Shown piece after piece: positions 1 through 64,000 of a stretch of 64,000 bases of DNA. Under the pieces are notes generated by a model. That model was not told the origin of the DNA and did no database searches. It worked only from the letters and a program-made list of their open reading frames with translations. Both the position numbers and the translations under genes were made by a program. Position 1 is the first letter of the stretch. Each line of letters starts with the position of its first letter. Source of the stretch: an uncultured Planctomycetia bacterium (lineage in GTDB: Bacteria > Omnitrophota > Gorgyraeia > Duberdicusellales > 4484-171). Where the stretch lies: the NCBI GenBank assembly GCA_964483625.1, contig CAZABB010000004.1:6337-70336 (forward strand). Reading direction: 5' to 3'.

Positions 1-150
1 AACCCGCTCAGTTTCATGCGAATGGAAGCCGCTTCGTTGATCCCGATAATGATCGGCAGAAGCTTGGTCCCGTCTTTTTCTTTCAAGACCACAATCTGCT
101 CTTTTTTCTGTTCATCGATAATAATACGCGATAATTCTACCTGGACCATA

Positions 151-606
151 TTATTTTTTACTTAGCACATCCCTTAATTCTTTCATGAACTGATTTACAT
201 CCTTAAACTGCCGGTACACGCTGGCAAAGCGGACATAGGCAATCTCATCGATTTGTGAAAGTTTCTCGATCACCAGTTCTCCCACATGTTCGGCCGCAAC
301 CTCCTGGTCGAATTTCTTCTGGATGGAACTTTCCACCTCACTGACCAGTTGATCCAGACGTTCCATGCTGATCGGTCTTTTCTGACAGGCCCGCATCAGG
401 CCGTTCAGTATTTTCTCCCGATTAAACGGTTCCCGCCGGCCGTCTTTTTTAACGACCATCAGCGGTACTTTCTCGATATATTCATACGTCGTAAATCTCT
501 TACCGCAGCTGGTGCATTCCCGGCGGCGACGGATGGAAACCCCTTCCTGGGTTTCCCGCGAATCAATCACCTTATCGGAATTATTATGACAATAGGGACA
601 TTTCAT
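151..606 (-). CDS. nrdR: Transcriptional repressor NrdR
   Basis: N-terminal zinc ribbon (CPYC...CTSCGKRF) plus ATP-cone; full-length, about 150 aa. Confidence 0.93.
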
Positions 607-685
607 ATTTTTCCCTTCGGGAAATGATTACAGGATTAAAAAAGGATTCCAGTGATTTTCCTCATCACTGTAATCTCTCATATAC

Positions 686-1171
686 TCACCGTAATCTCTG
701 TTTGTATTTTTTCAGTTTTACCTTCGCTTCTTTTAAGAAACCCTTCGCCATATCATCAGGATAACTCTCACCGTAGACAACTTCTCTGATACCGGCATTG
801 ATGATCATTTTAGCACAAATACTGCAGGGCACACAAGTCACATACAGAACACTCCCCTCTACCGATACGCCATGCAGAGCCGCCTGCAGAAGCACATTCT
901 GCTCGGCATGGAGGCCACGGCACAATTCATGCCGCTGACCGGAAGGAACAGAGAGTTGTTCTCTCAGACAACCGGCAACCTCACAATGTGATACACCTGA
1001 AGGCGCGCCGTTGTATCCGGTGGCAAGAATTCTGCGGTTTTTCACCAATACCGCGCCGACACGACGGCGCAGGCAGGTCGAACGCTGACTCACCAGAGAA
1101 GCGGCTTCCATGAAATACTCATCCCATGCCGGCCTTTTTTTCTTAGTTGTCATCTTGGTCTTCACAGACAT
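686..1171 (-). CDS. dCMP deaminase / cytidine-deoxycytidylate deaminase family (ComEB-like)
   Basis: HCEVAGC...[11 protein letters not shown] zinc-binding CDA motifs. Confidence 0.85.
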
Positions 1172-1180
1172 TTTTCTCCA

Positions 1181-2434
1181 TCAATCCATGGTTATTTCCG
1201 GATATAACGGAAAAGCGTCCACCAACTGAGCGACCGTCCGACGTACCTCATCCAGTTGTTCCTGATCGGCTTTGTGAGTTATTGCCTGGTCTATTGCCTG
1301 AGCCAGTTTCTCCATCTCTTCCTTCCCCATCCCCCGACTGGTAACCGCAGGGGTTCCGATACGTATACCACTTGTGACCAGCGGCGGCTGGGAATCGTAA
1401 GGAATAAGATTCTTATTCACCGTAATATTCACTTCTTCCAGAAGATGCGCGCATTCTTTCCCGGTAAGGCCTTTAGAACGCAGATCAACCAGAAACAGAT
1501 GGGTATCGGTACCTCCGGAGACGATGCGCAGTCCTTTTTGAGATAAACAATCGGAAAAATGGATCGCGTTAGCGACAAGATTTTTCTGATACGTTTTAAA
1601 TTCATCGGTTAATGACAATCCAAACCCGACTGCTTTAGCCGCAATGATATGCATAAGCGGCCCCCCCTGAATACCGGGGAATACGGCCGTATCGATCTTT
1701 TTGGCGAACTCTTTCCGGCAGAGAATAAATCCTCCCCGCGGTCCCCGCAGAGTCTTATGTGTAGTTGACGTTACAAACTCGGCGTATTCGACCGGATTAC
1801 AATAGATACCTGCGGCAACCATGCCGGCAAAATGGGCCATATCCACCATAAGATACGCCCCGACTTTATCGGCAATTTCCCGGAACCGGGCAAAATCGAT
1901 CGTCCGCGGATAGGCACTTGCTCCGGCAATAATCAATTTCGGTTTATGCGTAACTGCTAAGTGCAGAATTTCATCATAATCCAGCTGCTCACTTTCTTTA
2001 TGCACTCCATAGGAAATCACATTATAAAATTTTCCGCTGAAATTCAAGGGATGACCGTGCGAAAGATGCCCGCCGCAGGCAAGGTCCATCGCCAGGATCG
2101 TCTCGCCTTGAGCCAGCATAGCCAGAAGCACCGCCATATTCGCCTGAGTTCCCGAATGAGGCTGAACATTGGCGTGTTCGGCGCCGAATAATTCCTTTAC
2201 CCGGGCCCGGGCAAGATCTTCAGCTTCATCGATATACTGACATCCTCCATACCAGCGCGCTTTCGGGTATCCTTCAGCATATTTATTGGTCAAAGGTGAT
2301 GCCGCCGCCTCAAGCACCGCCAGCGGGGCAAAGTTTTCACTGGCAATCAATTCAATCTGATTACGCTGCCGGCTGATTTCATGCCTGACGCTCTGATACA
2401 CCTGGGAGTCTACTTTTTTGAGAATCTCATACAT
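1181..2434 (-). CDS. glyA: Serine hydroxymethyltransferase
   Basis: 417 aa. Canonical SHMT N-terminus (LIASENF) and the PLP-lysine motif [12 protein letters not shown]. Confidence 0.96.
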
Positions 2435-2876
2435 CTTCTTTCTCCTCTATCTTTTTTATTTTCCGCAGGCGGCGCAGATGCCGGCCTCCTTCAAAATCGG
2501 TCGTAAGCCATTTTTTTACGATCTTTCGTGCTTCTTCTCTCTTTAAGAACCCTGAAGCCAGAACGATGATATTACTGTTATTATGCTTACGGGTCAAAGC
2601 CGCAACCCTGACGCTTCCCACCAATGCCGCCCGGACTCCCTTAACCTTGTTTGCGGCGATTGAACTGCCCACTCCCGTATAACAGATCAACACGCCCCGT
2701 TCGACTTTCTTATCGCGTACTCCTTTGGCCAGAGCGTAGGAATAATCGGGATAATCGCAGGAATCCTGAGAATATGTCCCGTAATCAACGGTGACATGAC
2801 CGTTCTGGGTAGCCCACTCCATAAGGAAATTCTTCAGATTAAATCCGCGATGATCACACGCAAAACCTATCTTCAT
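2427..2876 (-). CDS. rpiB: Ribose-5-phosphate isomerase B
   Basis: [12 protein letters not shown]... RpiB/LacAB family. The start was moved to the internal Met, because the upstream extension is not conserved. Confidence 0.88.
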
Positions 2877-2888
2877 AATAACCTTTCG

Positions 2889-2984
2889 AGTCACATGACA
2901 CACGTCACACGACACACGTAAAGAAATCCTGTTTCTGTTTCCCTTTCGACGTGTGACCTTGTGACTATGTGACTTTGTGACGTG
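2889..2984. repeat. Palindromic intergenic element built of 7-8-bp TGTGAC direct repeats (GTGAC element, copy a)
   Basis: Left arm GTCACATGACACACGTCACACGACACACGT. Right arm GACGTGTGACCTTGTGACTATGTGACTTTGTGACGTGT. Related copies at 29334-29407, 55110-55144, 55993-56063 and 58961-58995. Confidence 0.75.
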
Positions 2985-2985
2985 T

Positions 2986-4047
2986 TTACAGCCATTCTCT
3001 CAATTCGACGACGGCGGTTTTGATCAGCTCATAGACTTTTTGATACACCTGACGGGGCTGACCGATGGGGTCCTGAATGTCCACCTCCGGACTCTTGGGT
3101 AAAAACTTGCTTAAGGGAAAGACACGGGCCCCGACCGTAGGCTCCAACTTTAATACGTAATCCTTCTGACTGTTTTCCATAGTAAAAATAAGATCGGCCG
3201 AAAGAAGCGTCTCGCGGTCAAGCCGGCAGGACGAGTGGTCGACCGCGCCGATTTCTTCTTCATGAAACAGGATATCGAGCACCGAATCCGACGCTCCTCT
3301 TCCTTCGGAAGCAGCAACGCCACAAGAAATAATTTCATACCGGTCGGCAAGTTGAGGATCGTATTCGAATAAATACTTCTTAAGGAGGTATTCGGACAAA
3401 ACCGAACGACAGGTGTTTCCCGTACAGACAAACACGAGACGTTTTTTGACGAACGTTTCCACGATTTCCCGCGTCGTAATCACCCCTTCCCGCAAGATTT
3501 TAAACGGATGATACGTAATATCAAGCACCGTTGACGGCTGACAATACCGGGAAACTCCACCATCAACAATCATATCTATCTGTTCATTGAACGAGCTTTC
3601 CACATCATCGGCACTGAAAGCTTCCTGCTGACCGGTCACATTGGCCGAGGGAAGATAAATCGGGTCGGTTAACCCAGAAAGAATCCGCTGCAGGATATCG
3701 TGAGCCGGGACTCGTACTCCCACCTTCTCATCCTTCTTATCATAAAATATCATCGTCAACGGCCCCGGCCAGAACCGTTCAATGAGGCGATACCCGTAAG
3801 GCGGTAACGTAGTAAAGATATTCAACGCCTGATCTACACTTCCCACCACAAGGGTAAACGGCTTACTCGTATCTCTCTGTTTTATCGTATACAATTTCTC
3901 AACCGCAGCCTTGTCCCGGGCCAGCGCTCCCAGCCCGTACACCGTCTCGGTAGGAAGAGCGACGATTCCACCGTGCAAAATCGTATCCTTAACTTCCTGA
4001 AAGGATGCCAGATCCGAACCCTGCGCGTTCAGCTGAACTCTTTTCAT
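2986..4047 (-). CDS. Fusion of L-threonylcarbamoyladenylate synthase (TsaC/Sua5, YrdC domain) with a low-molecular-weight protein tyrosine/arginine phosphatase
   Basis: N-terminus has GGIVALPTETVYGLGA (YrdC). C-terminus has LVFVCTGNTCRS (CX5R P-loop of LMW-PTP) and a DP motif. Confidence 0.85.
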   Translation of the reverse strand: MKRVQLNAQGSDLASFQEVKDTILHGGIVALPTETVYGLGALARDKAAVEKLYTIKQRDTSKPFTLVVGSVDQALNIFTTLPPYGYRLIERFWPGPLTMIFYDKKDEKVGVRVPAHDILQRILSGLTDPIYLPSANVTGQQEAFSADDVESSFNEQIDMIVDGGVSRYCQPSTVLDITYHPFKILREGVITTREIVETFVKKRLVFVCTGNTCRSVLSEYLLKKYLFEYDPQLADRYEIISCGVAASEGRGASDSVLDILFHEEEIGAVDHSSCRLDRETLLSADLIFTMENSQKDYVLKLEPTVGARVFPLSKFLPKSPEVDIQDPIGQPRQVYQKVYELIKTAVVELREWL

Positions 4048-4502
4048 TTTTTGAATTTTTTCTCTACTTGCCCCAGAGGTTTCTCATATTCTTTGTATTG
4101 CCCGGCAAGAATACGTAACGCAAAAATAATTCCGTTAATGAACCCCTTTTTACCGATACCGGTACTGACCAGACCGATCCCCTTAGGCACCTCGGCAATA
4201 GAAAGAAGGCTTTCTATCCCGTTGAGAGGCCCCCCTTCAAGCGGCACACCGATGACCGGGACATTCACATAAGAAGCGACAACACCGGGCAATGCCGCTG
4301 AAAGACCGGCACAGGCAATAATTACTTCAACTCCCCGGCGTTTAGCGTATTTACAAAACGTCCTCAACTCATCGGGATGACGATGGGCGGAAATGACCTC
4401 TAACGTATAGGGAACCCGGGTACTTTTCAGAAGATCAAACCCGTCCTGTAATTTCGTTTTATCCGATTTACTGCCCAGAATTATTGCGATTTTTGCCTTC
4501 AT
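4044..4502 (-). CDS. purE: N5-carboxyaminoimidazole ribonucleotide mutase
   Basis: MKAKIAIILGSKSD...SAHR...AGLSAALPGVVA PurE signature. Confidence 0.93.
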   Translation of the reverse strand: MKAKIAIILGSKSDKTKLQDGFDLLKSTRVPYTLEVISAHRHPDELRTFCKYAKRRGVEVIIACAGLSAALPGVVASYVNVPVIGVPLEGGPLNGIESLLSIAEVPKGIGLVSTGIGKKGFINGIIFALRILAGQYKEYEKPLGQVEKKFKK

Positions 4503-4553
4503 AGTCCCCCCATTTTATACTGGTCTTTTCGAAATTGCAACCCTCAAGGCCCT

Positions 4554-5843
4554 CTACCGTGAGAGTAATTTTAAGCCCTTATCGCCGATATCATGCCGGA
4601 AATGCATCCCTTCAAAGCCGATTCGATCAACCCCCTCATACGCTCTTTCTTTAGACTGAGCCAGCGTATCCCCCAGAGCCACGACGTTCAAAACCCTCCC
4701 GCCTGAGGTAACGATGTCTCCGGTATCAGAACGTGTGGTACCTGCATGAAATACGTACGTATCCTTTTGAGAATCAATCCGTTCCAGCCCGGTTATGACG
4801 TTGCCTTTCTGGTAGGCTGCGGGATACCCGCCGGAGGCAAGTACCACCGCGATACAATACCGCGGATCCCAGAGGAGTTCGGTTTCTGCCAATCTTTCTT
4901 CGGCAGACTTGATCATTACTTCCAGCAGGTCTGATTTCAGTTTCGGTACAACTACCTGAGTTTCGGGATCCCCGAACCGGACATTGAACTCAAGAACATA
5001 GGGAATCCCGTCTTGAATCATCAACCCGGCATAGAGCACCCCTTTATACTTCTTACCCTGCCGCCTTAATCCTCCGATAAGCGGTGCGAAAATCTCGTTG
5101 ATGATTTTTTCATACATCGCCTCACTCACGACCGGAGCCGGGGCATACGCCCCCATCCCGCCGGTATTGGGCCCCTGGTCCTGATCGAATACCCGTTTAT
5201 GATCCTGTGATGCCACAAGCGGCAAAATTGTTTCTCCGTCGGTGATAACCAGGATCGATGCTTCTTCGCCGCTGAGCATCTCCTCAATCACAATCCGATT
5301 ACCGGCCGGACCGAATTGTTTTTTTCGCATAATCATATCGATCGCTTTTTGAGTTTCATCGCGGCTTTTAGCGATAATCACTCCTTTACCGGCAGCCAGT
5401 CCGTCGGCTTTGATCACGACCGGCATCGGTATCGTATTGATGTATGAAGACGCCGCATCGGCATCATCGAACACGGTAAAATCCGCGGTAGGAATGCTGA
5501 ATTCCCTTAACAATTCTTTCGTGTAAATCTTACTGCCTTCAAGCTGAGCCAGTTCTTTTGATGGCCCGAAAACAGAAATCCCCTCGGTCTCAAACAGATC
5601 AACGATCCCCTCGACTAACGGAACTTCCGGGCCGACGATGACAAAATCGATTTTTTCTTTTTGCGCGAAAGACAATAACGCATTCATATCATGCGCTTGG
5701 ATCGCGACATTTTCCCCCACCTGGCTTGTTCCGCCGTTTCCGGGTGCACAGTATATATTCTGGGCAAGGGCAGACTGGGCAATTTTCCACGCCAGACAAT
5801 GTTCCCGGCCGCCGGAACCGATAATTAAGACTTTTTTACCCAT
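4554..5843 (-). CDS. purD: Phosphoribosylamine-glycine ligase
   Basis: MGKKVLIIGSGGREHCLAWK... ATP-grasp protein, 429 aa. Confidence 0.94.
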   Translation of the reverse strand: MGKKVLIIGSGGREHCLAWKIAQSALAQNIYCAPGNGGTSQVGENVAIQAHDMNALLSFAQKEKIDFVIVGPEVPLVEGIVDLFETEGISVFGPSKELAQLEGSKIYTKELLREFSIPTADFTVFDDADAASSYINTIPMPVVIKADGLAAGKGVIIAKSRDETQKAIDMIMRKKQFGPAGNRIVIEEMLSGEEASILVITDGETILPLVASQDHKRVFDQDQGPNTGGMGAYAPAPVVSEAMYEKIINEIFAPLIGGLRRQGKKYKGVLYAGLMIQDGIPYVLEFNVRFGDPETQVVVPKLKSDLLEVMIKSAEERLAETELLWDPRYCIAVVLASGGYPAAYQKGNVITGLERIDSQKDTYVFHAGTTRSDTGDIVTSGGRVLNVVALGDTLAQSKERAYEGVDRIGFEGMHFRHDIGDKGLKLLSR

Positions 5844-6847
5844 ACAATTTTATTCGTTTTCGCTGAAGATTTCCCGATCGTTCCGATCACATACGTTTTA
5901 CAGAACTTCTCCATCACCCTCCGGCAGCGAGACACCGCGTCCTTTTTCACCACCATGACCATTCCGATCCCCATATTGAACACCGAATACATCTCTTTTT
6001 CCCTGATATTGCCTTTTTTCTGAATACGACGGAATATCTCCGGTACCGGCCAAGCGCTCTTATTCAGTTCCATCCGGTAGCCTGAGGGGATAATTTTTGT
6101 CGCTTTGGTATAAAACGCGCCGCCGGTTACATGCGCAATCCCTTTAACTCCATGCGGCTTACCCCTGGCGGCCGATAATACCGAAAGGACCGGTTTTACG
6201 TAAATCCTTGTAGGCGCAAGGATCTGGCGCGCGTATTTTTTCATCTCAAGGTTTGAGAACACTCCTCTGACCAGAGAGTAGCCGTTAGAATGGATCCCTC
6301 CTGAAGCAAGTCCGATAACGACATCTCCGGAGGTAATTTTCTTTCCGTCGATGATACGCTTCTTATCCACGATCCCCACGGCGAACCCGGCGAGATCATA
6401 TTCCCCCGGCTTATACATATCCGGCATTTCCGCGGTTTCCCCGCCTGAGAGCGAACAACCGGAATCTGTTAAGCCCTTTTTGATCCCCCGCATAATATCA
6501 CGTAAACAGCGGATATCCATTTTCCCGCAGGCAATATAATCCAGAAAGAAAAGAGGACGGGCTCCGATAGAGACGATATCATTGGTATTCATCGCCACAA
6601 GATCGATCCCCACGGTATGATGGATCCCCAGTTTCTGCGCGATCAACAATTTAGTTCCCACTCCGTCGGCTGAAGACACCAGATACGGATCCTTACAGGT
6701 ACGCACAAAGGGAGCCAGGGGAAAAAGTGAACCAAACGCCGCGACCGTTTGTTTACCTTGTGAGGGGAACATCCGTTTCAGGACAGATACGAAACGTTCA
6801 CCTTGCGAGATATTCACGCCGCATGATGTATAGGTTATGCGTTTCAT
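5825..6847 (-). CDS. purM: Phosphoribosylformylglycinamidine cyclo-ligase (AIR synthetase)
   Basis: PurM N- and C-domains; DGVGTKL motif. Confidence 0.92.
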   Translation of the reverse strand: MKRITYTSCGVNISQGERFVSVLKRMFPSQGKQTVAAFGSLFPLAPFVRTCKDPYLVSSADGVGTKLLIAQKLGIHHTVGIDLVAMNTNDIVSIGARPLFFLDYIACGKMDIRCLRDIMRGIKKGLTDSGCSLSGGETAEMPDMYKPGEYDLAGFAVGIVDKKRIIDGKKITSGDVVIGLASGGIHSNGYSLVRGVFSNLEMKKYARQILAPTRIYVKPVLSVLSAARGKPHGVKGIAHVTGGAFYTKATKIIPSGYRMELNKSAWPVPEIFRRIQKKGNIREKEMYSVFNMGIGMVMVVKKDAVSRCRRVMEKFCKTYVIGTIGKSSAKTNKIVWVKKS

Positions 6848-6853
6848 GACTTT

Positions 6854-7627
6854 TTATTTGAAATATTCCACGGCATTTTCCAATATCCTGCGGCCAAAGG
6901 GGATTCCCCTTTCCTTACCGTGCCAGAACGGATAATGATGCTGGTGAAAACATCTCTCCGGATGCGGCATAAGCCCCAGGATTCTACCGGTCTTATCGGT
7001 AATACCGGCAATATGATCCAAGGATCCGTTCGGGTTTTGGGGATAACCGGCATTATTGCCCTGCGCATCGGCATACTGTAACGCCGCCTGCCGCTGAGTC
7101 TTCATTGTATCCAAAATATCATCCTTTGCAAAGAACTTCCCCTCCCCGTGGGCAACAGGGAGCTGAATGACGGGGGGAAGTTTTTGAAGCCAGATCTTGC
7201 GAGCCGGATGGTCGGGATCCTGAGGAACGCGCAGATATACCCAGCGGTCTTCGAATCTTCCGGAATCATTGTCAGTCAACGTCACTTTCTGGATAAAATC
7301 AGCGTCGGGAAGAATCCCCGTTTTCACCAGGACCTGGAATCCGTTACAGATTCCGATCATCAATCCTCCCCCGGCTAAAAAAACCTGCAGCTGATCCTTA
7401 AACCATAACAAGAGTTCCAGAGAAAAAATCTTTCCCGCCCCCAGGTCATCTCCGTAACTGAATCCCCCCGGCACGCAGATAATCTGATACCCGCGAAGGG
7501 TTCTTTTCTCCTTCAGCGTATTGATATGCAAACGCTGACAATCGGCGCCAAGGGCCCCGAAGGCGGATTCAGTCTCCCGGTCACAATTAATTCCCGCTGT
7601 TCTTAATACCAGCACCTTAATGCTCAT
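6854..7627 (-). CDS. purQ: Phosphoribosylformylglycinamidine synthase, glutaminase subunit
   Basis: Class I glutamine amidotransferase; sits in the purSLQ context. Confidence 0.9.
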   Translation of the reverse strand: MSIKVLVLRTAGINCDRETESAFGALGADCQRLHINTLKEKRTLRGYQIICVPGGFSYGDDLGAGKIFSLELLLWFKDQLQVFLAGGGLMIGICNGFQVLVKTGILPDADFIQKVTLTDNDSGRFEDRWVYLRVPQDPDHPARKIWLQKLPPVIQLPVAHGEGKFFAKDDILDTMKTQRQAALQYADAQGNNAGYPQNPNGSLDHIAGITDKTGRILGLMPHPERCFHQHHYPFWHGKERGIPFGRRILENAVEYFK

Positions 7628-10512
7628 ATCCGAAACTCCGCAAACGCCTCTAACCAGCTTTTCCTTAAGTCTCTGACCCCGCAGGTAACAACCGGGTCCC
7701 CGCCGGTGCCGTAGATAGTAACCTGCTCACCTTCGGAGACACATCCTATCAGTCCGTACGGCGTATCTCCCATCATGTTCTCAAACCTTTGCTTTTCTTC
7801 CTTTCTTACCTCGATAATAAATCGGGACGGGGATTCGGAAAACAAAAGTTCATAGTCAAGTATCTCGCCACCTTTAGGCATCTCCTTCAGGAACACATCG
7901 GCACCGTGTCCGGACCCCATACACATCTCGGCCACCGCCACCGCCATCCCGCCTTCGGAACAATCGTGACAGGCGCAAACCGGTCCGGATGAGATCGCCT
8001 CACTTACCTTCATAAATACCGAGTACGCACTCGTCTCCACCTTAGGTACCACCCCGCCGGTTACGCCTTGAGCGCGAAAATATTCCGATGCCCCCATATG
8101 AGATGTAGTCTTGCCTACCAGATAAATCAGGTTGGAGCCTGCGGTAAAATGACTTGGGATCGTCTTTCGCCAATCGTCGATAACCGATACCGCTGAGATA
8201 AGGAGTGTTCCGGGTATAGAAATACGTTTTCCCTCGACAATATATTCATTATATAGACTGTCTTTACCGGAAATAAAGGGAGTCTTGAATTGTGTGGCGA
8301 AATCATAGCAGGCTTCGCTGGCCCGTACCAGCCCGGCAAGAACCTTTTCATCGGTAGGCGCCCCCCAACTGAAATTATCCAGGAGGAACGTGGTTGAGAG
8401 GTTCCCACCGGAGGCAATGATATTACGCAGCGCCTCATCAATAGCCAGCGCTGCCATCCAGTACGGATCGATATCGGAATAGAACGGATTGATTCCCAAT
8501 CCGATCAGGACACCCTTCTCACTGTTCAGGTCAGGTCGCACGCAACTGGCATCGCCGACGGCCACGGTCTGATCCTGCATAAATGGTTTGAGGACCGACC
8601 CGCCCTGGACCTCATGATCATATTCGGTAATAATCCAGTCTTTGGGAGCGATATTAGGCGAGGAAAGCAATGTCTTCAGGTCACCGGTGTAATCGCTACG
8701 CTCCGAGATCTTTATATCCTTCTCTACCGGCGCGATCCATTCGGCTTTCTTCTTCAACCGCGGTATTTCAAATAAAAAATCAAGATCAAGGCAACACACC
8801 GGCTGACCCTCGTAAAAAAGGCTCAGTTTCTTATCTGAGGTCACCTCTCCGATCACGGTATACTCGACCTCTTCCTCCTCGAATATCTTCTTTATGTGAG
8901 CGAGCTTATTTTTTTGCGTAAAGAAAACCATCCGCTCCTGAGACTCGGAAATCCATATCTCGGTATACGTTAATCCGGCGTACTTCGAAGGCACCTTCTC
9001 CAGGTCGACTCTCACGCCGTGACCTTGAGCCAGTTCGGTTACCGCGCTGCTTAAGCCTCCCGCGCCGCAATCGGTAATGGCGGTAAACAGATTATCTTTT
9101 TGCGCCCGCAAGATCGCTTCGGTAAGCTTTTTTTCCTCAATCGGATTACCGATCTGTACCGCCTGAGTCAGAGTAATCGTCGTCTCATCCAGTTCCGTGG
9201 AAGAAAATGTCGCCCCATGGATACCGTCCCGTCCGGTCTTGGCCCCACAGACAATGACCACATCACCGGGATGCGCCTCTTTAAACGCTTTATCATGGGG
9301 CAGAATGCCCAGAGTACCGCAATACACCAGAGGATTTCCCAGGAACCGCTTATCGAACATGACCGCCCCGGCTACGGTGGGAATCCCCATGCGATTGCCG
9401 TAATCACGCACGCCGCGAACGACCCCCTTGATCACCCGGCGCGGATGGAGTAACCCCTTAGGGACTTCATCGTAGGCCATCTGCCACGGCGAAAAACAAA
9501 AAACATCGATCGACGCGACCGGACGGGCCGCGCATCCGGTACCTAAAATATCCCTGATGACGCCGCCGATACCGGTGGAAGCGCCGCCGTAAGGTTCAAG
9601 GCTTGAGGGATGGTTATGCGTCTCCACCTTAAAACAAAGATGAAAATCGTCATTAAACCGCACCACACCTGAATTATCTTCGAATACCGAGATGCAATCC
9701 TGCGAAGCGATTTCTTTCGTCGCTTTCATCACGGTTTCTTTAAGCAGGTTATTAATCGTTTTCTCTTCGATGACGTTTCCCTCCTGATCTTTGCCGGTAT
9801 AGTCGATCCTGCCGCGAAACGTCTTATGAGCGCAGTGTTCCGACCAGGTCTGAGCGATAGTCTCCAACTCACAATCGGTAGGGGAACGTTTGAGCCGACA
9901 GAAATAATCCTGGATGATCTTCATTTCATCAAGCGACAAAGAAAGACAACCCCGGCGGGATATCTCCTGAAGTTTCTCATCGGACGCGTTTTCTAACGGG
10001 ATTGTTTGTAAAGAAAACTCATATTTTTTACCGCTGAAAGCCTCAAGGGTAGAGAGATCTTTGACTTTTTCATAGGCGACGATATGTTCGATCAACGGAT
10101 TATATAACAGCTTTTCGGCAATCAGGCGGATCTCGTCCTCGCGTAAGCCGGAAAAGGTATATGCCCGCGCCGTACAGACACCTTCGGCGCCGAAAGAGAT
10201 ATCCCCGAGCGCTTTCTGAAACGAAAGAGCTACCGGGTCACATACTCCGGGATTATAGGTAATCAGGATATCACCGGGGGCGGGTTCGCGAGGGAAAAAC
10301 CCCTGACTGACGGTAAACTCCTCGAGGACCGGATCGATCAGCAGCCGACGGGCGACGTCGGTAATATCTGAAGATGCGGCATCGGACTCGATATAATATA
10401 CTTTATGCGAAGCAACATCGCACTCTTTCTTAATCCCAAGGTCTTTAATGTGCGAACGGACTCCGTTATCACTCGACCGCGTGTAAGAAAAAACATCGAT
10501 TCGCCAGATCAT
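7624..10512 (-). CDS. purL: FGAM synthase II with a fused N-terminal PurS domain (PurS-PurL)
   Basis: 962 aa. The first ~80 aa are PurS-like (…LLIDPVLEEF). The remainder is small-type PurL. Confidence 0.88.
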   Translation of the reverse strand: MIWRIDVFSYTRSSDNGVRSHIKDLGIKKECDVASHKVYYIESDAASSDITDVARRLLIDPVLEEFTVSQGFFPREPAPGDILITYNPGVCDPVALSFQKALGDISFGAEGVCTARAYTFSGLREDEIRLIAEKLLYNPLIEHIVAYEKVKDLSTLEAFSGKKYEFSLQTIPLENASDEKLQEISRRGCLSLSLDEMKIIQDYFCRLKRSPTDCELETIAQTWSEHCAHKTFRGRIDYTGKDQEGNVIEEKTINNLLKETVMKATKEIASQDCISVFEDNSGVVRFNDDFHLCFKVETHNHPSSLEPYGGASTGIGGVIRDILGTGCAARPVASIDVFCFSPWQMAYDEVPKGLLHPRRVIKGVVRGVRDYGNRMGIPTVAGAVMFDKRFLGNPLVYCGTLGILPHDKAFKEAHPGDVVIVCGAKTGRDGIHGATFSSTELDETTITLTQAVQIGNPIEEKKLTEAILRAQKDNLFTAITDCGAGGLSSAVTELAQGHGVRVDLEKVPSKYAGLTYTEIWISESQERMVFFTQKNKLAHIKKIFEEEEVEYTVIGEVTSDKKLSLFYEGQPVCCLDLDFLFEIPRLKKKAEWIAPVEKDIKISERSDYTGDLKTLLSSPNIAPKDWIITEYDHEVQGGSVLKPFMQDQTVAVGDASCVRPDLNSEKGVLIGLGINPFYSDIDPYWMAALAIDEALRNIIASGGNLSTTFLLDNFSWGAPTDEKVLAGLVRASEACYDFATQFKTPFISGKDSLYNEYIVEGKRISIPGTLLISAVSVIDDWRKTIPSHFTAGSNLIYLVGKTTSHMGASEYFRAQGVTGGVVPKVETSAYSVFMKVSEAISSGPVCACHDCSEGGMAVAVAEMCMGSGHGADVFLKEMPKGGEILDYELLFSESPSRFIIEVRKEEKQRFENMMGDTPYGLIGCVSEGEQVTIYGTGGDPVVTCGVRDLRKSWLEAFAEFRI

Positions 10513-10532
10513 GCAGGATAGGTCGGTTTAAC

Positions 10533-11825
10533 TTACAGGAACACACGTTTGTAGATTTTATCTATATTGGCAAGATATTCGTAAGGGTTAAAAATATCTT
10601 CCAGCTCTTGTTTCGAACAATACTTTTTAATACGGGGATCTTTAACGATCTCTTTCTTGAAATCCGAATTATTATTGATGACACGAAGCGAAATGCTCTG
10701 TACGATATCATAGCCTTTAATCCGCGAAACTCCCTTCTGCATCAGGGTAAGGAGCACCTTCTGGGAATAAATCAATCCACGGTTCAATTCGATATTTTTC
10801 ATCATATTGCGTGAATTAACGTTTAAATTCTTCACCAGCTCGACGCATTTGCCCAGCATATAGGTAACCGCGATCGTCGCATCGGGAATGATAACACGTT
10901 CGGCCGAAGAATGAGAAATATCACGTTCATGCCAGAGGTTGATATTTTCATAGGCCACCATCATATTCCCGCGTATCAGCCGGGCCAACCCGCTCATCCG
11001 TTCACAAATGATCGGATTCTGCTTGTGAGGCATGGCACTCGATCCTTTTTGCCCTTTATAAAACGGTTCTTTGGCCTCCCCTACTTCGGTACGATGAAGG
11101 TGGCGAATCTCGGTCGTAAACCGCTCCATAGTCGAAGCCAGAAGCGCCAGCAGCGAAAGATAATAAGCGTACCTTTCCCGCGAGACAACCTGGGTGGATA
11201 TCGGCGCCGCGCCGATGCCCAGTTTTTTACAGATATATTCCTCTATATTCGGCTCAAGATAGGCGAATGTACCGACAGCCCCGGAAATCTTTCCCGAAGC
11301 GATCCGGCCGATCGTTTCTTTCAGAAGCCGGTAACTGCGGTCGAGCTCGTCATAAAACGAAACGAATTTCAGGCCGAAACTGTAGATTTCAGCGTGTACC
11401 CCGTGGGTCCGGGCCACACATAAGGTATCTTTATACTTCAAAGCCTGTTTTTTAACCGCTTTGAGCAATTTCTCGGTAGCGGCAAGGATGATCTCCGTTG
11501 CGTCCTTCACCTGCCAGGCAAGCGTCGTATCGAGAAGATCACTTGAGGTAAGTCCCCAATGTAAATACTGGGCATCTTTACCTAAAGAGGCCGATAGATT
11601 TTTCAAAAACGCGATAATGTCATGGTGGGTAGATTTTTCGATCTCGGCGATTTTTTGCGCCGATATTTTTGCTTTTTTACGTATGCGGGCGGAAGTGCCG
11701 CGGGGAATCTTCTTTTTCTTCTCCAACGCTTCACATAGCAGGATTTCAATCTCGAGGAACCGGCGGAATTTCTCCTGATCGGTCCATATCTTACCTATCG
11801 TGGGTGGAGTATATCGTTCAATCAT
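10533..11825 (-). CDS. purB: Adenylosuccinate lyase
   Basis: MIERYTPPTIGKIW... fumarate-lyase family with the SSAMPHKQNP signature. Start set at the internal Met. Confidence 0.93.
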   Translation of the reverse strand: MIERYTPPTIGKIWTDQEKFRRFLEIEILLCEALEKKKKIPRGTSARIRKKAKISAQKIAEIEKSTHHDIIAFLKNLSASLGKDAQYLHWGLTSSDLLDTTLAWQVKDATEIILAATEKLLKAVKKQALKYKDTLCVARTHGVHAEIYSFGLKFVSFYDELDRSYRLLKETIGRIASGKISGAVGTFAYLEPNIEEYICKKLGIGAAPISTQVVSRERYAYYLSLLALLASTMERFTTEIRHLHRTEVGEAKEPFYKGQKGSSAMPHKQNPIICERMSGLARLIRGNMMVAYENINLWHERDISHSSAERVIIPDATIAVTYMLGKCVELVKNLNVNSRNMMKNIELNRGLIYSQKVLLTLMQKGVSRIKGYDIVQSISLRVINNNSDFKKEIVKDPRIKKYCSKQELEDIFNPYEYLANIDKIYKRVFL

Positions 11826-11897
11826 AGGAACACATATCTTATCAGATGGGCCCGAGAGCGTCAATCGATTTTGGCAAGGACGAAGCCAAAGAAAGAG

Positions 11898-12662
11898 CTA
11901 ATAATTATGGGATATTTTTGAGATCGCGCGTCGTATATGTTCGATACGATCCCGGGTGCGGGGATGGCTGCTCAAAAAAACAAACGGATGATCTCCTCCG
12001 GCTTCCTGTTCGAGTTTTTGCATTAATGATATTCCGGCCTCAGGAGTAAATCCGCCGCGGTCGGTATAGCGTACCGCAAGCGTATCGGCCAGATATTCAT
12101 CCTGCCGGGAATACCCTTTGGCTACGACATTATACACAATTCCCAACGCCCGCTGCATCGACTGAGCGTTATTACTCCCCAAGGCAAGATTCAGGATGAG
12201 ATTGACTCCCAGCGCCGCCTGCAGACGTTTCAGCGAATGACGGGCGCTGATATGACCGATCTCATGCGCCAGCACAAAGGCAAGTTCCTGCCGGTCGGTC
12301 TTATCGATCAGACCTTTGTGTACAAAAATATGGCCGCCGGGCAGGGCAAAGGCATTCATCTCCTTATTCTCGATAACGTAAAAATGATAGGAAATATCCG
12401 GACGGTCCGAAACCGAGGCGAGATTCTCCCCGATCCTCCGCACATCCCCGGCAACGGCCTCATCGACAACCAGTTTATTTTCTTTGATAATCTTTGCCGC
12501 CAGATTATTTCCCATGGCGATCTCGGTTTCCTGATCGATAAAGTAGACCTCATTACGCTGTGTCGCCGGATTATACAGCGTCACGCACGCACTTGTCAGA
12601 ACAAGCCCCAGCGCACAAACAATACGAAAAACCACGCGTATGAGTTTATTTTTAGAATCCAT
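11898..12662 (-). CDS. M48-family Zn metallopeptidase lipoprotein (BepA/LoiP-like)
   Basis: HEIGH motif (LAHEIGHISARH); lipobox LTSAC. Confidence 0.8.
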   Translation of the reverse strand: MDSKNKLIRVVFRIVCALGLVLTSACVTLYNPATQRNEVYFIDQETEIAMGNNLAAKIIKENKLVVDEAVAGDVRRIGENLASVSDRPDISYHFYVIENKEMNAFALPGGHIFVHKGLIDKTDRQELAFVLAHEIGHISARHSLKRLQAALGVNLILNLALGSNNAQSMQRALGIVYNVVAKGYSRQDEYLADTLAVRYTDRGGFTPEAGISLMQKLEQEAGGDHPFVFLSSHPRTRDRIEHIRRAISKISHNY

Positions 12663-12803
12663 ATCTTTATTCCCCGATGCACCGAAGGACGATCGTTCCC
12701 TATCGGTCACTCGGACGAAGGACGAAGCAATCGTCCAAACGAGCAACGCGAGTGGTCGCCCCAGCGAGCTGGACGAGCGGACGTCCCTCGTCTTATCGTC
12801 ATA

Positions 12804-13559
12804 CTAATGAAGCACCAGTATTTCTTCCGGCGTATTGACGATCATCTCCGGCCCGTTATACTCACGGATCCTGGCGGTCACCTCCACCGTCCTGCCCGGG
12901 TAGAAATCCACCGGATCGATATCCTGATCATAAAAATACCGCAGAGAATTGCGAAAAATAACAACCGTAAAATCCGTACGCCAGTCGGAGCCAAAATTCA
13001 GATAGACCACTTTCTCCGACTGATGGGTCTTGATAACCTTCCCTCGTACCGTACGAATGTGTCCGATCCAACGTGCCGCCTCTCCGACGCCGATAACTTC
13101 ATACGCTCCCCAGAGGCCCCGGGCATTCCGCCGGGCTTCCCGTTGCGCGGCGAGGAAGGTGTCGACATATTTAATATTCGGCGGATACGTATACAACACC
13201 GCATACCCTTGCTTCAACAATTGTTCATTCACGAAGGTATCGTCACAGAAAACGTACCCCAGAAGCCGGCCGTAGATATCTCTCGTCTCCAAATCAAACT
13301 CAACCCGTACGTATTTACCTTCAACCAGCCGGCGATTGAACTCTTTCGCCGGAAGAGCGAACCCGGCCGGTGACTCAATCCATTCATCACCGGAACGCAT
13401 CCGGATTTCGGGGGTATCCAGCCCGATATACCGGACGGTACGGCCGTTCTCAAGAAGCACGGTATCCCCGTCAATAGCTTCTGTTACCTTAATATGCGAA
13501 TAATCGGCTTCACTGCATCCGGCAAGAATACAACAGGCGAGAATCAGTTTCTTGACCAC
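12804..13559 (-). CDS. Thermonuclease (staphylococcal-nuclease-like) lipoprotein
   Basis: SNase motif TVRYIGLDTPE; lipobox LAGCSE. Confidence 0.8.
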   Translation of the reverse strand: MVKKLILACCILAGCSEADYSHIKVTEAIDGDTVLLENGRTVRYIGLDTPEIRMRSGDEWIESPAGFALPAKEFNRRLVEGKYVRVEFDLETRDIYGRLLGYVFCDDTFVNEQLLKQGYAVLYTYPPNIKYVDTFLAAQREARRNARGLWGAYEVIGVGEAARWIGHIRTVRGKVIKTHQSEKVVYLNFGSDWRTDFTVVIFRNSLRYFYDQDIDPVDFYPGRTVEVTARIREYNGPEMIVNTPEEILVLH

Positions 13560-13579
13560 GTATGACCCGCTATTTGTTC

Positions 13580-13963
13580 TTATTCCAATTCCATTTCCAA
13601 TTCACGAATAATCCGGAAGAAGACTTTCTGCGCGTAGGAAGGCTGCGGAATAAGATATTTGCGGGCGGCAACTTTTAGACGTTGTTCCTCGACGCCCAGG
13701 CTGTCGATCTTGAGTGTCACATCGATGTCGGAATCTTTTATTTTGATCGTACCCTTTGATTCATCGGCTTCCAGAATATTGTACTCGGGAGACGTCACCG
13801 TATCCAGCGATACATCCCAGAGGGTACGGTAATCGGTACTAATGGTCCCCATCGCGTAATCGTTACTTAACATATACCCGGTAACCAGTCCCGCGCCTAA
13901 TATAAGCGGAACGCATCCGGTTACCAGCACAGCCATGATCACCAACACGCTCGAAATTTTCAT
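13580..13963 (-). CDS. Small lipoprotein of unknown function
   Basis: Signal peptide plus lipobox VTGCVP; no recognisable catalytic motif. Confidence 0.55.
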   Translation of the reverse strand: MKISSVLVIMAVLVTGCVPLILGAGLVTGYMLSNDYAMGTISTDYRTLWDVSLDTVTSPEYNILEADESKGTIKIKDSDIDVTLKIDSLGVEEQRLKVAARKYLIPQPSYAQKVFFRIIRELEMELE

Positions 13964-14047
13964 CCTGCCTCCCCTGCTTTGTATATTTTTCCCTTCATAT
14001 CGACTGCCTTTTTTATTATATCAACCGTTTTTTTTACTGGCAAGCTG

Positions 14048-14683
14048 TTATCCGCCTTTTTCCGAAGAACCGGCCGGCAAAACGATATCTTTATCGCGCA
14101 AATCGTTTTTCAACCGTTTTAGGCTCTCAAACCGGATCGCGCAGAACCCCAGAGCGCCGGCGGCGGCAATAAGGTCCTGACGGTCGTCGATATACACGAT
14201 ATCCTCACGGGGAACGTCACAAAGATTCTGAAGCGTCTGGTATATTTTCTCCTCCGGCTTTACCGATCTTTCCCGGAAAGAAAGGACAAGCCCCCGGAAA
14301 TAATCAAAGACATACCGGTACTTCTCAAACAGATAGTGGAAATGCAGATCGCTGATATTAGAGATCATATACGCCGGGTACATCCGGCTGACTTCATAGG
14401 CAAAGCGAATCATATCCTCTTTCGGAGAAAACATCCCGCACCAGGCCTGTTCAAACGCCTGATACGTCACGCTCAGCGCAAAGCGATCGGAGAATTTCCG
14501 ATAGAATTCCCGATTGGTAATCAGGCCCTTCTCGTACTCAACGCCGAAATGTTCATAATAGATCGCCTCAAGGACCTTCTCCTGGGACAGTTTGTCTTTA
14601 CTACCCAGTTTTTCGAGCGCGATTCTGATATCAAAATCGAAAAGGACCCGACCTAAATCAAAAGCAAATACCTTTCTATTCAT
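14048..14683 (-). CDS. HAD-superfamily hydrolase
   Basis: N-terminal FAFDLGRVLFDFD (HAD motif I variant); C-terminal DD motif. Confidence 0.7.
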   Translation of the reverse strand: MNRKVFAFDLGRVLFDFDIRIALEKLGSKDKLSQEKVLEAIYYEHFGVEYEKGLITNREFYRKFSDRFALSVTYQAFEQAWCGMFSPKEDMIRFAYEVSRMYPAYMISNISDLHFHYLFEKYRYVFDYFRGLVLSFRERSVKPEEKIYQTLQNLCDVPREDIVYIDDRQDLIAAAGALGFCAIRFESLKRLKNDLRDKDIVLPAGSSEKGG

Positions 14684-14876
14684 TCTTCTTCTCCGTTATC
14701 CCGTTGGCCCGTGCTCGCGTTGCCCATTTGGGGCTTCCCGTTCTTTTCTAACGGGCTCAACGGGTAGACGGGTAAACGGGCTAATTTATATTGACTATTT
14801 TACGTGTGTCTATATGCTGTCGACCATAGACTAAAGACTGTTTTCCGTCTAATCGCTATCCGCTCACCGCTGTCCG

Positions 14877-15803
14877 CTATTTATGAAAATTACGAGCGGT
14901 TTCAATCAGGCTTTCTCGCGCGGTAAAAGGAGCATTGAACCCCAAAGAGCGTATTCTGTCAAGACAATAGCAGCGTGGCTTGAGCAAAAGAGACCGTTTA
15001 CGTTTAACGAGCGGAATCACATCCAGGGCCCGGGTGATACTGCGCGGCACTCGCCAGGGAACTCCTACCCCCAAGCCTTCACAGAGAAAACCAACTACTT
15101 CTTTATACGAAAACACATCCTCATCAGCGATGAAATACGTATCACGTAACAATTCCTCACCCTCTAGAGCATAGAGCATACCGGCGACAACGTTTTCGAC
15201 ATAAGCGACATGAAAGGCCTGATTCCCTCCATTTAAAAACGGCAGAACACGCCATCGTAGCAATTTTAATAACAGACCTAATAAATGAGGTTCGTCCTCA
15301 CCGTATACCATCGGCGGACGAAGAATGACCGCGAACAACCCTTTCTCTCGATACCCCCGTACGATCTTCTCGGCTTCTATTTTTGAAAAACCGTAGGGAT
15401 TGGTCGCTTTATACGGCATATCTTCGGTCAGAGGAACCCGATCATGACCGCTTACCACCGCCACCGAACTGGTATAGATCAGCCGGGATACGCCGCGACG
15501 CAAAGCAAATTCACAGACGTTTTCTGTCCCACGCACATTTGTATCATAAAGAACCTCCTCCGGTTTGTTATCCACGTACGCGGCGCAGTGATAGACGATA
15601 TCCAGATGAGGAAGGCGAAGATTATGCAGTGATTCCGGAGAGGTTATATCGGCGGGAAGATACCGGACCCCTGAAGGATCCTTTACGGCAGCTTTTTTGG
15701 CTTTCCGGGTAAGTCCAAAAACCGTATGTTCACCGTTGACGATGAGATGCCGTATCAGGTGGCGGCCGATAAATCCGGTCGCTCCGGTAACAAGAATATT
15801 CAT
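14877..15803 (-). CDS. NAD-dependent epimerase/dehydratase (extended SDR)
   Basis: MNILVTGATGFIGRHL Rossmann motif; catalytic YxxxK. Confidence 0.85.
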   Translation of the reverse strand: MNILVTGATGFIGRHLIRHLIVNGEHTVFGLTRKAKKAAVKDPSGVRYLPADITSPESLHNLRLPHLDIVYHCAAYVDNKPEEVLYDTNVRGTENVCEFALRRGVSRLIYTSSVAVVSGHDRVPLTEDMPYKATNPYGFSKIEAEKIVRGYREKGLFAVILRPPMVYGEDEPHLLGLLLKLLRWRVLPFLNGGNQAFHVAYVENVVAGMLYALEGEELLRDTYFIADEDVFSYKEVVGFLCEGLGVGVPWRVPRSITRALDVIPLVKRKRSLLLKPRCYCLDRIRSLGFNAPFTARESLIETARNFHK

Positions 15804-16768
15804 GACAGAGACCTGATCTTCTCCTGACGCTCGGCGAGTATCTGCTCAATCTGTTCGGTATCCCCGGCGGATATCTCCCAGCCGAGGCTTCGCGAGTTCT
15901 CTTGAAGCTGAGCGCGGGTACGCGCTCCCACCAGGACCGACGTAATCTGAGGCTGATGAGCCGTCCAGTTAATCACCAACTGGGTAAGAGATACGCAATA
16001 GTTCTGAGCCATTGCTTTAAGCCGCGTCAGAACCTCCTTATTGATCGAGAATAACGGCATGTGAAGATCCTTATGCCGCCGCCGGCAGAGATCATCGGGA
16101 ACCGGGACGTCATCAAAGAAAAATTTCCCGGTGAGAATACCCGAATGGAGCGGGATATACCCTAAAATAGCGATATTGTGCCGGGCACAAAAGGGAACAA
16201 TTTCCTCCTCAATTTCCCGCCGGAACATATTATAGGGTGGCTGCAGTGTATGTAACGGCGCGTATTTTAAAAATTCTTCCATCTGAGAAACCGAATAATT
16301 ACTCACACCAATAGCCTTGACAATCTCTTTCTGATAGAACTCATGCATCAGGGCAGCTGATTTCCCGATAGGAACATCCGGATCGGGCCAGTGTATCTGA
16401 TAGATATCGAAATAATCGGTAGAAAGACGGCGGCGTGATTCATCGAGCTCAGCACGCATGCGTTTCTCGCTTAAATCATGAATGATCCGCGGCCCGTCCC
16501 AGGTCAATCCCAGCTTTGTCGCCAGAAGCGCCTTCTCTCTCAATTTCCGTTTACGCAAAAAGTTCCCGATCACCGTCTCCGATCTTCCCCTCCCGTATAC
16601 CGGAGCGGTATCAATAAGCGTAACGCCGCCGGTCAACGCGGCATCGATCACCTCAACCGAATCATGATCGTTTTGCGCCCCCCACCAGACATCGCCGCCG
16701 AAGGCCCAGGATCCCAGGGCGATCTTTGACACGGGAAGAGGCAGTTGTTCGATACGGGAATATTCCAT
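15800..16768 (-). CDS. Aldo/keto reductase
   Basis: AKR family; LGSWAFGG...IDTAPVYG motif. Confidence 0.88.
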   Translation of the reverse strand: MEYSRIEQLPLPVSKIALGSWAFGGDVWWGAQNDHDSVEVIDAALTGGVTLIDTAPVYGRGRSETVIGNFLRKRKLREKALLATKLGLTWDGPRIIHDLSEKRMRAELDESRRRLSTDYFDIYQIHWPDPDVPIGKSAALMHEFYQKEIVKAIGVSNYSVSQMEEFLKYAPLHTLQPPYNMFRREIEEEIVPFCARHNIAILGYIPLHSGILTGKFFFDDVPVPDDLCRRRHKDLHMPLFSINKEVLTRLKAMAQNYCVSLTQLVINWTAHQPQITSVLVGARTRAQLQENSRSLGWEISAGDTEQIEQILAERQEKIRSLS

Positions 16769-17219
16769 ATGATCAAAGATTGGTCACGGATATCGGTTAC
16801 GGTTTCCAACAACAAATAGCACAAATTACTCGAATGGGTATCTCAAAATATCTTAACCACAGAGCTCACGGAGTTCACCGAGAGGATACAGAGGATATTT
16901 GGTTTCGTGCTTCTGACCCATTTAAAGCGCAGTGTTTTGCAAAGACACCCCATCGATGCTCGATGGGCGGAAACCAAATATCTCTAGTTTAAAAACTCTC
17001 ATCTTTCCTCAGTGTTCTCGGTATCCTCGGTGGTTGATGTATTCGGATACCTTTATTCGTGAATTTCGTGTTATTCGTTGTAAAAAGCATTTTCTTGTAC
17101 GGTTATTTTTACCGGAACGTCTGCCGTTAACCGATTGACGAAACGGGCATCCCCGATGGAACAATCGGGACACGCGTTACCGTTTACCGAATGACGAATA
17201 ATACTGTTTGGGCGTTATC

Positions 17220-18722
17220 CTAAAAATAAAGATCTCGTTCGCCGCTCTTTACCCTCCCGTAATACTCTATCAACTGAGGATAGACCTCGGGTATGACTCT
17301 TTTCGTTTCAGCCAGCTCCTGTTCAATAATCTTCTCTCCCGCGGATTTGGTCTCAGCGGAAGCGAAATCATCGAGCCATTCCCGGAAAGTAAGGATCGCG
17401 TTTAATTTACAAAATTGCCCCTCCTTACCGGTCTTTAAGAGTTCCATGATGCATTCGCCGGTCCGGCCGCAGCGATATCCCGCGGTGCAGAACGACGTGA
17501 TATACCCGTCCCGGGCGAGTTCTGCGATCACCTCATCCAGACTGCGCGTATCACCGAGTAAAAACTGCTGACGGGAACCCTCCTGCTGGCGGGAGGCGTC
17601 ACTGTAGGCTCCGATACCGATACGGGTTGAAGCATCGATCTGCGTAACCCCCAAAGGAAGTGTCTGACGGCGCATCGCGGCGGTCTCCCGCGCCGTTAAA
17701 ATCATTCCGGTATAGGGAATAGCCAGGCGTAATACCGTAATAAGTTTTTTAAAATCTTCATCACTCACTTTATATTTACTCTCAAGAGTAAACGGCGTAT
17801 GCGATGCCTCCTCCAGCCTGGGAAACGATACCGTATGCGGCCCCACCCCGCAATGAGCTTCCAGAGCCCGCGCGTGACTCACCAGGCCCATCACCTCGAA
17901 TTTCCAGTCGTATAAACCGAACAGAGCACCGATACCCACGTCATCGATTCCCGCCTCAAGGGCCCGGTGCATACAGAAAAGACGCCAGTGGTAATCTCCT
18001 TTGATCGTGCCGCGGGGATGAAGCCCGCGGTACGTATCATGATGGTATGTTTCCTGGAATACCTGATACGTCCCGATGCCGACCTCTTTCAACCGCCGTA
18101 ACGATTCAACTTCCAACGGCGGCGCGTTTACATTTACCCGGCGGATCTGTCCTGTTCCGTTTTTCGTTTTTACCACAACCTCATAAATCGCCCGGATACT
18201 ATCGACCATGTAATCGATATCGGTTGCCGGATGCTCCCCGTAGACAACGATAAGCCGTTTATGTCCGATGGTGCCTGCGAGTACCTCGATTTCCCGTTTG
18301 ATCTCATCGGGAGAAAGCATTCTGCGGCGGGCATTGAGATTATCGCTGCGGAAACCGCAATACAGACAATTGTTCACGCATAGATTAGACAGATACAGCG
18401 GCGCGAAGGTAACGATACGGTTATCATAGACTTTTTTCTTCACCCTCACCGCCGCCTCTCTCATCTGGCTGAGCAGATCGGGATCGGTTACGTTCAGAAG
18501 CGCCGCGGTTTCTTCTCCGGTCAGGGGCTGGACGGCCAATGACTTTTTTAAAATATCTCTCACGTACGCCGCCTCGGGCGATTGTTGGGCCCTCAACGCG
18601 GTAAATATTTTCTCCTCATCGATAAAATCTTTTTCCCGGTGAAGATATTTCTCTACCTGATCGCCGCGCACGCGGTTTTTTATCCAGTCGTCCATATGTT
18701 TTCTCTCATGCGCCGTTGCCAT
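17220..18722 (-). CDS. hydG: Radical-SAM tyrosine lyase HydG-like [FeFe]-hydrogenase maturase
   Basis: 500 aa. FAPLYLSNLCVNNCLYCGF (CX3CX2C) ThiH/HydG core. About 120-aa C-terminal extension with a Cys cluster (CTAGYRCGRTGEC…13…C) ending FCKLNAILT, as in HydG. Confidence 0.8.
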   Translation of the reverse strand: MATAHERKHMDDWIKNRVRGDQVEKYLHREKDFIDEEKIFTALRAQQSPEAAYVRDILKKSLAVQPLTGEETAALLNVTDPDLLSQMREAAVRVKKKVYDNRIVTFAPLYLSNLCVNNCLYCGFRSDNLNARRRMLSPDEIKREIEVLAGTIGHKRLIVVYGEHPATDIDYMVDSIRAIYEVVVKTKNGTGQIRRVNVNAPPLEVESLRRLKEVGIGTYQVFQETYHHDTYRGLHPRGTIKGDYHWRLFCMHRALEAGIDDVGIGALFGLYDWKFEVMGLVSHARALEAHCGVGPHTVSFPRLEEASHTPFTLESKYKVSDEDFKKLITVLRLAIPYTGMILTARETAAMRRQTLPLGVTQIDASTRIGIGAYSDASRQQEGSRQQFLLGDTRSLDEVIAELARDGYITSFCTAGYRCGRTGECIMELLKTGKEGQFCKLNAILTFREWLDDFASAETKSAGEKIIEQELAETKRVIPEVYPQLIEYYGRVKSGERDLYF

Positions 18723-19380
18723 GTTTCACCTTTTTCCGGGAAGTATTATTTTTTGTCCGGGACTTCCCCGTCGCGTTAACAAAATAAATAAGGTTTTCCA
18801 GTTCCGAACGAAGATCGACATTATTAATAATCGTGTCGGCGTCGGACCGCAGACGGATCGGCGCGAAATTCAGCACACCTTTTATCCCGGCCTCAACCAG
18901 AAGATCCATTACCCGCTGCGCGGCGTTATCGGGTACGGCGATAATTCCTATCTCTACCCCGTTCTTTTTCACGTAAGGTTTCAGCTTTTCGAGACCGTAG
19001 ATCGGCACATCGACCTCATCGGGACGCCGGGAACTGTTTACATCGAAAGCCGCGACGACTTTTATCCCGTCCTGTTCGAACCCTTTATAATTGATCAATG
19101 CCTTCCCGATTTTCCCCGCTCCCACAATAATTACCCGCTGGATCCGGTCTTTGCCCAGGATATCATTCAGCCTTTCCAGCAGGGACTCTATTTGATATCC
19201 TCCTTTTTTATTACCGGAAATCCCGAATATGGAAAAATCCTTACGTACCTGAGCCGACGACACTCCCGTAGCGTCAGCCAGGTTATCGGAAAAGACCTTG
19301 ATAAACCCCAATGTTTTAAACCGCTTAAGCGCGTGGCGGTAATTGGAAAGCCGTATAATATAATTTTTATTTACCATCAT
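18706..19380 (-). CDS. rex: Redox-sensing transcriptional repressor Rex
   Basis: N-terminal wHTH (RLSNYRHALKRF) plus Rossmann GAGKIG. A perfect Rex box lies upstream. Confidence 0.92.
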   Translation of the reverse strand: MMVNKNYIIRLSNYRHALKRFKTLGFIKVFSDNLADATGVSSAQVRKDFSIFGISGNKKGGYQIESLLERLNDILGKDRIQRVIIVGAGKIGKALINYKGFEQDGIKVVAAFDVNSSRRPDEVDVPIYGLEKLKPYVKKNGVEIGIIAVPDNAAQRVMDLLVEAGIKGVLNFAPIRLRSDADTIINNVDLRSELENLIYFVNATGKSRTKNNTSRKKVKHGNGA

Positions 19381-19439
19381 CCTCTCTTTTTTTTCTAAAG
19401 AAAAACAAGTGTACCATATTTGACCGGTATGTCAAGATT

Positions 19440-19457
19440 TTGTGACTTTTTTCACAA
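19440..19457. promoter_or_regulatory. Rex operator (TTGTGACTTTTTTCACAA)
   Basis: Perfect match to the Rex consensus TTGTGAAnnnnTTCACAA. It sits immediately upstream of the -35 of rex. Confidence 0.85.
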
Positions 19458-19482
19458 AATGCTGTGATACATGCCGGATCAA

Positions 19483-20781
19483 TTAAATCCCCAGATCAGT
19501 AGGAGCCCTTCCCAGAGATTTAAGCAGACCGATCGTTTCGGCTATCTGGTCAGGTATGGATTGCGACTGATGAGCCCGCCCGGGATAAATCGCATAGAGA
19601 TCCCGATACTCCCGCGGCGTTACGTTCAGCATAACCGAATTGGCGCCGGAAAACAGGCCCTGCCGGCGAGCCTCTGAATCCAGTGTTTCAAAAGCGGTCG
19701 TAACCAGGATTTTGCCCTGCGAAGGGTCAACCAACCGAATAAGCGCGATGACCATCTTCATATATTCGGACGATACCGAATGATGCCCCTCAAGCGGTGT
19801 GCCGGCGACGGGAATAAACGGACCGAACGAATACATCTCAGCCTTAAGTTCTCTGGCCAGAAGGATATCGTTGATAATATCTGCCGACGTCTGGCCGGGT
19901 AACCCGATCAGGCCGCCAGTTGCCACCAGGTATCCCGTCTGGTATGCCGTCCGGATAAGATCGATGCGGGCCCCAAGGGAACCGTGCGGATGCAATTGCT
20001 GGTATAATTTTTCCCGGGACGTCTCAAACCGCAACAGTATACCTCTGGCGCCGGCTTGATAATAACGCGTCAGATCCTCGCGGGAAATTTCGCCGAAACT
20101 GATAAAAACCAGCGCCCCCAACTGGTAGCGTATCTTTCTAATCACCTCCGCCAGCTCATCGCTGCGATAACCGCAATCCTCCCCGCTTTGCAGCACCAAC
20201 GCTTTAAACCCGTACTCGGTCACCGCCGCCTTCGCCGCCGCGAATATTTCTTCACCGTCCATATGATACCGGACAAGACCGGACACAGAGGTGGAAATAC
20301 CGCAATAATGGCATTCTCTGGCGCAGCGGTTGGATATCTCGATAATACCGTGGACACAACAGGCGTTCTTATGATATTTCTGTCTTAAAAAATTAGCGTT
20401 CTTACCGACAAATTCACGTTCGGCGGGATTCTCCAGACAAAGCAGATACTCCAGACTCTCTTTATCCAGACCGAACCCGTGGTTAACCTTATCCAGCAGG
20501 TTTAATACCCGCGGCGATGCGTTCTGCTCCTGGAGGTCCAGCCGGGATAACTCCAGGTCAACCTCCTGCAGGTCAAAAAACGTTTCCTTCCACGTCGCCA
20601 GGATACTTTCGGCTTCATCGGACGCGATCTTCTGAATTGCATATCCGCCCTGAGCGTAAATATAATCCCCGACGCGAAGATCGTCGAATTCATTATACGC
20701 ACGGCGTTCTTCGCCGAAATAATCGACGATCACGAATTTATCCTCGAATCGTTTTACTTTTCCCGGGATCGCGTAACACAT
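19483..20781 (-). CDS. Fusion of a HypC/HybG-type hydrogenase chaperone domain (N-terminus) with radical-SAM HydE-like [FeFe]-hydrogenase maturase
   Basis: Residues 1-75 (MCYAIPGKV…GDYIYAQGGYAIQKI…DEAESILATW) align along the whole length of HypC, and Cys2 is retained. The remainder matches HydE: IIEISNRCARECHYCG, LVLQSGED, GLPGQT, GPFIP, YRDLYAIYPG. Confidence 0.82.
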   Translation of the reverse strand: MCYAIPGKVKRFEDKFVIVDYFGEERRAYNEFDDLRVGDYIYAQGGYAIQKIASDEAESILATWKETFFDLQEVDLELSRLDLQEQNASPRVLNLLDKVNHGFGLDKESLEYLLCLENPAEREFVGKNANFLRQKYHKNACCVHGIIEISNRCARECHYCGISTSVSGLVRYHMDGEEIFAAAKAAVTEYGFKALVLQSGEDCGYRSDELAEVIRKIRYQLGALVFISFGEISREDLTRYYQAGARGILLRFETSREKLYQQLHPHGSLGARIDLIRTAYQTGYLVATGGLIGLPGQTSADIINDILLARELKAEMYSFGPFIPVAGTPLEGHHSVSSEYMKMVIALIRLVDPSQGKILVTTAFETLDSEARRQGLFSGANSVMLNVTPREYRDLYAIYPGRAHQSQSIPDQIAETIGLLKSLGRAPTDLGI

Positions 20782-20852
20782 TCGTCGCTTCGCTCCTTTA
20801 CACTGATGATCACAGATTCCAAACTGATGCTCGCAGATAATTGATCAGTGGT

Positions 20853-21095
20853 TTAATCCATATCGAAAGACACCAGTCTCAGTTCACGCGCCGGGCTCTT
20901 CTCGATCACAAGTGCCGCCCCCTCAAGAACGGTACCGGGAGATTTTTCCTTGAAGAAGAGCCTGAGCACTTCTTCGTTGATTTCGGTGAATTCTCCCATT
21001 TTAAGATACACTTTGGTAATCTTAGCCGCTTTGTTACCGCGGGCGTGATAGAGAATGTCTTCGAAGAGATCTTTCACTAAATGCATTTCATGCAT
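20853..21095 (-). CDS. hypA: HypA-like hydrogenase nickel-incorporation protein lacking the zinc finger (truncated)
   Basis: MHEMHLVKDL… matches the HypA N-domain. The ORF ends before the CxxC…CxxC Zn motif. Confidence 0.6.
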   Translation of the reverse strand: MHEMHLVKDLFEDILYHARGNKAAKITKVYLKMGEFTEINEEVLRLFFKEKSPGTVLEGAALVIEKSPARELRLVSFDMD

Positions 21096-21576
21096 GAGAA
21101 AACTCCTTTCTGATAATCTCAATGATTCTATCGGCCGTTTCTTTTACTGCCGCCGATAATCCTTCTTTAAGGTCTACCGATCCCGGCTGAATACCCAGAA
21201 ATTCCACATCGCCCCCCGTATCTTCGGCAATAAGCCGGGCAATAACTTTGAGTGAGATCATATGGGTACTTAACGCCGTCTCCGGGATTATTTCCTGATC
21301 GACCAGCCGCGCCTGACCGGCCGGGAGGCCGAAATCAGCCGCGTCAATGATCAGAATCCGCGCGGGCTTTACCGCGGCAACCTCATCGATGATATTTTCC
21401 GGGTTCTGCCCGGCATCGATCACCGTAAGCTGCCCGGTATTTTCAAGCTCGGCGGCGATATAGGGACCGACGCCGTCGTCGGAACGCAAACTGTTTCCTA
21501 CAGTAATACATACGGTATGTCCTCCGGGGTGAAAAGAAAGCGCGTTGATTACATCAGCGGTTAACGAACTTGACAT
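21088..21576 (-). CDS. [NiFe]-hydrogenase maturation endopeptidase (HycI/HyaD family)
   Basis: GNSLRSDDGVGPYIA motif characteristic of the large-subunit C-terminal protease. Confidence 0.88.
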   Translation of the reverse strand: MSSSLTADVINALSFHPGGHTVCITVGNSLRSDDGVGPYIAAELENTGQLTVIDAGQNPENIIDEVAAVKPARILIIDAADFGLPAGQARLVDQEIIPETALSTHMISLKVIARLIAEDTGGDVEFLGIQPGSVDLKEGLSAAVKETADRIIEIIRKEFSHA

Positions 21577-22879
21577 TGAGAAAATGCGCCGAACATGATA
21601 TGCAGGGATCGTATGCCCGTACCAGCATCTCCATCGTCAGGGTGATTTCTTCATCGGACTTATCGAGGATTTCCGGCACCAGTTTTTTCATATCCTGTTC
21701 GATACTGTTGACATTCTGCGAGGTAGGGATAATACAGTTGGCATTGACGATCTTCCCCTTATCATCGACCTCGTAGTTATGGAAGAGAAGTCCCCGCGGC
21801 ACCTCCACCGCGCCCACGCCGTTACCGGCTTTGACTGCAATGGTATTGTTTTCGTTTAAGCCGACGACGATCTCTTCATCCCGGTTCACTCCCTTGTTTT
21901 TGAAATGTTCGAGGATGGCGATGGATTCTTCAAGGCTGTGCACACATTCAACCAGCTGAGCCGCGGTATTGAGAAAAGAATTGTAGCAGATTTTATTCAA
22001 TCCGAGAAAATCGGCGACGGCCTTGGCTTTCGGATGCAGTTTTTTATAATTTAAATTCACCCGCGCCAGAGCCCCGACCATATACGACTGGCGGTTCCAT
22101 TTAGCGTGTTTGGCCGAAGAATGCGGCATGACGAATTCATTGGTTACCTCACGATAGTCATGTTTATCCATGCGTTTCCCGTCGGTCGAACCGACATCTC
22201 CCGCGAGCATCGGATACTCGTCGTCATCACTGACCAAACCGACATACTCGGTCTCCCGCTTGAATTCCGGAAATTTCAAGGTCTTACATAACTCAACCGT
22301 CTCCTCCATATCGACACGCATATTGACCAGGATATCCAGCATCGCGTCCAGATCTTTTTCCTTCGGCAGTTTCGTAAACCCGCCTACGATACAGGAAATC
22401 GGATGGATATGCCGGCCGACGAGAATATCACAGACATCGTTACACTGTTTTTTCATCCGCAGGGCGCGCCGGACGACTTTATTGTGACTTTCGATCAGCG
22501 GCACAAAACTCTTAACCCCCAGCAGGTCGGGAGCGACCAGTAAATAGATATGCAAAATATGACTGTCCAGGTTTTCCTGGTGCAGGAGTAATTTCCTTAA
22601 ACGCACGGTCTGCTCCGAAGGAGTAAACCCGATAGCGTCTTCAGCGGCCTGGATCGATGCCAGAGAATGGCCGCAGGCGCAGATACCGCAGATCCGGGAG
22701 GTAATATGCTGCGCTTCGAAAATAGAACGGCCCCGCAGCATACCTTCAAAAAAACGGGGGGACTCGACGATCTCAAGGCGGCATTCTTCCAATTTACCTT
22801 CCTTGACGTTTACGACAATATTCCCGTGTCCCTCGACGCGGGTAAGATATTCGACATTGACTTTAACGTTTCTTGCCAT
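21554..22879 (-). CDS. [NiFe]-hydrogenase large subunit, group 3b (sulfhydrogenase alpha)
   Basis: L1 motif RICGICACGH. C-terminal DPCISCSAH followed by a 9-aa cleavable tail. Confidence 0.92.
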   Translation of the reverse strand: MARNVKVNVEYLTRVEGHGNIVVNVKEGKLEECRLEIVESPRFFEGMLRGRSIFEAQHITSRICGICACGHSLASIQAAEDAIGFTPSEQTVRLRKLLLHQENLDSHILHIYLLVAPDLLGVKSFVPLIESHNKVVRRALRMKKQCNDVCDILVGRHIHPISCIVGGFTKLPKEKDLDAMLDILVNMRVDMEETVELCKTLKFPEFKRETEYVGLVSDDDEYPMLAGDVGSTDGKRMDKHDYREVTNEFVMPHSSAKHAKWNRQSYMVGALARVNLNYKKLHPKAKAVADFLGLNKICYNSFLNTAAQLVECVHSLEESIAILEHFKNKGVNRDEEIVVGLNENNTIAVKAGNGVGAVEVPRGLLFHNYEVDDKGKIVNANCIIPTSQNVNSIEQDMKKLVPEILDKSDEEITLTMEMLVRAYDPCISCSAHFLNVKFVNR

Positions 22880-23630
22880 CTGTTTCTGTCTCCTCCAATT
22901 CACGCGGTTTGTTGTACATATCGATTTTATTCACTACCCAGTCAAGAGGAATATTATGTTTTTCTAAAATATCCATCTGCCCGTTTTTCGCCGGATTCGA
23001 CACCATACCCCGGCAGCCGTAACAGATATTCCCGTTATTGATACACCAGGAATTACACCCGGCGCGGGTTACCGGACCAAGACAGGTAATCCCCTTATCG
23101 TACATGCATTCGTTCTCATTGAGTTTACACTCACGGCAAACGGCGTGATCGGGCACCGTATAAGGAATTCCCTGCAGGGCGCACTTTAATACTTTCACAA
23201 ATTCCGGCTGATACACCGGACACCCGTGCACGAAATAATCCACCTTCACCACCTGGTGCACCGGACAGGTAGGAATGGTCTCAAAATGCTTCGCGCCGTC
23301 TTTATACACGTATTCTTTTATTTCGTTCAGATCAAATTTATTTTTCATCCCGTTGACGCCGCCGATTGTCGCGCAGGATCCGTAGGCGATAAGAACTTTG
23401 GAACGCTTGCGGATGTTCTTGATCCGTTCGACCCCATGCGTTGTGGTAATACTGCCCTCGACGACCGCCACATCGTAGTCGCCGTCCCATTTTTCCGACA
23501 TCGCTTCTCTGAATTCGACGACATCAATTATCTCAAGAATATCAAGCAACGTTTCGCCGAAATTGGCGACCTGAAGCTGGCATCCTTCACAACAAGAGAA
23601 ATCAAAAAAAGCTACTTTTGGTTTTTTCAT
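22863..23630 (-). CDS. [NiFe]-hydrogenase small subunit, group 3 (sulfhydrogenase delta)
   Basis: N-terminal FDFSCCEGCQ proximal-cluster motif; further Cys clusters downstream. Confidence 0.9.
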   Translation of the reverse strand: MKKPKVAFFDFSCCEGCQLQVANFGETLLDILEIIDVVEFREAMSEKWDGDYDVAVVEGSITTTHGVERIKNIRKRSKVLIAYGSCATIGGVNGMKNKFDLNEIKEYVYKDGAKHFETIPTCPVHQVVKVDYFVHGCPVYQPEFVKVLKCALQGIPYTVPDHAVCRECKLNENECMYDKGITCLGPVTRAGCNSWCINNGNICYGCRGMVSNPAKNGQMDILEKHNIPLDWVVNKIDMYNKPRELEETETDGKKR

Positions 23631-23632
23631 AA

Positions 23633-24469
23633 TTATAACGCCTCGATATTATTTTTTATTTTATCGTAAGAAAATACCGGTCCATCCTGACAACAGTACA
23701 CGTCTCCGATCTGGCAATGCCCGCATTTGCCTACGCCGCACTTCATATGCCGCTCCAGCGAAAGATAGATCTGCCTCTCCGGGATCCCTTTCTTTAAGCA
23801 TTCGGCGATAACAAACTTATACATAATCGGCGGGCCGACGACGATTCCGAAAGTACGCTCGGTATCAAGCGTTACACCCGGGATCAGAGACGTGATCAGT
23901 CCGACATTACCTTTCCAATCGGGATCGGCTTTGTCGACAGTACAGTTGAAATTGACATCAAGCCTCTTCTCCCACTGCTCGACTTCCTCGCCAAACAGCA
24001 TATCCTTGGGCGTTTTACAGCCAAGAAGAATACTTACCTTGCCGAAATCACGGCGGTTATCGATCACAAAATTAATCAGCGAACGTAACGGTACAATTCC
24101 CAGCCCTCCGGCGACAAATAACAAATCATTTCCTTCCAGAATCTGTGTAGGGAACCCCACTCCGAACGGACCGCGAATACCGACGGTATCGCCGGCCTTT
24201 AAGCCATGAAGGGCATTCGTTACTTTCCCGACGTTACGCACGACCAGTTCGAAATATCCCCGGATTGTCGGGGAAGAAGAGACCGAAATCGGCGCCTCCC
24301 CCACTCCGGGGAGAGCGACCATAACAAACTGGCCCGGTTCGTGATCGAGACTTTCGCCTCCGGCCAGAGCGATTTTGAAATATTTCTCCTGAGCGGTAAT
24401 CATCTTCGCCTCGAGAATTTCCCCCGTTTTTACGTTATACGCCGATTCTTTTAACGTGACTCGTTTCAT
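23633..24469 (-). CDS. Sulfhydrogenase gamma subunit (FAD/NAD(P)-binding oxidoreductase with a 2Fe-2S cluster)
   Basis: Ferredoxin-NADP reductase-like fold; C-terminal CGVGKCGHCQ…CC cluster. Confidence 0.85.
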   Translation of the reverse strand: MKRVTLKESAYNVKTGEILEAKMITAQEKYFKIALAGGESLDHEPGQFVMVALPGVGEAPISVSSSPTIRGYFELVVRNVGKVTNALHGLKAGDTVGIRGPFGVGFPTQILEGNDLLFVAGGLGIVPLRSLINFVIDNRRDFGKVSILLGCKTPKDMLFGEEVEQWEKRLDVNFNCTVDKADPDWKGNVGLITSLIPGVTLDTERTFGIVVGPPIMYKFVIAECLKKGIPERQIYLSLERHMKCGVGKCGHCQIGDVYCCQDGPVFSYDKIKNNIEAL

Positions 24470-25500
24470 TGTGCTCCTTCGGCTAACTGATTGATTGTTT
24501 CCTTTAAATTAATCCGGGCCATACAGGTGCGCGAACACCGTCCGCACCCGGTACAAAAATACCGGCTGTATTTATCCACCGGGTATTTGAATTTACGCAT
24601 ATACCGGTGCCGCTGGCGGTCACCTCGTTCTTCGCGAAAGTTTTCTCCTCCGGCAACCTCCGCGAACGGTTCACTCTGGCAGGAATCCCAGCGGCGTTTT
24701 CTCCCCCCCGTGGTCAGATTCAAATCAATTTCATCCTCGATATCGAAACAGTAGCAGGTCGGGCACACGTTGGTACAGTTGCCGCAGGCGACACAGCGTT
24801 TATGAAGGTCCTGCCAGACGGGTGACTCGAATGATTTATCAAACAGACTTTTGAGATTATTATGAGTAACGGCAACCTCATCCTTAAAGATCTCGCGTTT
24901 CTTCTTACGCATCGCCTTTAACGCTTCCCGGTGTTCTTCTGTGGCTTTCTGAAACAGTCCGGTTTTTTCAATCAGTTCTTCACCTTCAAGCGTATTGATA
25001 TGCACCATAAAAAAATCATCAAGCTCGGTAAAAAAGAGATCATATCCTCCGTTGGGCAGATGGTTATCCATCACCTTACAGTTGGCGTACTCATCGCAAT
25101 ATTCATTACATTCAAGGCCGATGATCAGAATTCTGTTCTTACGAGCCAGGTAGTTGATATCCTTGGGCTTATCGGAAAACACCATATTCAGGCACTGAAT
25201 ACCGGCCAGATCACAGGTATGCACCCCGAAAATAATCATGTCCTGATATTCCATCACCGCGTTCCAGGCCTTTTTACTTTTATCGTATTGCTGCAGGGTT
25301 TCAGTCTGAGGCAGGAAATACTTCTTCGGCGGAAGGATTGTAGGTATATATTTAAGGGAGACTTCCTTGCCGGAGGCAACTTCCTCGAAGGCGTAATTCT
25401 TTACGCCCCGCTTAACGGGAGCCACGGTCTTTTTTATCTGAGCCAAACGGGAAATGAATTCACTGAGATCTGTTTTATGAAGGATTGCGTATTGCGTCAT
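24466..25500 (-). CDS. Sulfhydrogenase beta subunit (4Fe-4S protein)
   Basis: CVACGNCTNVCPTCYC and CTGCGRCSRTC ferredoxin-like motifs. Confidence 0.85.
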   Translation of the reverse strand: MTQYAILHKTDLSEFISRLAQIKKTVAPVKRGVKNYAFEEVASGKEVSLKYIPTILPPKKYFLPQTETLQQYDKSKKAWNAVMEYQDMIIFGVHTCDLAGIQCLNMVFSDKPKDINYLARKNRILIIGLECNEYCDEYANCKVMDNHLPNGGYDLFFTELDDFFMVHINTLEGEELIEKTGLFQKATEEHREALKAMRKKKREIFKDEVAVTHNNLKSLFDKSFESPVWQDLHKRCVACGNCTNVCPTCYCFDIEDEIDLNLTTGGRKRRWDSCQSEPFAEVAGGENFREERGDRQRHRYMRKFKYPVDKYSRYFCTGCGRCSRTCMARINLKETINQLAEGAQ

Positions 25501-25518
25501 GGTATCACCCTCTCTATT

Positions 25519-25536
25519 TTGTGAACGTGTTCACAT
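25519..25536. promoter_or_regulatory. Rex operator (TTGTGAACGTGTTCACAT) in the hydrogenase promoter
   Basis: 17 of 18 match to the Rex consensus. It lies between the predicted -10 (25548-25553, minus strand) and the start codon of the hydrogenase beta subunit. Confidence 0.8.
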
Positions 25537-25547
25537 ATATCCTGACA

Positions 25548-25576
25548 AAGATAACATAATTGCGAAATGTTGTCAA
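25548..25576 (-). promoter_or_regulatory. Sigma70-like promoter of the hydrogenase operon
   Basis: Minus strand: TTGACA, 17-nt spacer, TATCTT; the Rex box follows. Confidence 0.55.
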
Positions 25577-25616
25577 ATGAATTTTTGAAATATCGCAGAT
25601 AATGAACCGGGGAAAT

Positions 25617-26330
25617 TTACAGACCGAGGAATTTTATCGCCGCCCCGCTTAAGAAAATCGCAAGGCCCGCGGCGGCATGAGAATACCGCTGGAATCTCCC
25701 CAGGGAAAATTTCGCCAGACCGAACGCTCCGGCAAATACAACCCCCAGCATCGTTGCGATCGTGGCAAAGGCAAATACTCCCGACACCGCGATCACCGAT
25801 CCCATATTCCCTGTCGCTGCCGGATACATGAGAATAGGTATCAGCGGTTCACATGGTCCAAAGACAAAGATCGTAAACAGGACCCAGGGAGTCAGACTCG
25901 GTTTCGCCTTCGCCTGATGCACGTGCATATGCTGGTGCAGATGATTATGGTGATGAGTATGAGCGGACCCATCGGCGTGATGATGCACATGCCGATGCGG
26001 GGTTTTACGGATAACATAGCGAATACCCCAGATAAAATAGGCCAACCCGAACGCGAGCAGCAGCCAGGCGGCAATTTCTCCCCGGACCGATTCGATTCGC
26101 TCTAAATGCAGAACCGCCACTCCTAAACTGATCCCGAGAAATCCCAGGACGATCGAACTTGCCACGTGCCCGATGCCGCAGAGTACGGTGATGAACGCGG
26201 TTTTGGACATACTCCAGCGGCGGGCTTTGGACATAACGATAAAAGGCAGATAATGGTCGGGCCCCAGCACCGTATGGATGAACCCGATCGTGAACGCCGT
26301 CCCCATTAAAATGAATGTTTCATTGGTCAT
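25617..26330 (-). CDS. Nickel/cobalt transporter of the NicO (RcnA/HupE-like) family with a His-rich loop
   Basis: Six predicted TMs. HTVLGPDH and FGPCEPLIP duplicated motifs. Central loop HRHVHHHADGSAHTHHHNHLHQHMHVH. Confidence 0.7.
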   Translation of the reverse strand: MTNETFILMGTAFTIGFIHTVLGPDHYLPFIVMSKARRWSMSKTAFITVLCGIGHVASSIVLGFLGISLGVAVLHLERIESVRGEIAAWLLLAFGLAYFIWGIRYVIRKTPHRHVHHHADGSAHTHHHNHLHQHMHVHQAKAKPSLTPWVLFTIFVFGPCEPLIPILMYPAATGNMGSVIAVSGVFAFATIATMLGVVFAGAFGLAKFSLGRFQRYSHAAAGLAIFLSGAAIKFLGL

Positions 26331-26369
26331 AAATACCTCCTTCTAAAATATCTACATTTATCAGAATTT

Positions 26370-27401
26370 TTACTCGTTGGCAAGCAATTTTTCAATCAAA
26401 GCGTAGACTTCATCCGGCGAGATGCTGTCCAGACACAGAAAATCATTCTGACAATCATGCGCCCGGCACACGGGACAATTGACGTTTTTATGGATGAAGA
26501 GGGATTTTTCCCCCAGTGGCCGCCAGCGTGTGGGAGAAAGTCCGGGATTACTCCGTCCGAAAATAGAAATCACCGGAATCCCAAGTGCGGCGGCGATATG
26601 CACGGGACCGGAATCGCCCGAAACAAACAGTTTCGCCCTCTCTAAGAGAGCAGTCAGCTCAAAAAGACTGAGTGCCCCTCTTAAATCGATGACTCCTTCT
26701 TCGCCGGCGACCTCACCGGCAAATTCCTTTTCGCTCTCAGCGGTGGTTACCACAACCGGCAGGTTCAGATTTTGCCTGATCTTTTTTATCAGCGCGACGA
26801 AAGAACGCTGTTTCCATCGTTTCGACGGACAGGATGCCGCAGGATGGATCACCACAAAATCCTGTCCTTCATCGATCCCTTTCTTTTTAAGCATTTCCCC
26901 GACACTGCGCCGTGCCGAATCCTTTACCGGGACAAAAAGCGGCACATCACGCACCTGGATATCCAGCGCCCGCAGGATATCCAGCGTGTATTCACTTTCG
27001 TGTTTTTCCCCGCGGTGTTTACGGTGCGGTATTTTCTCGGTCAAAAGCCAACTCAGGTTACGATCCCACCCCACTCGTGTTTTAATCCCCGCAAGATAAG
27101 CGATCAGATGGGCCCGATTGGTAGGATGAAGAACAACGGCCAGATCGAAATTTTTCCGTCTTAAATCCCGCGCGAACCGCCACGTCGCGGGGAAACTCTT
27201 ATGAATCCCGTACTTATCGTACACGATAACCTCATTTACCTCGGGATTGTCTTCAAGCAGACCACGCGTATACGGCCGGCACATAAAAGCGATATAACTA
27301 TCGGGATAAGCCCGGCGCAGATTGCTGATAACAGGGACCGAAAGGACGACATCCCCCATCCGGTCGGTACGAATGATCAGAATGCGTTTGAACGGTTTCA
27401 T
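26370..27401 (-). CDS. Glycosyltransferase family 9 (LPS heptosyltransferase-like)
   Basis: ILIIRTDRMGDVVLSVP N-terminal GT9 motif. Confidence 0.85.
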   Translation of the reverse strand: MKPFKRILIIRTDRMGDVVLSVPVISNLRRAYPDSYIAFMCRPYTRGLLEDNPEVNEVIVYDKYGIHKSFPATWRFARDLRRKNFDLAVVLHPTNRAHLIAYLAGIKTRVGWDRNLSWLLTEKIPHRKHRGEKHESEYTLDILRALDIQVRDVPLFVPVKDSARRSVGEMLKKKGIDEGQDFVVIHPAASCPSKRWKQRSFVALIKKIRQNLNLPVVVTTAESEKEFAGEVAGEEGVIDLRGALSLFELTALLERAKLFVSGDSGPVHIAAALGIPVISIFGRSNPGLSPTRWRPLGEKSLFIHKNVNCPVCRAHDCQNDFLCLDSISPDEVYALIEKLLANE

Positions 27402-28321
27402 CCCCGCAGGATCACCTCCACCGCGCCGGCGACTGATTCCGGATCGATATTCATGCATATGTTTTCATTTTCGCATTCGGTCCCCTCACACGACACACAC
27501 GGGACGTCACTATGCTGCAACACCACCGATTTATTTGAAAGCGGCTTCGAACGTGCCGGGAGCGTCGGGCCAAACAATCCTACCACGGGAATATCCAGGT
27601 AGGAAGCCAGATGCATGAGGCTGGAATCGACGGCAATCAATACCCGGCAGTACTTTTTCATCAGATAAAAGACATCGGCCAAACCGGTTTTATCCACCAG
27701 ATCGATTACTCCTTCTCTGGCAGGAATATCGCGATAAAACTGGCGGTCTTTTTGTGTCCCGAAGATCATGACCGGATACCGGGTCCTCAATATATCGACA
27801 AGGCGGGCGACATTTTCATACGGATACTCCTTCAGGTGAAACCGGGAAGAACAGGCTACTCCCACTGACGGGGCAAGATCGAATCTTTCCCATCTTTCTT
27901 TTTCACTCAGAGACAGCAGGCAGTCGCTTTTCTCCCCATGTTCGGGACAACCAAGCGGTTCGATCAGTTTCAGATACTTACGCGTAATATGGTCGCCAGG
28001 AGAAAACCGGCGAAGATACGACGTGCGCCAGGCAGGGCCAATAAAAACCGGCAGAAGAGAATTCTTAAGGTCAACGACGATATCGAATCGTCTCCACAGT
28101 TTGAGGGCAAACTTCATCTTCCGGAAAACCGGCCAGCGTTTATTAAAAACGCGCACCGCATCGATATGGCTCATGCGGCTCAAAAAGTCTTGAGTTGCCG
28201 GCGAAGCGATCGCGGTGATCGTCCCGCCGCAATAGCAGGCATGAATTTTATCCAGGACGGGCAAAGCAAGAAAAACATCGCCGATATTGGTAGGAAAATT
28301 AATCAGGATCCGTTCACTCAT
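27398..28321 (-). CDS. Glycosyltransferase family 9 (heptosyltransferase-like)
   Basis: ILINFPTNIGDVFLALP GT9 motif. Confidence 0.85.
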   Translation of the reverse strand: MSERILINFPTNIGDVFLALPVLDKIHACYCGGTITAIASPATQDFLSRMSHIDAVRVFNKRWPVFRKMKFALKLWRRFDIVVDLKNSLLPVFIGPAWRTSYLRRFSPGDHITRKYLKLIEPLGCPEHGEKSDCLLSLSEKERWERFDLAPSVGVACSSRFHLKEYPYENVARLVDILRTRYPVMIFGTQKDRQFYRDIPAREGVIDLVDKTGLADVFYLMKKYCRVLIAVDSSLMHLASYLDIPVVGLFGPTLPARSKPLSNKSVVLQHSDVPCVSCEGTECENENICMNIDPESVAGAVEVILRG

Positions 28322-29327
28322 TACCTAAAACCCTCCGGGCTTCCAGGAACACATCCTCAACCTTAACCGAACGCATGCAGAAATTATCCTCGCAGTCGGT
28401 GTTATAACACGGTATCGCACAGGAAACATCGCTCCGTATGACACGGACGTTTTCTCCCCGTGGCGCGGTCACACAAGGATCGGTCGGCCCGAAGACCACA
28501 AGGGCCGTGGTCCCGCACGCTGCCGCAAGATGCGCGGGCCCGGAATCGTTTGAGACAAACAGATCGAAATGCTCCATCAACGCGGCAAGCTCAAGCAACG
28601 TCGTCTGGCCGCAGAAATCGTAATACGCGCTATTGCGCATCTTCCCGGTAACCTCAGCAACACGTTCGGTTTCTTTGGCGGCTCCGACAAAACATATACC
28701 GCAATCAAGTTCTTCGATGAGCCGGTCACACAATTGACTGAAATGGTCCGCCGGCCAGCGTTTCAAATCCCAGTTCGCCGAAACATTGATTCCCACCAGA
28801 AACCGGTGAGCTCCTTCGGCGGAACTGATACGGTAATACATCGCCGTACGGGTATCTTCATCCACATACATCCGGGGAACTTCTTTTTCCACGGGAATCC
28901 CCACTTCCCGGAAAAGATGCAGGTAGCGTTTCTGCCGATGCCCTCCCTTCGGAAACGGTTTAATTCTTACCGTCAGAAGCCACGCCGTCTTTATCCTGCG
29001 ATACCCCACGCGACGGGTAATGCCGGCAAGGACGCAAAGCATGAGGCGGGTAAACGAACGATGAATACAGATTGCCGTATCGATTTTTTTTCTTCGCAAC
29101 TGGGACACAAATCTCATCTTTGCCGCGAGGCCGCGATGAGTCGTACGTTCGTCAAACAGGATCACCTCATCGATAAAGGGATTGGCATCAAAAAGACCGC
29201 GGATACGCGGCGGCACCATGACCGCGACGTATGATGCCGGACGCGCCGCCTTGATCGCCTCAAACGCCGGAAGCGTCATCACACAATCTCCCAGCCAATT
29301 CACGTTAGCAACAAGGATTCTTTTCAT
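28314..29327 (-). CDS. Glycosyltransferase family 9 (heptosyltransferase-like)
   Basis: ILVANVNWLGDCVMTLP GT9 motif. Confidence 0.85.
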   Translation of the reverse strand: MKRILVANVNWLGDCVMTLPAFEAIKAARPASYVAVMVPPRIRGLFDANPFIDEVILFDERTTHRGLAAKMRFVSQLRRKKIDTAICIHRSFTRLMLCVLAGITRRVGYRRIKTAWLLTVRIKPFPKGGHRQKRYLHLFREVGIPVEKEVPRMYVDEDTRTAMYYRISSAEGAHRFLVGINVSANWDLKRWPADHFSQLCDRLIEELDCGICFVGAAKETERVAEVTGKMRNSAYYDFCGQTTLLELAALMEHFDLFVSNDSGPAHLAAACGTTALVVFGPTDPCVTAPRGENVRVIRSDVSCAIPCYNTDCEDNFCMRSVKVEDVFLEARRVLGNE

Positions 29328-29410
29328 GACTTAACGTCACAAAGTCACAAGGTCACAGAGTCACAAGTAAAAAAATCAATACGTGTGATATGTGTCGTGT
29401 GACTTTTTCA

Positions 29411-30181
29411 TCAATAAGGATTCTTCGGTTTTTTGAATACGTTGTAAAATCCGCTCAGTTTCGCCCAGAAACGGAACCCCACGTCACGCTCGGTAATCTT
29501 TATCCGTCTGAGCGCGTACCGGTCCTTTCTTCGCGAAAATCCCCGGTTGGTCGTACAGGCGCACAGATATCCCGCTTCCTTTACCTGACGCAGGACTCTC
29601 TTATCGAACCCGCCGACAGGATAGGTTATCGTCTCAACCGGCACTGTGAAGGTTTCTTCCAGTATTCTCCTGGATTCTTTTATTTCCCGGATGACTTCCT
29701 CCTCTGTCGCCCGGGGAAGGTAGCGGTGAGAGAGTGTATGAGAACCGATTGTAACCGGGGTCTCCGAAAGGATCTGCTTGATTTCCCGCGAAGAAAGATA
29801 CTTTTCTTTATCGATATTGTCCACAATCAGAAAGATAGTCGCCGCAATATCAAGCTCATCCAGGATCTCCACCGCGCCGACATTATCACGATGGCCGTCA
29901 TCGAACGTGATCACCACGGTATTGCGTGCGATATCCTCGCCGCTTTTGAGCCGGGTACAATATTCATCTAAAAGGATCACCTGGTATCCCTTCTCCTTTA
30001 TATATTCCATCTGGGTTCGAAAACTCTCCGGCAACACCACCGAATATTCACCCAGCCGCGCCGCATCCAGAGAATGGTACATGAGAATCGGCACCTCGTA
30101 TTGAGGATACAGCCACACAAAAAAGCTCAAAAAAAGGATACCTACCACCCCCGCCAAAAAAAGGAGTAACTTTCTTCTCAT
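29411..30181 (-). CDS. Polysaccharide deacetylase (NodB domain), membrane-anchored
   Basis: ITFDDGHRDN motif; N-terminal TM segment. Confidence 0.85.
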   Translation of the reverse strand: MRRKLLLFLAGVVGILFLSFFVWLYPQYEVPILMYHSLDAARLGEYSVVLPESFRTQMEYIKEKGYQVILLDEYCTRLKSGEDIARNTVVITFDDGHRDNVGAVEILDELDIAATIFLIVDNIDKEKYLSSREIKQILSETPVTIGSHTLSHRYLPRATEEEVIREIKESRRILEETFTVPVETITYPVGGFDKRVLRQVKEAGYLCACTTNRGFSRRKDRYALRRIKITERDVGFRFWAKLSGFYNVFKKPKNPY

Positions 30182-31242
30182 CGTAATACCTCCCGCAATA
30201 CTTCCTCGGTATCGACAACCATCTGTTCCAGGGTGAACTTTTTAAGCGTCTCGACCCCGTGCAAGATCAAATGTTCCCTAAAAGACTTGTCACCGGTGAC
30301 CCGACTGAGTGCCTCGAGTAATTTTTCAGCGCTGTATTCCAAAAAGAGAACCCCGTTTGAAGAATCGGCAACAATCTCTTTTATTCCTCCGGTCGCATAC
30401 GCCACGACCGCGACTCTCTTGGCAAACGCCTCCAGGATAATATATCCGAATCCTTCTTTTGAAGAGGCGACAATGAGAATATCGATTGCATCAAGAAACT
30501 CTTCCCCGTCGAGCGAGACAAAGGTAACATCATCCTCTACCCCCAGACGAACGACGTAATCCTGTAATTTCTTCTTTAGTTTTCCTTCCCCCGAGATAGA
30601 AAGAGATATCTTGTGTTCGCCTCTCTCTTTATATAATTTTAACGCATCAACGACAAGGAAATGTCCTTTTTCGGCCGAAATCCTTCCCAGAATACCCACG
30701 CGAATCTTCTCCCGATCGCCTCCGGCGGTATCCTGAGAACTCCGGAAAGACTCAGCGTCAATCCCGTTATACACGACTCTGATATTGTGCGGCGCGACAC
30801 AAAAATCATCGACCAGGTGCTGTTTCACCGCGCCGCTGACAGCAAGCGAACGAACCCCTTCGAATTTCCACATTTTACGCATCATATGCGGTTTATAAAA
30901 GCCGTGAAACCCGGAAATATAAGGAATCCCTACGGCACGATAGATCAGGTAGGCGAGAAACTGAGTAACCCGGGTATGCGCGCAGATAACGTCTATTTTA
31001 TTATGCACCAGAAACGGGAGCAGTTTAAAAAAAGAGAAAAATATCTTCGGACTTATCATACATTTTGTCGAAAACGGCAGAGATAGGCAGTCAACCGAAT
31101 CTCTCGGCAGCCGGTCCTGCCAGTTCCCGCCACGGGAGCCGACCCATACGCGGTGCCGTGCCGACAGCCCCACGGCCAGATTGATCACATACCGGGTCAA
31201 TCCGCCGCGGTCCAGGTGATTGGTGAGTATCAGAATATTCAT
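30178..31242 (-). CDS. Glycosyltransferase family 4
   Basis: GT-B retaining family; EGFGYIILEA motif. Confidence 0.85.
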   Translation of the reverse strand: MNILILTNHLDRGGLTRYVINLAVGLSARHRVWVGSRGGNWQDRLPRDSVDCLSLPFSTKCMISPKIFFSFFKLLPFLVHNKIDVICAHTRVTQFLAYLIYRAVGIPYISGFHGFYKPHMMRKMWKFEGVRSLAVSGAVKQHLVDDFCVAPHNIRVVYNGIDAESFRSSQDTAGGDREKIRVGILGRISAEKGHFLVVDALKLYKERGEHKISLSISGEGKLKKKLQDYVVRLGVEDDVTFVSLDGEEFLDAIDILIVASSKEGFGYIILEAFAKRVAVVAYATGGIKEIVADSSNGVLFLEYSAEKLLEALSRVTGDKSFREHLILHGVETLKKFTLEQMVVDTEEVLREVLR

Positions 31243-31313
31243 ATTCAGTCTCTGGTCTCTAGTCTCTGGTATTTAGTATTTTCCACGAGATACGAGAGAC
31301 TAACGACGAACGA

Positions 31314-33383
31314 CTATTCCTTTAATAAAGATTTAGGTTTACCCAGGATACTCTGTATCCTCATGAATATTTCCTGGGGAGTAATCTTTGCCATACAGAT
31401 ATTATCTTTACATACCGGCTTGTAACAAAACGAACAGGGAATCTTTCGTACCACCAGATGAAGATAATCGCTTTTTACCGTATGCCGGGCCGGATCGGTC
31501 GGCCCGAACAAGGCGATCACCTTAATCCCCAGCGCGCAGGCCAGATGCAGGGGAGCGGTATCCTGAGTAATGAATATCTGCAAGCGAGAGAGAACGTGCA
31601 CCAGGTCTCTTAAGTTAGTTTTACCGCAAAGGTTCACGATCGAGCCCGGCGCTATTTTTTCAAACTGCCTGGATTCGATTTCACTGTGATGGTCACCGAG
31701 CAACGCGATTTTTACATGCGGATATTCTCTTAAGATCATCTCGATAAGCTTCCTGGTATTCTCTTTCGGCCAGTTCTTACTCTGCCATTTAAATGAGGCC
31801 GACATGTTGATCCCGATTACAGTCTCACCGGAGAAATCCCACTTTTCCCCGGCATCTTTTTTCGTCTCCCATAACGCGAGCTTTTTATCAACCAGGTCGA
31901 TACCGGCCAGCCGCAGGATCCGACTTTGCGATTCCAGAGGCGACACCGCCTCTTTAGGCATCGGCAGGTGATGGGTCAAAATACTTCCCCATTTACGGGA
32001 ATATCCGAATGATTTTTGCCCGAATGCCAAAAAAGCAATCAGGTGTGAAACCCGACTGTTCTGAAGATCGATCGTATAATCAAAACTTTCCCGCCGCAAA
32101 CTGTGACTTAACCTGATTATATGACGCAGTTTTTTATAATCGGCGTCGAGACCGATAACTCTGTCCACATAAGGACATTCATAAAATAAAGATACGTATT
32201 TTTTCAGCGTCAAAAGCACCACTTCACTGTCGGGATGCTGGTTTTTGATCGCTTTCAAAGAAGGAATGGATAAAATCACGTCTCCCAAAGAAGATATTTT
32301 CATAACCAGTATTCTCTTATGCCGCAGGGTCTCCTCATACACCTTCTCCACCTCCCGAACACAATGAGAAAAAGAATAAAGTGTTTCTACCTTACGGCGG
32401 GCGTTCTCCACCATATTCTGCACAAAGGACGGATTATTGATAATCTCCAGGAGTCCCTCGGCAATACTGTCGGCATTACGGGGAAACGCCAGGATCCCGT
32501 CATGCCGGTGCTCGATGATCTCCTCCAGCGCCCCCATGCGTGTGGCAACGACCGGGACTCCTGAGGCAAAGGCTTCGATAACAACCCGGCCGAACGCTTC
32601 CTCCACAACCGAGGGGATCACCAGAGCAAAGGCTTCATCCAGGAGCTCGTTGACATTATCCCGGTATCCCAGAAAACGTACCTGGTAATTCAACGCGTAA
32701 CGGGTAACCAGACTTTTCAACGACTGGAAATATTTCATTCGGGACTCCTCCGGCTCTCCCACGATCGTAAGCGTCAGATAGGGATTATGCCGGGCGATCT
32801 TCCGGAACGCTTCGATAAGATACTCGTAGCCTTTGGAAGGGGAAATACGGCCGATACTTAAAATCGAACTGCACAACCGCCGCTCTTTCTGCGGTTTGAA
32901 CGTAAATTTATCCAGATCCACCCAGCGCGGAATACATCGTATCTTATTCTCACTCACGCCGAAGTTATCCATCATGTGCCGGATGATACTTTTGGAAGGG
33001 CAAATCACGAATTTTCCCCATCCCATCACCTCACTGAATCCATGAACGGAATAGGCTCCGTGCGCGGTAGTTACAAACGGAACATTCAATCCCCGCGTCG
33101 CGAAAAACGCGATCCAGGCCGGGACACGGGAACGCGCGTGGACGATATCGATATTCTCCTCTTTGATGATCCGCCGCAGTTTCCTGATATACATCAAACT
33201 CACGATTGATTTACGGTAAACCGGAAGCTGATAATGTTTCACCCCGGACTTCTCTAACGCCTCAACGAGCCTGCCGCCGCCGGAGACCACGACCATCTCT
33301 TGGGCAAAATGCGGGGCAAAATCAAGGACCCCCCTCTCGACACCGCCGATATTCATTCTGGGTAAAATCTGCAATACCTTCAT
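31314..33383 (-). CDS. Bifunctional glycosyltransferase: GT4 (N-terminus) fused to GT9 heptosyltransferase-like (C-terminus)
   Basis: N-terminal ~350 aa is GT4 (EAFGRVVIEA). C-terminal ~330 aa is GT9 (ILVMKISSLGDVILSIP). Confidence 0.82.
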   Translation of the reverse strand: MKVLQILPRMNIGGVERGVLDFAPHFAQEMVVVSGGGRLVEALEKSGVKHYQLPVYRKSIVSLMYIRKLRRIIKEENIDIVHARSRVPAWIAFFATRGLNVPFVTTAHGAYSVHGFSEVMGWGKFVICPSKSIIRHMMDNFGVSENKIRCIPRWVDLDKFTFKPQKERRLCSSILSIGRISPSKGYEYLIEAFRKIARHNPYLTLTIVGEPEESRMKYFQSLKSLVTRYALNYQVRFLGYRDNVNELLDEAFALVIPSVVEEAFGRVVIEAFASGVPVVATRMGALEEIIEHRHDGILAFPRNADSIAEGLLEIINNPSFVQNMVENARRKVETLYSFSHCVREVEKVYEETLRHKRILVMKISSLGDVILSIPSLKAIKNQHPDSEVVLLTLKKYVSLFYECPYVDRVIGLDADYKKLRHIIRLSHSLRRESFDYTIDLQNSRVSHLIAFLAFGQKSFGYSRKWGSILTHHLPMPKEAVSPLESQSRILRLAGIDLVDKKLALWETKKDAGEKWDFSGETVIGINMSASFKWQSKNWPKENTRKLIEMILREYPHVKIALLGDHHSEIESRQFEKIAPGSIVNLCGKTNLRDLVHVLSRLQIFITQDTAPLHLACALGIKVIALFGPTDPARHTVKSDYLHLVVRKIPCSFCYKPVCKDNICMAKITPQEIFMRIQSILGKPKSLLKE

Positions 33384-35194
33384 AGTATCTTTCTCAATGC
33401 TTTCTGGAGCCTGTTCTCATTTTCTTCTTTCAACGACCCCGAAGGCCTGCGGAAATCAAACCTCCCATAGGGAGCATGAAACACATTCACGTAATCGGAT
33501 TCCAGTGAGTGAAGGAACCGCCGGTGTGTCTTTGAAGTGAGCTCTTCAAAAACCACCGCGACCGTTGTTTTATCCAGATACAGGCTTTCGGAAATCATCG
33601 ACACGCTTTCAGCGGAAACAAACACAATATTACTCTCAGAGAGAAACGTCGGGATCACAAACGGGTAATTCTCGCCGCTGGCAATCACCAAGGCCTCGGT
33701 ATGCTCAAAGCCGGCAAATTCCTCACGGACAAGCGCCTCGACATCCTTACTGGTACGCCGCGAAGTCGTGATCAGAATCCCGTAATTCTGTTCTGAGACG
33801 AACTGTTTAAGCCGCGCGGCAAATTCCCGAACGTTAGCTCGGTACGTTTTTTCATCCTCCAGCGCGTTCCCCACGCACAGACAGACTTTCTCTTTTTGAG
33901 ACAATCGAAAATGCTTCCGGCCCGTCTCGATCAAATCCGGATCATACTGCTGCCGGGCCAGGGCGCCTTTGGTCACGACCACGTTTTCGCCGTCTACCCC
34001 GTCATGTTCGGGTATGATCGCCACATCGAACCGCGACAGCGGGACATTGGGCTTTAAGATAACGCATGATCTAGCGCCACAGGCACGCGCATAGAGCACG
34101 TTTGCCGCCGCGGGTGACGAACCCGTCGAAATAACAATATCATAAAACCTGCCCTGCAATTTGTCGAACACTTCTTTTGAGAGGAAAAATCTCAAGCCCC
34201 GTGTATTCCCCAGACAATGCCGCCCGGCAAATACCGAAAGCGCCTCGACGATACAGCGCGTGAATTTATTCCGATAAGCTATCTCCACGACATCGTATTC
34301 GGTCCGATATCCGCTTTGCGCGATTGAGTCAGCCACAATCAGCGATTGCTTGAGATGCCCGGCTTTTCCGTCGCTTAAAACAAGTATCTTCCGGTTTTGT
34401 TTGCGTTTAAACCGCTTAAACCACCACATGTAATCATAAGGATGCCGGCGTAAAAAATCCTCATATCTGCGATTGATGGTACCTAAGAGCTCTTCATCGG
34501 GGGTTTGCTCATCACAACAAACAGGATCAGCGATGATAAACACATGCTCCCGGCCGCTGCGGTATCCAAACGTCGGGAATATTCTCTTATGAAACCTCTT
34601 GGCCAGAGTAACCGCTCCGCCCGGCGTCGGCACCAGGTGCCCGAAAAATTCGGCGGTTTTGGCGTTTTCCTCGGCACCGTGATCGACGACCAGGCCGACC
34701 CAGATATCTTTTTTCACCGCGGCAATAACTTCTTTCAGGGTATAACAGGGCTTTACCCGATGGGCCCGCCGCAATTCGTTTAAAAACCTGTCCAGCGACC
34801 TGTTTTTTTGCCGGCCGACCAGCAACGTCAGAGGAGCCTCGGACGCGACCACGGCATGATATGATTCCCAGTTGCCCTGATGGATACCAACGAAGATCTC
34901 CCCTCTTTCTGCCAGCTGATCGGTCCACTCTTTTCTCACCCGTTCTTTGACTTTATCGCCGAGGAATGTCTCGATGATATTCATGCCGAACGAAATAAAA
35001 CTGCGGCGAAGGATATAAAAGAGTTCGCGGTTACTTTTTTCCGGGAACGCCTGCTTGACATTGATAAAGGCGGTATTACGTTTCCGGCGGTTTAAGTAGA
35101 AACAGAATCCGATAACCCGCCCGATCCAGAGAGCCGCCGCCAGCGGGATGACATGAAGGAAACGATACATGGCTTTTAACAGAAAATAGGTCAT
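33380..35194 (-). CDS. Lipid A biosynthesis lauroyl/myristoyl acyltransferase (LpxL/HtrB family) fused to an ELM1/DUF1022-like domain
   Basis: N-terminal ~280 aa is LpxL-like with an HQGNWE catalytic motif. The C-terminus begins ILVLSDGKAGHLKQSL, which is typical of ELM1-family proteins. Confidence 0.75.
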   Translation of the reverse strand: MTYFLLKAMYRFLHVIPLAAALWIGRVIGFCFYLNRRKRNTAFINVKQAFPEKSNRELFYILRRSFISFGMNIIETFLGDKVKERVRKEWTDQLAERGEIFVGIHQGNWESYHAVVASEAPLTLLVGRQKNRSLDRFLNELRRAHRVKPCYTLKEVIAAVKKDIWVGLVVDHGAEENAKTAEFFGHLVPTPGGAVTLAKRFHKRIFPTFGYRSGREHVFIIADPVCCDEQTPDEELLGTINRRYEDFLRRHPYDYMWWFKRFKRKQNRKILVLSDGKAGHLKQSLIVADSIAQSGYRTEYDVVEIAYRNKFTRCIVEALSVFAGRHCLGNTRGLRFFLSKEVFDKLQGRFYDIVISTGSSPAAANVLYARACGARSCVILKPNVPLSRFDVAIIPEHDGVDGENVVVTKGALARQQYDPDLIETGRKHFRLSQKEKVCLCVGNALEDEKTYRANVREFAARLKQFVSEQNYGILITTSRRTSKDVEALVREEFAGFEHTEALVIASGENYPFVIPTFLSESNIVFVSAESVSMISESLYLDKTTVAVVFEELTSKTHRRFLHSLESDYVNVFHAPYGRFDFRRPSGSLKEENENRLQKALRKIL

Positions 35195-36216
35195 ACCGTA
35201 AGATTTAACCGGTCGGCGACCGCGGCAAAAAATTTCTGCGGCTCATCGATGCACAATTCTACCTGCAGGATGAAATAATTGATCCGCCGGTGCGTGAAAT
35301 CGATATGGTAATAATCCTTATACGTTATCAAAACGTCACTGATACTGTTTTTCAGGAATTCTCTCTCGATCCGACGAAGCTGTTCCCCTTTGAACTCATA
35401 ATGATCCGGATAGACAAGTGTTTTATCCGAAGTAAATCCCGCCTCTGCGATCTTCTGCCGGAAACCTTCCGGGTACCCGATAGCTGTCAGCGTGCCGATT
35501 TTCTTACCGGAAAGATACTGGTGCGGCACACGTTTGAGGTTATGATCCAGAATACCGGCCACCTTATAGTCGGCAGCACATATAAACGCGTTTTTATTCA
35601 CCCGCCGAATACGCCGGCTCAGGCCAGGCAATTCCTGATCCGTACAATAAGAAACAACGATGATATCGGCCCGCTTAAGATTACCGAACGGTTCCCGGAA
35701 AGGTCCCGCGGGAATAAGCCGGGTCCTTTGGGCCAATTCGTGCTTATTGATCAATACGATATCCACATCACGTACCAGGGCCCGGTACTGAAATCCGTCA
35801 TCGAGAAGGAACACATCATATTCAGGCTCCCGTTTACACACAAGCCTCAGCCGGTTACGGGCATCGTAGACGCTGCTGGTATTGCGCCGGATAAGCGCGT
35901 ATTCATCCCGGGCATATCCTTTCGTAACGATACAGGTGCGGACATGGGGTTTAAGTTTATTATATAGATACAGAACCATACTGGTCTTACCCGTCCCCCC
36001 CCAGGAAAGGTTGCCGATACTGACAACTTTTTTCTTTGACCAGTATCTTCCTAAAAATCCGCGGTCATAAAAAACGTTACGCGCGGTTACGGCGGCGGCA
36101 TACAAAAAAGAAAGGAGCACGAGACAGAAAAAAAGGACCTGATGCCCCAGCGGACGGTTCTTCTCTTTCAGTAACTTCAAATACTTCTGTTTTAATCCAA
36201 CAAGCGGCGGATACAT
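35191..36216 (-). CDS. lpxK: Tetraacyldisaccharide 4'-kinase
   Basis: Walker A SIGNLSWGGTGKTS. Confidence 0.9.
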   Translation of the reverse strand: MYPPLVGLKQKYLKLLKEKNRPLGHQVLFFCLVLLSFLYAAAVTARNVFYDRGFLGRYWSKKKVVSIGNLSWGGTGKTSMVLYLYNKLKPHVRTCIVTKGYARDEYALIRRNTSSVYDARNRLRLVCKREPEYDVFLLDDGFQYRALVRDVDIVLINKHELAQRTRLIPAGPFREPFGNLKRADIIVVSYCTDQELPGLSRRIRRVNKNAFICAADYKVAGILDHNLKRVPHQYLSGKKIGTLTAIGYPEGFRQKIAEAGFTSDKTLVYPDHYEFKGEQLRRIEREFLKNSISDVLITYKDYYHIDFTHRRINYFILQVELCIDEPQKFFAAVADRLNLTV

Positions 36217-37487
36217 GCGACACTGTTCTCCAGAGTTTTATGTCCTTCCTCGAATATCTGGTGGCTGTTCTGCACCAGTTCCTGGCGAAGGTCACTGTCG
36301 GTAATCAACTCTTCGATTTTGACGGTAAGTTCTTTTTCGTTTTTAACCGGTATGCCCGCCTGATGCTTGAGCACGACATTTTCTATTTCCCGGAAATTAT
36401 CCATATGCGGGCCGAAAAGTGTCGGTTTGGAAAAGTACAGCGGTTCCAGGATATTATGCCCGCCGGTATCAGCCAGGCTCCCTCCCACAAAACAGATATC
36501 AGCCACCGCGTAACAGGAAAGAAGATCTCCCACCGTATCCACCAGGAAAACATCGTCGCCGGATGAGGCCCGGGAAAACCCTTCGCTTAAAAGCGTTACG
36601 CCGAATCCTTCCTGAATATACTGCTGTTTTATCTGCCCGGCACGCTCGATATGGCGGGGAACGACCATCAACCGCAGGGAAGGATATGCGCCGTGAAGCG
36701 ACCGGAAACAATCGAGGATAATTTTTTCCTCCGGATTGTGGGTGCTGGCGGCGACCAGAAGCATCGTCCCCTGGGGTTTCAGCCGTGAATAATACTTCTC
36801 TTTAAACGCGGCAATGCGATCTCTCTTTATATGATAGTTGCTGAACTTAAGGTTCCCGGTAATAACGATCTTACGGGAAGAAGCCCCCAGGGCCAGGAAC
36901 CGATCCCGGTAAAACTCGTTCTGCACCCCGATACAATCAGCGAGGTTCAATATTTTTTTGACACCACCGTATACCCGCCGATAACGGGAAAACGCCTTTT
37001 CCGAGATCCTCCCGTTTAAGATCACTATTCGCACGGCGTGTTTTTTGAGTTGCAGGTAAAGGTTCGGCCACATTTCCGTTTCGATAGAGATAAACATGGC
37101 CGGCTTCACCAGCCGGATGACACGACGGATAAAAACACTCACATCGAAAGGGAAATAGATCACCAGGTGTTCTGGATAAAGCCTGGCGGCAACCTTGTGA
37201 CCGGTAAGTGTCGTAACCGAAATCGCCACGTCATATCCCAGTTGACGTTCGAGATATTCGACCAGAGATTGAATCAGGGTAACTTCCCCCACACTGACCA
37301 CCTGAATCCATATCGTCCGTTTCAATCGTAACGCGTTCTGCCGGATAGACTCAGGATACAGCGTGCATTTCTGCCGAAGGGCCTCAGGCGTGATCTTCCT
37401 GCGGGCAAAATGGAACGGCAGATACACGACGGCGCCCAGAATAAATACGATATCGTACAGTAACGACAAAAAACGCATTGTTCTCAT
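36192..37487 (-). CDS. waaA: 3-deoxy-D-manno-octulosonic acid (Kdo) transferase
   Basis: N-terminal signal-anchor plus GT30 family with WIHVVSVGE-type motif (QVVSVGEV). Confidence 0.9.
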   Translation of the reverse strand: MRTMRFLSLLYDIVFILGAVVYLPFHFARRKITPEALRQKCTLYPESIRQNALRLKRTIWIQVVSVGEVTLIQSLVEYLERQLGYDVAISVTTLTGHKVAARLYPEHLVIYFPFDVSVFIRRVIRLVKPAMFISIETEMWPNLYLQLKKHAVRIVILNGRISEKAFSRYRRVYGGVKKILNLADCIGVQNEFYRDRFLALGASSRKIVITGNLKFSNYHIKRDRIAAFKEKYYSRLKPQGTMLLVAASTHNPEEKIILDCFRSLHGAYPSLRLMVVPRHIERAGQIKQQYIQEGFGVTLLSEGFSRASSGDDVFLVDTVGDLLSCYAVADICFVGGSLADTGGHNILEPLYFSKPTLFGPHMDNFREIENVVLKHQAGIPVKNEKELTVKIEELITDSDLRQELVQNSHQIFEEGHKTLENSVACIRRLLD

Positions 37488-38365
37488 GCCCGCGGATGGG
37501 CTTTATCATAAATCTTCTTTAAATTATCGATCGTCAGGTGTGTGTACACCTGAGTAGTCGCGATACTGGAATGGCCCAGAAGTTCCTGAACACACCGTAA
37601 ATCAGCGCCACGATTCAACAGGTGGGTCGCGAACGAATGCCGAAAGGTATGGGGAGAAATTTTTGCCTGGAGGGCGATCTTTTTGATATACTTATCCACG
37701 ATCAGCCGGAACGAACGATCACTTAACGTTCCGCCGCGTTTATTGACAAAAAGCGCCGGATTGGTATCACGGCGCGCTTTTAGATACCGGCGTAACGCCT
37801 TGATTGCCGGTTCCCCCAGAGGCAGGAGCCTTTCTTTGCGCCCTTTTCCTTTCACCTTCGCGATCCCGGAAATGAGGTCGACATATTCCTGCCGCAACCC
37901 CGCGACTTCTCCCACTCTGGCGCCGGTAGAATATAAAAATTCCAAAATCGCCTTATCGCGTAATCCCAGCACGTCGGTTTCGGTAACACTCGCCAGAACC
38001 TGCGTGATTTCCTTCTCGGTCAGAAATTTCGGCAGCGGTTTGTCGAGTTTAGGATAGATGAGGCTGGTAGCGGGATTATTCTTGGTAATACCCTCCCGTA
38101 CCAGAAATTTAAAAAAACTCTTCAATGTGGATATTTTCCGCGAAATGCTGCGTTTGGTAAGCTGGCGGGAAGTGAGAAGGCTTAAAAATTTTCTTAAAAT
38201 GAAATAATCTACCTTCTTGATATCCTGATTCTTATAATGTTCCGCCAGGAATTCGTCGAATTCCGCCAGGTCTTTTTTATAACTTCCGATTGTATGCGGG
38301 GAATAATTTTTTTCGATCTCCAGATAGGAAAGATACTTATCCCGATAATAAGAAAATGGTATCAT
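37484..38365 (-). CDS. Tyrosine recombinase XerC/XerD
   Basis: R…HxxR…Y catalytic residues (HTFRHSFATHLL…LGHSSIATTQVYTH). Confidence 0.88.
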   Translation of the reverse strand: MIPFSYYRDKYLSYLEIEKNYSPHTIGSYKKDLAEFDEFLAEHYKNQDIKKVDYFILRKFLSLLTSRQLTKRSISRKISTLKSFFKFLVREGITKNNPATSLIYPKLDKPLPKFLTEKEITQVLASVTETDVLGLRDKAILEFLYSTGARVGEVAGLRQEYVDLISGIAKVKGKGRKERLLPLGEPAIKALRRYLKARRDTNPALFVNKRGGTLSDRSFRLIVDKYIKKIALQAKISPHTFRHSFATHLLNRGADLRCVQELLGHSSIATTQVYTHLTIDNLKKIYDKAHPRA

Positions 38366-40314
38366 TGCTTCTCTGTATCGGTTTCATCCGGCAACGTGCG
38401 GGAAGTATAGGTGCATTTAGGGTAGGCGGTACATCCGTAAAACCGCTGACCTCGTCTGTTTTTTCTTTCAATCAGTTCGCCGTCGTGACAACCGGGGCAT
38501 TCGATCCCGGTGGTAATACTTTTTGCGAACTTACAGGCCGGATATCCCGCACAGCTTAAAAACCGCCCCTTACGGGACCATTTTACCACAAGTGGCTTGC
38601 CGCATTGAGGACAAATTTCCTGGGTATATTCGACATCCTTTTGGACATTTTTACCGGCTTTATCAACCGCCTCTTTAAACGAAGGGTAAAAATCCTCAAG
38701 CACCTTGGTCCAGACCACGCTCCCTTCTTCCACCTCATCCAGTTTTTCCTCCATTTGAGCCGTAAACTGATCGTCCATGATATCGCCGAAATTCTCCAGA
38801 AGCAATTTGCAAACCTTGATCCCCAATTCGGTAGGTTCGAAATGGCCTTTTTCACGGCTGATGTAATCACGGCGAATGAGTGTGGCGATCGTCGGCGCGT
38901 ATGTCGAAGGCCGCCCGATGCCTTTCTCTTCCAGAAGTTTTACCAGAGAAGCATCATTAAAATGCGGCGGCGGTTTGGTCGTATGTTCGAGAAAATCGAG
39001 TTTTTTCGCATCGACCGGATCACCCTTACGCACATCCGGCAGGGGATTCTCTTCTTCTTTCTCCCACACCTTCTGAAACCCTTCAAACACAACCCTCCGG
39101 CCGTCGGAGGTAAACAGCGCATCTCCGGCCTTGACATACAACTTGGTCGATTCATACACCGCCGGAGCCATGAACGATGCCAAAAATCTCTTCCAGATCA
39201 ATTCGTATAGTTTGAGCAGGTCTCCCGAAAGATACCCCGTAAGCGAATCCGGATCGCGTGTGGCGTGCGTGGGACGTATCGCTTCGTGCGCTTCCTGAGC
39301 GCCTTTTTTCTTTTTGTAGGCGTATTCCTTTTTCGCCAGATAATCATCGCCGTAGATCTTTTTGATGTAGCCTTTCACTTCTTTCTTGGCCCGATCGGCG
39401 ACATTATAAGAATCCGTACGCATATACGTGATCAACCCGACCATCTGATTCTCGATCTCGATGCCTTCATATAACTTCTGGGCTAATAACATGGTCTTTT
39501 GCGAAGAAAAACGGAATTTGTAAAACGCTTCCTGCTGCAATGATGAGGTAATGAACGGAGGGAGTGGTTTCCGTTTGCTTTCTTTTTTTTCGATCTTATC
39601 GATGAGAAACTCTTTGCCTTTCAGATACTCGATTACTTCACCGGCCCCCTCCTTCTTCTCAAACGGGGACTTCTCTTTGCCGAATCTGACCAGGCGGCCT
39701 TTGAATTCATCACGCTTAGCCGCAAAGAGAGCTTCCACCCCGTAGGTGGTTTTGGGAACAAACGCCGATATTTCCTCTTCCCGCTGGACGATAAATTTAA
39801 GGGCAACCGACTGCACTCGGCCCGCCGACAACCCCCTGACAATCTTTTTCCACAACAGGGGCGAAAGCAGATACCCCACGATCCTGTCCAGTACCCGCCG
39901 TGCCGTCTGAGCCCAGACGCGGTTCATATCGAACTCACGGGGAACCTGAAACGCTTCCTGAACGGCTTCGGGAGTGATTTCGGAAAAATTTACGCGTAAG
40001 AACTTCTTCGCGTCCTTCTTCAGCTCATTCCGGATATGCCACCCGATAGCTTCGCCCTCCCGGTCCGGATCGGTCGCGACATAGATGATCTTCTTACCCT
40101 TGGCCTGCGCCCGTAACAGCGAAAGAGTTTTCTTCTTGCCCGGGATCACCTTGTACCGCGGCGTAAATCCGTTATCGACATCGACCGATAAAGACTTAGC
40201 CGGCAAATCGATCATATGCCCCATCGAAGACAGCACGGCATAATCATCGCCCAGGATCTTTGAGATCGTTTCTACTTTCGTAGGAGACTCGACAATAACC
40301 AGATATTTACTCAT
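38362..40314 (-). CDS. topA: DNA topoisomerase I
   Basis: TOPRIM N-terminus; C-terminal Cys4 zinc ribbons. Confidence 0.93.
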   Translation of the reverse strand: MSKYLVIVESPTKVETISKILGDDYAVLSSMGHMIDLPAKSLSVDVDNGFTPRYKVIPGKKKTLSLLRAQAKGKKIIYVATDPDREGEAIGWHIRNELKKDAKKFLRVNFSEITPEAVQEAFQVPREFDMNRVWAQTARRVLDRIVGYLLSPLLWKKIVRGLSAGRVQSVALKFIVQREEEISAFVPKTTYGVEALFAAKRDEFKGRLVRFGKEKSPFEKKEGAGEVIEYLKGKEFLIDKIEKKESKRKPLPPFITSSLQQEAFYKFRFSSQKTMLLAQKLYEGIEIENQMVGLITYMRTDSYNVADRAKKEVKGYIKKIYGDDYLAKKEYAYKKKKGAQEAHEAIRPTHATRDPDSLTGYLSGDLLKLYELIWKRFLASFMAPAVYESTKLYVKAGDALFTSDGRRVVFEGFQKVWEKEEENPLPDVRKGDPVDAKKLDFLEHTTKPPPHFNDASLVKLLEEKGIGRPSTYAPTIATLIRRDYISREKGHFEPTELGIKVCKLLLENFGDIMDDQFTAQMEEKLDEVEEGSVVWTKVLEDFYPSFKEAVDKAGKNVQKDVEYTQEICPQCGKPLVVKWSRKGRFLSCAGYPACKFAKSITTGIECPGCHDGELIERKNRRGQRFYGCTAYPKCTYTSRTLPDETDTEKQ

Positions 40315-40327
40315 AATTTTTTAAAAT

Positions 40328-40462
40328 TCCAAGTTACAAGATACAATCACCAAATAATAACCAAATCTCAATAACCAAACAAAATACAAAGGTCTTCCGT
40401 CTTCATTGGTCATTGGAAATTGGAATTTATTTGTATCTTGCATCTTGGTTATTGGTTATTTC
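40328..40462. repeat. Compound inverted repeat with arrays of CCAAT/ATTGG motifs
   Basis: CCAAGTTACAAGATACAAT pairs with ATTTGTATCTTGCATCTTGG. AATAACCAAATCTCAATAACCAAAC pairs with CTTGGTTATTGGTTATT. The centre is CATTGGTCATTGGAAATTGGAAT. Confidence 0.7.
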
Positions 40463-40464
40463 TT

Positions 40465-41529
40465 CTAGAGTTCTGCTTTCACGTAACATAAGGGGCGCAT
40501 TTCTCTGATCAATCCCTTGATCTGAAGCGACAGGACCGCTTCGTTTACCGCCGCGGTATTGCCTTTTTGCCTGATCAACATCTCCTCCATCGTCACCGGC
40601 TGGCTTCCCATGATATTAAAAATGCCGCGTTCGGCGTCCGACAGGACCATACGCTCGGTTCCGATTGTATCGGATCCAAAAGAGAATGTTCCGAGGATAT
40701 CTTCGAGAGAATCGATCAGTCCGGCTCCTTCTTTAATAAGCTTATGCGTACCGCGGCTTTTCGGCGAATTCGCCTGGCCCGGTAAAGCGAATACTTCCCG
40801 ATTCTGCTCCAGCGCGTACCCTGCCGTAATCAACGCCCCGCTGCGTAGAGCCGCCTCAACCACCAGTACCCCGCGACTGAGCCCGCTGACAATACGATTA
40901 CGCTGAGGGAAATATTCTTTCCGCGGCCCCTCATCCAGAGGAAATTCCGAAACAAGCGCGCCCCGGCGGCTGATCAAACGGCTGAGCTTTTCGTTTTCCT
41001 TGGGATACACGTGATTGAGCCCCGAACCCAACACGGCAATCGTCTTGCCGCCGGCAAGAGCGCCCTGGTGCGCGGCATGGTCAATCCCCCGGGCGAGCCC
41101 TGAAACCACAGTAATCCCTAATGAAGAAAGCGCGTAAGAAAACTTCTTGGCCATATCGATTCCGTATAATGTCGGCAGGCGGGTTCCCACGATTGCCAAA
41201 CAGAAACTTTTTAATATCTCAACCTCCCCCTTTACATACAGAACCAGAGGCCCGGTGGCAATCTCTTTCAACAGCGGCGGATACGCGGGAGAATCGAGAT
41301 CGATAATCTCAACGCCTGCCGTTTGAGCTTTTTCCATTTCGATTTCAGAGAACCGCTCGATTTGTCCCCGTCGCAGGCGGTCTTTTTCTCCGGCGGTAAG
41401 AAAATCGAACTCATCCCACCCCCCGGGCCGATCGACGGGAATGCTTCCGGCTCGCTCGGCGGACAGGATCTTCTGACATTTGGCAAAAGGGAGGCGGGCT
41501 TTATTGAGTAAAAGCAATAATTTTTTCAC
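40465..41529 (-). CDS. dprA: DNA processing protein DprA (Smf)
   Basis: VVSGLARGIDHAAHQGAL Rossmann-like DprA core. Confidence 0.9.
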   Translation of the reverse strand: MKKLLLLLNKARLPFAKCQKILSAERAGSIPVDRPGGWDEFDFLTAGEKDRLRRGQIERFSEIEMEKAQTAGVEIIDLDSPAYPPLLKEIATGPLVLYVKGEVEILKSFCLAIVGTRLPTLYGIDMAKKFSYALSSLGITVVSGLARGIDHAAHQGALAGGKTIAVLGSGLNHVYPKENEKLSRLISRRGALVSEFPLDEGPRKEYFPQRNRIVSGLSRGVLVVEAALRSGALITAGYALEQNREVFALPGQANSPKSRGTHKLIKEGAGLIDSLEDILGTFSFGSDTIGTERMVLSDAERGIFNIMGSQPVTMEEMLIRQKGNTAAVNEAVLSLQIKGLIREMRPLCYVKAEL

Positions 41530-42041
41530 GCCGGGATAATCTCCCTGATTTTAGCGACGACCTCACGGATGCTGAGCTTTGAGGTATCAATCGAATAATG
41601 CGCCTGGGCGTACAGGTGAGCCCGGGCCCGCATGAGTTCTGAAATCTTCCTTTGCGGGTCGGGAACATTGAGGAGCGGACGATTCTTACATGATTTCGTC
41701 CGCTGGTAAATGATGTCCGCCTCAGCCGTCAGGCAGATCATTATCCCGCTTTGCTTTAACAGTTCCCGGTTTTTCTCAGCAATAATGACACCCCCGCCGC
41801 AGGAAACCACAAGATGATCCTGTCCCGCCAGGCGTTCAAGAACTTCGGTTTCTTTCCGGCGGAAATAAGATTCACCCTCTTGAGCAAAAATATCATTAAT
41901 AGTTCTTTTCTCTAATTTCTCGATCTCTTCATCCATTTCCCGGAAACAGCGGTTAAGCTCCCCGGCGAGCATTTTCCCCACCGTGGTCTTTCCCGTACCC
42001 ATAAATCCCGTTAAATATATATTTTTATTTATTCCATTCAT
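41526..42041 (-). CDS. aroK: Shikimate kinase
   Basis: IYLTGFMGTGKTTVGK P-loop; 171 aa. Confidence 0.9.
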   Translation of the reverse strand: MNGINKNIYLTGFMGTGKTTVGKMLAGELNRCFREMDEEIEKLEKRTINDIFAQEGESYFRRKETEVLERLAGQDHLVVSCGGGVIIAEKNRELLKQSGIMICLTAEADIIYQRTKSCKNRPLLNVPDPQRKISELMRARAHLYAQAHYSIDTSKLSIREVVAKIREIIPA

Positions 42042-42207
42042 TACTTCAAAATGTATCCTACATTCGCCCTTTTGTCAAGCAAGCTATTGTTTGGCGCGAT
42101 ATGAGTCGACCCGTTCACCCGTGCTCCCGCTTACCCGTTTAAGAAAACGAAATAACGGACAAACGAGCCGACGGATCAACCATCCTATGCCCAAAGGCTG
42201 AATATCG

Positions 42208-42240
42208 AAAAAAAACCCCGGGGTTTCCCCGGGGTTTTTC
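42208..42240. terminator. Bidirectional rho-independent terminator
   Basis: aaaaaaaccccgggg-tttc-cccggggttttt; GC stem flanked by A and T tracts. Confidence 0.75.
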
Positions 42241-42263
42241 TGTGCGTTATAACTGCTGTTCAA

Positions 42264-43427
42264 TTATTTCGTATATTTCTTGATCAGATTCAGCGCGATA
42301 ATGTTTTTCTGTATCTGATTTGTCCCCTCATAAATCTGGGTTATTTTGGCATCACGCATGAATTTTTCTACCGGATAATCACGCATGTACCCGAACCCGC
42401 CGTAGATCTGAACCGCGTCAGTCGTTACCTCCATGGCAATATCGGAAGCGTACAACTTGGCCATGGCGCTTGCGGCCCCCACGTCTTTTGTTATCCCGCG
42501 ATCGACCATCGCCGCGGTCGTATATACCAGACTCCGCGCCGCTTCCACTTTCGTCGCCATATCGGCCAGCATCCACTGAATACCCTGAAATGAAGTGATC
42601 GGCTTGCCGAACTGGACCCGCTGGTGAGCGTAGGTCGTGGCAAGTTCAAGCGCCCCTTGCGCGATACCGACAGCCTGCGCGGCAACGCCGGGTCGTGACT
42701 GGTCAAATGTCTTCATCGTCGCAATAAAACCCAGGCCTTCCTTGCCGCCCAGAAGACATTCTTTCGAGACTTCAACATCGTTAAAAATCAGCTCACCCGT
42801 CGATGAAGCTCTAATCCCCAGCTTCTCTTCTTTTTTCCCGAACGTAAACCCCTCCTGCCCTTTCTCCACGATAAAGGCCGAGATTCCCCGGGGCCCCTTC
42901 GCTTTATTGGTCACGGCAATAATGGTATAAATCTCGGCGTCGCCGCCGTTGGTAATGAAGTGTTTGGTCCCGTTCAATATGTATTTGTCGCCCTGCTTCT
43001 TCGCGGTCGTCTTAACCGCGGAAGCGTCCGAACCGGCTTCCGGCTCAGTCAATCCGAACGCGGCCAGTTTCTTCCCTGAAGCGATATCGGGAAGATACTT
43101 TTTCTTCTGCTGGTCGGTCCCATACAAAAGGATCGGGAACATTCCCAGGTAAGACGCCGCGTATGAAGTCGCAACGCCTCCGTCGACGCGGGAAATTTCC
43201 TCGGTCGCGATCACGAGATCCATCAGCCCCCCCCCCATACCTCCGTACTGTTCGGGAATACACAGAGAAAAAAGATCGGACTGGGCCATCACTTTAATGA
43301 TTTCCCAGGGAAATTCTTCTTTTTCATCAAGTTCGCGTGAAACCGGACGGATCTTCTCCTCGGCGATCTGACGGCATAAATCACGCAGCATTTTCTGTTC
43401 CTCAGTAAAACCATAATCTACGAACAT
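42264..43427 (-). CDS. Acyl-CoA dehydrogenase (short/branched-chain type)
   Basis: ACAD family motifs; start set at MFVDYGFTEEQ. Confidence 0.9.
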   Translation of the reverse strand: MFVDYGFTEEQKMLRDLCRQIAEEKIRPVSRELDEKEEFPWEIIKVMAQSDLFSLCIPEQYGGMGGGLMDLVIATEEISRVDGGVATSYAASYLGMFPILLYGTDQQKKKYLPDIASGKKLAAFGLTEPEAGSDASAVKTTAKKQGDKYILNGTKHFITNGGDAEIYTIIAVTNKAKGPRGISAFIVEKGQEGFTFGKKEEKLGIRASSTGELIFNDVEVSKECLLGGKEGLGFIATMKTFDQSRPGVAAQAVGIAQGALELATTYAHQRVQFGKPITSFQGIQWMLADMATKVEAARSLVYTTAAMVDRGITKDVGAASAMAKLYASDIAMEVTTDAVQIYGGFGYMRDYPVEKFMRDAKITQIYEGTNQIQKNIIALNLIKKYTK

Positions 43428-43502
43428 TGGATTCCTCCTTTCAATGAACACGTGACTTACGGAACGAGCGAAGCGAGTGAACATACGTCACGCGTGTGAA
43501 TT

Positions 43503-43612
43503 GAACCCCGCCCTCTAAGCTGACTTGCAAAGCAGAGGTTCAAATTATCAAACTCCCATGGTTCTTACCACCGCCGGCCCTGAGAATAACATGCGGCATA
43601 GAGGGCGGGGTT
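43503..43612. repeat. Intergenic inverted-repeat element, copy 1 (termini CCCCGCCCTCTAAG / CATAGAGGGCGGGG)
   Basis: A second copy at 56735-56834 has the same termini and a related left half. Confidence 0.7.
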
Positions 43613-43654
43613 AAGTTCGACCATGTGATCCTGATTGTTATCGGGATCACGGTC

Positions 43655-44149
43655 TCATTTAATCTTCAACACCAGCGCCGTTTCCCGGCACTGATTGGGA
43701 AAATCAACGCAATGAATACATTCGTTCCATATCTTATGAGGCAGCTTATTCTTATTGATCTTCTTAAACCCCAGTTTTCTAAAGAACTCATCGACGTAGG
43801 TAAGCGTAAAAACATTTTTCACGCCAAGCTCTTTTGCCTCGGAGACACAGGCTGTAACCAGTTTTTTCCCAATGCCGCGTCTATGCCTGGTTTTACGGAC
43901 AACCAGCGATTTCACCTCCGCCAGATCATCCCATCCCACGATATGCAGGGCGCAGGCACCGAGGATAGTGTCTCTCTCCTGGTACACCCAGAAATCACGG
44001 ATATGTTCGAAGATATAATTCAGCGGGCGATTTAAAACTTTGCCTTCTTTTGTCCAGAAAGCGATCAGTTTCTGGATTTTCCTGGCGTCGGCGATTCGCG
44101 CTTTCCTCAACATAGGGTTATATAATTCGAACGGATTTAAGGATTTCAA
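43655..44149 (-). CDS. GNAT family N-acetyltransferase
   Basis: RHRRGIGKKL acetyl-CoA binding motif. Confidence 0.8.
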   Translation of the reverse strand: MKSLNPFELYNPMLRKARIADARKIQKLIAFWTKEGKVLNRPLNYIFEHIRDFWVYQERDTILGACALHIVGWDDLAEVKSLVVRKTRHRRGIGKKLVTACVSEAKELGVKNVFTLTYVDEFFRKLGFKKINKNKLPHKIWNECIHCVDFPNQCRETALVLKIK

Positions 44150-44154
44150 ACATC

Positions 44155-44718
44155 TTAGAAAAACGAGGCGACCCCGGCCAGCACCATATCCACATCGATC
44201 CCTTTATTCGGTTGATCAAAGCCCGCGTTCGACAGGTGACGCCGGCGGTATTCAACGGTCACAGCTTTCTTCTCGTTGAAGAACCAGTGAAATCCCATCC
44301 CGACCTGCGGCGTAAAATTAAACTGAGTTCCCTGCTCCCGTGTCGGCATGGTCATATAAATCATCCCGGCCCCGCCTTTTAGATACACTTTGAATTTCTC
44401 TCCCCACGGAAAGGTATATTTCATCAGAAAATTGGTAAAAATCTCGGCGTTTGCTTCCGGGTCAAACACGATCGTCACTCCCGGTTCGACGACAAAATCC
44501 AGCTGTCCTTTCAGATCGAGCGAAAACTTCTCCTGAACCGGGGTGGAATCGAAATTAAACGCGACCAGAAACGGCATCCCGTTTAAGGAACCCTTTTCTT
44601 TGACCTTCCCGTTTATCCAGCCGGAAAGGAACTCGGTCCCGCGTACGGATAAAGATGCCGCGGGCAGGTGGAAAACAAACAAAGAACAACAAAACAGCAA
44701 AATTGCTCTTCTTTTCAT
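44155..44718 (-). CDS. Outer-membrane lipid A 3-O-deacylase (PagL-like) beta-barrel
   Basis: Signal peptide. HLSNAG (His/Ser catalytic pair as in PagL HxSNG). C-terminal aromatic residue. Confidence 0.6.
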   Translation of the reverse strand: MKRRAILLFCCSLFVFHLPAASLSVRGTEFLSGWINGKVKEKGSLNGMPFLVAFNFDSTPVQEKFSLDLKGQLDFVVEPGVTIVFDPEANAEIFTNFLMKYTFPWGEKFKVYLKGGAGMIYMTMPTREQGTQFNFTPQVGMGFHWFFNEKKAVTVEYRRRHLSNAGFDQPNKGIDVDMVLAGVASFF

Positions 44719-44905
44719 TATCCTCCCTCTTTTTGTCGTCTAAAAGATACTTTATATGATGTAGAGATAATTTTAAATGGTCGAAAGCACTGTGTCAAAT
44801 ATTTTATGGAATTGCGGCAAAATGCCGCAAGTACCATCTTATTCGTTTTTAATCATTGTAATCACATTGTGCACCTCATCCGTGTAATCCCTACGTAAAA
44901 AAGGC

Positions 44906-44934
44906 TTGACAGGTAATACATAAATAAGTATATT
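44906..44934 (+). promoter_or_regulatory. Consensus sigma70 promoter of rpmB (TTGACA, 17 nt, TATATT)
   Basis: The -10 ends 7 nt before the rpmB ATG and there is no Shine-Dalgarno sequence, so the transcript is probably leaderless. Confidence 0.7.
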
Positions 44935-44941
44935 ACTGCCT

Positions 44942-45181
44942 ATGGCACGTAAATGTGAAATATGCGGAAAAACAGCGATGTCCGGCAATTCGGTCACGCG
45001 GCGTGGTATGGCAAAAAGCAAGGGTGGTGTCGGTAAAAAGACGACCGGCATTACCAAGCGCAGGTTTCTGCCTAATCTCCAGCCTAAACGTATCCTCGTC
45101 AACGGGAAAATCAAGAAAACGCTTGTCTGCGCCAAATGCCTGAAGAAAGGCAAAATCAGCCTTCCCTCCCGTTCAGCTTAA
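44942..45181 (+). CDS. rpmB: 50S ribosomal protein L28
   Basis: MARKCEICGK… L28 family. Confidence 0.93.
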   Translation: MARKCEICGKTAMSGNSVTRRGMAKSKGGVGKKTTGITKRRFLPNLQPKRILVNGKIKKTLVCAKCLKKGKISLPSRSA

Positions 45182-46882
45182 ACGCACATCTTTTAATACC
45201 AGCCGAAAACTGTTGTGATAATGGTTTCTTTCTAAAGAGTAGACGATATCCAGAGGCTTACCGTAATTGACCAGGTCCAAAAACCCGTTCCTCTGATAGA
45301 ATATCGCTTCATAGGTAAGTTCTGAATCGGTAAGCCATACCGAATACATCGTATAGCGTGATTTCTGCGCCGGAGTTTTGGGGATGACACCCCGGGTTAC
45401 GAATAAAGGAGGACGGTTTTCCTCTCCGAACGGACTTAACCGCTCCAGGTCAGCGAGGAACTCGGATGTGATATCGTCAAACCGCAACGGCGCGTCCACC
45501 TGCAGCTGAGGCCGCAGATCATTCTGTTTCGAATATTCCTTGAGCACTTCGTTGATCTTTTTACGAAACGGCTCGATATGAGATTCCAGGATCTCTATCC
45601 CGGCGGCTTTTTTATGCCCGCCGTAGGCCATAAGATAATCCTGACATTCGCCCAGCGCGTCCATGATATGAAATCCGGCAATCGAACGAGCCGACCCTTT
45701 CCCCCGATTATGCTCACATCCGATCACAAACGCCGGCCTGCCGTACTTATCGGCGAGTTTTGAGGCGACGATCCCCAGAACACCCTGATGCCAGCCTTCT
45801 GAGGCCAGGACGAGAACATCATCCTGTTTAAACTCTTTCTCGATCAACGCTTCGGCTTCCTTGTAAATATCACTTTCGATACTGCGCCGCCGGGTATTGT
45901 ACTGGTTCATTTTTTGAGCGATTTCACGAATCACCTCGGTATCTTCGGTCAAAAACAGATCCAGCACCTCATGCGCTGAGGCGATACGCCCGCAGGCATT
46001 GATCCGGGGACCGAGGATGAATCCCAGGTGGTACGGTTTAATATTTTCCGGCTTGATCTTCGTAGTTTTACAGAGAATGTTCAGTGCCAAACGGCCGTTT
46101 TCTCTCAGAATCCGCAAGCCTTCTTTCAGGAATATTCTGTTCTCACTCTTTATGGGAGCTACATCGCAGACGACCGAAAGCGCGACCAGATCAAGCAGCT
46201 CGAAACAATCCCGGCCCGATAACGCCTGGACGAACTTAAACACGATCCCGCCGGATGAAAGCTCGTTGAAAGGATAATCACAATCGTACCGCTTGGGATT
46301 GATGAAGGCATACGGCGGATAGTATTCTTTTTTCGGTGTATGATGATCCAGCACGATGACATCGATCCCTGCCTCGCGAGCGTATTTCAGCTCTTGGTCC
46401 GCCCCGGTTCCGCAGTCAACGCATATCATCAACGTACACCCCTTCTCTTTCGCCTCATCGATAGCCCCGGTATTCAGACCGTATCCTTCCTCGACCCGGT
46501 GCGGAATATAAAATTCCGGATGAACCGGTGTATGCTTTAAATATTCATGCAGGATGACCAGAGACGTAACGCCGTCGACATCATAATCTCCAAAGAGAAA
46601 GATACGTTCTCCTTCACCAATCGCCCGGCGCAGCCGTTCGACTCCCCGGTGCATATCGGACAAAAGATAGGGAGAATAGAGATCGTCCAAAGAAGGATGC
46701 AGAAACGAATGAAACTCCTCAGGCTTGACTCCGCGGGACAAAAGGATATGGACAAGAATCGGGTTCAGGTTATACGCATCACCCAGGGGGTGGGCTTCCG
46801 GATGCAGCTGATCGATGAGCCACGTCGTAAGAGCCATCACATCTTCTCCAACGCCTCGATACCCAGAAGTTTCAGCCCGCAC
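45173..46882 (-). CDS. recJ: Single-stranded-DNA-specific exonuclease RecJ
   Basis: DHH and DHHA1 domains. Confidence 0.92.
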   Translation of the reverse strand: MRAETSGYRGVGEDVMALTTWLIDQLHPEAHPLGDAYNLNPILVHILLSRGVKPEEFHSFLHPSLDDLYSPYLLSDMHRGVERLRRAIGEGERIFLFGDYDVDGVTSLVILHEYLKHTPVHPEFYIPHRVEEGYGLNTGAIDEAKEKGCTLMICVDCGTGADQELKYAREAGIDVIVLDHHTPKKEYYPPYAFINPKRYDCDYPFNELSSGGIVFKFVQALSGRDCFELLDLVALSVVCDVAPIKSENRIFLKEGLRILRENGRLALNILCKTTKIKPENIKPYHLGFILGPRINACGRIASAHEVLDLFLTEDTEVIREIAQKMNQYNTRRRSIESDIYKEAEALIEKEFKQDDVLVLASEGWHQGVLGIVASKLADKYGRPAFVIGCEHNRGKGSARSIAGFHIMDALGECQDYLMAYGGHKKAAGIEILESHIEPFRKKINEVLKEYSKQNDLRPQLQVDAPLRFDDITSEFLADLERLSPFGEENRPPLFVTRGVIPKTPAQKSRYTMYSVWLTDSELTYEAIFYQRNGFLDLVNYGKPLDIVYSLERNHYHNSFRLVLKDVRLS

Positions 46883-48429
46883 GATAAGGTAATACGGGTC
46901 GCAGCCAGAAGACTCAATCGTGCGGCACGGACACCGGGGTCGTCCTCGAGCACTTTCCTTTCCTCGTAGAATTTATGGAACGTGGTCGCGAGATTTTTAA
47001 GGAATTCGATCAAGAATACCGGCTCCCAGGTGTAATACACCTTATCCAGGCAATGGATAAACTGAAACAGTTTTCTCGCCAGAAGCAATTCGCGGTCATC
47101 TTTCAATCCCGCGCATGCGGCCGGATCGATCTCCTGTCGGGAAACTTTCTCGAAGACACTCGCGATACGGGCGTGAGCATACTGGATATAGTAAAGCGGA
47201 TTATCGAACGACATCTGCGTCGCCAGATCGATATCGAAATCGAGCGGCGATGAATTACGCCGGCTCACATAATAAAACCGGGCGGCATCTTTTCCCACCT
47301 CCTCGATCAAATCCGAAAGCAGAATCGCCGTACCCCGCCGGCGCGACATCCGTTCTTTACTCTTAATCGTCACCAGCTGAATGATCAGTACATGCAAAAG
47401 GTCTCGCGGTGCGCCGAAAGCCTCGACGACCGCGGCAACACGCGGGATATACCCGTGATGATCCGGCCCCCATAAATTAAGCAGAACATCGAACCCCCGT
47501 TTTATCTTATCGCAATGGTAAGCGATATCGGAAGAAAAATACGTCAGTTCTCCGTTTTGTTTCTGGAGCACCCGATCTTTATCGTCGCCGAACTCAGTGG
47601 ACTTAAACCAGAACGCCCCGCCTTGGCTGTAGGCAAGTTTCTTCTGCTTTAAAAATTCAAGCGCGTCCGATACGTTCCCCTCATCGATCAATCTGCTTTG
47701 AGAAACCCAGCTGGAAAATTCAATCCCCAATTTCTTCAGATCGCCCCGGATCATCTCCAACAAAGATGTTAATATTTCTTCCCGTAAACGATCATCGCCG
47801 GTATCTTTCAACCTGGCCGCGACGTCTTTAACGTATTCACCCAGGTATCCTCCTTCGGGGATAGAACAGGGCTCACCGTTCAATTCTTTCCGGCGCTCTT
47901 TGACCGACTCGACCAGAAGATCGATCTGCCGGCCGGCGTCGTTAATGTAATATTCCCGTACCACCTCGTCCCCGCAGAACCGGAGCACATTGGCAATAAC
48001 ATCCCCCGCCACCGCCTGTCGGCCGTGAGCGATCGAAAGCGGGCCGGTAGGATTGGCGCTGACAAACTCGATCAGTACCCGGCGTTTTCGGGTATCGCAA
48101 TAGTATGTCTCTCCTTCACCCAGCAACTGCCCCAGTGATGCGACCAGTTCTTCTTGAGATAAAAACAGATTCACGAACCCCGGCTTGACGACTTCTATTT
48201 TCTCCAGGCTTTTCAGTTTCGCACCCAGCAGTTCTTTGATCGTTTCAGCGATCGCAAGCGGGTTTTGTTTCAGTTGCGAAGCGAGTTTCAGAGCGATCAT
48301 TGTCGAGAAATCGCCGTAATCCGGGCGCTGCGGGATCTCCCAAAGAGGACCTGAGATCTCACTCTGCGGATAATACTCCTGCAGGATATCCGTAAGTATT
48401 TCAGAAATTTGTTGATACAAATGCTTCAT
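46837..48429 (-). CDS. argS: Arginine-tRNA ligase
   Basis: Class I aaRS; Arg_tRNA_synt N-domain and DALR domain. Confidence 0.93.
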   Translation of the reverse strand: MKHLYQQISEILTDILQEYYPQSEISGPLWEIPQRPDYGDFSTMIALKLASQLKQNPLAIAETIKELLGAKLKSLEKIEVVKPGFVNLFLSQEELVASLGQLLGEGETYYCDTRKRRVLIEFVSANPTGPLSIAHGRQAVAGDVIANVLRFCGDEVVREYYINDAGRQIDLLVESVKERRKELNGEPCSIPEGGYLGEYVKDVAARLKDTGDDRLREEILTSLLEMIRGDLKKLGIEFSSWVSQSRLIDEGNVSDALEFLKQKKLAYSQGGAFWFKSTEFGDDKDRVLQKQNGELTYFSSDIAYHCDKIKRGFDVLLNLWGPDHHGYIPRVAAVVEAFGAPRDLLHVLIIQLVTIKSKERMSRRRGTAILLSDLIEEVGKDAARFYYVSRRNSSPLDFDIDLATQMSFDNPLYYIQYAHARIASVFEKVSRQEIDPAACAGLKDDRELLLARKLFQFIHCLDKVYYTWEPVFLIEFLKNLATTFHKFYEERKVLEDDPGVRAARLSLLAATRITLSCGLKLLGIEALEKM

Positions 48430-48444
48430 ATTGTCGTTTCGTTA

Positions 48445-49518
48445 TTAAGCGATTCCTGCGGCTCGCATAACGGCAGAAAGACTGGCGTTTACAATTTTCG
48501 GAGGTTTGATCTTCTGTATCGCAATCTGAGGATCTTTCAGGCCATGTCCGGTCAACGTACAGACAATATTCACCTGACGCCGGCGGCTCCATTTTTTGAA
48601 ATACCCCTTCTTGTTCATACTGAATATCCCGGCAACCGAGGCGGCCGAGGCCGGTTCGCAAAATACGCCTTCTTTTTGAGCCAGAAATCTATATGCCGCG
48701 AGGATTTCGGCATCGGAAACCATATCAATAGTTCCTTTAGATTCTTCCTGAGCGGACACCGCCATCTTCCAGCTTGCCGGATTTCCGATACGGATCGCCG
48801 TCGCGATCGTCCGGGGCTTTTTTACCGGCCGGCCCTTAACGATCGGCGCCGAACCTTTCGCCTGAAACCCCATCATGACGGGAAGTTTCTTTATTTTTCT
48901 ATACGCGTAATACTCTTTATACCCTTTCCAGTACGCGGTTATGTTTCCCGCGTTCCCGACGGGAAGAAAATGCAGATCGGGCGCGGCACCCAGCACATCA
49001 CAGACCTCAAACGCCCCGGTCTTCTGTCCTTCGATCCGGTGGGGATTGATCGAATTCACCAGCCTCACCGGATAATGGTCCGAAAGATTCCGTACGATGT
49101 TCAGCGCGTCATCGAAGTTTCCCTTTACCGCGACAACCTTCGCGTTGTGCATCAGCGCCTGGGCAAGTTTCCCGAGCGCGATCTTCCCTTCCGGAATCAC
49201 CACAATACATTTCATTCCCGCGCGCGCCGCGTAGGCCGCCGCCGATGCCGACGTATTCCCGGTCGAAGCGCAGATAACCGCGCATTGCTTTTCTTCGACC
49301 GCCTTGGAAACCGCCATCGTCATCCCCCGGTCCTTGAATGAACCGGTAGGATTAAGCCCTTCGTATTTAAGATACACGTTAAACTGTTTCCCCAGCTCAC
49401 CGGCGACAGAGCAGGCCGGAATCAGAGGCGTACCTCCTTCCAGAAGGGTAATGAGCGGGGTACGGGAGGTCACCGGTAAATACCGGCGATAACGGGCGAT
49501 AACTCCTTGGTATCTCAT
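48445..49518 (-). CDS. thrC: Threonine synthase
   Basis: PLP fold type II; PLP lysine in FKDRG. Confidence 0.92.
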
Positions 49519-50783
49519 ATATCCTCAATCCGTATACACTGAGAAGTTTTTTTCACTTCTTTCAATCTGTCGATTTCTTTCAATGCCTTCTTGAGATTCG
49601 CTTCCTGAGATTCGTGGGTAATCATCACGATCGGGACGAATCCCCTTTCAGCCCGTTCTTTCTGGTGAACCGAAGCGATACTTATCTTATGTAACGAAAG
49701 GATCCGGGTAATCTTAGCCAGTACGCCCGGCATATCGCGAACCATACAACGCAGGTAATAGCGGGTCTCCAGATCATTGATGCTTTTCAGCGTACAATCC
49801 CATTCGTCCCGGGCGAACACGCCGCGGTTGACACATACACTGACAATGTCGGAGATGATCGCCGAAGATGTAGGCACCCCGCCGGCTCCTTCCCCGTAGA
49901 AAAGCAGTTCGCCCGCCGGATGGGTATCCAACCACACGCCGTTGACGGCACAGACTACTTCCGATAAAGGGTGGTCTTCGCGGATAAGCGTGGGGTGCAC
50001 CCGTAAAGATAATGTATTTTTTTCTTTATGAGCGATAGCGAGTAATTTTATGCGATAAGAAAGCTCATAGGCGTAAAGGATATCCAGCGGATTGATCTTA
50101 GTGATTCCTTCCACGAATATCTTACTGACATTGGGCCATACCCCGAAGGAAAGATAGCTCAGGATACAGAGCTTATACAGCGTATCTTTTCCCTCCAGGT
50201 CCAGTTGAGGATGATTTTCGGCGAATCCGGCCTCCTGGGCGTCACGTAACGCCTCTTGAAAACTCATCTGGTCCTGGTGCATCTTATAGAGAATATAATT
50301 TGTCGTGCCGTTTAAAATGCCATAAAGACTTTTTATATTACAGCCAATAAGGCCTTCGGAGACGCTTTTGATCAGAGGGATAGCCCCGCACACCGAAGCT
50401 TCAAACCCGATATTCCGGCCGTTCCTGTGCGCCGACTGAAATATTTCCTTGCCGTGGGTGGCAAGTAACGCTTTATTAGCGGTCACGACATGCTTACCGT
50501 GGGCAAACGCAGCCAGGATTATTTCTTTTGCCGGCCGGATCCCGCCGATAAGTTCAATAACGACATCGATCGCCGGATCATTCACAATGTCGCGATAATC
50601 GGTCGTAAACCGAACGCGGTGGCCTTGAGCGAGCTTCTTTTTTTTGGGATCAAGGTCACAGACTTTGTGTACCTGAAGTTTAAGCGAGGTCCTCTTTTTG
50701 ATTAAGGATTGATAGGTGATGAGTGAATCAAGCGTTGCCTGACCGACAACACCCAATCCGATGATTCCAATTTTTTTTACCAT
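49515..50783 (-). CDS. hom: Homoserine dehydrogenase
   Basis: GLGVVG Rossmann; C-terminal ACT domain. Confidence 0.92.
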
Positions 50784-50795
50784 TTATTGTCCGGA

Positions 50796-51158
50796 TTATC
50801 TGTTGTCCAGTATTTGATTCACAAATTTCCCAATCTCCTGAAACAGAGACATATCCAGGTCGATAAACTGCACATGAGTCTCGTAAATGATGCTTTTGAC
50901 GACCTCTTTGCATCCGACTACTTTTCCGATCACCTCGATACGTTTGGTAACAAAGGGAAACCGGATCGTCATTGCCAGATACGTCCCTTTTTCGAAAAAC
51001 TGATTGGTCGTAAGAAGGATTCCTCCCTGACTCACGTTTTTACTTTGCGATAAGTCATAATCACTGGGAGGATCACTCATCCGGTAGCTGATAATGAAAT
51101 TCGCGCTCGCGCGGGGAAATTGCCTGCGGTCTTCTCCTTTAAAATCTTCGGCCATCAC
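50796..51158 (-). CDS. PilZ-domain protein (c-di-GMP binding)
   Basis: RRQFPR … DLSQSKNVSQGG PilZ motifs. Confidence 0.75.
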   Translation of the reverse strand: MMAEDFKGEDRRQFPRASANFIISYRMSDPPSDYDLSQSKNVSQGGILLTTNQFFEKGTYLAMTIRFPFVTKRIEVIGKVVGCKEVVKSIIYETHVQFIDLDMSLFQEIGKFVNQILDNR

Positions 51159-51457
51159 ATCCTCCTCGAATTTACTCTCCTCACCCTCTCAATCATGTTG
51201 CGCTGGAGTCATCAATTGTACGGAAAATATCCTTTTTCTCTCTAAAAAAGAGCCTATGTTAGATGGATTAAGTTTTATTATATATGGTTTCTCCGGGGGT
51301 GTAAAGGAGAAGTTCTAAAGATACTCTCCTCAAAGCAAAAGGCGTAACGAAGACATAAAAACAGGCATTTCCCCGCCGCTTTCTTTTTATTCGGCAAAAA
51401 GCTATTTATCGCTGCAAATAAAAGGCTTTTCCGCGATCCGAGGAGCTTAATGTCCCC

Positions 51458-51486
51458 TTGAAATCGTTCATTTTAAGTGTTATATT
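51458..51486 (+). promoter_or_regulatory. Sigma70 promoter (TTGAAA, 17 nt, TATATT)
   Basis: Near-consensus promoter 29 nt upstream of an AAAGGAG RBS and an ATG at 51515. Confidence 0.7.
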
Positions 51487-51514
51487 GAAGGGAAAAATTA
51501 TAAAGGAGTACTGT

Positions 51515-51751
51515 ATGGAAATTGGAACCACCCGCACCACACATAATACCGGGGCCCGGAGCGAGCAGATAAATCGCCAGAGCCGTATCCGGCGGGCCGA
51601 GGGAATCAAACGGCAGGAACGCCAACGTGATATTCAAAACGAAATCGAAAAGCAGCAGGCTAAGAAGAAGCAGGCCATCGAACTCACCTTTCTCCAGATA
51701 AGCCAGAGACAAGCCGAAAGGAGCGGTAATTCTATCGATGTGAAGATATAA
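51515..51751 (+). CDS. Small basic coiled-coil protein of unknown function (78 aa)
   Basis: Strong promoter and RBS; R/K/Q/E-rich; no recognisable domain. Confidence 0.55.
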   Translation: MEIGTTRTTHNTGARSEQINRQSRIRRAEGIKRQERQRDIQNEIEKQQAKKKQAIELTFLQISQRQAERSGNSIDVKI

Positions 51752-51925
51752 TTTCCCGCCCTCGGGAAAAAATCATCTGAAAAAGAAAGACTTTCCATTT
51801 CTCCGCCCATCTCTTCTCTACTTACCTGATGGAACTGAAAAATTCATTTTATATCTGCTTTATTCTTTTCCCACTTACGCACTGAAAACAGGGATGAACC
51901 TTCTGCAATGCGGGTTTGTTAAAAG

Positions 51926-51966
51926 ATTCCCCCCAATCACACCTCGTAGGTGTGATTGGGGGGAAT
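51926..51966. other. Perfect 18-bp-stem palindrome (ATTCCCCCCAATCACACC-tcgta-GGTGTGATTGGGGGGAAT)
   Basis: Seen directly in the sequence; no T-tract follows it. Confidence 0.8.
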
Positions 51967-52366
51967 ACAATGTGCTCCGATTCATCAAGGAAAGGGGAGG
52001 ATTCTCTTCGTCCCGATTCTTATCGGGACTCGAGGGCATCCAGAGTAAATAACCTGCATACAATGAGGTTCACTGCTCTCCTTCGGTTCGCATGGATGTA
52101 ATCGGCAATTTTCACAACATCTTTTCCCCTCTCACCTTAACTTTACATTTTGAGCGACGCTTCTTTTGTCAAGTTAATCGCGCCTTTAAATCAGAAGCTC
52201 TACGGGAGGGAGCTTACCCGACTCCTCCGGGGGAATTCGCAGCTCAGTCCCTGCGGGACTTCGCGCGGACCCCTTTAGAAGTACAGAACCTGAATGACTG
52301 AGGGGTACGAACCCCGGTCGCTGACGCTCCACGGGGGTCTGAGTCATCCCCTTCAATCAAAAAAAT

Positions 52367-52398
52367 AAAATACCCTCACAAGGAGGGTATTTTATTTC
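52367..52398. terminator. Bidirectional rho-independent terminator
   Basis: AAAAAAATAAAA-TACCCTC-acaa-GGAGGGTA-TTTTATTTCTT. It terminates tRNA-Pro on the minus strand and any plus-strand transcript ending here. Confidence 0.75.
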
Positions 52399-52399
52399 T

Positions 52400-52478
52400 T
52401 GGTCGGGAAGGGGGGATTCGAACCCCCGACCCCTTGAACCCCATTCAAGTGCGCTAATCCAGGCTGCGCCACTTCCCG
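52400..52478 (-). tRNA. tRNA-Pro (anticodon GGG)
   Basis: Cloverleaf with acceptor CGGGAAG/CTTCCCG, anticodon loop A-T-GGG-G-T (G37), T-arm GGTTCGAAT, and encoded CCA. Confidence 0.85.
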
Positions 52479-52650
52479 AAACAAACGACGCACGACGTTC
52501 GACGCTCGACGTTTTCGATATTTATACCAGAATTACTGGGGACTGTAAAGGATGGTTTTCCCCTTTGCACACTCCGGAAGAGTGCAAAGGGGAAAGGAAA
52601 GTCACACAAGCCCGCTCCTACTTTACAGTATTATTCCTATAAGTTAAAAC

Positions 52651-53481
52651 CTATTTTAGGTTATAGGTGGTTACTTTAATATATATTTTATCTAACTCCT
52701 CTTCGCTTACTCCCAATTTATTTGCAACTCTTGTTCTTATCTCTTCTTCAGGTATGTTAATATCTTCATATAATGCTTTGCCATAAATATCATAAATTTC
52801 AAATTCTCTTTCGGTTGGTCGTATCTCGCTATTTGCATTACCCACTTTGTCTTTTATGTTAAATACATATTCGTATGAGGATCGATTATTCGATGAAGCT
52901 ATCCTTGAAGTAACATCTCCCCAATTACCATAAGGACACCAATCCACCTTGCCCAAAGTATAAAAACTGTCAACATCTTCTTCTCTGTCATACACAAGAA
53001 CAGCAATCGCATCAATATCAGAATCCTTTTTAGTTTCATCTAATATTAACTGGATTATAGTTGATTTGAATTCAGCTTTTGATATATCAGAGGGAACAAC
53101 GACTTTATATCTTTTCCTGGTATTTTTAGGCAATCTCTCTATTTCGCTCCTACTGTAAGCGGATAAAGATTTGCCCATTGCTTTCATACTGAGATCTTCG
53201 ATTTTTATAATTTTATAATCTCTTACCAGTTCTTTATTGTAATCAGAAGTCGGTTGAGCTGTTGTAATAGGTGTTTGTTTATTGCTTTTGGTTTTAGTGG
53301 GAATTCGTGAAGTGTGTCTACTTACCCTTTTAGTTCTTCTTTTTTTGCTGGAGCCAAAAGGGAGGTACCCGCTTATCCCCAAAGACAAAAGATTAAATGC
53401 GACTATAACCAGCATTATAGCGGCAAATATCTTTATTGTTGTTAAAGCGCTATTGGGTTGTTTTTTCTCTTTCTGCTCCAT
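52651..53481 (-). CDS. Membrane-anchored protein of unknown function (AT-rich island)
   Basis: N-terminal TM, then a K/R/T-rich linker, then a ~200-aa C-domain. The island is ~35% GC against ~52% in flanking DNA. Confidence 0.6.
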   Translation of the reverse strand: MEQKEKKQPNSALTTIKIFAAIMLVIVAFNLLSLGISGYLPFGSSKKRRTKRVSRHTSRIPTKTKSNKQTPITTAQPTSDYNKELVRDYKIIKIEDLSMKAMGKSLSAYSRSEIERLPKNTRKRYKVVVPSDISKAEFKSTIIQLILDETKKDSDIDAIAVLVYDREEDVDSFYTLGKVDWCPYGNWGDVTSRIASSNNRSSYEYVFNIKDKVGNANSEIRPTEREFEIYDIYGKALYEDINIPEEEIRTRVANKLGVSEEELDKIYIKVTTYNLK

Positions 53482-53777
53482 TCCGCTTTAAGGTTCTAAT
53501 AGCCCAGATAATAAACGCATAGATTATATGAGTAGAATAGCATAAGACAGCGAGTTATATGGAATATGATAACTCATAATAAATAATATCATAGATACTA
53601 CAAAGATTAACGCCTCTTTAACAATTATCTTTTTGATTTTTAGTTGCATTGTATTCCCTTATTATTTGAGTGCTTTTTGTAATTGTAACTAATAAACAAA
53701 TTAATTTTCTCATTATAATCCCCTCCCGTCTTTGAGAGTCGCTCTGTAAATTTAAACTATTTCTAAGTCCACATGTT

Positions 53778-54554
53778 CTACAGTTTTTCTCTACCCAAAA
53801 CAATTCTTCCTTTATCATTATACTTCCACATAAACGTACCGTTATGTGGTTCAGTAACTTCTAAGGGGCTACCTAAAATAGCACGGATTTCTTCCTGCGT
53901 CATTCCTCGTTTCAATTTCTCCCAGTTAGTAACATTACCGACGCTGGGAGGGTACCAATATTTCACTCGATAATCACCCGTCAATTCAAAACTAGAATCA
54001 TCTATTGGCACCTGTTCATCTTCATTTAAGAAAACGATCAAATTTCCTGAACAATGCAAGATCGCAGCTGTGTAAGGAATAGTTTGGGGTGGATGATAAA
54101 TAGGCACATTTGTAGTGGAATATCCTGAATAAGAACCTGTTCCGTAAGCATATCCCCCTGAGCCATAGACGTTCGCAGATGTAACTCCAGAATGATAAGT
54201 AGTTACTGGCTGATAAGTAGTGTAACTTGGGATATATACAGCCGTATTATAAGCTTGGCTATCAGTTTTCATATTCACTATTGCATCTGCTCCTTTCTTT
54301 CTTGCTAATCCTTTTGCCTTATTCAAGACATCATTCCAGCTGGCACAATTATCTGTATTCCCCTGAACCTCAAAATTACCAATAATTTTATATGGCTTAC
54401 CTAAATCCGGTGTCCCCTCATAAATTGGCATTACATATTTTCTTGATTTAGGAGGAAATGTTTCACTTATATGGCTATAATAATTTGCCGTTGTACAAGC
54501 ACTCAGGAAGCAACAAAGCAGGAGAGAAACAACTATTAATTGTTTTTTATTCAT
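53778..54554 (-). CDS. Lipoprotein of unknown function with a BamE/SmpA-OmlA-like C-terminus (AT-rich island)
   Basis: Lipobox LSAC. Gly/Tyr/Ser-rich middle. C-terminal GMTQEEIRAILGSP is typical of BamE-like domains. Confidence 0.6.
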   Translation of the reverse strand: MNKKQLIVVSLLLCCFLSACTTANYYSHISETFPPKSRKYVMPIYEGTPDLGKPYKIIGNFEVQGNTDNCASWNDVLNKAKGLARKKGADAIVNMKTDSQAYNTAVYIPSYTTYQPVTTYHSGVTSANVYGSGGYAYGTGSYSGYSTTNVPIYHPPQTIPYTAAILHCSGNLIVFLNEDEQVPIDDSSFELTGDYRVKYWYPPSVGNVTNWEKLKRGMTQEEIRAILGSPLEVTEPHNGTFMWKYNDKGRIVLGREKL

Positions 54555-54948
54555 CTGTTGAACTTCTTTGCTCGCTGATAGCGATAACTTTTTTGTATAT
54601 CTTTTTACTTAATACCTGACTTAGATATAAGGATCCTATACCCACGATGATAGAAACACAGACGGCAATAATAAGTCCTGCTCTATTTATAGCAAAATCT
54701 TTGTATCGCATTGGCCAAAGAAGATTCACCATTTGGAAAACAAAAGACAATAGCAAAAGAACAAATCCCACTTTTACATCAGCTTGTTGCTGTGTTATAT
54801 TTTTCCCTAATTTCTCATGGCTATACCAATTTGCTTTTGACATCTCTACTATATCCTTTGCCGATGTAGTCAACGTTCCTTTTATTAAAAAGGAACTCGC
54901 AATTAAAGCAAGCATTAAAGCAGTAACTTGAATAAAAGTTCTAAACAT
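54547..54948 (-). CDS. Small integral membrane protein of unknown function (AT-rich island)
   Basis: Three predicted TM helices; 4-nt overlap with the downstream lipoprotein gene suggests an operon. Confidence 0.55.
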   Translation of the reverse strand: MFRTFIQVTALMLALIASSFLIKGTLTTSAKDIVEMSKANWYSHEKLGKNITQQQADVKVGFVLLLLSFVFQMVNLLWPMRYKDFAINRAGLIIAVCVSIIVGIGSLYLSQVLSKKIYKKVIAISEQRSSTDE

Positions 54949-55143
54949 AATTGCCTCTTCAAAATAAAAAGCAACCCTCAATCTTGAGAGTTGCCCTGTA
55001 AATTTATCCTGTTTTTAATCTCATATGCCCTACACAATCCCCTCCCCTGGGCATAGGACATTATACTACGCTGGGTCTTGTTGCCAACCCTGAAAATCCA
55101 CCCTATTTGGACGTGTGACTATGTGACTTTGTGACGTGTGACC

Positions 55144-55362
55144 TTACTTGTAGCGGTAGGTGATGCGGCCGCGGGTGAGATCGTAGGGGGACAGCTCGAC
55201 ATCGACCCGGTCGCCGGGAATGATCTTGATAAAAAATTTACGCATCTTACCGCGCGGATAGGCAATGATCTGGTGCCCGTTATCCAGCTCGACACGGTAC
55301 ATGCTGTTGGGCAGGACCTCGACAACTTTGCCGTTAACTTTTACCGGTTCTTCTTTCGCCAT
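55144..55362 (-). CDS. infA: Translation initiation factor IF-1
   Basis: 72 aa; S1-like OB fold; highly conserved sequence. Confidence 0.95.
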
Positions 55363-55445
55363 ATATTTTACCCTTTTTAGCTGTTTTTCGTTTCAACGCT
55401 CAAAGTCTATTCTATGCACTTTTAGCCAGATGTCAAATCTATCTT

Positions 55446-55982
55446 TTAAAACGACTGTAATGAGTGTCGCAGTTCATCCAGAATAACCTCAGGCAGAACA
55501 TCACGGTTGGCCCCGGTTACTTCAATGATCTCAATATCATCACGCTCCTTTACCGCGCGGATGAAATTATTGGCGTATCCCAAGGTGATCGTTCCGATGA
55601 CGATGTTTTCTGAATCGAGCGCCCACTGCGCCGCGGTGATAAATTTCGGAGAAAAACATTCCATCTTACCTATCTCATCAAGAATAATTACATATCCTTC
55701 CTTCAGCGTAATAGAGGAGATCGCAACCGTTTCGATATTCTCAATACTTACACCGAAGCGGCGGATACGATACTCGGATGGAATATCCTGATGGGCAAGG
55801 TAGGCACAAAGCCCATCGGTCGTTCTCATCATAAATCCACACCGTATGCCGCCTACCCTTTCCTCTTCGGTATAAAATCCGGTTACCGGGCAATTAATTC
55901 TCTGTAATATTTTTTTAATTACCGTGGTTCTCCCCGAAGAAGGCGCTCCGGTCAAAAAAATATTCTTCCTTTCTCTCTTCAC
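55446..55982 (-). CDS. Nucleoside-triphosphatase, THEP1 family
   Basis: Walker A NIFLTGAPSSGRTT; Walker B ILDEIG. Confidence 0.78.
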   Translation of the reverse strand: MKRERKNIFLTGAPSSGRTTVIKKILQRINCPVTGFYTEEERVGGIRCGFMMRTTDGLCAYLAHQDIPSEYRIRRFGVSIENIETVAISSITLKEGYVIILDEIGKMECFSPKFITAAQWALDSENIVIGTITLGYANNFIRAVKERDDIEIIEVTGANRDVLPEVILDELRHSLQSF

Positions 55983-56064
55983 AACAGTCTATTACGTGTG
56001 ACTATGTCTGCCGGCAGGTGATGTCCCCCCGCTGGGGAGGCTACGCACTGCCGTGTGACGTGTT

Positions 56065-56676
56065 TTATTCGCAGCTCATCTGATAGACACTCGCGATATG
56101 AGACGCAAGCTCTTTTTCTTTCAACAAAAGCATGGCGATCTCCTGCTTTACCGCGACCAGATCACTGCTTAATCGCAGGCAGGATCCGTCCATATGTTCC
56201 AGATACGCGGCGGCGGTAGGATTTTCCGGGTCAAGCATCAGAAGCTTGCCGAACTCATGTTTGGCATCATCGACGTTCCCTTCTTTATAGAGCTTCACCG
56301 CGTATTCACAGAGACTGCCGCGGGTGCCGAAGTAATCACAGGCATCGTCGGGGTAAGGACAGACATCTTCCATCATCTGAGTGAGGGTCATCTGCTGTTC
56401 CTTCAATATATCCAGGCGTTTACGCGCTTTTTCCAGTTCTTTTTCTTTCGGCGGTAAAGCGATAAACGCTTTGGCAACCGCGTTATCGGGATCTATCGAC
56501 AATAACTTGGTAAACTCATGGACCGCATCATCAACGAGACCCCGCTGATACTGGGCTTTACCGTATTCGCAAATCCTTTGACCAGCCAGCGGTGTATCTT
56601 TGGTATCCCCCATGGGAGGCGATAAAAAAATGAGGAATGATATTGCGATAAAAATAAATATTACTTTTGTATTCAT
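56065..56676 (-). CDS. Secreted protein with two internal TPR-like repeats
   Basis: Signal peptide. CEYxKAxYxxGxVDDAxHEFxKLLxxDPxN appears twice. Confidence 0.6.
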   Translation of the reverse strand: MNTKVIFIFIAISFLIFLSPPMGDTKDTPLAGQRICEYGKAQYQRGLVDDAVHEFTKLLSIDPDNAVAKAFIALPPKEKELEKARKRLDILKEQQMTLTQMMEDVCPYPDDACDYFGTRGSLCEYAVKLYKEGNVDDAKHEFGKLLMLDPENPTAAAYLEHMDGSCLRLSSDLVAVKQEIAMLLLKEKELASHIASVYQMSCE

Positions 56677-56734
56677 CGCTCTCCTTTCAATGAGACCGTA
56701 ATCCCGAGGCAAATCGGGATTACATGGTCGAATT

Positions 56735-56834
56735 GACCCCGCCCTCTAAGCTAACTCATTAAGCGGAGTTCTAAAAATGTTTTCACCTACCCTCCCTCTT
56801 CTCTTTATCATCTGCGGCATAGAGGGCGGTGTGT
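56735..56834. repeat. Intergenic inverted-repeat element, copy 2 (CCCCGCCCTCTAAG … CATAGAGGGCGG)
   Basis: Same termini as the element at 43503-43612. Confidence 0.7.
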
Positions 56835-56944
56835 AATTCAACTATGAGCTTTTATTCGCCTATGCTTTAAAAACCCAAGTTTCATTACACATCTTATCAT
56901 AGAAAAAACATTTTTCCAATCGGCTGAGTTGACGAAAAAACACG

Positions 56945-57367
56945 TTATTTGAGAAAATCAAGGTATACCGCGAGGATCAACGCCAGCGCCGAAAGGATAA
57001 AAATAGCTAAATAATTTATCCGTTCTTTCCGTGATGAATATCCACACAGGATCGTACCGATAAGGCTGTAGTCTTGAGCCTCAAGCGGCAGCCGGCAATT
57101 GATTTTTTTTATCAAATCCTGACGTGTAATTACCTGCGACCGTTTTTGCGCCAGGCGGAATTTATAGATGAAAAAGGCAAGGAAGCCTCCCACCCCCACA
57201 TACCAGGCAACTTTTGCGTATAACGGATCGACATGGATGAGCAGCGTAACGACCCGTATCGCCAGCGCGGCGATGATGCCTACGATAAAAAATATCCACG
57301 CCCCCACCGAATCGCGGCACCGGTTATGTTTGAGGTCACAGACAAAACAACTGTTTTTGTTATCCAT
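56945..57367 (-). CDS. Integral membrane protein of unknown function
   Basis: Four predicted TMs; N-terminal CxxC..C. Confidence 0.5.
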   Translation of the reverse strand: MDNKNSCFVCDLKHNRCRDSVGAWIFFIVGIIAALAIRVVTLLIHVDPLYAKVAWYVGVGGFLAFFIYKFRLAQKRSQVITRQDLIKKINCRLPLEAQDYSLIGTILCGYSSRKERINYLAIFILSALALILAVYLDFLK

Positions 57368-58381
57368 TTATACGATCTTCTCTTCTTTTAACGGACGCAG
57401 CATCAGATCGCTGACGGCTTTTTGAGGAGATTTGCCGCGGTATAATACCGAATACACCTGATAGGTAATCGGCATATCGACATGTAACTTTTTACTTAAC
57501 CGGTAGGCGGATTTTGCCGTTTCGACCCCTTCGGCCACCATTTTCATCTTTTTCATAATCGTCCCGATCTTTTTTCCTCCTCCCAACTGTTCACCGACGG
57601 TTCGGTTACGGGAAAAAGGAGAAAAACAGGTCGTAACCAAATCTCCCAATCCGCTAACACCCCAGAACGTTTCAGGTCTCGCCCGCAGTTTCTTGCCCAG
57701 GCGCGTAATTTCCGCTAATCCCCGGGTGACCAGCGCCGCTTTGGTATTTGTACCCAGCCCCAACCCGTCGGCGATCCCGCAGGCAAGAGCGATGATGTTT
57801 TTAAGCGCGCCGCCTAACTCCACCCCCACAATATCGGCATGCAGATACGTACGAAAGGTGGGGGTCGAGAAAAGCTTCTGAATTCGCCGGCCGGTCTGTT
57901 TATGTTTGCAGGCGATCAGCGTGGTTGAAGGGATTCCCTTGACGATCTCGGTCGCGATATTAGGCCCGGAAAGAACACTCAAGTTCACCGAGCCCAGTTC
58001 CTCATTGATGATCTGTGAGACCCGTTTCAGAGAACTGGCTTCGATCCCTTTACTGACGCTGACGAAAACTTTTTTATTGAAACCGAAGCCGGACTTTTTG
58101 ATCTTTTTCAAGACCCTCCGGATGAATTTTACCGGAATGGCAAGAACGATGATCTCATTCTCAAGTACCTCAGGAAGATCGGGATTAACGGTAAGATTTT
58201 CAGGGAATTTGACCCCTTGTAAAAAGAGACGGTTTTCTCTTCCCTTCTGCATGGCGCAGTTATGGTCGGCAAACACGCTGTGGAGCTCGATATGCCGGCC
58301 GGCTCTGGCCAGGATCACCGCCAGGGTCGTCCCCCAGTTCCCGGCGCCGATAATCGCAATTTTGTCTTTTTTATTTTTCAT
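57368..58381 (-). CDS. gpsA: NAD(P)H-dependent glycerol-3-phosphate dehydrogenase
   Basis: IAIIGAGNWGTTLA Rossmann; GpsA C-domain. Confidence 0.93.
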   Translation of the reverse strand: MKNKKDKIAIIGAGNWGTTLAVILARAGRHIELHSVFADHNCAMQKGRENRLFLQGVKFPENLTVNPDLPEVLENEIIVLAIPVKFIRRVLKKIKKSGFGFNKKVFVSVSKGIEASSLKRVSQIINEELGSVNLSVLSGPNIATEIVKGIPSTTLIACKHKQTGRRIQKLFSTPTFRTYLHADIVGVELGGALKNIIALACGIADGLGLGTNTKAALVTRGLAEITRLGKKLRARPETFWGVSGLGDLVTTCFSPFSRNRTVGEQLGGGKKIGTIMKKMKMVAEGVETAKSAYRLSKKLHVDMPITYQVYSVLYRGKSPQKAVSDLMLRPLKEEKIV

Positions 58382-58422
58382 GAACTTACGAGCGATTAGC
58401 GTATAGCGGTTAGCGATCAGCG

Positions 58423-58648
58423 TAGCTCGTCGTGCGTATCGCGTTCTGCGGAACGCGCAAAAGAAACAAGAGAAATCCGTTTTTCAAACGCAGTACGCGT
58501 GTCGCGTTTCGCGTTACGATAAATACTGGAACGGGCGATCAGCATAGCTCGTCGTGCGTATCGCGTTCTGCGTAACGCGCAAAAAACAAGAAAAACCCGA
58601 TTTTCAAACGCATGACGCGTTCCGCGTTACGATAAATACATGGAGCGG
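58423..58648. repeat. Tandem direct repeat of 122 bp and 104 bp. Each unit ends in a 16-mer resembling the tRNA-Gly 3' end
   Basis: Units begin GCGATCAG at 58423 and at 58545. They end TGGAACGGGCGATCAG, compared with the tRNA-Gly 3' end TGGAGCGGGCGATCGG. Confidence 0.75.
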
Positions 58649-58714
58649 GCGATCGGAATCGAACCGACATAACAGGCTTGGAAGGCCTGTGTTCTACCAC
58701 TGAACTACACCCGC
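58641..58714 (-). tRNA. tRNA-Gly (anticodon TCC)
   Basis: GCGGGTGTAGTTCAGTGGTAGAACACAGGCCTTCCAAGCCTG…GGTTCGATTCC…CGCCCGCTCCA. Confidence 0.9.
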
Positions 58715-59016
58715 ATGCGGCATAGTGCTTACGCACTATTCCTTAAACAGAACTGATTTCTCAAAGAAGACTTTTCTCTTTCGGAGTCCGCCTCCCTGCG
58801 GACGCCCTACGATCTCACTTTTTTCTAAAAGCACGAGGTTGTTCGTATGCCGCTTCATGGGGACTCCGTCCCCTCTGACGCGACACTCGAAGCACTTTCA
58901 AAGAAGAGACGCCCTCGTGCCGCTGTTACCCCTGAAGATTCTCACAGAAGAGATCTTCTTTCGTGTGACGTGTGTCGTGTGACTATGTGACTTTCAAAGA
59001 ATGACTGATTAAGACA

Positions 59017-59099
59017 TGGGCAGGGGAGGATTCGAACCTCCGAAGCGATAACGCAACAGATTTACAGTCTGTCCCCTTTGGCCACTCGGGAACCTACCC
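59017..59099 (-). tRNA. tRNA-Tyr (anticodon GTA)
   Basis: GGGTAGGTTCCCGAGTGGCCAAAGGGGACAGACTGTAAATCTGT… with a long variable arm and T-arm GGTTCGAATCC. CCA is not encoded. Confidence 0.88.
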
Positions 59100-59223
59100 A
59101 GCATGGACAAAACAAAGCGATTGTGAATGAGCTAGCAAGATTTTCCCCGACGATTACGTCGGGACTAATTCGACTACAGAGTTTTTTTACGTTCTCGCTT
59201 AAAAAACTCTAAGTCTCATTGAG

Positions 59224-59258
59224 CAGTCTGTCCCCTTTGGCCACTCGGGAACCTACCC
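59224..59258 (-). pseudogene. Orphan copy of the 5' half (nt 1-35) of tRNA-Tyr
   Basis: 35/35 identity to 59065-59099. No anticodon 3' half, T-arm or acceptor 3' strand follows. Confidence 0.8.
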
Positions 59259-59398
59259 TAAATAGCGTATAGCGAATAGCGGTTAGATATAATTCCTGTT
59301 TTAAAAGAACTTTTCTCTTCTGTTCGCTAAGGACTAAAAACTCTCAAAGAACATTCTTAAAACAAATTACACGCTCATCGCTAACCGCTAGTAAAAGA

Positions 59399-59471
59399 GC
59401 CCAGGATAGGAATCGAACCTACAACCTGAGGTTTACAAAACCCCTGCTCTGCCAATTGAGCTACCTGGGCG
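59399..59471 (-). tRNA. tRNA-Thr (anticodon TGT)
   Basis: GCCCAGGTAGCTCAATTGGCAGAGCAGGGGTTTTGTAAACCTC…GGTTCGATTCC…CCTGGGCT. Confidence 0.88.
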
Positions 59472-59483
59472 GATGAAAACACC

Positions 59484-60356
59484 TCATATCACATCCTGCA
59501 TCATCACCTTGATCGCCTGAGGCAGACAATCAATAAGGTCCGACGCGATCATCCCCAGCTGGGTCTTCGCCTGCATCGCGATATCTCCGGCAGTACCATG
59601 CACCGCGACCCCAAGCTGTGCCGCCGAAAAAGGAGATACTCCCTGGGCCAGGAGCCCGCCGATAATTCCGGCCAGTACGTCTCCCGAACCGGCTGTCGCC
59701 ATCCCCGGATTACCGGTCGTATTTTCTAAGAGCAATTCCCCGTCGGTAATAACCGTACGATGCCCTTTAAGAACAAGGATTAAATTATATCGAAGAGCAA
59801 ATTCCTTGGCAAGGTCTTTTCTCGCCTGTTTTATTTCCGGTACGGATTTTTTAATGATCCGGGCGAATTCTCCTTCGTGCGGAGTGAGGATAAGTTTCGT
59901 AATCCTCTTACGCGTCAAGACCCCCAAGCTGTCTTCCAGAGCGTTCAACCCGTCGGCATCAATGACCATCGGCTGCCATATCCCTCCCATTATTTTCATC
60001 AGCAGATCCCGGGTTGAACTGTTCCGCGTGGCACCGTTCCCCAGAACGAAGACGTTGGTTTTCTTGCTGTATTTTTCGACCTCTTCAAACGCCTTGAGCG
60101 AAAGAGTCTTCTCTTTTGTCTCCTCCAGAGCGATACTCATCGCTTCGGTGAGTTTGATCTCAATAATATCATGCAATGAATGGGGTACCGCGGCGGTCAC
60201 CAGCCCCGCGCCGATACGCAGCGCGGCACGCGCGGTGAGACACACCGCGCCCGTCATCCCCGGAGAACCACCCAATACCAACACATGGCCGTAATTACCT
60301 TTGTGTGTATCAGGATTTCTTTTGTGCAACCGCAGTGGCAACTGCATAATCTTCAA
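59484..60356 (-). CDS. nnrD: ADP-dependent (S)-NAD(P)H-hydrate dehydratase (YjeF C-terminal domain)
   Basis: HKGNYGHVLVLGGSPGMTGA…GSGDVLAG carbohydrate-kinase-like motifs. Confidence 0.88.
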   Translation of the reverse strand: MKIMQLPLRLHKRNPDTHKGNYGHVLVLGGSPGMTGAVCLTARAALRIGAGLVTAAVPHSLHDIIEIKLTEAMSIALEETKEKTLSLKAFEEVEKYSKKTNVFVLGNGATRNSSTRDLLMKIMGGIWQPMVIDADGLNALEDSLGVLTRKRITKLILTPHEGEFARIIKKSVPEIKQARKDLAKEFALRYNLILVLKGHRTVITDGELLLENTTGNPGMATAGSGDVLAGIIGGLLAQGVSPFSAAQLGVAVHGTAGDIAMQAKTQLGMIASDLIDCLPQAIKVMMQDVI

Positions 60357-60657
60357 TATGGGTTATCGAAAGCAGGATATCGATGTTAATATCTTTTTTC
60401 AACTCACAGTAAGGAGCGCCGTTATGGCGGTTTAAGATGAGGATATCAGTCAACGCCAGCGGATGCTCTTTCGCGATCGCTTTTATCACCGCTTCCTTCG
60501 CCGCGAACCGGGCCGAGAGCCGCTGGATATACATCTTCCCCGGCGAGATATTCTTCAATTCCCGGGGATCAAATATTTTTTCGATAAAAGCTTCTCCCCA
60601 CTTTTTAATCGCGTTTTGCATCTTCTCAATCTTAACCATATCAATACCGATACCCAT
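60310..60657 (-). CDS. acpS: Holo-[acyl-carrier-protein] synthase
   Basis: MGIGIDMV…FAAKEA AcpS signature. Start set at the third Met. Confidence 0.88.
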   Translation of the reverse strand: MGIGIDMVKIEKMQNAIKKWGEAFIEKIFDPRELKNISPGKMYIQRLSARFAAKEAVIKAIAKEHPLALTDILILNRHNGAPYCELKKDINIDILLSITHIEDYAVATAVAQKKS

Positions 60658-60737
60658 AACCATATCTTTCCTTTTTTCGTCTTGAATCTCTGGTCTTCAG
60701 TATTTGGTTTCTCTGTCTAGAGTCTAGAGACTGAAGA

Positions 60738-61457
60738 CTATCGACTATTGTTAAGTATGTCCAACATCTCCTCCACCGCCGCGACCAGTCCGATAAAAAC
60801 GCCGCGCGAGACGATCGAATGTCCGATATTCAACTCCTCTATTTCGCCGACGGTAAGGATAGGGTTTACGTTCTCATACTCCAGCCCGTGTCCGGCCGCG
60901 ACAAAAAGCCCTTTGCGTTGAGCGTACCGGGCCGCCTGAGCGATCTTTTTCAATTCTTTATCCCGGGCTGCGGGAGTTTTACTCTCGGAATATTTTCCCG
61001 TGTTCAACTCGATGATACCGACTCCCAGAACCTTCGCTTTATCGATCTGACGCTTGATGGGATCAATAAACAAACTCACCTCGATTCCAGCCTGTCTAAG
61101 TTTAGCCAGAGCGTTCTGGAGGCGCCGCCGGTGGGTTACAAGATCCAGCCCCCCCTCGGTCGTCAACTCCTGCCTTTTCTCCGGAACCAGAGTCGCTTTC
61201 TGCGGCTTGATCTTCGTCGCTATCTCTACAATTTCTTTATGAATCGACATCTCCAGGTTAAACTCAACCGAAAGAGACGTAGCCAGAAGCCGGACATCCC
61301 GGTCGTTAATATGGCGGCGATCTTCGCGCAAATGAGCTATGATCGAATGACATCCGGCATGCTCGGCCAGAAGCGCAGCGACGACTGGATCAGGGTAAGT
61401 AATCCTGCGGGCCTGACGCAGTGTTGCGACATGATCGATGTTTACACCCAGCTTCAT
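60738..61457 (-). CDS. pdxJ: Pyridoxine 5'-phosphate synthase
   Basis: MKLGVNIDHVATLRQAR N-terminus; TIM barrel; 239 aa. Confidence 0.93.
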   Translation of the reverse strand: MKLGVNIDHVATLRQARRITYPDPVVAALLAEHAGCHSIIAHLREDRRHINDRDVRLLATSLSVEFNLEMSIHKEIVEIATKIKPQKATLVPEKRQELTTEGGLDLVTHRRRLQNALAKLRQAGIEVSLFIDPIKRQIDKAKVLGVGIIELNTGKYSESKTPAARDKELKKIAQAARYAQRKGLFVAAGHGLEYENVNPILTVGEIEELNIGHSIVSRGVFIGLVAAVEEMLDILNNSR

Positions 61458-61590
61458 ATCTTTATTCCGGACGTAGTAAATTCTCCGCTGGCCCAGAGCC
61501 AGGTGATAATCGCCATGATTAACGCGATAACTTTCAGCCAGAAATTATTGAAAATAAGATGTTTGAAGGGAATCTGATATTTGAACAGCT

Positions 61591-62373
61591 TCATTCTTCG
61601 CTCCTTAACTGTCCTTTCAGGATCGTAAATAAATCTTCCGGCGAAAGGTTACGGGTCAGCTGACCGTTGATCGCCAGAGAAATCGCGCCTCTTTCTTCGG
61701 AGACCACGATCACCAGGGCGTCGGAATTCTCCGACAAGCCCACCGCGGCGCGATGCCGCATTCCCAGCGTTTTCTCCAAATTAGGATTATCGGTAATCGG
61801 GAAAAGACATACCGCACTTACGATGCGCGTACCGTCAATAACCACTCCTCCGTCATGAAGCGGCGTAAACGGATAAAAGATGTTTTCGATCAGCTCGGAA
61901 GTAATCTGCGCGTCGATGATCAATCCGGTTTCAATGAAATCTTTCAGGCCGATATCCCGCTTGATCGCGATCAGCGCTCCTATTTTTTTCTTCGCCATGT
62001 TGGCGACAGCGGTAACGATCTCTTTGATCGTCTTCTCGATATCCTCCTGCCTGACTTCCATCATGAAGAAATGGCGTTTGCCCAGCCGGATCAATCCGGC
62101 CCGTAATTCCGGCTGGAAAATAATCGCGATCAGGATCAAAAAGAACGCAAAGAACTTGGTCAACAGCAAACTTAAAACATGGAGGCCCAGCCGCTGGAAG
62201 ACAAAGAAGGAAATCACCAGAATTATAATCCCCCTCAGGAGATAGACGGCCTTGGTCCCTTTCAGGAAAATAAAAATGCGGTAGATGACAAACCATAAGA
62301 TCAGTATCTCTACCGCGGATTTCCAGTTAAACATCGAAAATAAATTGATCAATCGCTGAATTTCAAATTCCAT
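61591..62373 (-). CDS. cdaA: Diadenylate cyclase CdaA (membrane-anchored DAC domain)
   Basis: Three N-terminal TMs; DAC motifs GALIAI…DGA/HDGGVVI…RHRAA. Start at MEFEIQ, overlapping the folP stop. Confidence 0.88.
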   Translation of the reverse strand: MEFEIQRLINLFSMFNWKSAVEILILWFVIYRIFIFLKGTKAVYLLRGIIILVISFFVFQRLGLHVLSLLLTKFFAFFLILIAIIFQPELRAGLIRLGKRHFFMMEVRQEDIEKTIKEIVTAVANMAKKKIGALIAIKRDIGLKDFIETGLIIDAQITSELIENIFYPFTPLHDGGVVIDGTRIVSAVCLFPITDNPNLEKTLGMRHRAAVGLSENSDALVIVVSEERGAISLAINGQLTRNLSPEDLFTILKGQLRSEE

Positions 62374-63590
62374 TACGCGTTCCCCAGAAGCAAGGCGGTT
62401 TTCATCGCCCGGCCGACTTCTTTCACATCGTGCACCCTCAATACGTCGGCACCGTTGGCCGCCGAGACCAGACACCCGGCCAGAGTGCCGCTTAAACGGT
62501 CATCTACCGCGGCGCCGGTTATTTCACCGATACACGATTTACGCGAAAGTCCTACAAATAACGGGACATTCAGACTCTTGAACTGCGCCAGGCACCGGAT
62601 AATCTCGATGTTATCCTCCAGGCGCTTGCCGAATCCGATCCCCGGATCAATCATCAGTCGATCTTCTTTGATCCCTTTTTTCCGGCAGAATTCGATCCGT
62701 CCCGATAAAAACGTTTTGATCTCGGCGATGACATCGCTGTAACGGGGATTTCTCTGCATCGACCGGGGTGTCCCTTTCATATGCATCAAAACGCATCCCA
62801 GCCGGTATCTCTTAACAAGCGCGGTGATACGCGGACTGTGACGCAGCGCAGTTATATCATTAACCACATCAACCCCCTCCTTCACCGCCGCCTTCACCAC
62901 CGGGTATTTATAACTATCTATCGAAATTACCAATTTAGGGAATTTTTTACGTACCGCCCGCAAGACCGGAATGACCCGGGCTATTTCGGTCGCGGCACTC
63001 ACACTCTGCGCGTAAGGCCGGGTTGATTCTCCTCCGATATCAATCATCCGTGCTCCGGCTTTCACCATACCGGAGACTTTCTTTAAAATATCTCTTTCTA
63101 ATTTTCTCATTTCTTTCACGTTCCGTCCAGTCAATACGCCGTCGCCACTGAAGGAATCCGGCGTCACATTCAGAATCCCGCAGAGGATCGGCCGGTCAAT
63201 CCGGATCTTTTTATTTCTCGCCTTAAACACAGCCGGGTCTTTCTCCTCTTGAATATACTCTCTGAGCTGCCGGGCAACTTCATGTAATCCGAACGGCTGA
63301 GTTTCTATTTTCGCGGCGAATTTCCGCAATTGAGATACGGTGCCGAAAATGATGATGTCGGTTTTGATTTTTTTTACCAGACAATCACGGCTGATGGCGG
63401 CGTCGGAGCCTAAAGACAAGAGATGCTGTTTGATGATATTTGCCGCGTAAGACGATATGCCCTCGATCCTGTACGTGCGCATAAGCATCTTGGGCGCCAT
63501 GATTTCCCGCCCTTCCTTTGCCGTACCGATTCGATCCATCGCCTGATAAGCGCTTTTAAGATTCCTGATCGGGAGAGGAAACAGTCTCAT
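62373..63590 (-). CDS. folP: Dihydropteroate synthase with a ~110-aa N-terminal extension
   Basis: Pterin-binding core starts ILCGILNVTPDSFSGDG. Residues 1-110 have no recognisable motif. Confidence 0.85.
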   Translation of the reverse strand: MRLFPLPIRNLKSAYQAMDRIGTAKEGREIMAPKMLMRTYRIEGISSYAANIIKQHLLSLGSDAAISRDCLVKKIKTDIIIFGTVSQLRKFAAKIETQPFGLHEVARQLREYIQEEKDPAVFKARNKKIRIDRPILCGILNVTPDSFSGDGVLTGRNVKEMRKLERDILKKVSGMVKAGARMIDIGGESTRPYAQSVSAATEIARVIPVLRAVRKKFPKLVISIDSYKYPVVKAAVKEGVDVVNDITALRHSPRITALVKRYRLGCVLMHMKGTPRSMQRNPRYSDVIAEIKTFLSGRIEFCRKKGIKEDRLMIDPGIGFGKRLEDNIEIIRCLAQFKSLNVPLFVGLSRKSCIGEITGAAVDDRLSGTLAGCLVSAANGADVLRVHDVKEVGRAMKTALLLGNA

Positions 63591-64000
63591 CTTCCTGTGC
63601 TTTTTCTTGTTCCTTGAATCCGATGATTTTTTTCACCTCACTGGAATCGAGCACTTCTTTCTCCAGAAGTGTCTGCGCCAGGGTTTTGAGCTTGTCGAGA
63701 TGAGCCGAAAGAAGATCGGAGACCCGCTGGTGCGCTTCATCGATGATCCGCTTAACTTCCACATCGATCATATGAGCCGTTTCGTCGGAGTAATCTTTAT
63801 GTTCGGCAAGTTCTTTGCCTAAAAAGACCGGGCCTTCCTTCCGTCCAAGCGCCACATGGCCTAACACTTCGCTCATGCCGAGTTCGGTAACCATTTTACG
63901 GGCCAGTTTTGTTGCCTGATCCAGATCGTTCTGTCCGCCGGTCGTCACGTCTTTCAGGATAAGTTCTTCAGCGACCCGGCCGCCTAACAGAGCGCAAATC
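63556..64000 (-). CDS. ftsH: ATP-dependent zinc metalloprotease FtsH (C-terminal part only; truncated at the window edge)
   Basis: C-terminal helical domain of FtsH (…TTGGQNDLDQATKLARKMV…). The reading frame continues to nt 64000. The classic ftsH-folP order is conserved. Confidence 0.8.
   Translation of the reverse strand, partial: ICALLGGRVAEELILKDVTTGGQNDLDQATKLARKMVTELGMSEVLGHVALGRKEGPVFLGKELAEHKDYSDETAHMIDVEVKRIIDEAHQRVSDLLSAHLDKLKTLAQTLLEKEVLDSSEVKKIIGFKEQEKAQEDETVSSPDQES

Follow-up and report, generated by a model that had tools for sequence, protein, structure and literature searches.

Predicted Rex operators at a group 3b-type [NiFe] hydrogenase locus of an uncultured Omnitrophota-like bacterium

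Introduction

Two similar palindromes occur near hydrogenase and maturase genes in a 64,000-nucleotide stretch of DNA from an uncultured Omnitrophota-like bacterium (hereafter the window). They raise the question of whether these genes are controlled by the redox-sensing repressor Rex. The original prediction read both as Rex operators, one upstream of rex and one upstream of the hydrogenase beta-subunit gene, and implied redox control of both structural and maturation genes. Judging from the sequence, the two palindromes are probably both operators of the Rex protein whose gene was sited between them (coordinates in Table 1). The matches exceed chance, sit at promoters and are conserved in relatives, and the domains of Rex are intact.

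Results and Discussion

Gene content of the locus

All genes of the locus lie on the minus strand, a point absent from the original prediction, in the order hydB-hydG(gamma)-hydD-hydA, hycI, a short hypA, a HypC::HydE-like fusion gene, rex and the gene for the radical-SAM protein HydG (Table 1). The hydrogenase is built of alpha, beta, gamma and delta subunits, of which beta is AsrA-like and gamma is a flavoprotein resembling AsrB. For all four subunits the best NCBIfam matches are Shy/Hyd sulfhydrogenase subunits, with scores below the Thermococcales-specific equivalog cut-offs (258/250 bits with the sulfhyd_ShyB/HydB profiles for HydB). The alpha subunit carries RICGICACGH near its N-terminus and ends in DPCISCSAH followed by the C-terminal extension FLNVKFVNR, which fits the [NiFe] motifs RxCGxCxxxH and DPCxxCxxH and a cleavable extension. 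The enzyme is thus putatively of group 3b type (sulfhydrogenase type), a call made from gene order and subunit profiles. By its domains the gamma subunit binds FAD and NAD(P), and such a target fits NAD(P)H re-oxidation and redox balance; group 3b hydrogenases of Omnitrophota have been read as reductant sinks (PMC8542988).

Table 1. Features of the hydrogenase-rex-hydG locus (positions in the window, in the order of minus-strand transcription)
Feature	Coordinates	Strand	Remarks
Predicted hydrogenase-operon promoter (sigma-70)	25548..25576	-	TTGACA-17 nt-TATCTT, TG before -10; 10/12 matches
Candidate operator O_hyd	25519..25536		TTGTGAACGTGTTCACAT; coding-strand (minus) reading ATGTGAACACGTTCACAA
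hydB, beta subunit (4Fe-4S, AsrA-like) of group 3b-type [NiFe] hydrogenase	24466..25500	-	Fer4_22
Gamma subunit	23633..24469	-	FAD-binding, NAD(P)-binding and 2Fe-2S domains
Delta (small) subunit	22863..23630	-	Oxidored_q6; ShyD/HydD
Alpha (large) [NiFe] subunit	21554..22903	-	Likely true start ATG at 22879
HycI-type maturation endopeptidase	21088..21576	-	Profile match; adjoins alpha-subunit gene
Short HypA-like protein, 80 aa	20853..21095	-	PF01155, profile positions 1-70 of 112
HypC::HydE-like fusion	19483..20781	-	Full HypC domain (N-terminal MCYAIPG) and HydE-like radical-SAM domain; HupF_HypC + Radical_SAM + BATS
Candidate operator O_rex	19440..19457		TTGTGACTTTTTTCACAA; coding-strand (minus) reading TTGTGAAAAAAGTCACAA
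Predicted rex-hydG promoter	19408..19435	-	TTGACA-16 nt-TACACT, TG before -10; promoter scan
rex, redox-sensing repressor	18706..19380	-	Winged-helix and Rossmann domain with GAGKIG
Radical-SAM HydG	17220..18722	-	TIGR03955, 457.7 bits (cut-off 312.15)

The hydB operon includes hycI, hypA and the HypC fusion as [NiFe] maturation genes. The short HypA retains the MHE N-terminus but not the zinc-finger half; the same 80-aa gene is also present in six related loci (L081, L101, L102, L105, L106, L107). The best match of the fusion protein, ahead of PylB and BioB, is TIGR03956 (HydE), with 227.5 bits under a cut-off of 254.6, and we therefore name it HydE-like rather than HydE.

The Rex protein scores 239.8 bits with NF003996 (cut-off 138), contains the PF06971 and PF02629 domains and matches the PDB Rex chains 3keo, 2vt2, 5zz5, 3wg9, 1xcb and 3ikt with E = 9e-43 to 7e-29. 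Its recognition-helix region SAQVRKDFSIFG, the GAGKIG motif and the FD motif align with these chains, and both its DNA-binding and its NAD(H)-binding domains are intact. The claimed 17-nt overlap of rex and hydG holds, the rex stop codon TGA lying at 18708-18706 and the hydG ATG, preceded by AAAGGTGA, at 18722. The same rex-hydG coupling is seen in L081, L083, L102 and L106.

Candidate Rex-binding sites and their promoters

We used the Rex consensus TTGTGAANNNNTTCACAA, an 18-bp inverted repeat TTGTGAA-N4-TTCACAA with 14 specified positions. Both palindromes were found at the positions originally given, and their description as near-perfect is justified: each agrees with the consensus at 13 of 14 positions. 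With at most one mismatch allowed, O_rex and O_hyd are the only two matches in the window, compared with 0.01 +/- 0.10 expected from 100 dinucleotide-preserving shuffles of the window, none of which (0/100) held two such matches. Allowing up to three mismatches gives 6 matches where 3.15 are expected, which marks the looser ones as noise. With a weight matrix trained solely on sites outside this window, the two boxes take the first two ranks in the window; the O_hyd score is only 13.9 with this matrix, which is AT-biased in the spacer, and shuffled windows reach that score 0.22 times each.

A promoter scan of positions 16800-26400 found that the two best minus-strand promoters coincide with the two boxes. 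At hydB the -10 hexamer occupies 25553-25548 and the start codon is at 25500; as originally claimed, O_hyd lies between them, and more narrowly between the -10 hexamer and the hydB ribosome-binding site. The other box is upstream of rex as stated, 60 nt from its ATG. A gap of 4 nt separates it from the -35 hexamer (19435-19430), which it adjoins on the upstream side without overlapping the -35/-10 core promoter. The centre of O_rex falls at about -47, a position that is commoner for activators.

These counts, with two matches against 0.01 expected, exclude chance inverted repeats, and it is hardly credible that the palindromes act as RNA, whether as a hairpin in the 5' UTR or as a terminator after the fusion gene. 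The O_rex region does fold at -14.5 kcal/mol (z = -3.25), but the hairpin in the hydB 5' UTR is at just -5.1 kcal/mol (z = -0.07). Neither hairpin is rich in G+C or trailed by a U-run, and the terminator scan gives nothing at either. Moreover, the letters of the half-sites are conserved in relatives and do not co-vary, which argues for recognition by a protein rather than base pairing.

Conservation in related loci

Syntenic Omnitrophota loci keep O_hyd and O_rex in position; the half-sites of the boxes are conserved and their spacers vary freely. O_hyd is retained in L081/L082 (ATGTGAACGTATTCACAA, at the same position), L106, L046, L060, L075 and L002. In L081/L082 and L106 its counterpart is placed after the -10 hexamer and before the start codon, and in L046, L060 and L075 it overlaps the -10 hexamer, with identical half-sites and differing spacers; the hydB promoter of L081 has -35 and -10 hexamers identical to those of the window. 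No recognizable box precedes hydB in two rex-adjacent relatives (L036, L090).

In 13 aligned loci from several phyla, a homologue of O_rex precedes an invariant TTGAC at a distance of 4-5 nt. In most relatives a pair of boxes flanks the rex promoter, the first ahead of the -35 hexamer and the second covering the ribosome-binding site. In the alignment of rex upstream regions, the window, L081 and L083 keep the upstream box alone; the second, promoter-downstream box was not found in the window.

Of the ten matches that 1.2 Mb of related loci hold at one mismatch or fewer, six precede rex, three precede hydB and one adjoins an [FeFe] hydrogenase gene. Together with the conserved box positions, this supports the Rex-regulon reading in silico.

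The Rex consensus includes the CRP core TGTGA-N6-TCACA, as is evident from the box sequences, and the activator-like position of O_rex would suit a CRP/FNR-family regulator. Binding by such a regulator instead of Rex is nevertheless very unlikely. The flanking T/A positions of the Rex consensus (TTGTGAA...TTCACAA) are retained, and the motif tracks rex in Omnitrophota, Planctomycetota, Auribacterota, WOR-1 and one Bacillota MAG irrespective of what lies upstream. Boxes are missing where rex is missing: none was found at the same hydrogenase operon in three loci without rex nearby (L087, L103, L104). In addition, none of the window ORFs tested encodes a CRP/FNR-type protein.

We also considered that O_hyd is a true repressor site and O_rex a relic without effective autorepression, in which case rex-hydG would rely on its own promoter or on read-through for expression. 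The loss of one of the two rex boxes usual in relatives points that way, as does the fact that the remaining box is clear of the -35 and -10 hexamers. However, the upstream box, which is retained, is conserved more strongly than the other and keeps its exact spacing to the -35 hexamer. In L081 it is still a one-mismatch palindrome despite divergence (78% identity in the neighbouring fusion protein), and a Rex dimer covering these 18 bp and their flanks would extend to the -35 hexamer. On balance a relic O_rex is unlikely, and we retain the reading of both boxes as Rex operators. Since O_rex lies upstream of the -35 hexamer and the second box is missing, the strength and sign of autoregulation are only inferred.

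Proposed regulatory model

By analogy with the Rex family, Rex bound to O_hyd would block transcription of hydBGDA-hycI-hypA-hypC::hydE, and Rex bound to O_rex, which spans about -41 to -58 and abuts the -35 hexamer, would limit rex-hydG. As NADH builds up, Rex would close around NADH and leave the DNA. An NAD(P)H-linked, H2-evolving [NiFe] hydrogenase and its maturation proteins would then be made, and surplus reductant could be vented through them. As the fusion gene and rex have no terminator between them, transcription started at the hydB promoter may run on into rex-hydG as well.

Of the redox control of structural and maturation genes originally proposed, the Rex regulon thus finds support in silico, but the pairing of the two gene sets is less straightforward: the structural genes are of group 3b-type [NiFe] and HydG belongs to the [FeFe]-maturase family, so that they are not obviously a matched pair.

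HydG and the maturation module

The HydG of the window has the radical-SAM CX3CX2C motif as CVNNCLYC. Its C-terminal Cys motif, CTAGYRCGRTGEC...FCKLNA, departs from the canonical auxiliary-cluster CX2CX22C in that Gly takes the place of the second Cys and extra Cys residues follow. The same C-terminal variant occurs in L081 and in HydG of Fibrobacterota, whereas other Omnitrophota HydG have the canonical C(A/T)ACYR. Two loci (L023, L065) hold the variant within hydF-hydG-hydE clusters adjoining an [FeFe] hydrogenase, and so the variant is probably still functional. Among the window ORFs scanned, neither HydF nor an [FeFe] hydrogenase was found, and the sole HydE-like gene is the HypC fusion.

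The module hycI-hypA-HypC::HydE-(rex)-HydG recurs with [NiFe] operons of both group 3b and group 4 (Mbh/Mrp-type). HydG is encoded after the fusion, either immediately or with rex in between, in the window, L081, L089, L095, L101, L102, L103, L104, L106 and L107, and immediately before it in L094 and L096. Within +/-10 kb in nine annotated contexts, no HypD/E/F or [FeFe] hydrogenase was found, and HydF was present in L105 only. Omnitrophota MAGs are reported to have one hydrogenase type apiece (PMC8542988).

It is conceivable, although we hold it to be doubtful, that the Rex-controlled cluster is a self-contained [NiFe] hydrogenase with a non-canonical radical-SAM maturation module (short HypA, HypC::HydE-like protein and a HydG tyrosine-lyase homologue), with rex inside it. 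HydG would then be a [NiFe] rather than an [FeFe] maturase, and the module would replace HypD/E/F, or work beside them, in making or delivering the Fe-CO/CN unit of the [NiFe] site. This suggestion draws on the adjacency of fusion and HydG genes, their association with both [NiFe] groups, the absence of HypD/E/F and [FeFe] hydrogenase within +/-10 kb and the single hydrogenase type per MAG. We found no paper on this module in the literature searched.

Two observations speak against HydG as a [NiFe] maturase. The same HydG subfamily occurs in ordinary hydF-hydG-hydE clusters in Fibrobacterota, and in L105 a full hydF-hydG-hydE set stands beside the [NiFe] operon.

Comparison with known systems and significance

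Rex control of hydrogenase genes is known in other bacteria, and the locus is a new example from an uncultured Omnitrophota-like lineage. In Caldicellulosiruptor bescii, EMSA-verified Rex sites are present at the promoters of hydG, of [NiFe] and [FeFe] hydrogenases and of rex (Sander et al. 2018/2019, PMC6391272). The two regulons share the 18-bp consensus, sites before hydG, hydrogenase structural genes and rex, and a logic in which high NADH leads to derepression and reductant is disposed of as H2. They differ in that the C. bescii sites are verified by EMSA whereas those of the window are predicted, and in that hydG is paired with copG in C. bescii but overlaps rex in the window. The targets in this Firmicute are [FeFe] bifurcating and Ech-type [NiFe] enzymes, whereas that of the Omnitrophota-like locus is an NAD(P)-linked [NiFe] enzyme of group 3b type. 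In Caldithrix abyssi, a predicted rex-hydrogenase operon has a candidate Rex box with two deviations from the consensus just upstream of rex; here too rex is attached to a hydrogenase operon, and the arrangement was read as NADH-dependent derepression of H2 evolution (PMC5317091). That operon encodes a trimeric [FeFe] enzyme and has one box and rex as its first gene, whereas the window has two boxes and rex after the structural and maturation genes.

Our literature search for Rex and Omnitrophota found no paper linking the two. The comparative-genomic Rex survey of Ravcheev and colleagues from 2012 reportedly covered Firmicutes, Actinobacteria, Thermotogae, Chloroflexi, Deinococcus-Thermus and Deltaproteobacteria, and not Omnitrophota or PVC/FCB relatives. 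A redox-responsive factor, SurR, likewise controls the group 3b [NiFe] sulfhydrogenase operon of Pyrococcus furiosus. However, SurR is an unrelated ArsR-type protein with a sulfur-responsive disulfide switch and another DNA motif, and it activates the hydrogenase genes.

Predicted Rex control at this locus would bring an uncultured PVC-related phylum, and an NAD(P)-linked [NiFe] hydrogenase of group 3b type, within the Rex paradigm, a useful but expected extension. The context of the module, with rex inside a conserved hycI-hypA-HypC::HydE-HydG set on [NiFe] hydrogenases, weighs more than the Rex finding itself; should the module indeed mature [NiFe] enzymes, this would be relevant to the long-standing question of the CO ligand's origin in anaerobic [NiFe] maturation. 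For the organisms themselves, the proposed control offers a testable rule for when these abundant anaerobes produce H2.

Gene organization of the hydrogenase region

All genes of the hydrogenase region lie on the minus strand and are listed below in the order of transcription, together with the predicted promoters and Rex operators. Judging by its architecture and best family hits, the enzyme is probably a group 3b (sulfhydrogenase-type, NAD(P)-linked) [NiFe] hydrogenase; its alpha subunit carries the motifs RICGICACGH and, at the C-terminus, DPCISCSAH plus an extension. The HydE-like part of the HypC::HydE-like fusion protein scores 227.5 bits with TIGR03956, below the cut-off of 254.6. The proposed 17-nt overlap between rex and hydG is real, since a good ribosome-binding site (AAAGGTGA) precedes the hydG ATG at 18722 and the rex stop codon (18708-18706) falls within hydG.

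Genes and predicted regulatory sites of the hydrogenase region, in the order of transcription
Feature	Position	Strand	Description
Predicted hydB promoter	25576 to 25548	-	TTGACA-17-TATCTT, TG-extended
O_hyd, predicted Rex operator	25519-25536		TTGTGAACGTGTTCACAT
hydB	24466-25500	-	4Fe-4S beta subunit
Gamma subunit	23633-24469	-	FAD/NAD(P)/2Fe-2S
Delta subunit	22863-23630	-	small subunit
Alpha subunit	21554-22903, probably from ATG at 22879	-	large [NiFe] subunit
hycI	21088-21576	-	HycI-type protease
hypA-like	20853-21095	-	80 aa, without zinc-finger half
HypC::HydE-like fusion	19483-20781	-	432 aa, complete HypC domain (MCYAIPG...) and HydE-like radical-SAM domain
O_rex, predicted Rex operator	19440-19457		TTGTGACTTTTTTCACAA
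Predicted rex promoter	19435 to 19408	-	TTGACA-16-TACACT, TG-extended
rex	18706-19380	-	NF003996, 239.8 bits (cut-off 138)
hydG	17220-18722	-	TIGR03955, 457.7 bits (cut-off 312)

The neighbouring genes have housekeeping functions (purine synthesis, LPS core glycosyltransferases, topoisomerase, RecJ, ArgRS), and the window ORFs that were scanned include neither HydF nor an [FeFe] hydrogenase nor a CRP/FNR-type regulator. Between hydG and an aldo-keto reductase gene is a 450-nt non-coding gap (16769-17219), compared with 98 nt in the syntenic locus L081; a minus-strand hairpin resembling a terminator (16967-16949) and short CACGAA repeats occur in it, and it has no Rfam match. The sole Rfam matches in the window are four minus-strand tRNA genes (52403-52478, 58644-58714, 59017-59099 and 59398-59470).

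The Rex protein encoded in the window aligns over its full length with the solved Rex structures 3keo, 2vt2, 5zz5, 3wg9, 1xcb and 3ikt (E 9e-43 to 7e-29), and its recognition-helix region (SAQVRKDFSIFG...GY) is retained, as are GAGKIG of the Rossmann domain and, following the second strand, the FD motif. From this sequence conservation we infer that it probably binds NADH and DNA like its relatives.

Candidate Rex operators and their promoters

Both predicted 18-bp operators are present at the proposed positions and match the Rex consensus TTGTGAANNNNTTCACAA with one mismatch each among the 14 specified positions; the same consensus is given for Rex of Caldicellulosiruptor bescii (PMC6391272). 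As a null model for box counts we used 100 dinucleotide-preserving shuffles of the window. At no more than one mismatch, O_hyd and O_rex are the only matches in the 64-kb window, compared with 0.01 +/- 0.10 in shuffled sequences, and two such matches were reached in 0 of 100 shuffles. At up to three mismatches, the six matches in the window are indistinguishable from the 3.15 expected by chance; thus only O_hyd and O_rex merit attention, and matches with two or three mismatches were rejected as noise. The weight-matrix score of O_hyd (13.9) is equalled 0.22 times per shuffle. This matrix was built from rex-upstream sites of AT-rich relatives and penalizes the G+C-rich spacer of O_hyd, therefore we relied on the half-site count and on conservation instead.

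In a consensus promoter scan of positions 16800-26400, the two top minus-strand predictions stand before hydB and before rex. O_hyd occupies, as originally predicted, the interval between the -10 hexamer and the ribosome-binding site of hydB, at roughly +6 to +23. O_rex ends 4 nt short of the downstream -35 hexamer and is centred near -47. No terminator-like site was detected by scan between the fusion gene and rex, thus read-through from the hydB promoter is possible.

Conservation of the Rex boxes in related genomes

An exact-sequence search for the window Rex matched no record. By scanning the genome collection with the window Rex, we obtained 80 loci with 54-64% identity from Omnitrophota, Fibrobacterota, Planctomycetota, Auribacterota and other groups; further loci were collected through the fusion protein. 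The nearest relatives are a 3-kb JGI contig (L083, 98% identical) and L081, a contig of the Omnitrophica MAG GCA_016935525.1, which is the nearest fully syntenic one: its neighbouring genes match those of the window on both sides, and its fusion protein is 78% identical. The window is accordingly assigned to an Omnitrophota-like bacterium. Both boxes (candidate Rex operator palindromes) occupy matching positions in L081. Its hydB box reads ATGTGAACGTATTCACAA versus ATGTGAACACGTTCACAA in the window, with the same half-sites and a different spacer, and the -35 and -10 hexamers at hydB are identical. In the syntenic locus L106, where rex is fused into the operon through a 4-nt overlap, one box (TTGTGATTTAATTCACAA) is found 23 nt upstream of hydB. 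The promoter has a different architecture in L046, L060 and L075, where its -10 hexamer is overlapped by the box (TTGTGATAATATTCACAA and close variants). The operon of L002 begins with a small hypA-like gene, and the box stands before it. Rebuilding of the surrounding promoter has thus left the box in place.

Upstream of rex, the box lies 4-5 nt before an invariant TTGAC in 13 aligned loci, and in most of them a second box covers the ribosome-binding site (TTGTGAAnAAAGGAGCAA), about 62 bp away from the first. Comparison of window positions 19381-19482 with L046, L060, L007, L079, L036, L002, L057, L024, L078 and L053 revealed that this downstream box is lost in the window, L081 and L083. Its loss there, together with the position of the remaining box upstream of the -35 hexamer, leaves some room for the view that O_rex is a weakened relic.

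The first 80 loci (1.2 Mb in total) contain ten matches with no more than one mismatch: six upstream of rex, three upstream of hydB and one adjacent to an [FeFe] hydrogenase gene. This last one is a perfect box (TTGTGAACAATTTCACAA, L065 1862-1879) adjoining the stop codon of the hydrogenase gene (89-1861, plus strand); on its other side a convergent hydF-hydG-hydE-orf171 operon ends. An operator would hardly be expected at such a position unless a small plus-strand ORF (1948-2331) is real. In Rex-box scans of this clade, TTGTGAAAGTTTTCTCAG is a systematic false positive, a two-mismatch match located 76-93 nt into the rex coding sequence of about 20 loci (e.g. L014, L020, L021, L030, L039) and absent from the window's own rex; we discarded it as an artefact of coding conservation.

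No box was found at the same hydrogenase operon in three loci without rex nearby (L087, L103, L104). It is also missing before hydB in the rex-adjacent loci L036 and L090, so the link between box and rex is frequent, not universal. In L105 and L107 a drifted palindrome, AATCGTnnn...TTCACGATT, replaces the TTGTGAA-type box before hydB and rex (L105, ~5285-5310 and 19565-19590) or before rex (L107, ~3360-3385), which suggests the same regulatory link with an altered Rex half-site preference (TCGTGA).

The TGTGA-N6-TCACA core is common to Rex sites and those of CRP/FNR-type proteins, and such a protein could in principle bind these palindromes. However, the motif tracks rex across phyla and disappears where rex is absent, and the ORFs scanned in the window include no candidate, which disfavours this explanation. 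A role of the palindromes as an RNA hairpin or terminator is likewise disfavoured: the hairpin in the hydB 5' UTR is weak (-5.1 kcal/mol, z = -0.07), U-runs are lacking, and it is the letters, not the pairing, that are conserved across relatives. Ordinary Rex control would best explain both sites, and the assignment of O_hyd and O_rex to a Rex regulon is supported by these sequence comparisons; Rex would be expected to bind them and to respond to NADH. The original prediction that this regulon joins structural and maturation genes holds insofar as predicted operators stand at both hydB and rex-hydG. These are not obviously a matched pair, as the structural genes encode a [NiFe] enzyme and HydG belongs to an [FeFe] maturase family; the clear [NiFe] maturation genes (hycI, hypA and the HypC fusion) are part of the hydB operon.

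Maturation module around rex

More than 120 proteins, mostly from Omnitrophota, are related to the fusion protein (56-98% identity), and every one of them combines HypC with radical-SAM. We compared its gene context in the window, L081, L089, L094-L096 and L101-L107. The module consists of hycI, a short hypA (80 aa), the HypC::HydE fusion, sometimes rex, and then HydG (window 17220-21576). The HydG gene follows the fusion, directly or across rex, in the window, L081, L089, L095, L101, L102, L103, L104, L106 and L107, and directly precedes it in L094 and L096; in L105, the ninth Pfam-annotated context, a hydF-hydG-hydE set lies just upstream of the hydrogenase operon. This L105 set is a canonical lyase-hydF-hydG-orf-hydE cluster (406-4473) immediately upstream of a group 3b [NiFe] operon ending in hycI-hypA-HypC::HydE, placing [FeFe]-type maturases and a [NiFe] enzyme in one supercluster.

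The module accompanies group 3b operons and, in L102, a group 4 Mbh/Mrp-type [NiFe] operon, and no HypD, HypE or HypF was found within 10 kb in nine annotated contexts. This recurrence, together with the lack of HypD/E/F within that distance, suggests a radical-SAM contribution to [NiFe] maturation, possibly as a route for the Fe-CO/CN unit. That reading is weakened because the HydG subfamily of the window serves ordinary hydF-hydG-hydE clusters in Fibrobacterota, and we consider it a tentative and rather unlikely one. Literature searches for a HypC-HydE fusion, or for HydG in [NiFe] maturation, gave nothing relevant.

The HydG of the window carries at residues ~431-458 the auxiliary-cluster motif CTAGYRCGRTGEC...FCKLNA, as opposed to the canonical C(A/T)ACYR...C (CX2CX22C); its subfamily has CTAGYRC...C...C in place of CX2CX22C at the C-terminus. 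L081, L026 and Fibrobacterota HydG share this variant, whereas other Omnitrophota copies are canonical. We rejected this variant as a mark of a [NiFe]-specific HydG subfamily, since the same motif occurs in Fibrobacterota HydG from ordinary hydF-hydG-hydE clusters beside an [FeFe] hydrogenase (L023, L065).

Probable Rex control in a new lineage

Rex sites verified by EMSA precede hydG, [NiFe] and [FeFe] hydrogenase genes and rex in Caldicellulosiruptor bescii (PMC6391272), and a rex-hydrogenase operon with a predicted box has been described in Caldithrix abyssi (PMC5317091). Our literature search found no paper on Rex in Omnitrophota; given these precedents, Rex control in the window would be a known type of regulation in a new lineage. 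On derepression the cell would make an NAD(P)H-linked hydrogenase, through which reductant would be released as H2; the same role has been assigned to group 3b enzymes of Omnitrophota (PMC8542988). The conserved maturation module around rex is a more interesting lead than Rex control itself.

Follow-up and report, generated by a model that had tools for sequence, protein, structure and literature searches.

An LpxL-type acyltransferase fused to an ELM1/KdoT-type glycosyltransferase domain in a lipopolysaccharide operon of Candidatus Omnitrophota

Results

A fusion gene within a conserved lipopolysaccharide operon

The DNA analysed here (the window) is a stretch of 64,000 nucleotides from an uncultured bacterium (GCA_964483625.1, CAZABB010000004.1:6337-70336). 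Its minus strand carries the following genes:

26370-27458, 27398-28321 and 28314-29327, minus strand: three GT9 genes (Pfam)
29411-30181, minus strand: polysaccharide deacetylase (Pfam)
30178-31242, minus strand: GT4 gene (Pfam)
31314-33383, minus strand: GT4+GT9 fusion, 689 aa (Pfam GT4 at aa 12-330, GT9 at aa 423-658)
33380-35194, minus strand: fusion of an LpxL-type acyltransferase and an ELM1/KdoT-type GT-B glycosyltransferase (ORF, two Pfam domains, AlphaFold model)
35191-36216, minus strand: lpxK, tetraacyldisaccharide 4'-kinase (PF02606, E 5e-57; TIGR00682 above cutoff)
36192-37487, minus strand: waaA, Kdo transferase, GT30 (PF04413, E 1e-47; NF004388, E 2e-87)

The first-pass annotation had described the gene at 33380-35194 as a fusion of LpxL to an ELM1/DUF1022-type domain, placed among lpxK, waaA and heptosyltransferase genes. 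HMM scans agree with the fusion: the ORF runs from an ATG without interruption over 604 aa and holds Lip_A_acyltrans (PF03279, 105.4 bits, cutoff 22.3) followed by Mito_fiss_Elm1 (PF06258, 122.6 bits, cutoff 27). The described surroundings are also present, with lpxK and waaA on the upstream side, the three GT9 genes between 26370 and 29327, and a further GT9 in the downstream fusion, which brings the operon to four GT9 (heptosyltransferase-family) domains in total; no kds gene was found within the window. Both ends of the fusion gene overlap a neighbour through an ATGA, its start codon with the lpxK stop and its stop codon with the start of the GT4+GT9 gene. The same arrangement recurs elsewhere: lpxK lies directly upstream of the fusion in 75/75 loci and is itself preceded by waaA in 52/63, and a GT4 domain follows directly in 72/72, joined to GT9 in 67/68. 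The order of the genes in the 26370-31242 part of the core operon is the same in locus L001 and across Omnitrophota loci. The conserved operon reads waaA-lpxK-[LpxL+ELM1]-[GT4+GT9]-GT4-deacetylase-GT9s.

The fusion is genuine and not an artefact of assembly or frameshift, because the same single ORF recurs in 79 of 80 independent loci from MAG, SAG and complete-genome sequences (the best 80 genome loci, nearly all of them Candidatus Omnitrophota MAGs), the 80th being truncated by a contig end. That a mis-assembly or a sequencing frameshift united two neighbouring genes deserves almost no credence: in Sulfurospirillum (L085) separate LpxL and ELM1 genes overlap by 4 nt, and a one-base error could therefore join such a pair, but this explanation is refuted by the comparative data, namely the recurrence of the single ORF, a conserved junction sequence and the 224 clusters at 50% identity that match the fusion at E <= 1e-30, the top 150 of which are nearly all full-length and single-stretch. 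The LpxL-ELM1 fusion is thus not peculiar to the window and is typical of the uncultured phylum Candidatus Omnitrophota as a whole.

Unfused counterparts occur in other organisms. The trio of Sulfurospirillum, a member of another phylum, keeps the order LpxL-ELM1-GT4 of the fusion locus, with LpxL and ELM1 as separate polypeptides and a GT4 that appears orthologous: this GT4 scores 188 bits to the GT4 domain of the window's GT4+GT9 protein and 65 to the second GT4. In Dethiosulfovibrio the ELM1 gene stands in the context lpxK-kdsA-kdsD-waaA-...-kdsB-...-ELM1-GT4, and its GT4 shows the same preference (127 bits versus 76). It is the GT4 half of the GT4+GT9 protein that ELM1 genes keep as their neighbour on the downstream side. 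A metagenome contig (P0007) carries a standalone ELM1 gene upstream of [GT4+GT9]-GT4-deacetylase-GT9 x3, the downstream part being the same as in the window; there, however, the gene ahead of ELM1 encodes a GT9 instead of LpxL.

Architecture of the fusion protein and its LpxL-type half

Within the fusion gene the following features were recognised:

34403-35185, minus strand: LpxL/HtrB-type late acyltransferase domain, aa 4-264 (PF03279, E 4e-30)
35093-35161, minus strand: N-terminal hydrophobic helix, aa 12-34, FLHVIPLAAALWIGRVIGFCFYL, probable membrane anchor (Kyte-Doolittle, translation)
34865-34882, minus strand: catalytic H-x4-E motif HQGNWE, aa 105-110, with H105 and E110 (translation)
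34379-34402, minus strand: junction of the LpxL and GT-B domains, about 8 residues, aa 265-272 (alignment of fusion homologues)
34343-34387, minus strand: N-terminal family motif LSDGKAGHxxQ (alignment A1, translation)
33488-34363, minus strand: ELM1/GtrOC1/KdoT-family GT-B glycosyltransferase domain, aa 278-569 (PF06258, E 2e-35)
33752-33763, minus strand: SRRT motif, S478 R479 R480 T481, R480 being the equivalent of KdoT R180 (translation)

The AlphaFold model of the whole protein has a pLDDT of 95.5 and a pTM of 0.92. The junction, whose sequence is conserved among homologues, links the closing YPxEYxWxxKRFK of the LpxL domain with strand beta-1 of the GT-B domain. High pLDDT across it, together with the pTM, implies that the two domains are held in a fixed mutual arrangement. 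The two halves are equally conserved among 82 fusion homologues (0.506 and 0.502).

The LpxL-type half belongs to the same Pfam family (PF03279) as E. coli LpxL and A. baumannii LpxM (PDB 5KN7) and shares their fold, the H-x4-E dyad, a conserved Arg, a conserved Asp and a hydrophobic helix at the N terminus; it would be expected to act on the same acceptor, Kdo2-lipid IVA. The family profile recovers the 5KN7 sequence at E 4.6e-43, and a Foldseek comparison of the fusion model with 5KN7 gives E 1.4e-12, matching the fold of the solved LpxM/PatA acyltransferases. The predicted HQGNWE motif is in place and its dyad is conserved: across the 82 homologues H105 and R142 are each kept in at least 95%, E110 in 81 and D171 in all, and the four residues are invariant in alignment A3 (81 sequences). 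The segment at aa 12-34 is helical in the AlphaFold model and has a Kyte-Doolittle 19-residue mean of 1.78 (a crude measure, 1.6 being reached by 47 of the 82 family members), which is consistent with the membrane anchor that had been proposed. Unlike LpxL and LpxM, the protein continues into a C-terminal GT-B domain of 335 aa. The LpxL half also scores below all NCBIfam equivalog cutoffs: the best match, NF006270, reached 72 bits where 248 would be required, and all 17 NCBIfam hits were far under their cutoffs. Membership is therefore assigned at the family level only, and not to LpxL, LpxM, LpxP or LpxJ in particular.

The ELM1/KdoT-type half

The C-terminal part opens, as the first reading of the sequence had it, with the ELM1 hallmark ILVLSDGKAGHLKQS (aa 270-284 of the fusion), whose D275, G279, H280 and Q283 are kept in 82/82 fusions. 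When the C-terminal domain was scanned in isolation, PF06258 was the only significant family (E 7e-36). Direct sequence matches to Acinetobacter KdoT/GtrOC1 proteins reach E about 1e-10, with 26-30% identity across 80% of its length. KdoT residues D8, H13, H109 and D110 align with D275, H280, H397 and D398 of the fusion, and its S-R179-R180-T with S478-R479-R480-T481; S478, R479 and R480 are invariant in alignment A1, which includes A. baumannii KdoT, and are kept in 80/82 fusions. More broadly, the donor-site motifs SRRT, HD, GG and [D/E]SxSM are near-invariant among the 82 fusions. Protein P0091, whose residue numbering is that of the KdoT paper, has its gene between ilvE and aspS, within the outer-core locus of A. 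baumannii.

The model of this domain (pLDDT 96.7) consists of two Rossmann-like lobes, and its top 50 PDB matches all have the GT-B fold (TM 0.34-0.56, normalised to the query), comprising glycosyltransferases and UDP-sugar 2-epimerases. Its best remote affinity in hhalign is to the donor-binding lobe of GT9 (72% probability). WaaA/KdtA (GT30), which is encoded in the same operon, is also a GT-B enzyme and uses CMP-Kdo and lipid IVA-type acceptors as a KdoT-type enzyme does, but it belongs to another family: the fusion has no PF04413 hit, and hhalign against the Omnitrophota WaaA profile gives 4.8% probability. Within the ELM1 family itself all clades lie at about the same distance from one another (50-130 bits) and share the motifs, and sequence therefore does not discriminate the donor sugar. 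A hint that functions vary within the family comes from some PF06258 members (Alphaproteobacteria-like) that adjoin PAP2 phosphatases and a large protein of unknown function instead of Kdo genes.

A GT-B enzyme encoded beside lpxK, whose substrate is the product of LpxB, could in principle stand in for LpxB, the lipid A disaccharide synthase, where a lineage has no GT19 enzyme, one of three roles suggested for the domain by the first-pass annotation. LpxB does share with it the GT-B superfamily and the lipid A pathway, and a search of the window and of 1.23 Mb of Omnitrophota DNA (about 8 kb either side of each cluster) turned up no lpxB. However, lpxA and lpxD are equally missing from those flanks, so the absence of lpxB there is uninformative. 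Several results make the replacement of LpxB hardly credible: (i) a scan of the isolated domain with the threshold relaxed to E <= 10 gives no match to PF02684, and the ELM1 assignment thus holds against GT19; (ii) hhalign against E. coli LpxB gives 0.3% probability; (iii) the 50 best structural matches do not include LpxB; (iv) homologues of the domain occur in Acinetobacter, which possesses a canonical lpxB; and (v) the proven activity of the family lies downstream of WaaA (PMC12856342).

Discussion

The Arabidopsis protein from which the family takes its name shares PF06258 with the fusion, yet it is a eukaryotic recruitment factor for DRP3A at the outer mitochondrial membrane and has no lipopolysaccharide context; as a label for its bacterial relatives, ELM1 is misleading. 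The earlier statement that the function of the family in bacteria is unknown is outdated, as work of 2024-2025 demonstrated that A. baumannii A1S_2903 (KdoT/GtrOC1) is a CMP-Kdo:Kdo2-lipid IVA KdoIII transferase, which attaches a third Kdo (PMC10936431, PMC12856342). According to mutagenesis the enzyme requires R180 for activity; it converts tetra-acylated Kdo2-lipid IVA (about 40%) better than hexa-acylated lipid A (about 20%), and is unable to place the first Kdo on lipid IVA (PMC12856342). An A. baumannii kdoT mutant is complemented by a distant homologue from Rickettsia, and all characterised members, five from Acinetobacter and the one from Rickettsia, support KdoIII addition (PMC12856342).

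The C-terminal domain of the fusion shares with KdoT the PF06258 family, the GT-B fold and the DGKAGH, HD, GG, SRRT and [D/E]SxSM motifs. Both are encoded with core genes, a GT4 enzyme comes next either functionally or genomically, and a polysaccharide deacetylase is found in both clusters. The differences are that KdoT is a standalone peripheral protein of 294 aa whereas the Omnitrophota domain, at 26-30% identity, is fused behind LpxL with its probable membrane anchor, and that the Omnitrophota operon contains GT9 domains whereas the Acinetobacter core is without heptose.

We consider it probable that the fusion is a bifunctional, inner-membrane-associated lipopolysaccharide enzyme, a late acyltransferase and an extra-Kdo transferase that both work on the product of WaaA. 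Encoded two genes upstream, WaaA would supply the shared acceptor, Kdo2-lipid IVA, which is the substrate of E. coli LpxL and the intermediate that KdoT also prefers. In the LpxL half the H105/E110 dyad would serve to transfer an acyl chain, delivered by an acyl carrier, to the lipid A precursor that bears Kdo. The ELM1 half would most likely use CMP-Kdo as donor, held in position by the SRRT arginines, and attach its Kdo, as a third or a branching residue, to the Kdo2-lipid IVA or lipid A made by WaaA. From that residue the GT4+GT9 product would build the core further, much as the GT4 enzyme GnaT acts after KdoT in Acinetobacter. Since both halves would use the same membrane-bound intermediate, their fusion through a short rigid junction could be understood. 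Among these elements, the donor sugar, the linkage, the order of the two reactions and the GnaT-like nature of the GT4 are points that we infer. An action on lipid A or the inner core, as first suggested from the sequence, is borne out by the domains, the homology with KdoT and the conserved operon; of the three roles then offered (a missing LpxB-like step, a Kdo-modifying step or an unusual core glycosylation), the Kdo-related one is now favoured and the first disfavoured.

Could the ELM1 domain be non-catalytic, an adaptor or scaffold that tethers LpxL to other core-assembly enzymes? Plant ELM1, described as a recruiter of DRP3A, offers a precedent. KdoT and GnaT are moreover co-dependent in vivo in A. 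baumannii, and single alanine changes at KdoT D8, H13, H109 or D110 do not abolish function (PMC12856342). Nevertheless, purified KdoT by itself transfers Kdo in vitro (PMC12856342), the donor-site motifs of the fusions are near-invariant and the domain as a whole is conserved to the same degree as the LpxL catalytic core, and we regard a purely structural role as very improbable.

A more serious alternative, although an unlikely one, keeps the bifunctional architecture and has the ELM1 domain transfer a sugar other than Kdo (a hexuronic acid, a hexose or a heptose) to Kdo2-lipid A or lipid A; PF06258 would then be a glycosyltransferase family of several specificities, with KdoIII transferases only in Acinetobacter and Rickettsia. 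The equidistant clades with their shared motifs, the members paired with PAP2 phosphatases, the affinity to GT9 rather than WaaA and the lack of kds genes within the window would all fit such a sugar. The geometry of the core matters here as well: A. baumannii KdoIII sits on O5 of KdoI, the position of heptose I in heptose-containing cores, and the four GT9 domains of the operon may require a free O5. Against a different sugar stand the strict retention of the SRRT arginines, proposed to touch the Kdo carboxylate, the Dethiosulfovibrio homologue amid kdsA, kdsD, kdsB and waaA, and the KdoIII addition supported by every characterised member (PMC12856342). By analogy with these enzymes, the donor of the bifunctional enzyme is most likely Kdo; the linkage or the acceptor may differ from that of A. 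baumannii KdoT, because KdoIII takes the heptose I site and the operon has four GT9 domains.

A bolder proposal, which we offer as speculation and would not expect to hold, is that the rigid LpxL-KdoT fusion and the adjacent GT4-GT9 fusion form a two-polypeptide assembly line that would pass Kdo2-lipid IVA straight on from the late acylation step to the branching and extension of the inner core, or alternatively that donor and linkage are unlike those of KdoT and the inner core is of an undescribed kind. If the assembly line is true, acylation and core glycosylation would be obligatorily coupled in Omnitrophota, and the unexplained co-dependence of KdoT and GnaT in vivo in Acinetobacter would find a physical explanation.

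Architecture and genomic setting of the fusion

The first-pass annotation had proposed an LpxL-type acyltransferase joined to an ELM1-type domain, and the Pfam scan bears this out: the 604-aa open reading frame (33380-35194, minus strand) runs without interruption and matches PF03279 (lipid A biosynthesis acyltransferase) at aa 4-264 (E 4e-30) and PF06258 (Mito_fiss_Elm1, formerly DUF1022) at aa 278-569 (E 2e-35), both far over the curated cutoffs. The HQGNWE catalytic motif and the ELM1 hallmark string ILVLSDGKAGHLKQS that it had named were located at aa 105-110 and 270-284, respectively. The proposed setting in an LPS cluster also holds, waaA, lpxK and GT9 genes flanking the fusion on the same strand (assignments from Pfam and, for waaA and lpxK, also NCBIfam):

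36192-37487, minus strand: waaA
35191-36216, minus strand: lpxK
31314-33383, minus strand: GT4+GT9 fusion, 689 aa (GT4 at aa 12-330, GT9 at aa 423-658)
same strand as the fusion: further operon genes, namely a second GT4, a polysaccharide deacetylase and three GT9 genes

ATGA overlaps occur at both ends of the fusion gene, joining the lpxK stop to its start and its stop to the start of the GT4-GT9 gene. A hydrophobic helix at aa 12-34 (Kyte-Doolittle 19-residue mean 1.78) is compatible with a putative membrane anchor. Across 82 fusion homologues, the junction occupies ~8 residues (...YPxEYxWxxKRFKRK -> ILVLSDGKAGH), and both halves are conserved to the same degree (mean 0.506 and 0.502). The AlphaFold model of the full-length protein has a pLDDT of 95.5 and a pTM of 0.92, values which imply that the LpxL and ELM1 halves would be held in a fixed mutual arrangement and would not behave as two beads on a string.

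The LpxL half is related to A. baumannii LpxM (5KN7), which is matched both by the fusion-family profile (E 4.6e-43) and by the fold of the full-length model (E 1.4e-12), and its residues H105, E110, R142 and D171 are invariant or near-invariant among homologues. It scores well under all NCBIfam equivalog cutoffs (best 72 bits vs 248) and is therefore placed at the family level only, not by chain or position specificity.

The ELM1 half resembles KdoT and not LpxB

The ELM1 family had been described in the first-pass annotation as having no known function in bacteria, a statement now outdated by the demonstrated activity of KdoT, the A. baumannii A1S_2903/GtrOC1 enzyme (PMC10936431, PMC12856342). 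Purified KdoT moves Kdo from CMP-Kdo onto Kdo2-lipid IVA in vitro, does not use lipid IVA as acceptor, favours a tetra-acylated over a hexa-acylated acceptor and requires R180 in a conserved SRRT motif; Acinetobacter and Rickettsia homologues can functionally substitute for it (PMC12856342). A search with the C-terminal domain recovered Acinetobacter proteins named "ELM1/GtrOC1 family putative glycosyltransferase" (E ~1e-10; 26-30% identical across 80% of the domain). Among them is P0091, which is numbered as in the KdoT paper (MHIVYVSD8GKAGH13...) and whose gene opens the A. baumannii outer-core locus, with ilvE and aspS on either side. KdoT residues D8, H13, H109 and D110 align with D275, H280, H397 and D398 of the fusion, and S-R179-R180-T aligns with S478-R479-R480-T481, of which S478, R479 and R480 do not vary in any of the 17 sequences of alignment A1. 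That the ELM1 half is a non-catalytic adaptor is very improbable given this motif conservation and the in vitro activity of KdoT.

The isolated ELM1 half is modelled by AlphaFold as two Rossmann-like lobes (pLDDT 96.7) and resembles many GT-B enzymes generically (TM 0.45-0.56, identity <=14%), including WecB, TreT, WaaF (1PSW), WaaG and a CMP-sugar polysialyltransferase. WaaA is absent from the top 50 fold matches, and the profile-profile probability against the Omnitrophota WaaA profile is 4.8%; the best such affinity, still weak, is to the GT9 donor-binding lobe (72% probability). No NCBIfam model matches this half, and profile searches found no ELM1-family structure among PDB sequences; the Rickettsia "glycosyltransferase" 7mi0 is not recognised by the family profile. 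The profile and fold tests thus define a separate GT-B family, whose sole characterised members are KdoIII transferases.

A further proposal had been that the domain supplies a missing LpxB-like step. The isolated domain matches PF06258 alone (E 7e-36), and LpxB stays absent even when matches up to E 10 are admitted; a local profile-profile comparison with E. coli LpxB gave a probability of 0.3%, and LpxB is missing from the top 50 fold matches of the model. We therefore give next to no credence to a replacement of LpxB by the ELM1 half. No lpxB was found within the window, and tblastn with E. coli LpxA, LpxB, LpxD and FabZ returned zero matches in the 1.23 Mb made up of the window and 82 loci. 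The lack of lpxB there carries no information, since lpxA and lpxD are missing from the same flanks too. In L011, a locus from a complete genome, the DNA upstream of the fusion holds only a CTP_transf_3 gene and rearranged housekeeping genes, and none for lipid A.

A conserved operon across Omnitrophota

An exact-sequence look-up found no record of the window's fusion protein in the public collection; its nearest relative is 57% identical. When 1.84 billion cluster representatives were scanned exhaustively with HMMER, 224 matched at E <= 1e-30, and the best 150 are nearly all 600-690 aa long and matched in a single stretch spanning both domains. With alignment A2 (closer homologues than A1) as query, 312 stretches of species-representative genomes were found to encode a relative of the fusion. 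The best 80 match over approximately the full length, and their record titles are almost all Candidatus Omnitrophota, the exceptions being some "uncultured Planctomycetia/Planctomycetales" and one "Methanosarcinales".

When the window proteins were mapped onto these best 80 loci, LpxL and ELM1 formed a single ORF in 79, the remaining locus being truncated by a contig end, which excludes an assembly artefact. The fusion lies directly downstream of lpxK (75/75 loci) and directly upstream of a GT4 (72/72), itself joined to a GT9 in 67 of 68 cases; waaA stands upstream of lpxK in 52 of 63. A JGI metagenome contig (L001) shares 16-gene synteny with the window, its fusion protein being 41% identical.

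A divergent LpxL+ELM1 fusion, P0011 (25% identical), is encoded at 8882-10633 of L002 (NCBI MAG GCA_053991635.1) with no LPS cluster around it; NfeD/Band_7 genes lie on one side and a pyridine-nucleotide oxidoreductase on the other. P0011 is either a moved copy or a separately arisen fusion.

Unfused counterparts and the donor sugar

A Sulfurospirillum MAG has the two as separate genes: the LpxL gene (288 aa) runs 4 nt into the start of the ELM1 gene (283 aa), and a GT4 comes next. In Dethiosulfovibrio the order is lpxK-kdsA-kdsD-waaA-...-kdsB-...-ELM1-GT4. The post-ELM1 GT4 of each scores better against the GT4 domain adjacent to the window's fusion than against the second GT4 (188 vs 65 bits in Sulfurospirillum, 127 vs 76 in Dethiosulfovibrio), indicating that the ELM1-GT4 pair is conserved across phyla. 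The partnership of KdoT with the GT4 enzyme GnaT in Acinetobacter is a parallel. On a metagenome contig, a standalone ELM1 gene stands ahead of the same block as in the window, namely the GT4+GT9 fusion (31314-33383 in the window), GT4, deacetylase and three GT9 genes. The Dethiosulfovibrio gene upstream of kdsA (L084, 1-1727) encodes a 759-aa protein that contains an LpxK domain and is roughly double the usual LpxK length, which suggests another lipid A pathway fusion; no partner domain was seen in it.

All-versus-all comparison of ELM1 clades is star-like, the clades being about equidistant with identical motifs and the Omnitrophota domain no nearer to or farther from KdoT than the others, so that the donor sugar cannot be fixed by sequence alone. 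In two alphaproteobacteria-like loci (L087, 7001-11455; L088, 5519-9876), an ELM1-family gene is followed by a double-PAP2 phosphatase of an LpxE/LpxF-like family and a ~640-aa protein without Pfam match, a different conserved trio which hints that this GT family may have a further role connected with lipid A. These contexts disagree with the others. A different donor sugar for the ELM1 half is plausible, though less likely than Kdo.

The data show the architecture, fold, homology, conservation and synteny. We favour Kdo transfer from CMP-Kdo onto the WaaA product, and we infer donor, linkage, order of the two reactions and a GnaT-like role for the adjoining GT4. WaaA would produce Kdo2-lipid IVA. 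With its N-terminal helix as anchor, the fusion protein would add a secondary acyl chain through its LpxL half, and the GT4-GT9 fusion would then lengthen the core. That LpxL depends on Kdo is well established from E. coli. KdoIII of Acinetobacter sits at O5 of KdoI, the heptose I position in heptose-containing cores. With four GT9 domains in the operon, the linkage or acceptor may differ from those of KdoT. The measured preference of KdoT for a tetra-acylated acceptor (PMC12856342) fits an enzyme that encounters its substrate at the LpxL step.

Other features of the window

A 432-aa protein (19483-20781, minus strand) carries an N-terminal HypC/HupF [NiFe]-hydrogenase chaperone domain and a HydE-like radical-SAM maturase (TIGR03956, 227 bits, slightly below the cutoff of 254.6); a Rex-like regulator adjoins it in the 17220-25500 region (minus strand). 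The following genes lie alongside:

17220-18722, minus strand: HydG (458 bits, over cutoff), beside the HypC-HydE fusion
21088-21576, minus strand: HycI protease, directly adjoining the maturase genes
21554-25500, minus strand: group-3b-like [NiFe] sulfhydrogenase set, directly adjoining the maturase genes

[FeFe]-type maturases beside a [NiFe] hydrogenase, with HypC joined to HydE, are unusual. At 43655-44718 (minus strand), a GNAT acetyltransferase has as its neighbour a PagL-like outer-membrane lipid A 3-O-deacylase (PF09411, E 1.5e-17), a pair also found in L001, which suggests that lipid A is remodelled in this lineage. The ~50800-56000 region, of low GC (0.39-0.45 vs ~0.49 elsewhere) and adjoining a tRNA-Pro (52400-52478), may be an acquired island; its ORFs at 52651-53481 and 53778-54554 have no or marginal family matches, the latter with a weak BamE-like C terminus. 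A 353-aa fusion of Sua5/YrdC with a low-molecular-weight phosphotyrosine phosphatase and a 962-aa PurL with an N-terminal PurS domain (2986-4047 and 7624-10512, minus strand) are typical of a streamlined genome.

Significance

Both enzyme families were already known, and the bacterial role of the ELM1 family was resolved in 2024-2025. The searchable literature held nothing relevant on Omnitrophota LPS or lpxB nor any description of an LpxL-ELM1 fusion, and the KdoT paper (PMC12856342) does not mention fusions. The covalent LpxL-KdoT fusion, which is phylum-wide in Omnitrophota and sits in a highly conserved core operon, thus appears to be undescribed so far, as does the linkage of LpxL, ELM1 and GT4 across phyla. 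Thousands of database entries are mis- or under-annotated, bearing the name "mitochondrial fission ELM1 family protein" or plain "lauroyltransferase". Natural fused constructs could aid structural and mechanistic work on KdoT, which lacks a solved structure, and the study of how lipid A acylation is coupled to core extension. For Omnitrophota, an uncultured phylum, the compact conserved LPS core operon is a signature. More generally, the fusion provides independent "Rosetta-stone" evidence that ELM1-family proteins share a step and a lipid intermediate with LpxL, and it carries the KdoT discovery beyond Acinetobacter and Rickettsia into at least three more phyla.

What the first reader, a model, noticed from the sequence alone, without database searches (positions are those of the whole stretch)
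52600..55110. AT-rich 2.5-kb island beside tRNA-Pro encoding three uncharacterised envelope proteins, bounded by ~30-bp direct repeats
GC drops sharply, to roughly 35% against ~52% in flanking DNA, between tRNA-Pro (52400-52478) and infA.
- The island encodes a TM-anchored 276-aa protein with a K/R/T-rich linker, a 258-aa lipoprotein with a BamE-like C-terminus, and a 3-TM 144-aa protein. None has a recognisable catalytic motif.
- A repeat flanks the two-gene lipoprotein/membrane-protein cassette. It reads AATCCCCTCCC…TCTTGAGAGTnGCnCTGTAAATTTA, at 53715-53765 and again at 54976-55060.
- No integrase is present.
- The composition and the tRNA adjacency suggest horizontally acquired cargo. Possible roles are an envelope-stress, phage-receptor-masking or toxin/immunity-like module.
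Basis: seen in the sequence. Interest (0 to 1): 0.6.

Follow-up and report, generated by a model that had tools for sequence, protein, structure and literature searches.

The report
Foreign AT-rich islet of envelope genes
A 2.5-kb stretch of clearly foreign, AT-rich DNA sits between the infA gene and a proline tRNA gene of an uncultivated Gram-negative-type bacterium; it carries three intact genes of unknown function (one closest to genes in Pacearchaeota-named genome bins), and this is an ordinary kind of small genomic islet, not a new system.

Summary
Window 52.6-55.05 kb is the only GC trough in 64 kb (about 35% against 49%). Its three genes have GC3 of 0.28 against 0.556 ± 0.042 for 57 other ORFs.

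The DNA is foreign and mosaic:
- **Module 1** is a translationally coupled pair. One gene encodes a 133-aa (not 144-aa) three-helix membrane protein from a family with no Pfam, PADLOC or PHROG match. The other encodes a 258-aa lipoprotein with a marginal BamE-type C-terminal domain.
- **Module 2** is a DUF4875-like gene. It is 79% nucleotide-identical to genes in Pacearchaeota-named MAGs, but has a new N-terminal anchor.

Relatives of all three families are AT-rich in some other hosts. Some lie near integrases, ParA or Abi genes.

The roughly 51-nt repeat is real. It brackets only module 1, its two parts are not colinear, and nothing marks it as an att site.

The tRNA link is weak: the islet lies on the tRNA's 5' side, and there is no integrase or tRNA-derived repeat. 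The islet does appear to split a host-specific palindromic repeat element, which marks the insertion point.

Function is unproven. No toxin, defence, phage or catalytic signature was found. Presence or absence in relatives could not be tested. Verdict: an ordinary horizontally acquired islet of low to moderate interest.

The parts
52400..52478 (-). tRNA-Pro (anticodon GGG), a host gene. The islet lies on its 5' (upstream) side.
   Evidence: ARAGORN; Rfam tRNA 57.7 bits.
52557..52595 (.). 17-bp inverted repeat (hairpin) in host-type GC, between the islet and the tRNA. It is not followed by a T-run on either strand.
   Evidence: the repeat finder I5, 94% complementary; sequence read.
52598..52607 (+). 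AAAGTCACAC, read as the remnant 'left arm' of a host-specific palindromic intergenic element. It marks the left insertion boundary.
   Evidence: This 10-mer occurs only twice in 64 kb (0.08 expected). The other copy starts the left arm of the complete element at 29397-29406. The GC switch lies about 15 nt further in.
52651..53481 (-). 276-aa protein: N-terminal TM helix, polybasic K/R linker, then a conserved ~200-aa DUF4875-like domain. The part from 53301 to 52673 is of Pacearchaeota-MAG-like origin. The N-terminal anchor (53481-53302) is not homologous to those genes.
   Evidence: 82 homologues. Alignment A1 motifs. AF2 pLDDT 84.8. Foldseek 4lg3 E 6.4e-4, probability 1.0. DUF4875 hits in 23 of 32 members. 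79% nucleotide identity over 630 bp. dN/dS 0.09-0.14.
53618..53713 (-). 31-aa ORF MRKLICLLVTITKS..., behind a strong Shine-Dalgarno site. It looks like a degenerate remnant of a mini-lipoprotein gene.
   Evidence: The Shine-Dalgarno site and first 9 codons resemble the 38-aa lipoprotein ORF MKKLICLLVLVVMVSGC... that precedes the 133-aa homologue in L102-L104. No family hit.
53717..53727 (-). Copy A of the 11-mer GGGAGGGGATT ('Y'). Here it is the Shine-Dalgarno site of the 31-aa ORF and lies 3' of repeat X on the coding strand.
   Evidence: Sequence read.
53732..53782 (-). Copy A of the 51-nt direct repeat ('X'). It starts exactly at the stop codon of the lipoprotein gene.
   Evidence: the repeat finder D1; core unique to two sites.
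53778..54554 (-). 258-aa lipoprotein. It has the lipobox LSAC and an N-domain (~residues 21-175) shared with 8 other lipoproteins, with G/S/T/Y-rich long beta-hairpins. The C-terminal domain is BamE/SmpA-OmlA-type.
   Evidence: ORF. Pfam BamE 25.1 bits against 23.2. PHROG 3135 E 8e-7 on residues 208-245. Homologues cover only the N-domain. AF2 pLDDT 64, with the N-domain blocks mostly 74-92. Best fold hit FvfA, E 0.014.
54547..54948 (-). 133-aa three-TM membrane protein (motifs MxRTFIQV...NLLWPMR..DF). Its stop overlaps the start of the lipoprotein gene by 8 nt (ATGAATAA), which indicates translational coupling.
   Evidence: 261 representative clusters at E<=1e-3. 33 hits. Alignments A3 and A4. 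No consistent Pfam, PADLOC or PHROG family. The overlap was read.
54958..54997 (-). Intrinsic-terminator-like hairpin (13 pairs) plus T-run, 9 nt upstream of the 133-aa start codon. Its 5' half is the end of repeat X copy B.
   Evidence: Terminator scan. RNA fold of 54940-55055: -32.8 kcal/mol, z = -4.4.
54984..55034 (-). Copy B of the 51-nt direct repeat ('X').
   Evidence: the repeat finder D1.
55036..55046 (-). Copy B of the 11-mer GGGAGGGGATT ('Y'). Here it lies 5' of X on the coding strand, the opposite order to copy A.
   Evidence: Sequence read.
55060..55087 (-). Sigma-70-like promoter candidate TTGGCA-16-TATAAT (11 of 12), facing the cassette.
   Evidence: Consensus scan. The overall number of hits in the region equals the chance expectation, so this is a candidate only.
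55114..55142 (+). Tandem octamer array (TGTGACNN, four TGTGAC copies), the 'right arm' of the host-specific element, immediately after the infA stop codon. It marks the right insertion boundary.
   Evidence: Similar arrays at 2952-2981, 29336-29365 and 58978-58991: 9 pattern hits against 0.1 expected; TRF.
55144..55362 (-). infA (translation initiation factor IF-1), a host gene flanking the islet.
   Evidence: ORF; Pfam eIF-1a on the identical gene in L001.

Best explanation
About 2.5 kb of foreign DNA (roughly 52608-55105) was inserted into the short spacer between infA and tRNA-Pro of an uncultivated diderm bacterium. It lies inside one copy of a host-specific palindromic repeat element. It is a mosaic of two modules with different origins.

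**Module 1** is a translationally coupled operon. It encodes a 133-aa three-helix inner-membrane protein from a widespread family that matched nothing in Pfam, PADLOC or PHROGs. It also encodes a lipoprotein, outer-membrane-targeted if the E. coli +2 rule applies, with a beta-hairpin-rich N-domain and a BamE-type C-domain.

**Module 2** is a DUF4875-like surface-protein gene. Its closest relatives are in Pacearchaeota-named MAGs. Here it carries a new N-terminal transmembrane and polybasic anchor.

Each family behaves elsewhere as a wandering accessory gene. Relatives often sit in AT-rich patches, sometimes next to integrases, ParA or Abi genes.

Inferred, not shown:
- Insertion occurred by illegitimate or short-homology recombination, not by a tRNA-targeting integrase.
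- The 51-nt repeats are a duplicated untranslated or terminator segment left by cassette shuffling.
- The products are non-catalytic accessory envelope proteins. The most plausible role is a membrane-plus-lipoprotein pair that alters or shields the cell surface. I put this functional guess at about 25%.

The confidence below refers to the foreign mosaic islet reading.
For: **Foreign origin**
- The only GC trough in 64 kb.
- GC3 of 0.28 against 0.556 ± 0.042, and codon-bias distance of 0.64-0.71 against 0.30 ± 0.09.
- The 276-aa gene is 79% nucleotide-identical over 630 bp to loci L002-L006 (protein named Candidatus Pacearchaeota archaeon) and L009-L013.
- The N-terminal anchor is not homologous to those genes.
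- dN/dS of 0.09-0.14, so the domain has evolved as a functional gene.

**Mosaic**
- The nearest relatives of the three genes come from different contigs and named groups: a Pacearchaeota-named bin; an AT-rich contig carrying ParA and HTH genes; Planctomycetes/Sedimentisphaerales MAGs; and marine-sediment lipoproteins.
- The three genes never co-occur in the other loci fetched.

**Wandering behaviour**
- The 133-aa homologue has GC 0.30 in a 0.44 locus (L107) and 0.35 in a 0.43 locus (L105).
- The lipoprotein homologue lies in a 0.43-0.49 patch of a 0.59 locus (L019).
- A phage-type integrase gene lies near the 276-aa relative in L109-L111 and near the lipoprotein relative in L016.
- AbiTii is nearby in L009.

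**Insertion point**
- Arrays of TGTGACNN occur at four intergenic sites (9 hits against 0.1 expected).
- At two sites an inverted arm lies 14-29 nt before the array.
- AAAGTCACAC occurs only at the start of one such arm and at the islet's left edge, in the matching orientation to the array at the right edge.

**Operon**: 8-nt overlap between the stop of the 133-aa gene and the start of the lipoprotein gene.

**Host is a diderm**: PagL and an OMP beta-barrel protein are nearby.

**Junctions** are reproduced in an independent assembly.
Against: - No close relative of the host could be retrieved, so presence or absence at this site was never compared directly.
- The split-element argument was made after the fact. 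It rests on two complete reference copies in the window.
- dS against the nearest Pacearchaeota-MAG genes is about 1-1.8. The true donor is therefore unsampled, and the direction of inter-domain transfer is inferred from family distribution only.
- Taxonomic labels of MAG contigs can be wrong.
- Function is not shown by any result. All domain and fold matches are to uncharacterised or weakly matching entries.
- The polybasic stretch after the TM helix of the 276-aa protein argues that its domain may not be extracytoplasmic here.
- A terminator-like hairpin between the candidate promoter and the cassette leaves expression uncertain.
Confidence: 0.72

Rival explanations
1. The islet is the decayed remnant of an integrated mobile element (prophage, ICE or integrative islet). 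The element has lost its integrase and most of its genes, and these three cargo genes are what is left.
For: - Relatives of two of the three families lie beside phage-type integrase genes elsewhere (L016; L109-L111).
- The nearest 133-aa homologue is on a contig that also carries ParA and HTH genes.
- The 31-aa ORF looks like a decayed mini-lipoprotein gene.
- Internal direct repeats are present.
- The BamE-type domain hits a PHROG family at E 8e-7.
Against: - No integrase, transposase or phage structural remnant is present.
- No relative of the 276-aa or 133-aa family was found in IMG/VR, and no phage relative of any of the three. The one plasmid hit is a 26%-identical hypothetical protein.
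- The islet is on the 5' side of the tRNA.
- No tRNA-derived repeat is present.
- The three genes have different nearest relatives and do not travel together elsewhere.
Confidence: 0.15
2. The genes form a protective module: orphan immunity against a secreted or contact-delivered toxin, or a superinfection-exclusion or abortive-infection-type defence that acts at the envelope.
For: - The model of the 276-aa protein gives a weak fold match to a chain of the B. fragilis T6SS BtpeA-BtpiA effector-immunity complex (9jdi_C, E 0.05, probability 0.60). It also weakly matches a Myoviridae lipoprotein (E 0.008).
- The lipoprotein model gives weak hits to the TraT surface-exclusion lipoprotein and to beta-pore stems (E 0.1-0.3).
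- AbiTii and nuclease-like genes lie beside a 276-aa relative.
- In L107, a gene following the 133-aa homologue carries an R-x4-H motif, seen by eye.
- Small AT-rich accessory envelope genes are typical of such functions (general knowledge).
Against: - No PADLOC model matches any of the three proteins or seven fused relatives.
- No toxin or effector gene is adjacent.
- The fold matches are below usual significance, with low TM-scores.
- The L107 neighbour has no HEPN Pfam hit.
- The contexts of relatives are heterogeneous.
Confidence: 0.1
3. The genes are native and ancestral. Their low GC only reflects membrane-protein amino-acid composition or local mutational bias. Alternatively, the segment is an assembly or binning chimera.
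For: - Membrane and secreted proteins can be somewhat AT-rich.
- The genome is a metagenome-assembled contig.
- Local synteny around the NTPase is not conserved even in the 60-69%-identical relatives.
Against: - GC3, which is largely independent of amino-acid content, lies 6.5 SD below the window mean.
- 79% nucleotide identity to genes in 29-34% GC loci of Pacearchaeota-named bins and related unnamed contigs.
- Other membrane proteins in the window (for example 56945-57367) have normal GC3.
- The Logan contig reproduces both junctions at 100% identity.
Confidence: 0.03

Closest known systems
Small genomic islets and islands of horizontally acquired accessory genes in bacterial chromosomes (classically tRNA-linked)
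   Same: - Sharp compositional and codon-usage break.
- Accessory 'hypothetical' envelope genes.
- Location in an intergenic spacer beside a tRNA gene.
- Patchy distribution of the cargo families.
   Different: - No integrase.
- The islet lies on the 5' rather than the 3' side of the tRNA.
- No tRNA-derived flanking repeats.
- Only 2.5 kb.
- It appears to lie within a host palindromic repeat element rather than at an att site.
DUF4875 (Pfam PF16175; crystal structure 4lg3, DESPIG_00776 of Desulfovibrio piger), a family of unknown function
   Same: - The 276-aa protein's conserved domain matches the HMM at E 3e-4.
- 23 of 32 relatives match the HMM.
- The AF2 model's best PDB match is 4lg3 (probability 1.0).
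   Different: - The window protein scores 21 bits, below the 25-bit gathering score.
- TM-score is only 0.34 (query-normalised) and 0.48 (target-normalised).
- This branch has its own strongly conserved motifs (YDRKED, WCPNGDW, NDRSSY, PTEREFEIYD) and an extra C-terminal three-helix bundle.
- Members named by their sources include archaeal ones, some fused to S-layer or PEGA domains.
- The function of DUF4875 itself is unknown.
BamE / SmpA-OmlA small outer-membrane lipoproteins
   Same: Lipoprotein signal with a lipobox. The C-terminal ~40 residues pass the Pfam BamE gathering score (25.1 bits against 23.2).
   Different: - It is not a BamE orthologue: the NCBIfam BamE equivalog scores 13.4 bits against a cut-off of 93.
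- The domain is a C-terminal appendage on a 258-aa protein whose larger N-domain belongs to another, un-named lipoprotein family.
- In two relatives a PDZ domain takes the place of the BamE-type domain.
- The gene is foreign and AT-rich.
Phage or plasmid 'moron' and surface-exclusion lipoproteins (e.g. TraT, Llp, Cor). This is a comparison of how it might work, not of membership.
   Same: Small horizontally acquired envelope lipoprotein and membrane genes without catalytic motifs, carried as cargo. TraT decamers give weak fold hits to the lipoprotein model.
   Different: - The fold hits are not significant (E 0.14-0.7, TM about 0.1).
- There is no phage or plasmid context here.
- No experimental or contextual link to exclusion exists.
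Integron gene cassettes bounded by attC sites
   Same: A promoter-proximal, compact, two-gene cassette bracketed by imperfect ~50-nt direct repeats, one of which contains an imperfect palindrome.
   Different: - No integron integrase anywhere in the window.
- The palindrome ends (GGGCAAC / GTTGCTT) do not fit the RYYYAAC / GTTRRRY core sites.
- Only one copy is palindromic, and there it behaves as a terminator-like hairpin with a T-run.

Membership tests
tRNA-targeted integrative genomic island | Tyrosine or serine integrase gene at one end | tested here: not met
   No integrase Pfam hit in the islet or in the neighbouring ORFs scanned between 42.3 and 63.6 kb.
tRNA-targeted integrative genomic island | Insertion at the 3' end of the tRNA gene, with a direct repeat of the tRNA 3' part at the distal end | tested here: not met
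   tRNA-Pro runs 52478 to 52400 on the minus strand and the islet lies upstream of its 5' end. No direct repeat of 8 nt or more links 52380-52700 with 54960-55160.
tRNA-targeted integrative genomic island | Atypical base composition and codon usage | tested here: met
   GC 0.33-0.38 and GC3 0.28, against 0.49 and 0.556.
tRNA-targeted integrative genomic island | Absent from the same site in related genomes | tested here: inconclusive
   The genome scan with Hom gave two 44%-identical, non-syntenic loci. Of 80 metagenome loci with NTPase relatives, none has infA, tRNA-Pro or the islet genes alongside. No comparable site was obtained.
DUF4875 (PF16175) | HMM score at or above the Pfam gathering threshold | tested here: not met
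   21 bits against a cut-off of 25 for the window protein. 23 of 32 relatives match at E<=0.01, the best at 1.4e-6. This is a divergent sister branch, not a curated member.
DUF4875 (PF16175) | Same fold as the family's solved structure 4lg3 | tested here: met
   Foldseek top hit 4lg3_C: E 6.4e-4, probability 1.00, TM 0.34 (query) and 0.48 (target). The model has pLDDT 84.8, and above 90 over most of the domain.
BamE (BAM-complex lipoprotein) | BamE/SmpA-OmlA domain detected | tested here: met
   PF04355 at 25.1 bits against 23.2, residues 210-246. The match is marginal, and the AF2 model of this part has pLDDT below 50.
BamE (BAM-complex lipoprotein) | Orthology to BamE (equivalog-level match; ~110-aa single-domain protein) | tested here: not met
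   NCBIfam NF008585 scores 13.4 bits against a cut-off of 93. The protein is 258 aa with an unrelated N-domain.
Known anti-phage defence systems (PADLOC-DB v2) | Match of any component to a defence-system HMM | tested here: not met
   No hit at E<=1 for the three proteins or for seven fused relatives of the 133-aa family.
Toxin-immunity (T6SS/CDI-type) module | Immunity gene adjacent to a cognate toxin or effector gene | tested here: not met
   No toxin-like domain in or beside the islet.
Toxin-immunity (T6SS/CDI-type) module | Structural similarity to a characterised immunity protein | tested here: inconclusive
   9jdi_C (BtpeA CTD-BtpiA complex): E 0.05, probability 0.60, TM 0.23 and 0.34. 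Whether chain C is the immunity protein was not established.
Integron gene cassette | IntI integrase plus attC sites with RYYYAAC / GTTRRRY cores | tested here: not met
   No integrase. The repeat sequence does not fit the core-site consensus (read).
Prophage or phage-derived region | Homologues in phage genomes or viral contigs | tested here: not met
   IMG/VR scans with the 276-aa and 133-aa family alignments found nothing; the lipoprotein alignment could not be scanned there. tblastn of all three proteins against 50,697 phage records gave no match. Only the BamE-type domain hits a PHROG of unknown function.

The most novel reading that the evidence does not exclude
The 133-aa three-helix membrane protein family has 261 representative clusters, no Pfam, PADLOC or PHROG match, and recurrent fusions to unknown domains. 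It could be the constant component of a new horizontally mobile envelope system that pairs with exchangeable lipoproteins: the 258-aa YbjQ/BamE-type one here, and a CsgG/FlgO-like 195-aa protein plus a 38-aa mini-lipoprotein in L102-L104. Such a system might protect the cell surface, for example by exclusion of phage or toxins. The X/Y repeats would then be the recombination scars of an integrase-independent cassette exchange. This exchange would also move genes between DPANN archaea and bacteria.
Probability: 0.07. Interest if true: 0.6.

Novelty: new member of a known kind. Interest (0 to 1): 0.3.

Why it matters
The case shows how an uncultivated, deep-branching diderm bacterium picks up small pieces of foreign DNA without any recognisable mobility gene. 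One piece is a surface-protein gene closest to those of Pacearchaeota-named (DPANN) MAGs, and the insertion appears to lie inside a host repeat element.

It also flags two sizeable protein families that have no annotation and often sit in AT-rich, variable gene neighbourhoods:
- the 133-aa MxRTFIQ...NLLWPMR membrane protein;
- the WCPNGDW branch of DUF4875.

These are reasonable targets for structure and function work. Nothing here changes current understanding of islands, defence or envelope biology.

Tried and rejected
1. **Presence or absence in relatives.** The GTDB genome scan with the neighbouring homoserine dehydrogenase returned only two 44%-identical Deltaproteobacteria MAG loci, with no tRNA or synteny. 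The JGI metagenome scan with the adjacent NTPase returned 80 loci at 37-69% identity. None has infA, tRNA-Pro or the islet genes. infA itself is a singleton 90% cluster.
2. **Host identity.** Cluster look-ups gave no names. A search for the run accession in papers found nothing.
3. **Phage or plasmid origin.** IMG/VR scans with A1 and A4 found nothing. tblastn against phages found nothing. tblastn against plasmids found one 26%-identical hypothetical protein on a Clostridium estertheticum plasmid. The repeat core is absent from IMG/VR.
4. **Defence annotation.** PADLOC gave no hits. Pfam on neighbours of homologues gave nothing above threshold except an Hjc-like nuclease.
5. **RNA element in the repeat or leader.** Rfam gave only noise (rli56, 25.8 bits against 47). 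The repeat core is not found upstream of homologues in any fetched locus.
6. **att sites.** No direct repeat links the tRNA region and the right boundary.
7. **Pseudogene decay of the 276-aa gene.** Rejected for the domain: dN/dS is 0.09-0.14.
9. **Literature.** Nothing found on DUF4875 or FvfA. BtpeA is mentioned once, as a T6SS effector.
10. **Fusion partners of the 133-aa family.** No Pfam domains found.

Full report
**1. What is in the sequence**

The window averages about 49% GC in 2-kb windows (range 0.44-0.52). The single exception is the stretch from about 52.6 to 55.05 kb, where 300-nt windows fall to 0.29-0.40. With 60-nt windows the switches lie near 52620 and 55030-55060.

All features are on the minus strand. 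In the direction of transcription they are:
- infA (55362-55144);
- a 133-aa membrane-protein gene (54948-54547);
- a 258-aa lipoprotein gene (54554-53778);
- a 31-aa ORF (53713-53618);
- a 276-aa gene (53481-52651);
- a 17-bp-stem hairpin (52595-52557);
- tRNA-Pro(GGG) (52478-52400).

Three things place the start at 54948, giving 133 aa: an ATG behind an AAGAGG Shine-Dalgarno site, the N-termini of all homologues (M-x-R-T-F-I-Q), and the independent gene call on a Logan contig. Its stop overlaps the lipoprotein start by 8 nt (ATGAATAA), so the two genes are translationally coupled.

The flanks encode housekeeping functions: threonine-synthase-type PALP enzyme, ArgRS, RecJ, homoserine dehydrogenase, GpsA, DHPS. 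They also encode PagL, an OMP beta-barrel protein, PilZ, TPR and a THEP1-type NTPase. The host is therefore a diderm bacterium, and none of the ORFs scanned between 42.3 and 63.6 kb is an integrase.

**2. Is it foreign?**

Yes, on four independent grounds.

(a) *Codon level.* GC3 of the three genes is 0.276-0.286, against 0.556 ± 0.042 for 57 other ORFs, about 6.5 SD away. Karlin-type codon-usage distance is 0.64-0.71 against 0.30 ± 0.09. Another small membrane protein nearby (56945-57367) is normal, so this is not an amino-acid-composition effect.

(b) *Nucleotide identity to other genomes.* Window 53301-52673 is 79% identical over 630 bp to two sets of contigs. One set carries a protein that NCBI names Candidatus Pacearchaeota archaeon. 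Those contigs have archaeal-type neighbours (DUF357, DUF7343, Lhr), 29-34% GC, and TATA-box-like sequence upstream. The first 180 nt of the window gene, which encode the TM helix and K/R-rich linker, have no counterpart there.

(c) *Behaviour of the families elsewhere.* Relatives of all three families sit in AT-rich patches in some other hosts.
- The 133-aa homologue has GC 0.30 in a 0.44 locus and 0.35 in a 0.43 locus.
- The lipoprotein homologue lies in a 0.43-0.49 patch of a 0.59 locus.
- Several relatives lie beside phage-type integrases, ParA/HTH or AbiTii genes.

(d) *A split host element.* The window contains a host-specific intergenic element.
- It consists of tandem TGTGACNN octamers at 2952-2981, 29336-29365, 55114-55142 and 58978-58991. 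The pattern gives 9 hits against 0.1 expected.
- At the first two sites, an inverted arm (GTCACACGACACA...) lies 14-29 nt before the array.
- The array at 55114-55142 abuts the infA stop codon, at the right edge of the islet.
- The 10-mer AAAGTCACAC occurs only twice in 64 kb (0.08 expected). One copy starts the arm of the 29.3-kb element. The other is at 52598-52607, at the left edge of the islet and in the matching orientation.
- The arm start and the array start are 40 nt apart in the reference copy and 2516 nt apart here.

I read this as an insertion of about 2.5 kb into one such element. This is an inference made after the fact from two reference copies.

An assembly artefact is unlikely. 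A Logan contig from run SRR7048225 is 100% identical from 55450 to 52427.

The direct test, presence or absence in relatives, failed. The host lineage is too poorly sampled.

**3. The three proteins**

*276 aa.*
- There are 82 homologues at 37-76% identity. They share an N-terminal signal, lipobox or anchor, a variable P/T-rich linker, and a ~200-aa domain with many invariant polar residues (YDRKED, WCPNGDW, NDRSSY, PTEREFEIYD).
- Some are fused to PEGA or Methanosarcinales-type S-layer domains. Named members include Pacearchaeota, Methanococcoides and one Proteobacteria MAG.
- The window protein scores just below the DUF4875 threshold (21 bits against 25), and 23 of 32 relatives match that model.
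- A confident AF2 model (pLDDT 84.8) has 4lg3, a DUF487-labelled structure that I take to be DUF4875, as its best PDB match (E 6.4e-4, probability 1.0, TM 0.48 on the target). Everything else is weak, including a chain of a T6SS effector-immunity complex (probability 0.60) and a Myoviridae lipoprotein.
- dN/dS against the Pacearchaeota-MAG genes is 0.09-0.14, so the domain evolved under purifying selection. dS is about 1-1.8, so the sampled genes are not the direct donor.
- In the window protein the TM helix is followed by eleven K/R residues in about 25 positions. By the positive-inside rule this would keep the domain in the cytoplasm, unlike its relatives. Its 'envelope' status is therefore uncertain (inference).

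*258 aa.*
- It has a lipoprotein signal (LSAC|T).
- Only eight homologues were found (22-41% identity). All are lipoproteins and all align to the N-terminal ~170 residues only. Two carry PDZ domains where this protein carries a BamE-type domain.
- The BamE Pfam match just passes (25.1 bits against 23.2), but the NCBIfam BamE equivalog fails by a wide margin (13.4 against 93). It is not BamE.
- The AF2 model is moderate (pLDDT 64; N-domain blocks mostly 74-92; C-terminal part below 50). It shows four 16-19-residue strands rich in G/S/T/Y.
- The best fold hit is Francisella FvfA (E 0.014, TM 0.51 on the target), followed by insignificant hits to beta-pore stems and TraT.

*133 aa.*
- It has three predicted TM helices.
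- An exhaustive HMMER search finds 261 representative clusters at E<=1e-3 (120 at 1e-10). Most are ~130-aa stand-alone proteins. Several are fused at either end to domains without Pfam matches.
- No consistent Pfam, PADLOC or PHROG family exists.
- Named members are Planctomycetes/Sedimentisphaerales MAGs.
- Contexts differ between loci:
  - L102-L104: a 195-aa lipoprotein and a 38-aa mini-lipoprotein upstream, with ParA and HTH genes nearby in L103;
  - L105: the gene stands alone;
  - L107: it is the first gene of an AT-rich five-gene cluster.

The three families never co-occur elsewhere in the loci I could fetch, so the islet is a mosaic.

**4. The repeats**

On the coding strand, a 51-nt segment X (TGTAG...AAATTTACAGRGCRACTCTCAA) occurs twice at 76% identity. 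Its 22-nt core is found nowhere else in the window and in none of 100 shuffles.

- Copy A begins exactly at the lipoprotein stop codon. It is followed by the 11-mer Y (GGGAGGGGATT), which serves as the Shine-Dalgarno site of the 31-aa ORF.
- Copy B lies upstream of the 133-aa gene and is preceded by Y. Its 3' end forms the 5' half of a 13-pair hairpin followed by a T-run, 9 nt before the start codon. The leader fold has z = -4.4.
- A good sigma-70-like match (TTGGCA-16-TATAAT) lies 5' of Y-X. The scan's overall hit count equals the chance expectation, however.

The order is therefore Y-X-[133-258]-X-Y. This is not what a simple target-site duplication or att pair produces. The palindrome does not fit attC core sites.

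The 31-aa ORF (MRKLICLLV...) and its Shine-Dalgarno site resemble the mini-lipoprotein ORF (MKKLICLLVLVVMVSGC...) that precedes the 133-aa homologue in L102-L104. This points to past rearrangement of a lipoprotein, mini-lipoprotein and membrane-protein cassette.

My reading is that X/Y are duplicated untranslated segments left by cassette shuffling. A functional role, such as attenuation of the cassette by the hairpin, is possible but untested. The repeat is absent upstream of homologues and from IMG/VR.

**5. How it most likely works**

Shown:
- The DNA is foreign, mosaic, intact and integrase-less.
- It contains one two-gene operon and one separate gene.

Inferred:
- Insertion was by illegitimate or short-homology recombination into a host repeat element, not tRNA-directed integration. 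The islet is on the tRNA's 5' side and there is no tRNA-derived repeat.

Guessed, at about 25%:
- The membrane protein and the lipoprotein form an accessory envelope pair that modifies or shields the surface.
- The DUF4875-like protein is a binding, non-catalytic surface or membrane-proximal protein.

Rivals: a decayed integrative element (0.15), an immunity or defence module (0.10), and native genes or a chimera (0.03). No positive evidence was found for any toxin, defence or phage role.

**6. Verdict**

- the flanks are 49% GC, not 52%;
- the membrane protein is 133 aa;
- the repeat is non-colinear and internal to the islet.

The significance given to the tRNA, and the proposed functions, are not.

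This is a new member of a well-known kind: a small horizontally acquired islet of unannotated genes. Three modest points of interest remain:
- the link of one gene to genes in DPANN-archaeal (Pacearchaeota-named) MAGs;
- the apparent insertion into a host palindromic element;
- two sizeable protein families with no functional annotation.

Noticed in passing
window 2890-2981, 29336-29406, 55114-55142, 58957-58991: A host-specific intergenic repeat element. It consists of tandem TGTGACNN octamers (3-4 copies). At two sites an inverted arm (GTCACACGACACA...) lies 14-29 nt upstream, forming an imperfect palindrome. The pattern gives 9 hits against 0.1 expected. Its function is unknown; it could be REP-like or a protein-binding array. 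One copy appears to be split by the islet.
   Followed up: partly
window 51160-52400: A ~1.2-kb stretch beyond the 3' end of tRNA-Pro with no long ORF.
- It contains a perfect 16-bp-stem hairpin (about 51925-51958).
- It contains a T-arm-like GGGGTACGAACCCC at 52302-52315 that echoes the tRNA-Pro T-arm.
- It contains a bidirectional terminator-like hairpin at 52371-52389.
- It contains a 78-aa K/R/E/Q-rich ORF with a good Shine-Dalgarno site on the plus strand (51515-51751).
- There is no Rfam or Pfam match. It could be an unknown RNA or gene remnants.
   Followed up: partly
L002 2287-3039, L007 5446-6222, L009 2817-3593: The DUF4875-like gene is 92-93% nucleotide-identical among three AT-rich contigs that have different neighbours. 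L007 and L009 also share about 130 nt of upstream sequence, including a TATA-box-like motif. The gene therefore appears to move, with its promoter, among DPANN-type archaea. In L002 and L007 it is followed tail-to-tail by a conserved 188-aa gene of unknown function.
   Followed up: partly
L107 5001-7414: A 133-aa-family gene (GC 0.30) heads an AT-rich five-gene cluster (GC 0.34-0.36) in a 0.44-GC Planctomycetes-like contig. The next gene (194 aa) carries an R-x4-H motif (RCNMFH) reminiscent of HEPN domains, but has no Pfam hit.
   Followed up: no
L102 283-1417; L103 870-3568; L104 368-1767: The nearest homologue of the 133-aa protein (59% identity) sits after a 195-aa lipoprotein (weak CsgG/FlgO-like hits) and a 38-aa mini-lipoprotein. 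It is followed in L103 and L104 by a 76-aa two-TM protein. The contig is AT-rich, and in L103 it also carries ParA and an HTH regulator, which suggests a plasmid-like element.
   Followed up: partly
L022-L101 (80 metagenome loci): Relatives of the THEP1-type NTPase next to infA (37-69% identity) are never adjacent to infA, tRNA-Pro or homoserine dehydrogenase. Three of the closer ones keep the upstream 140-aa membrane protein but lack the TPR gene in between. Local gene order around the islet is specific to this lineage.
   Followed up: partly
window 52485-52513: A short tandem repeat (ACGACGC about 3.9 times, or a 14-nt unit twice) lies immediately upstream of the tRNA-Pro 5' end, downstream of a TTTACA-17-TATAAA promoter-like sequence at 52549-52521.
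   Followed up: no
window 53326-53427 versus L007 4156-4854: The TM helix and polybasic stretch of the 276-aa protein resemble (44% over 34 aa, E 0.03) the TM + KKRKRRRKR segment of an archaeal DUF7343 surface or HTH protein that neighbours the DUF4875-like gene in L007. This is probably low-complexity convergence. It is consistent with the stretch being a cytoplasmic stop-transfer signal.
   Followed up: no
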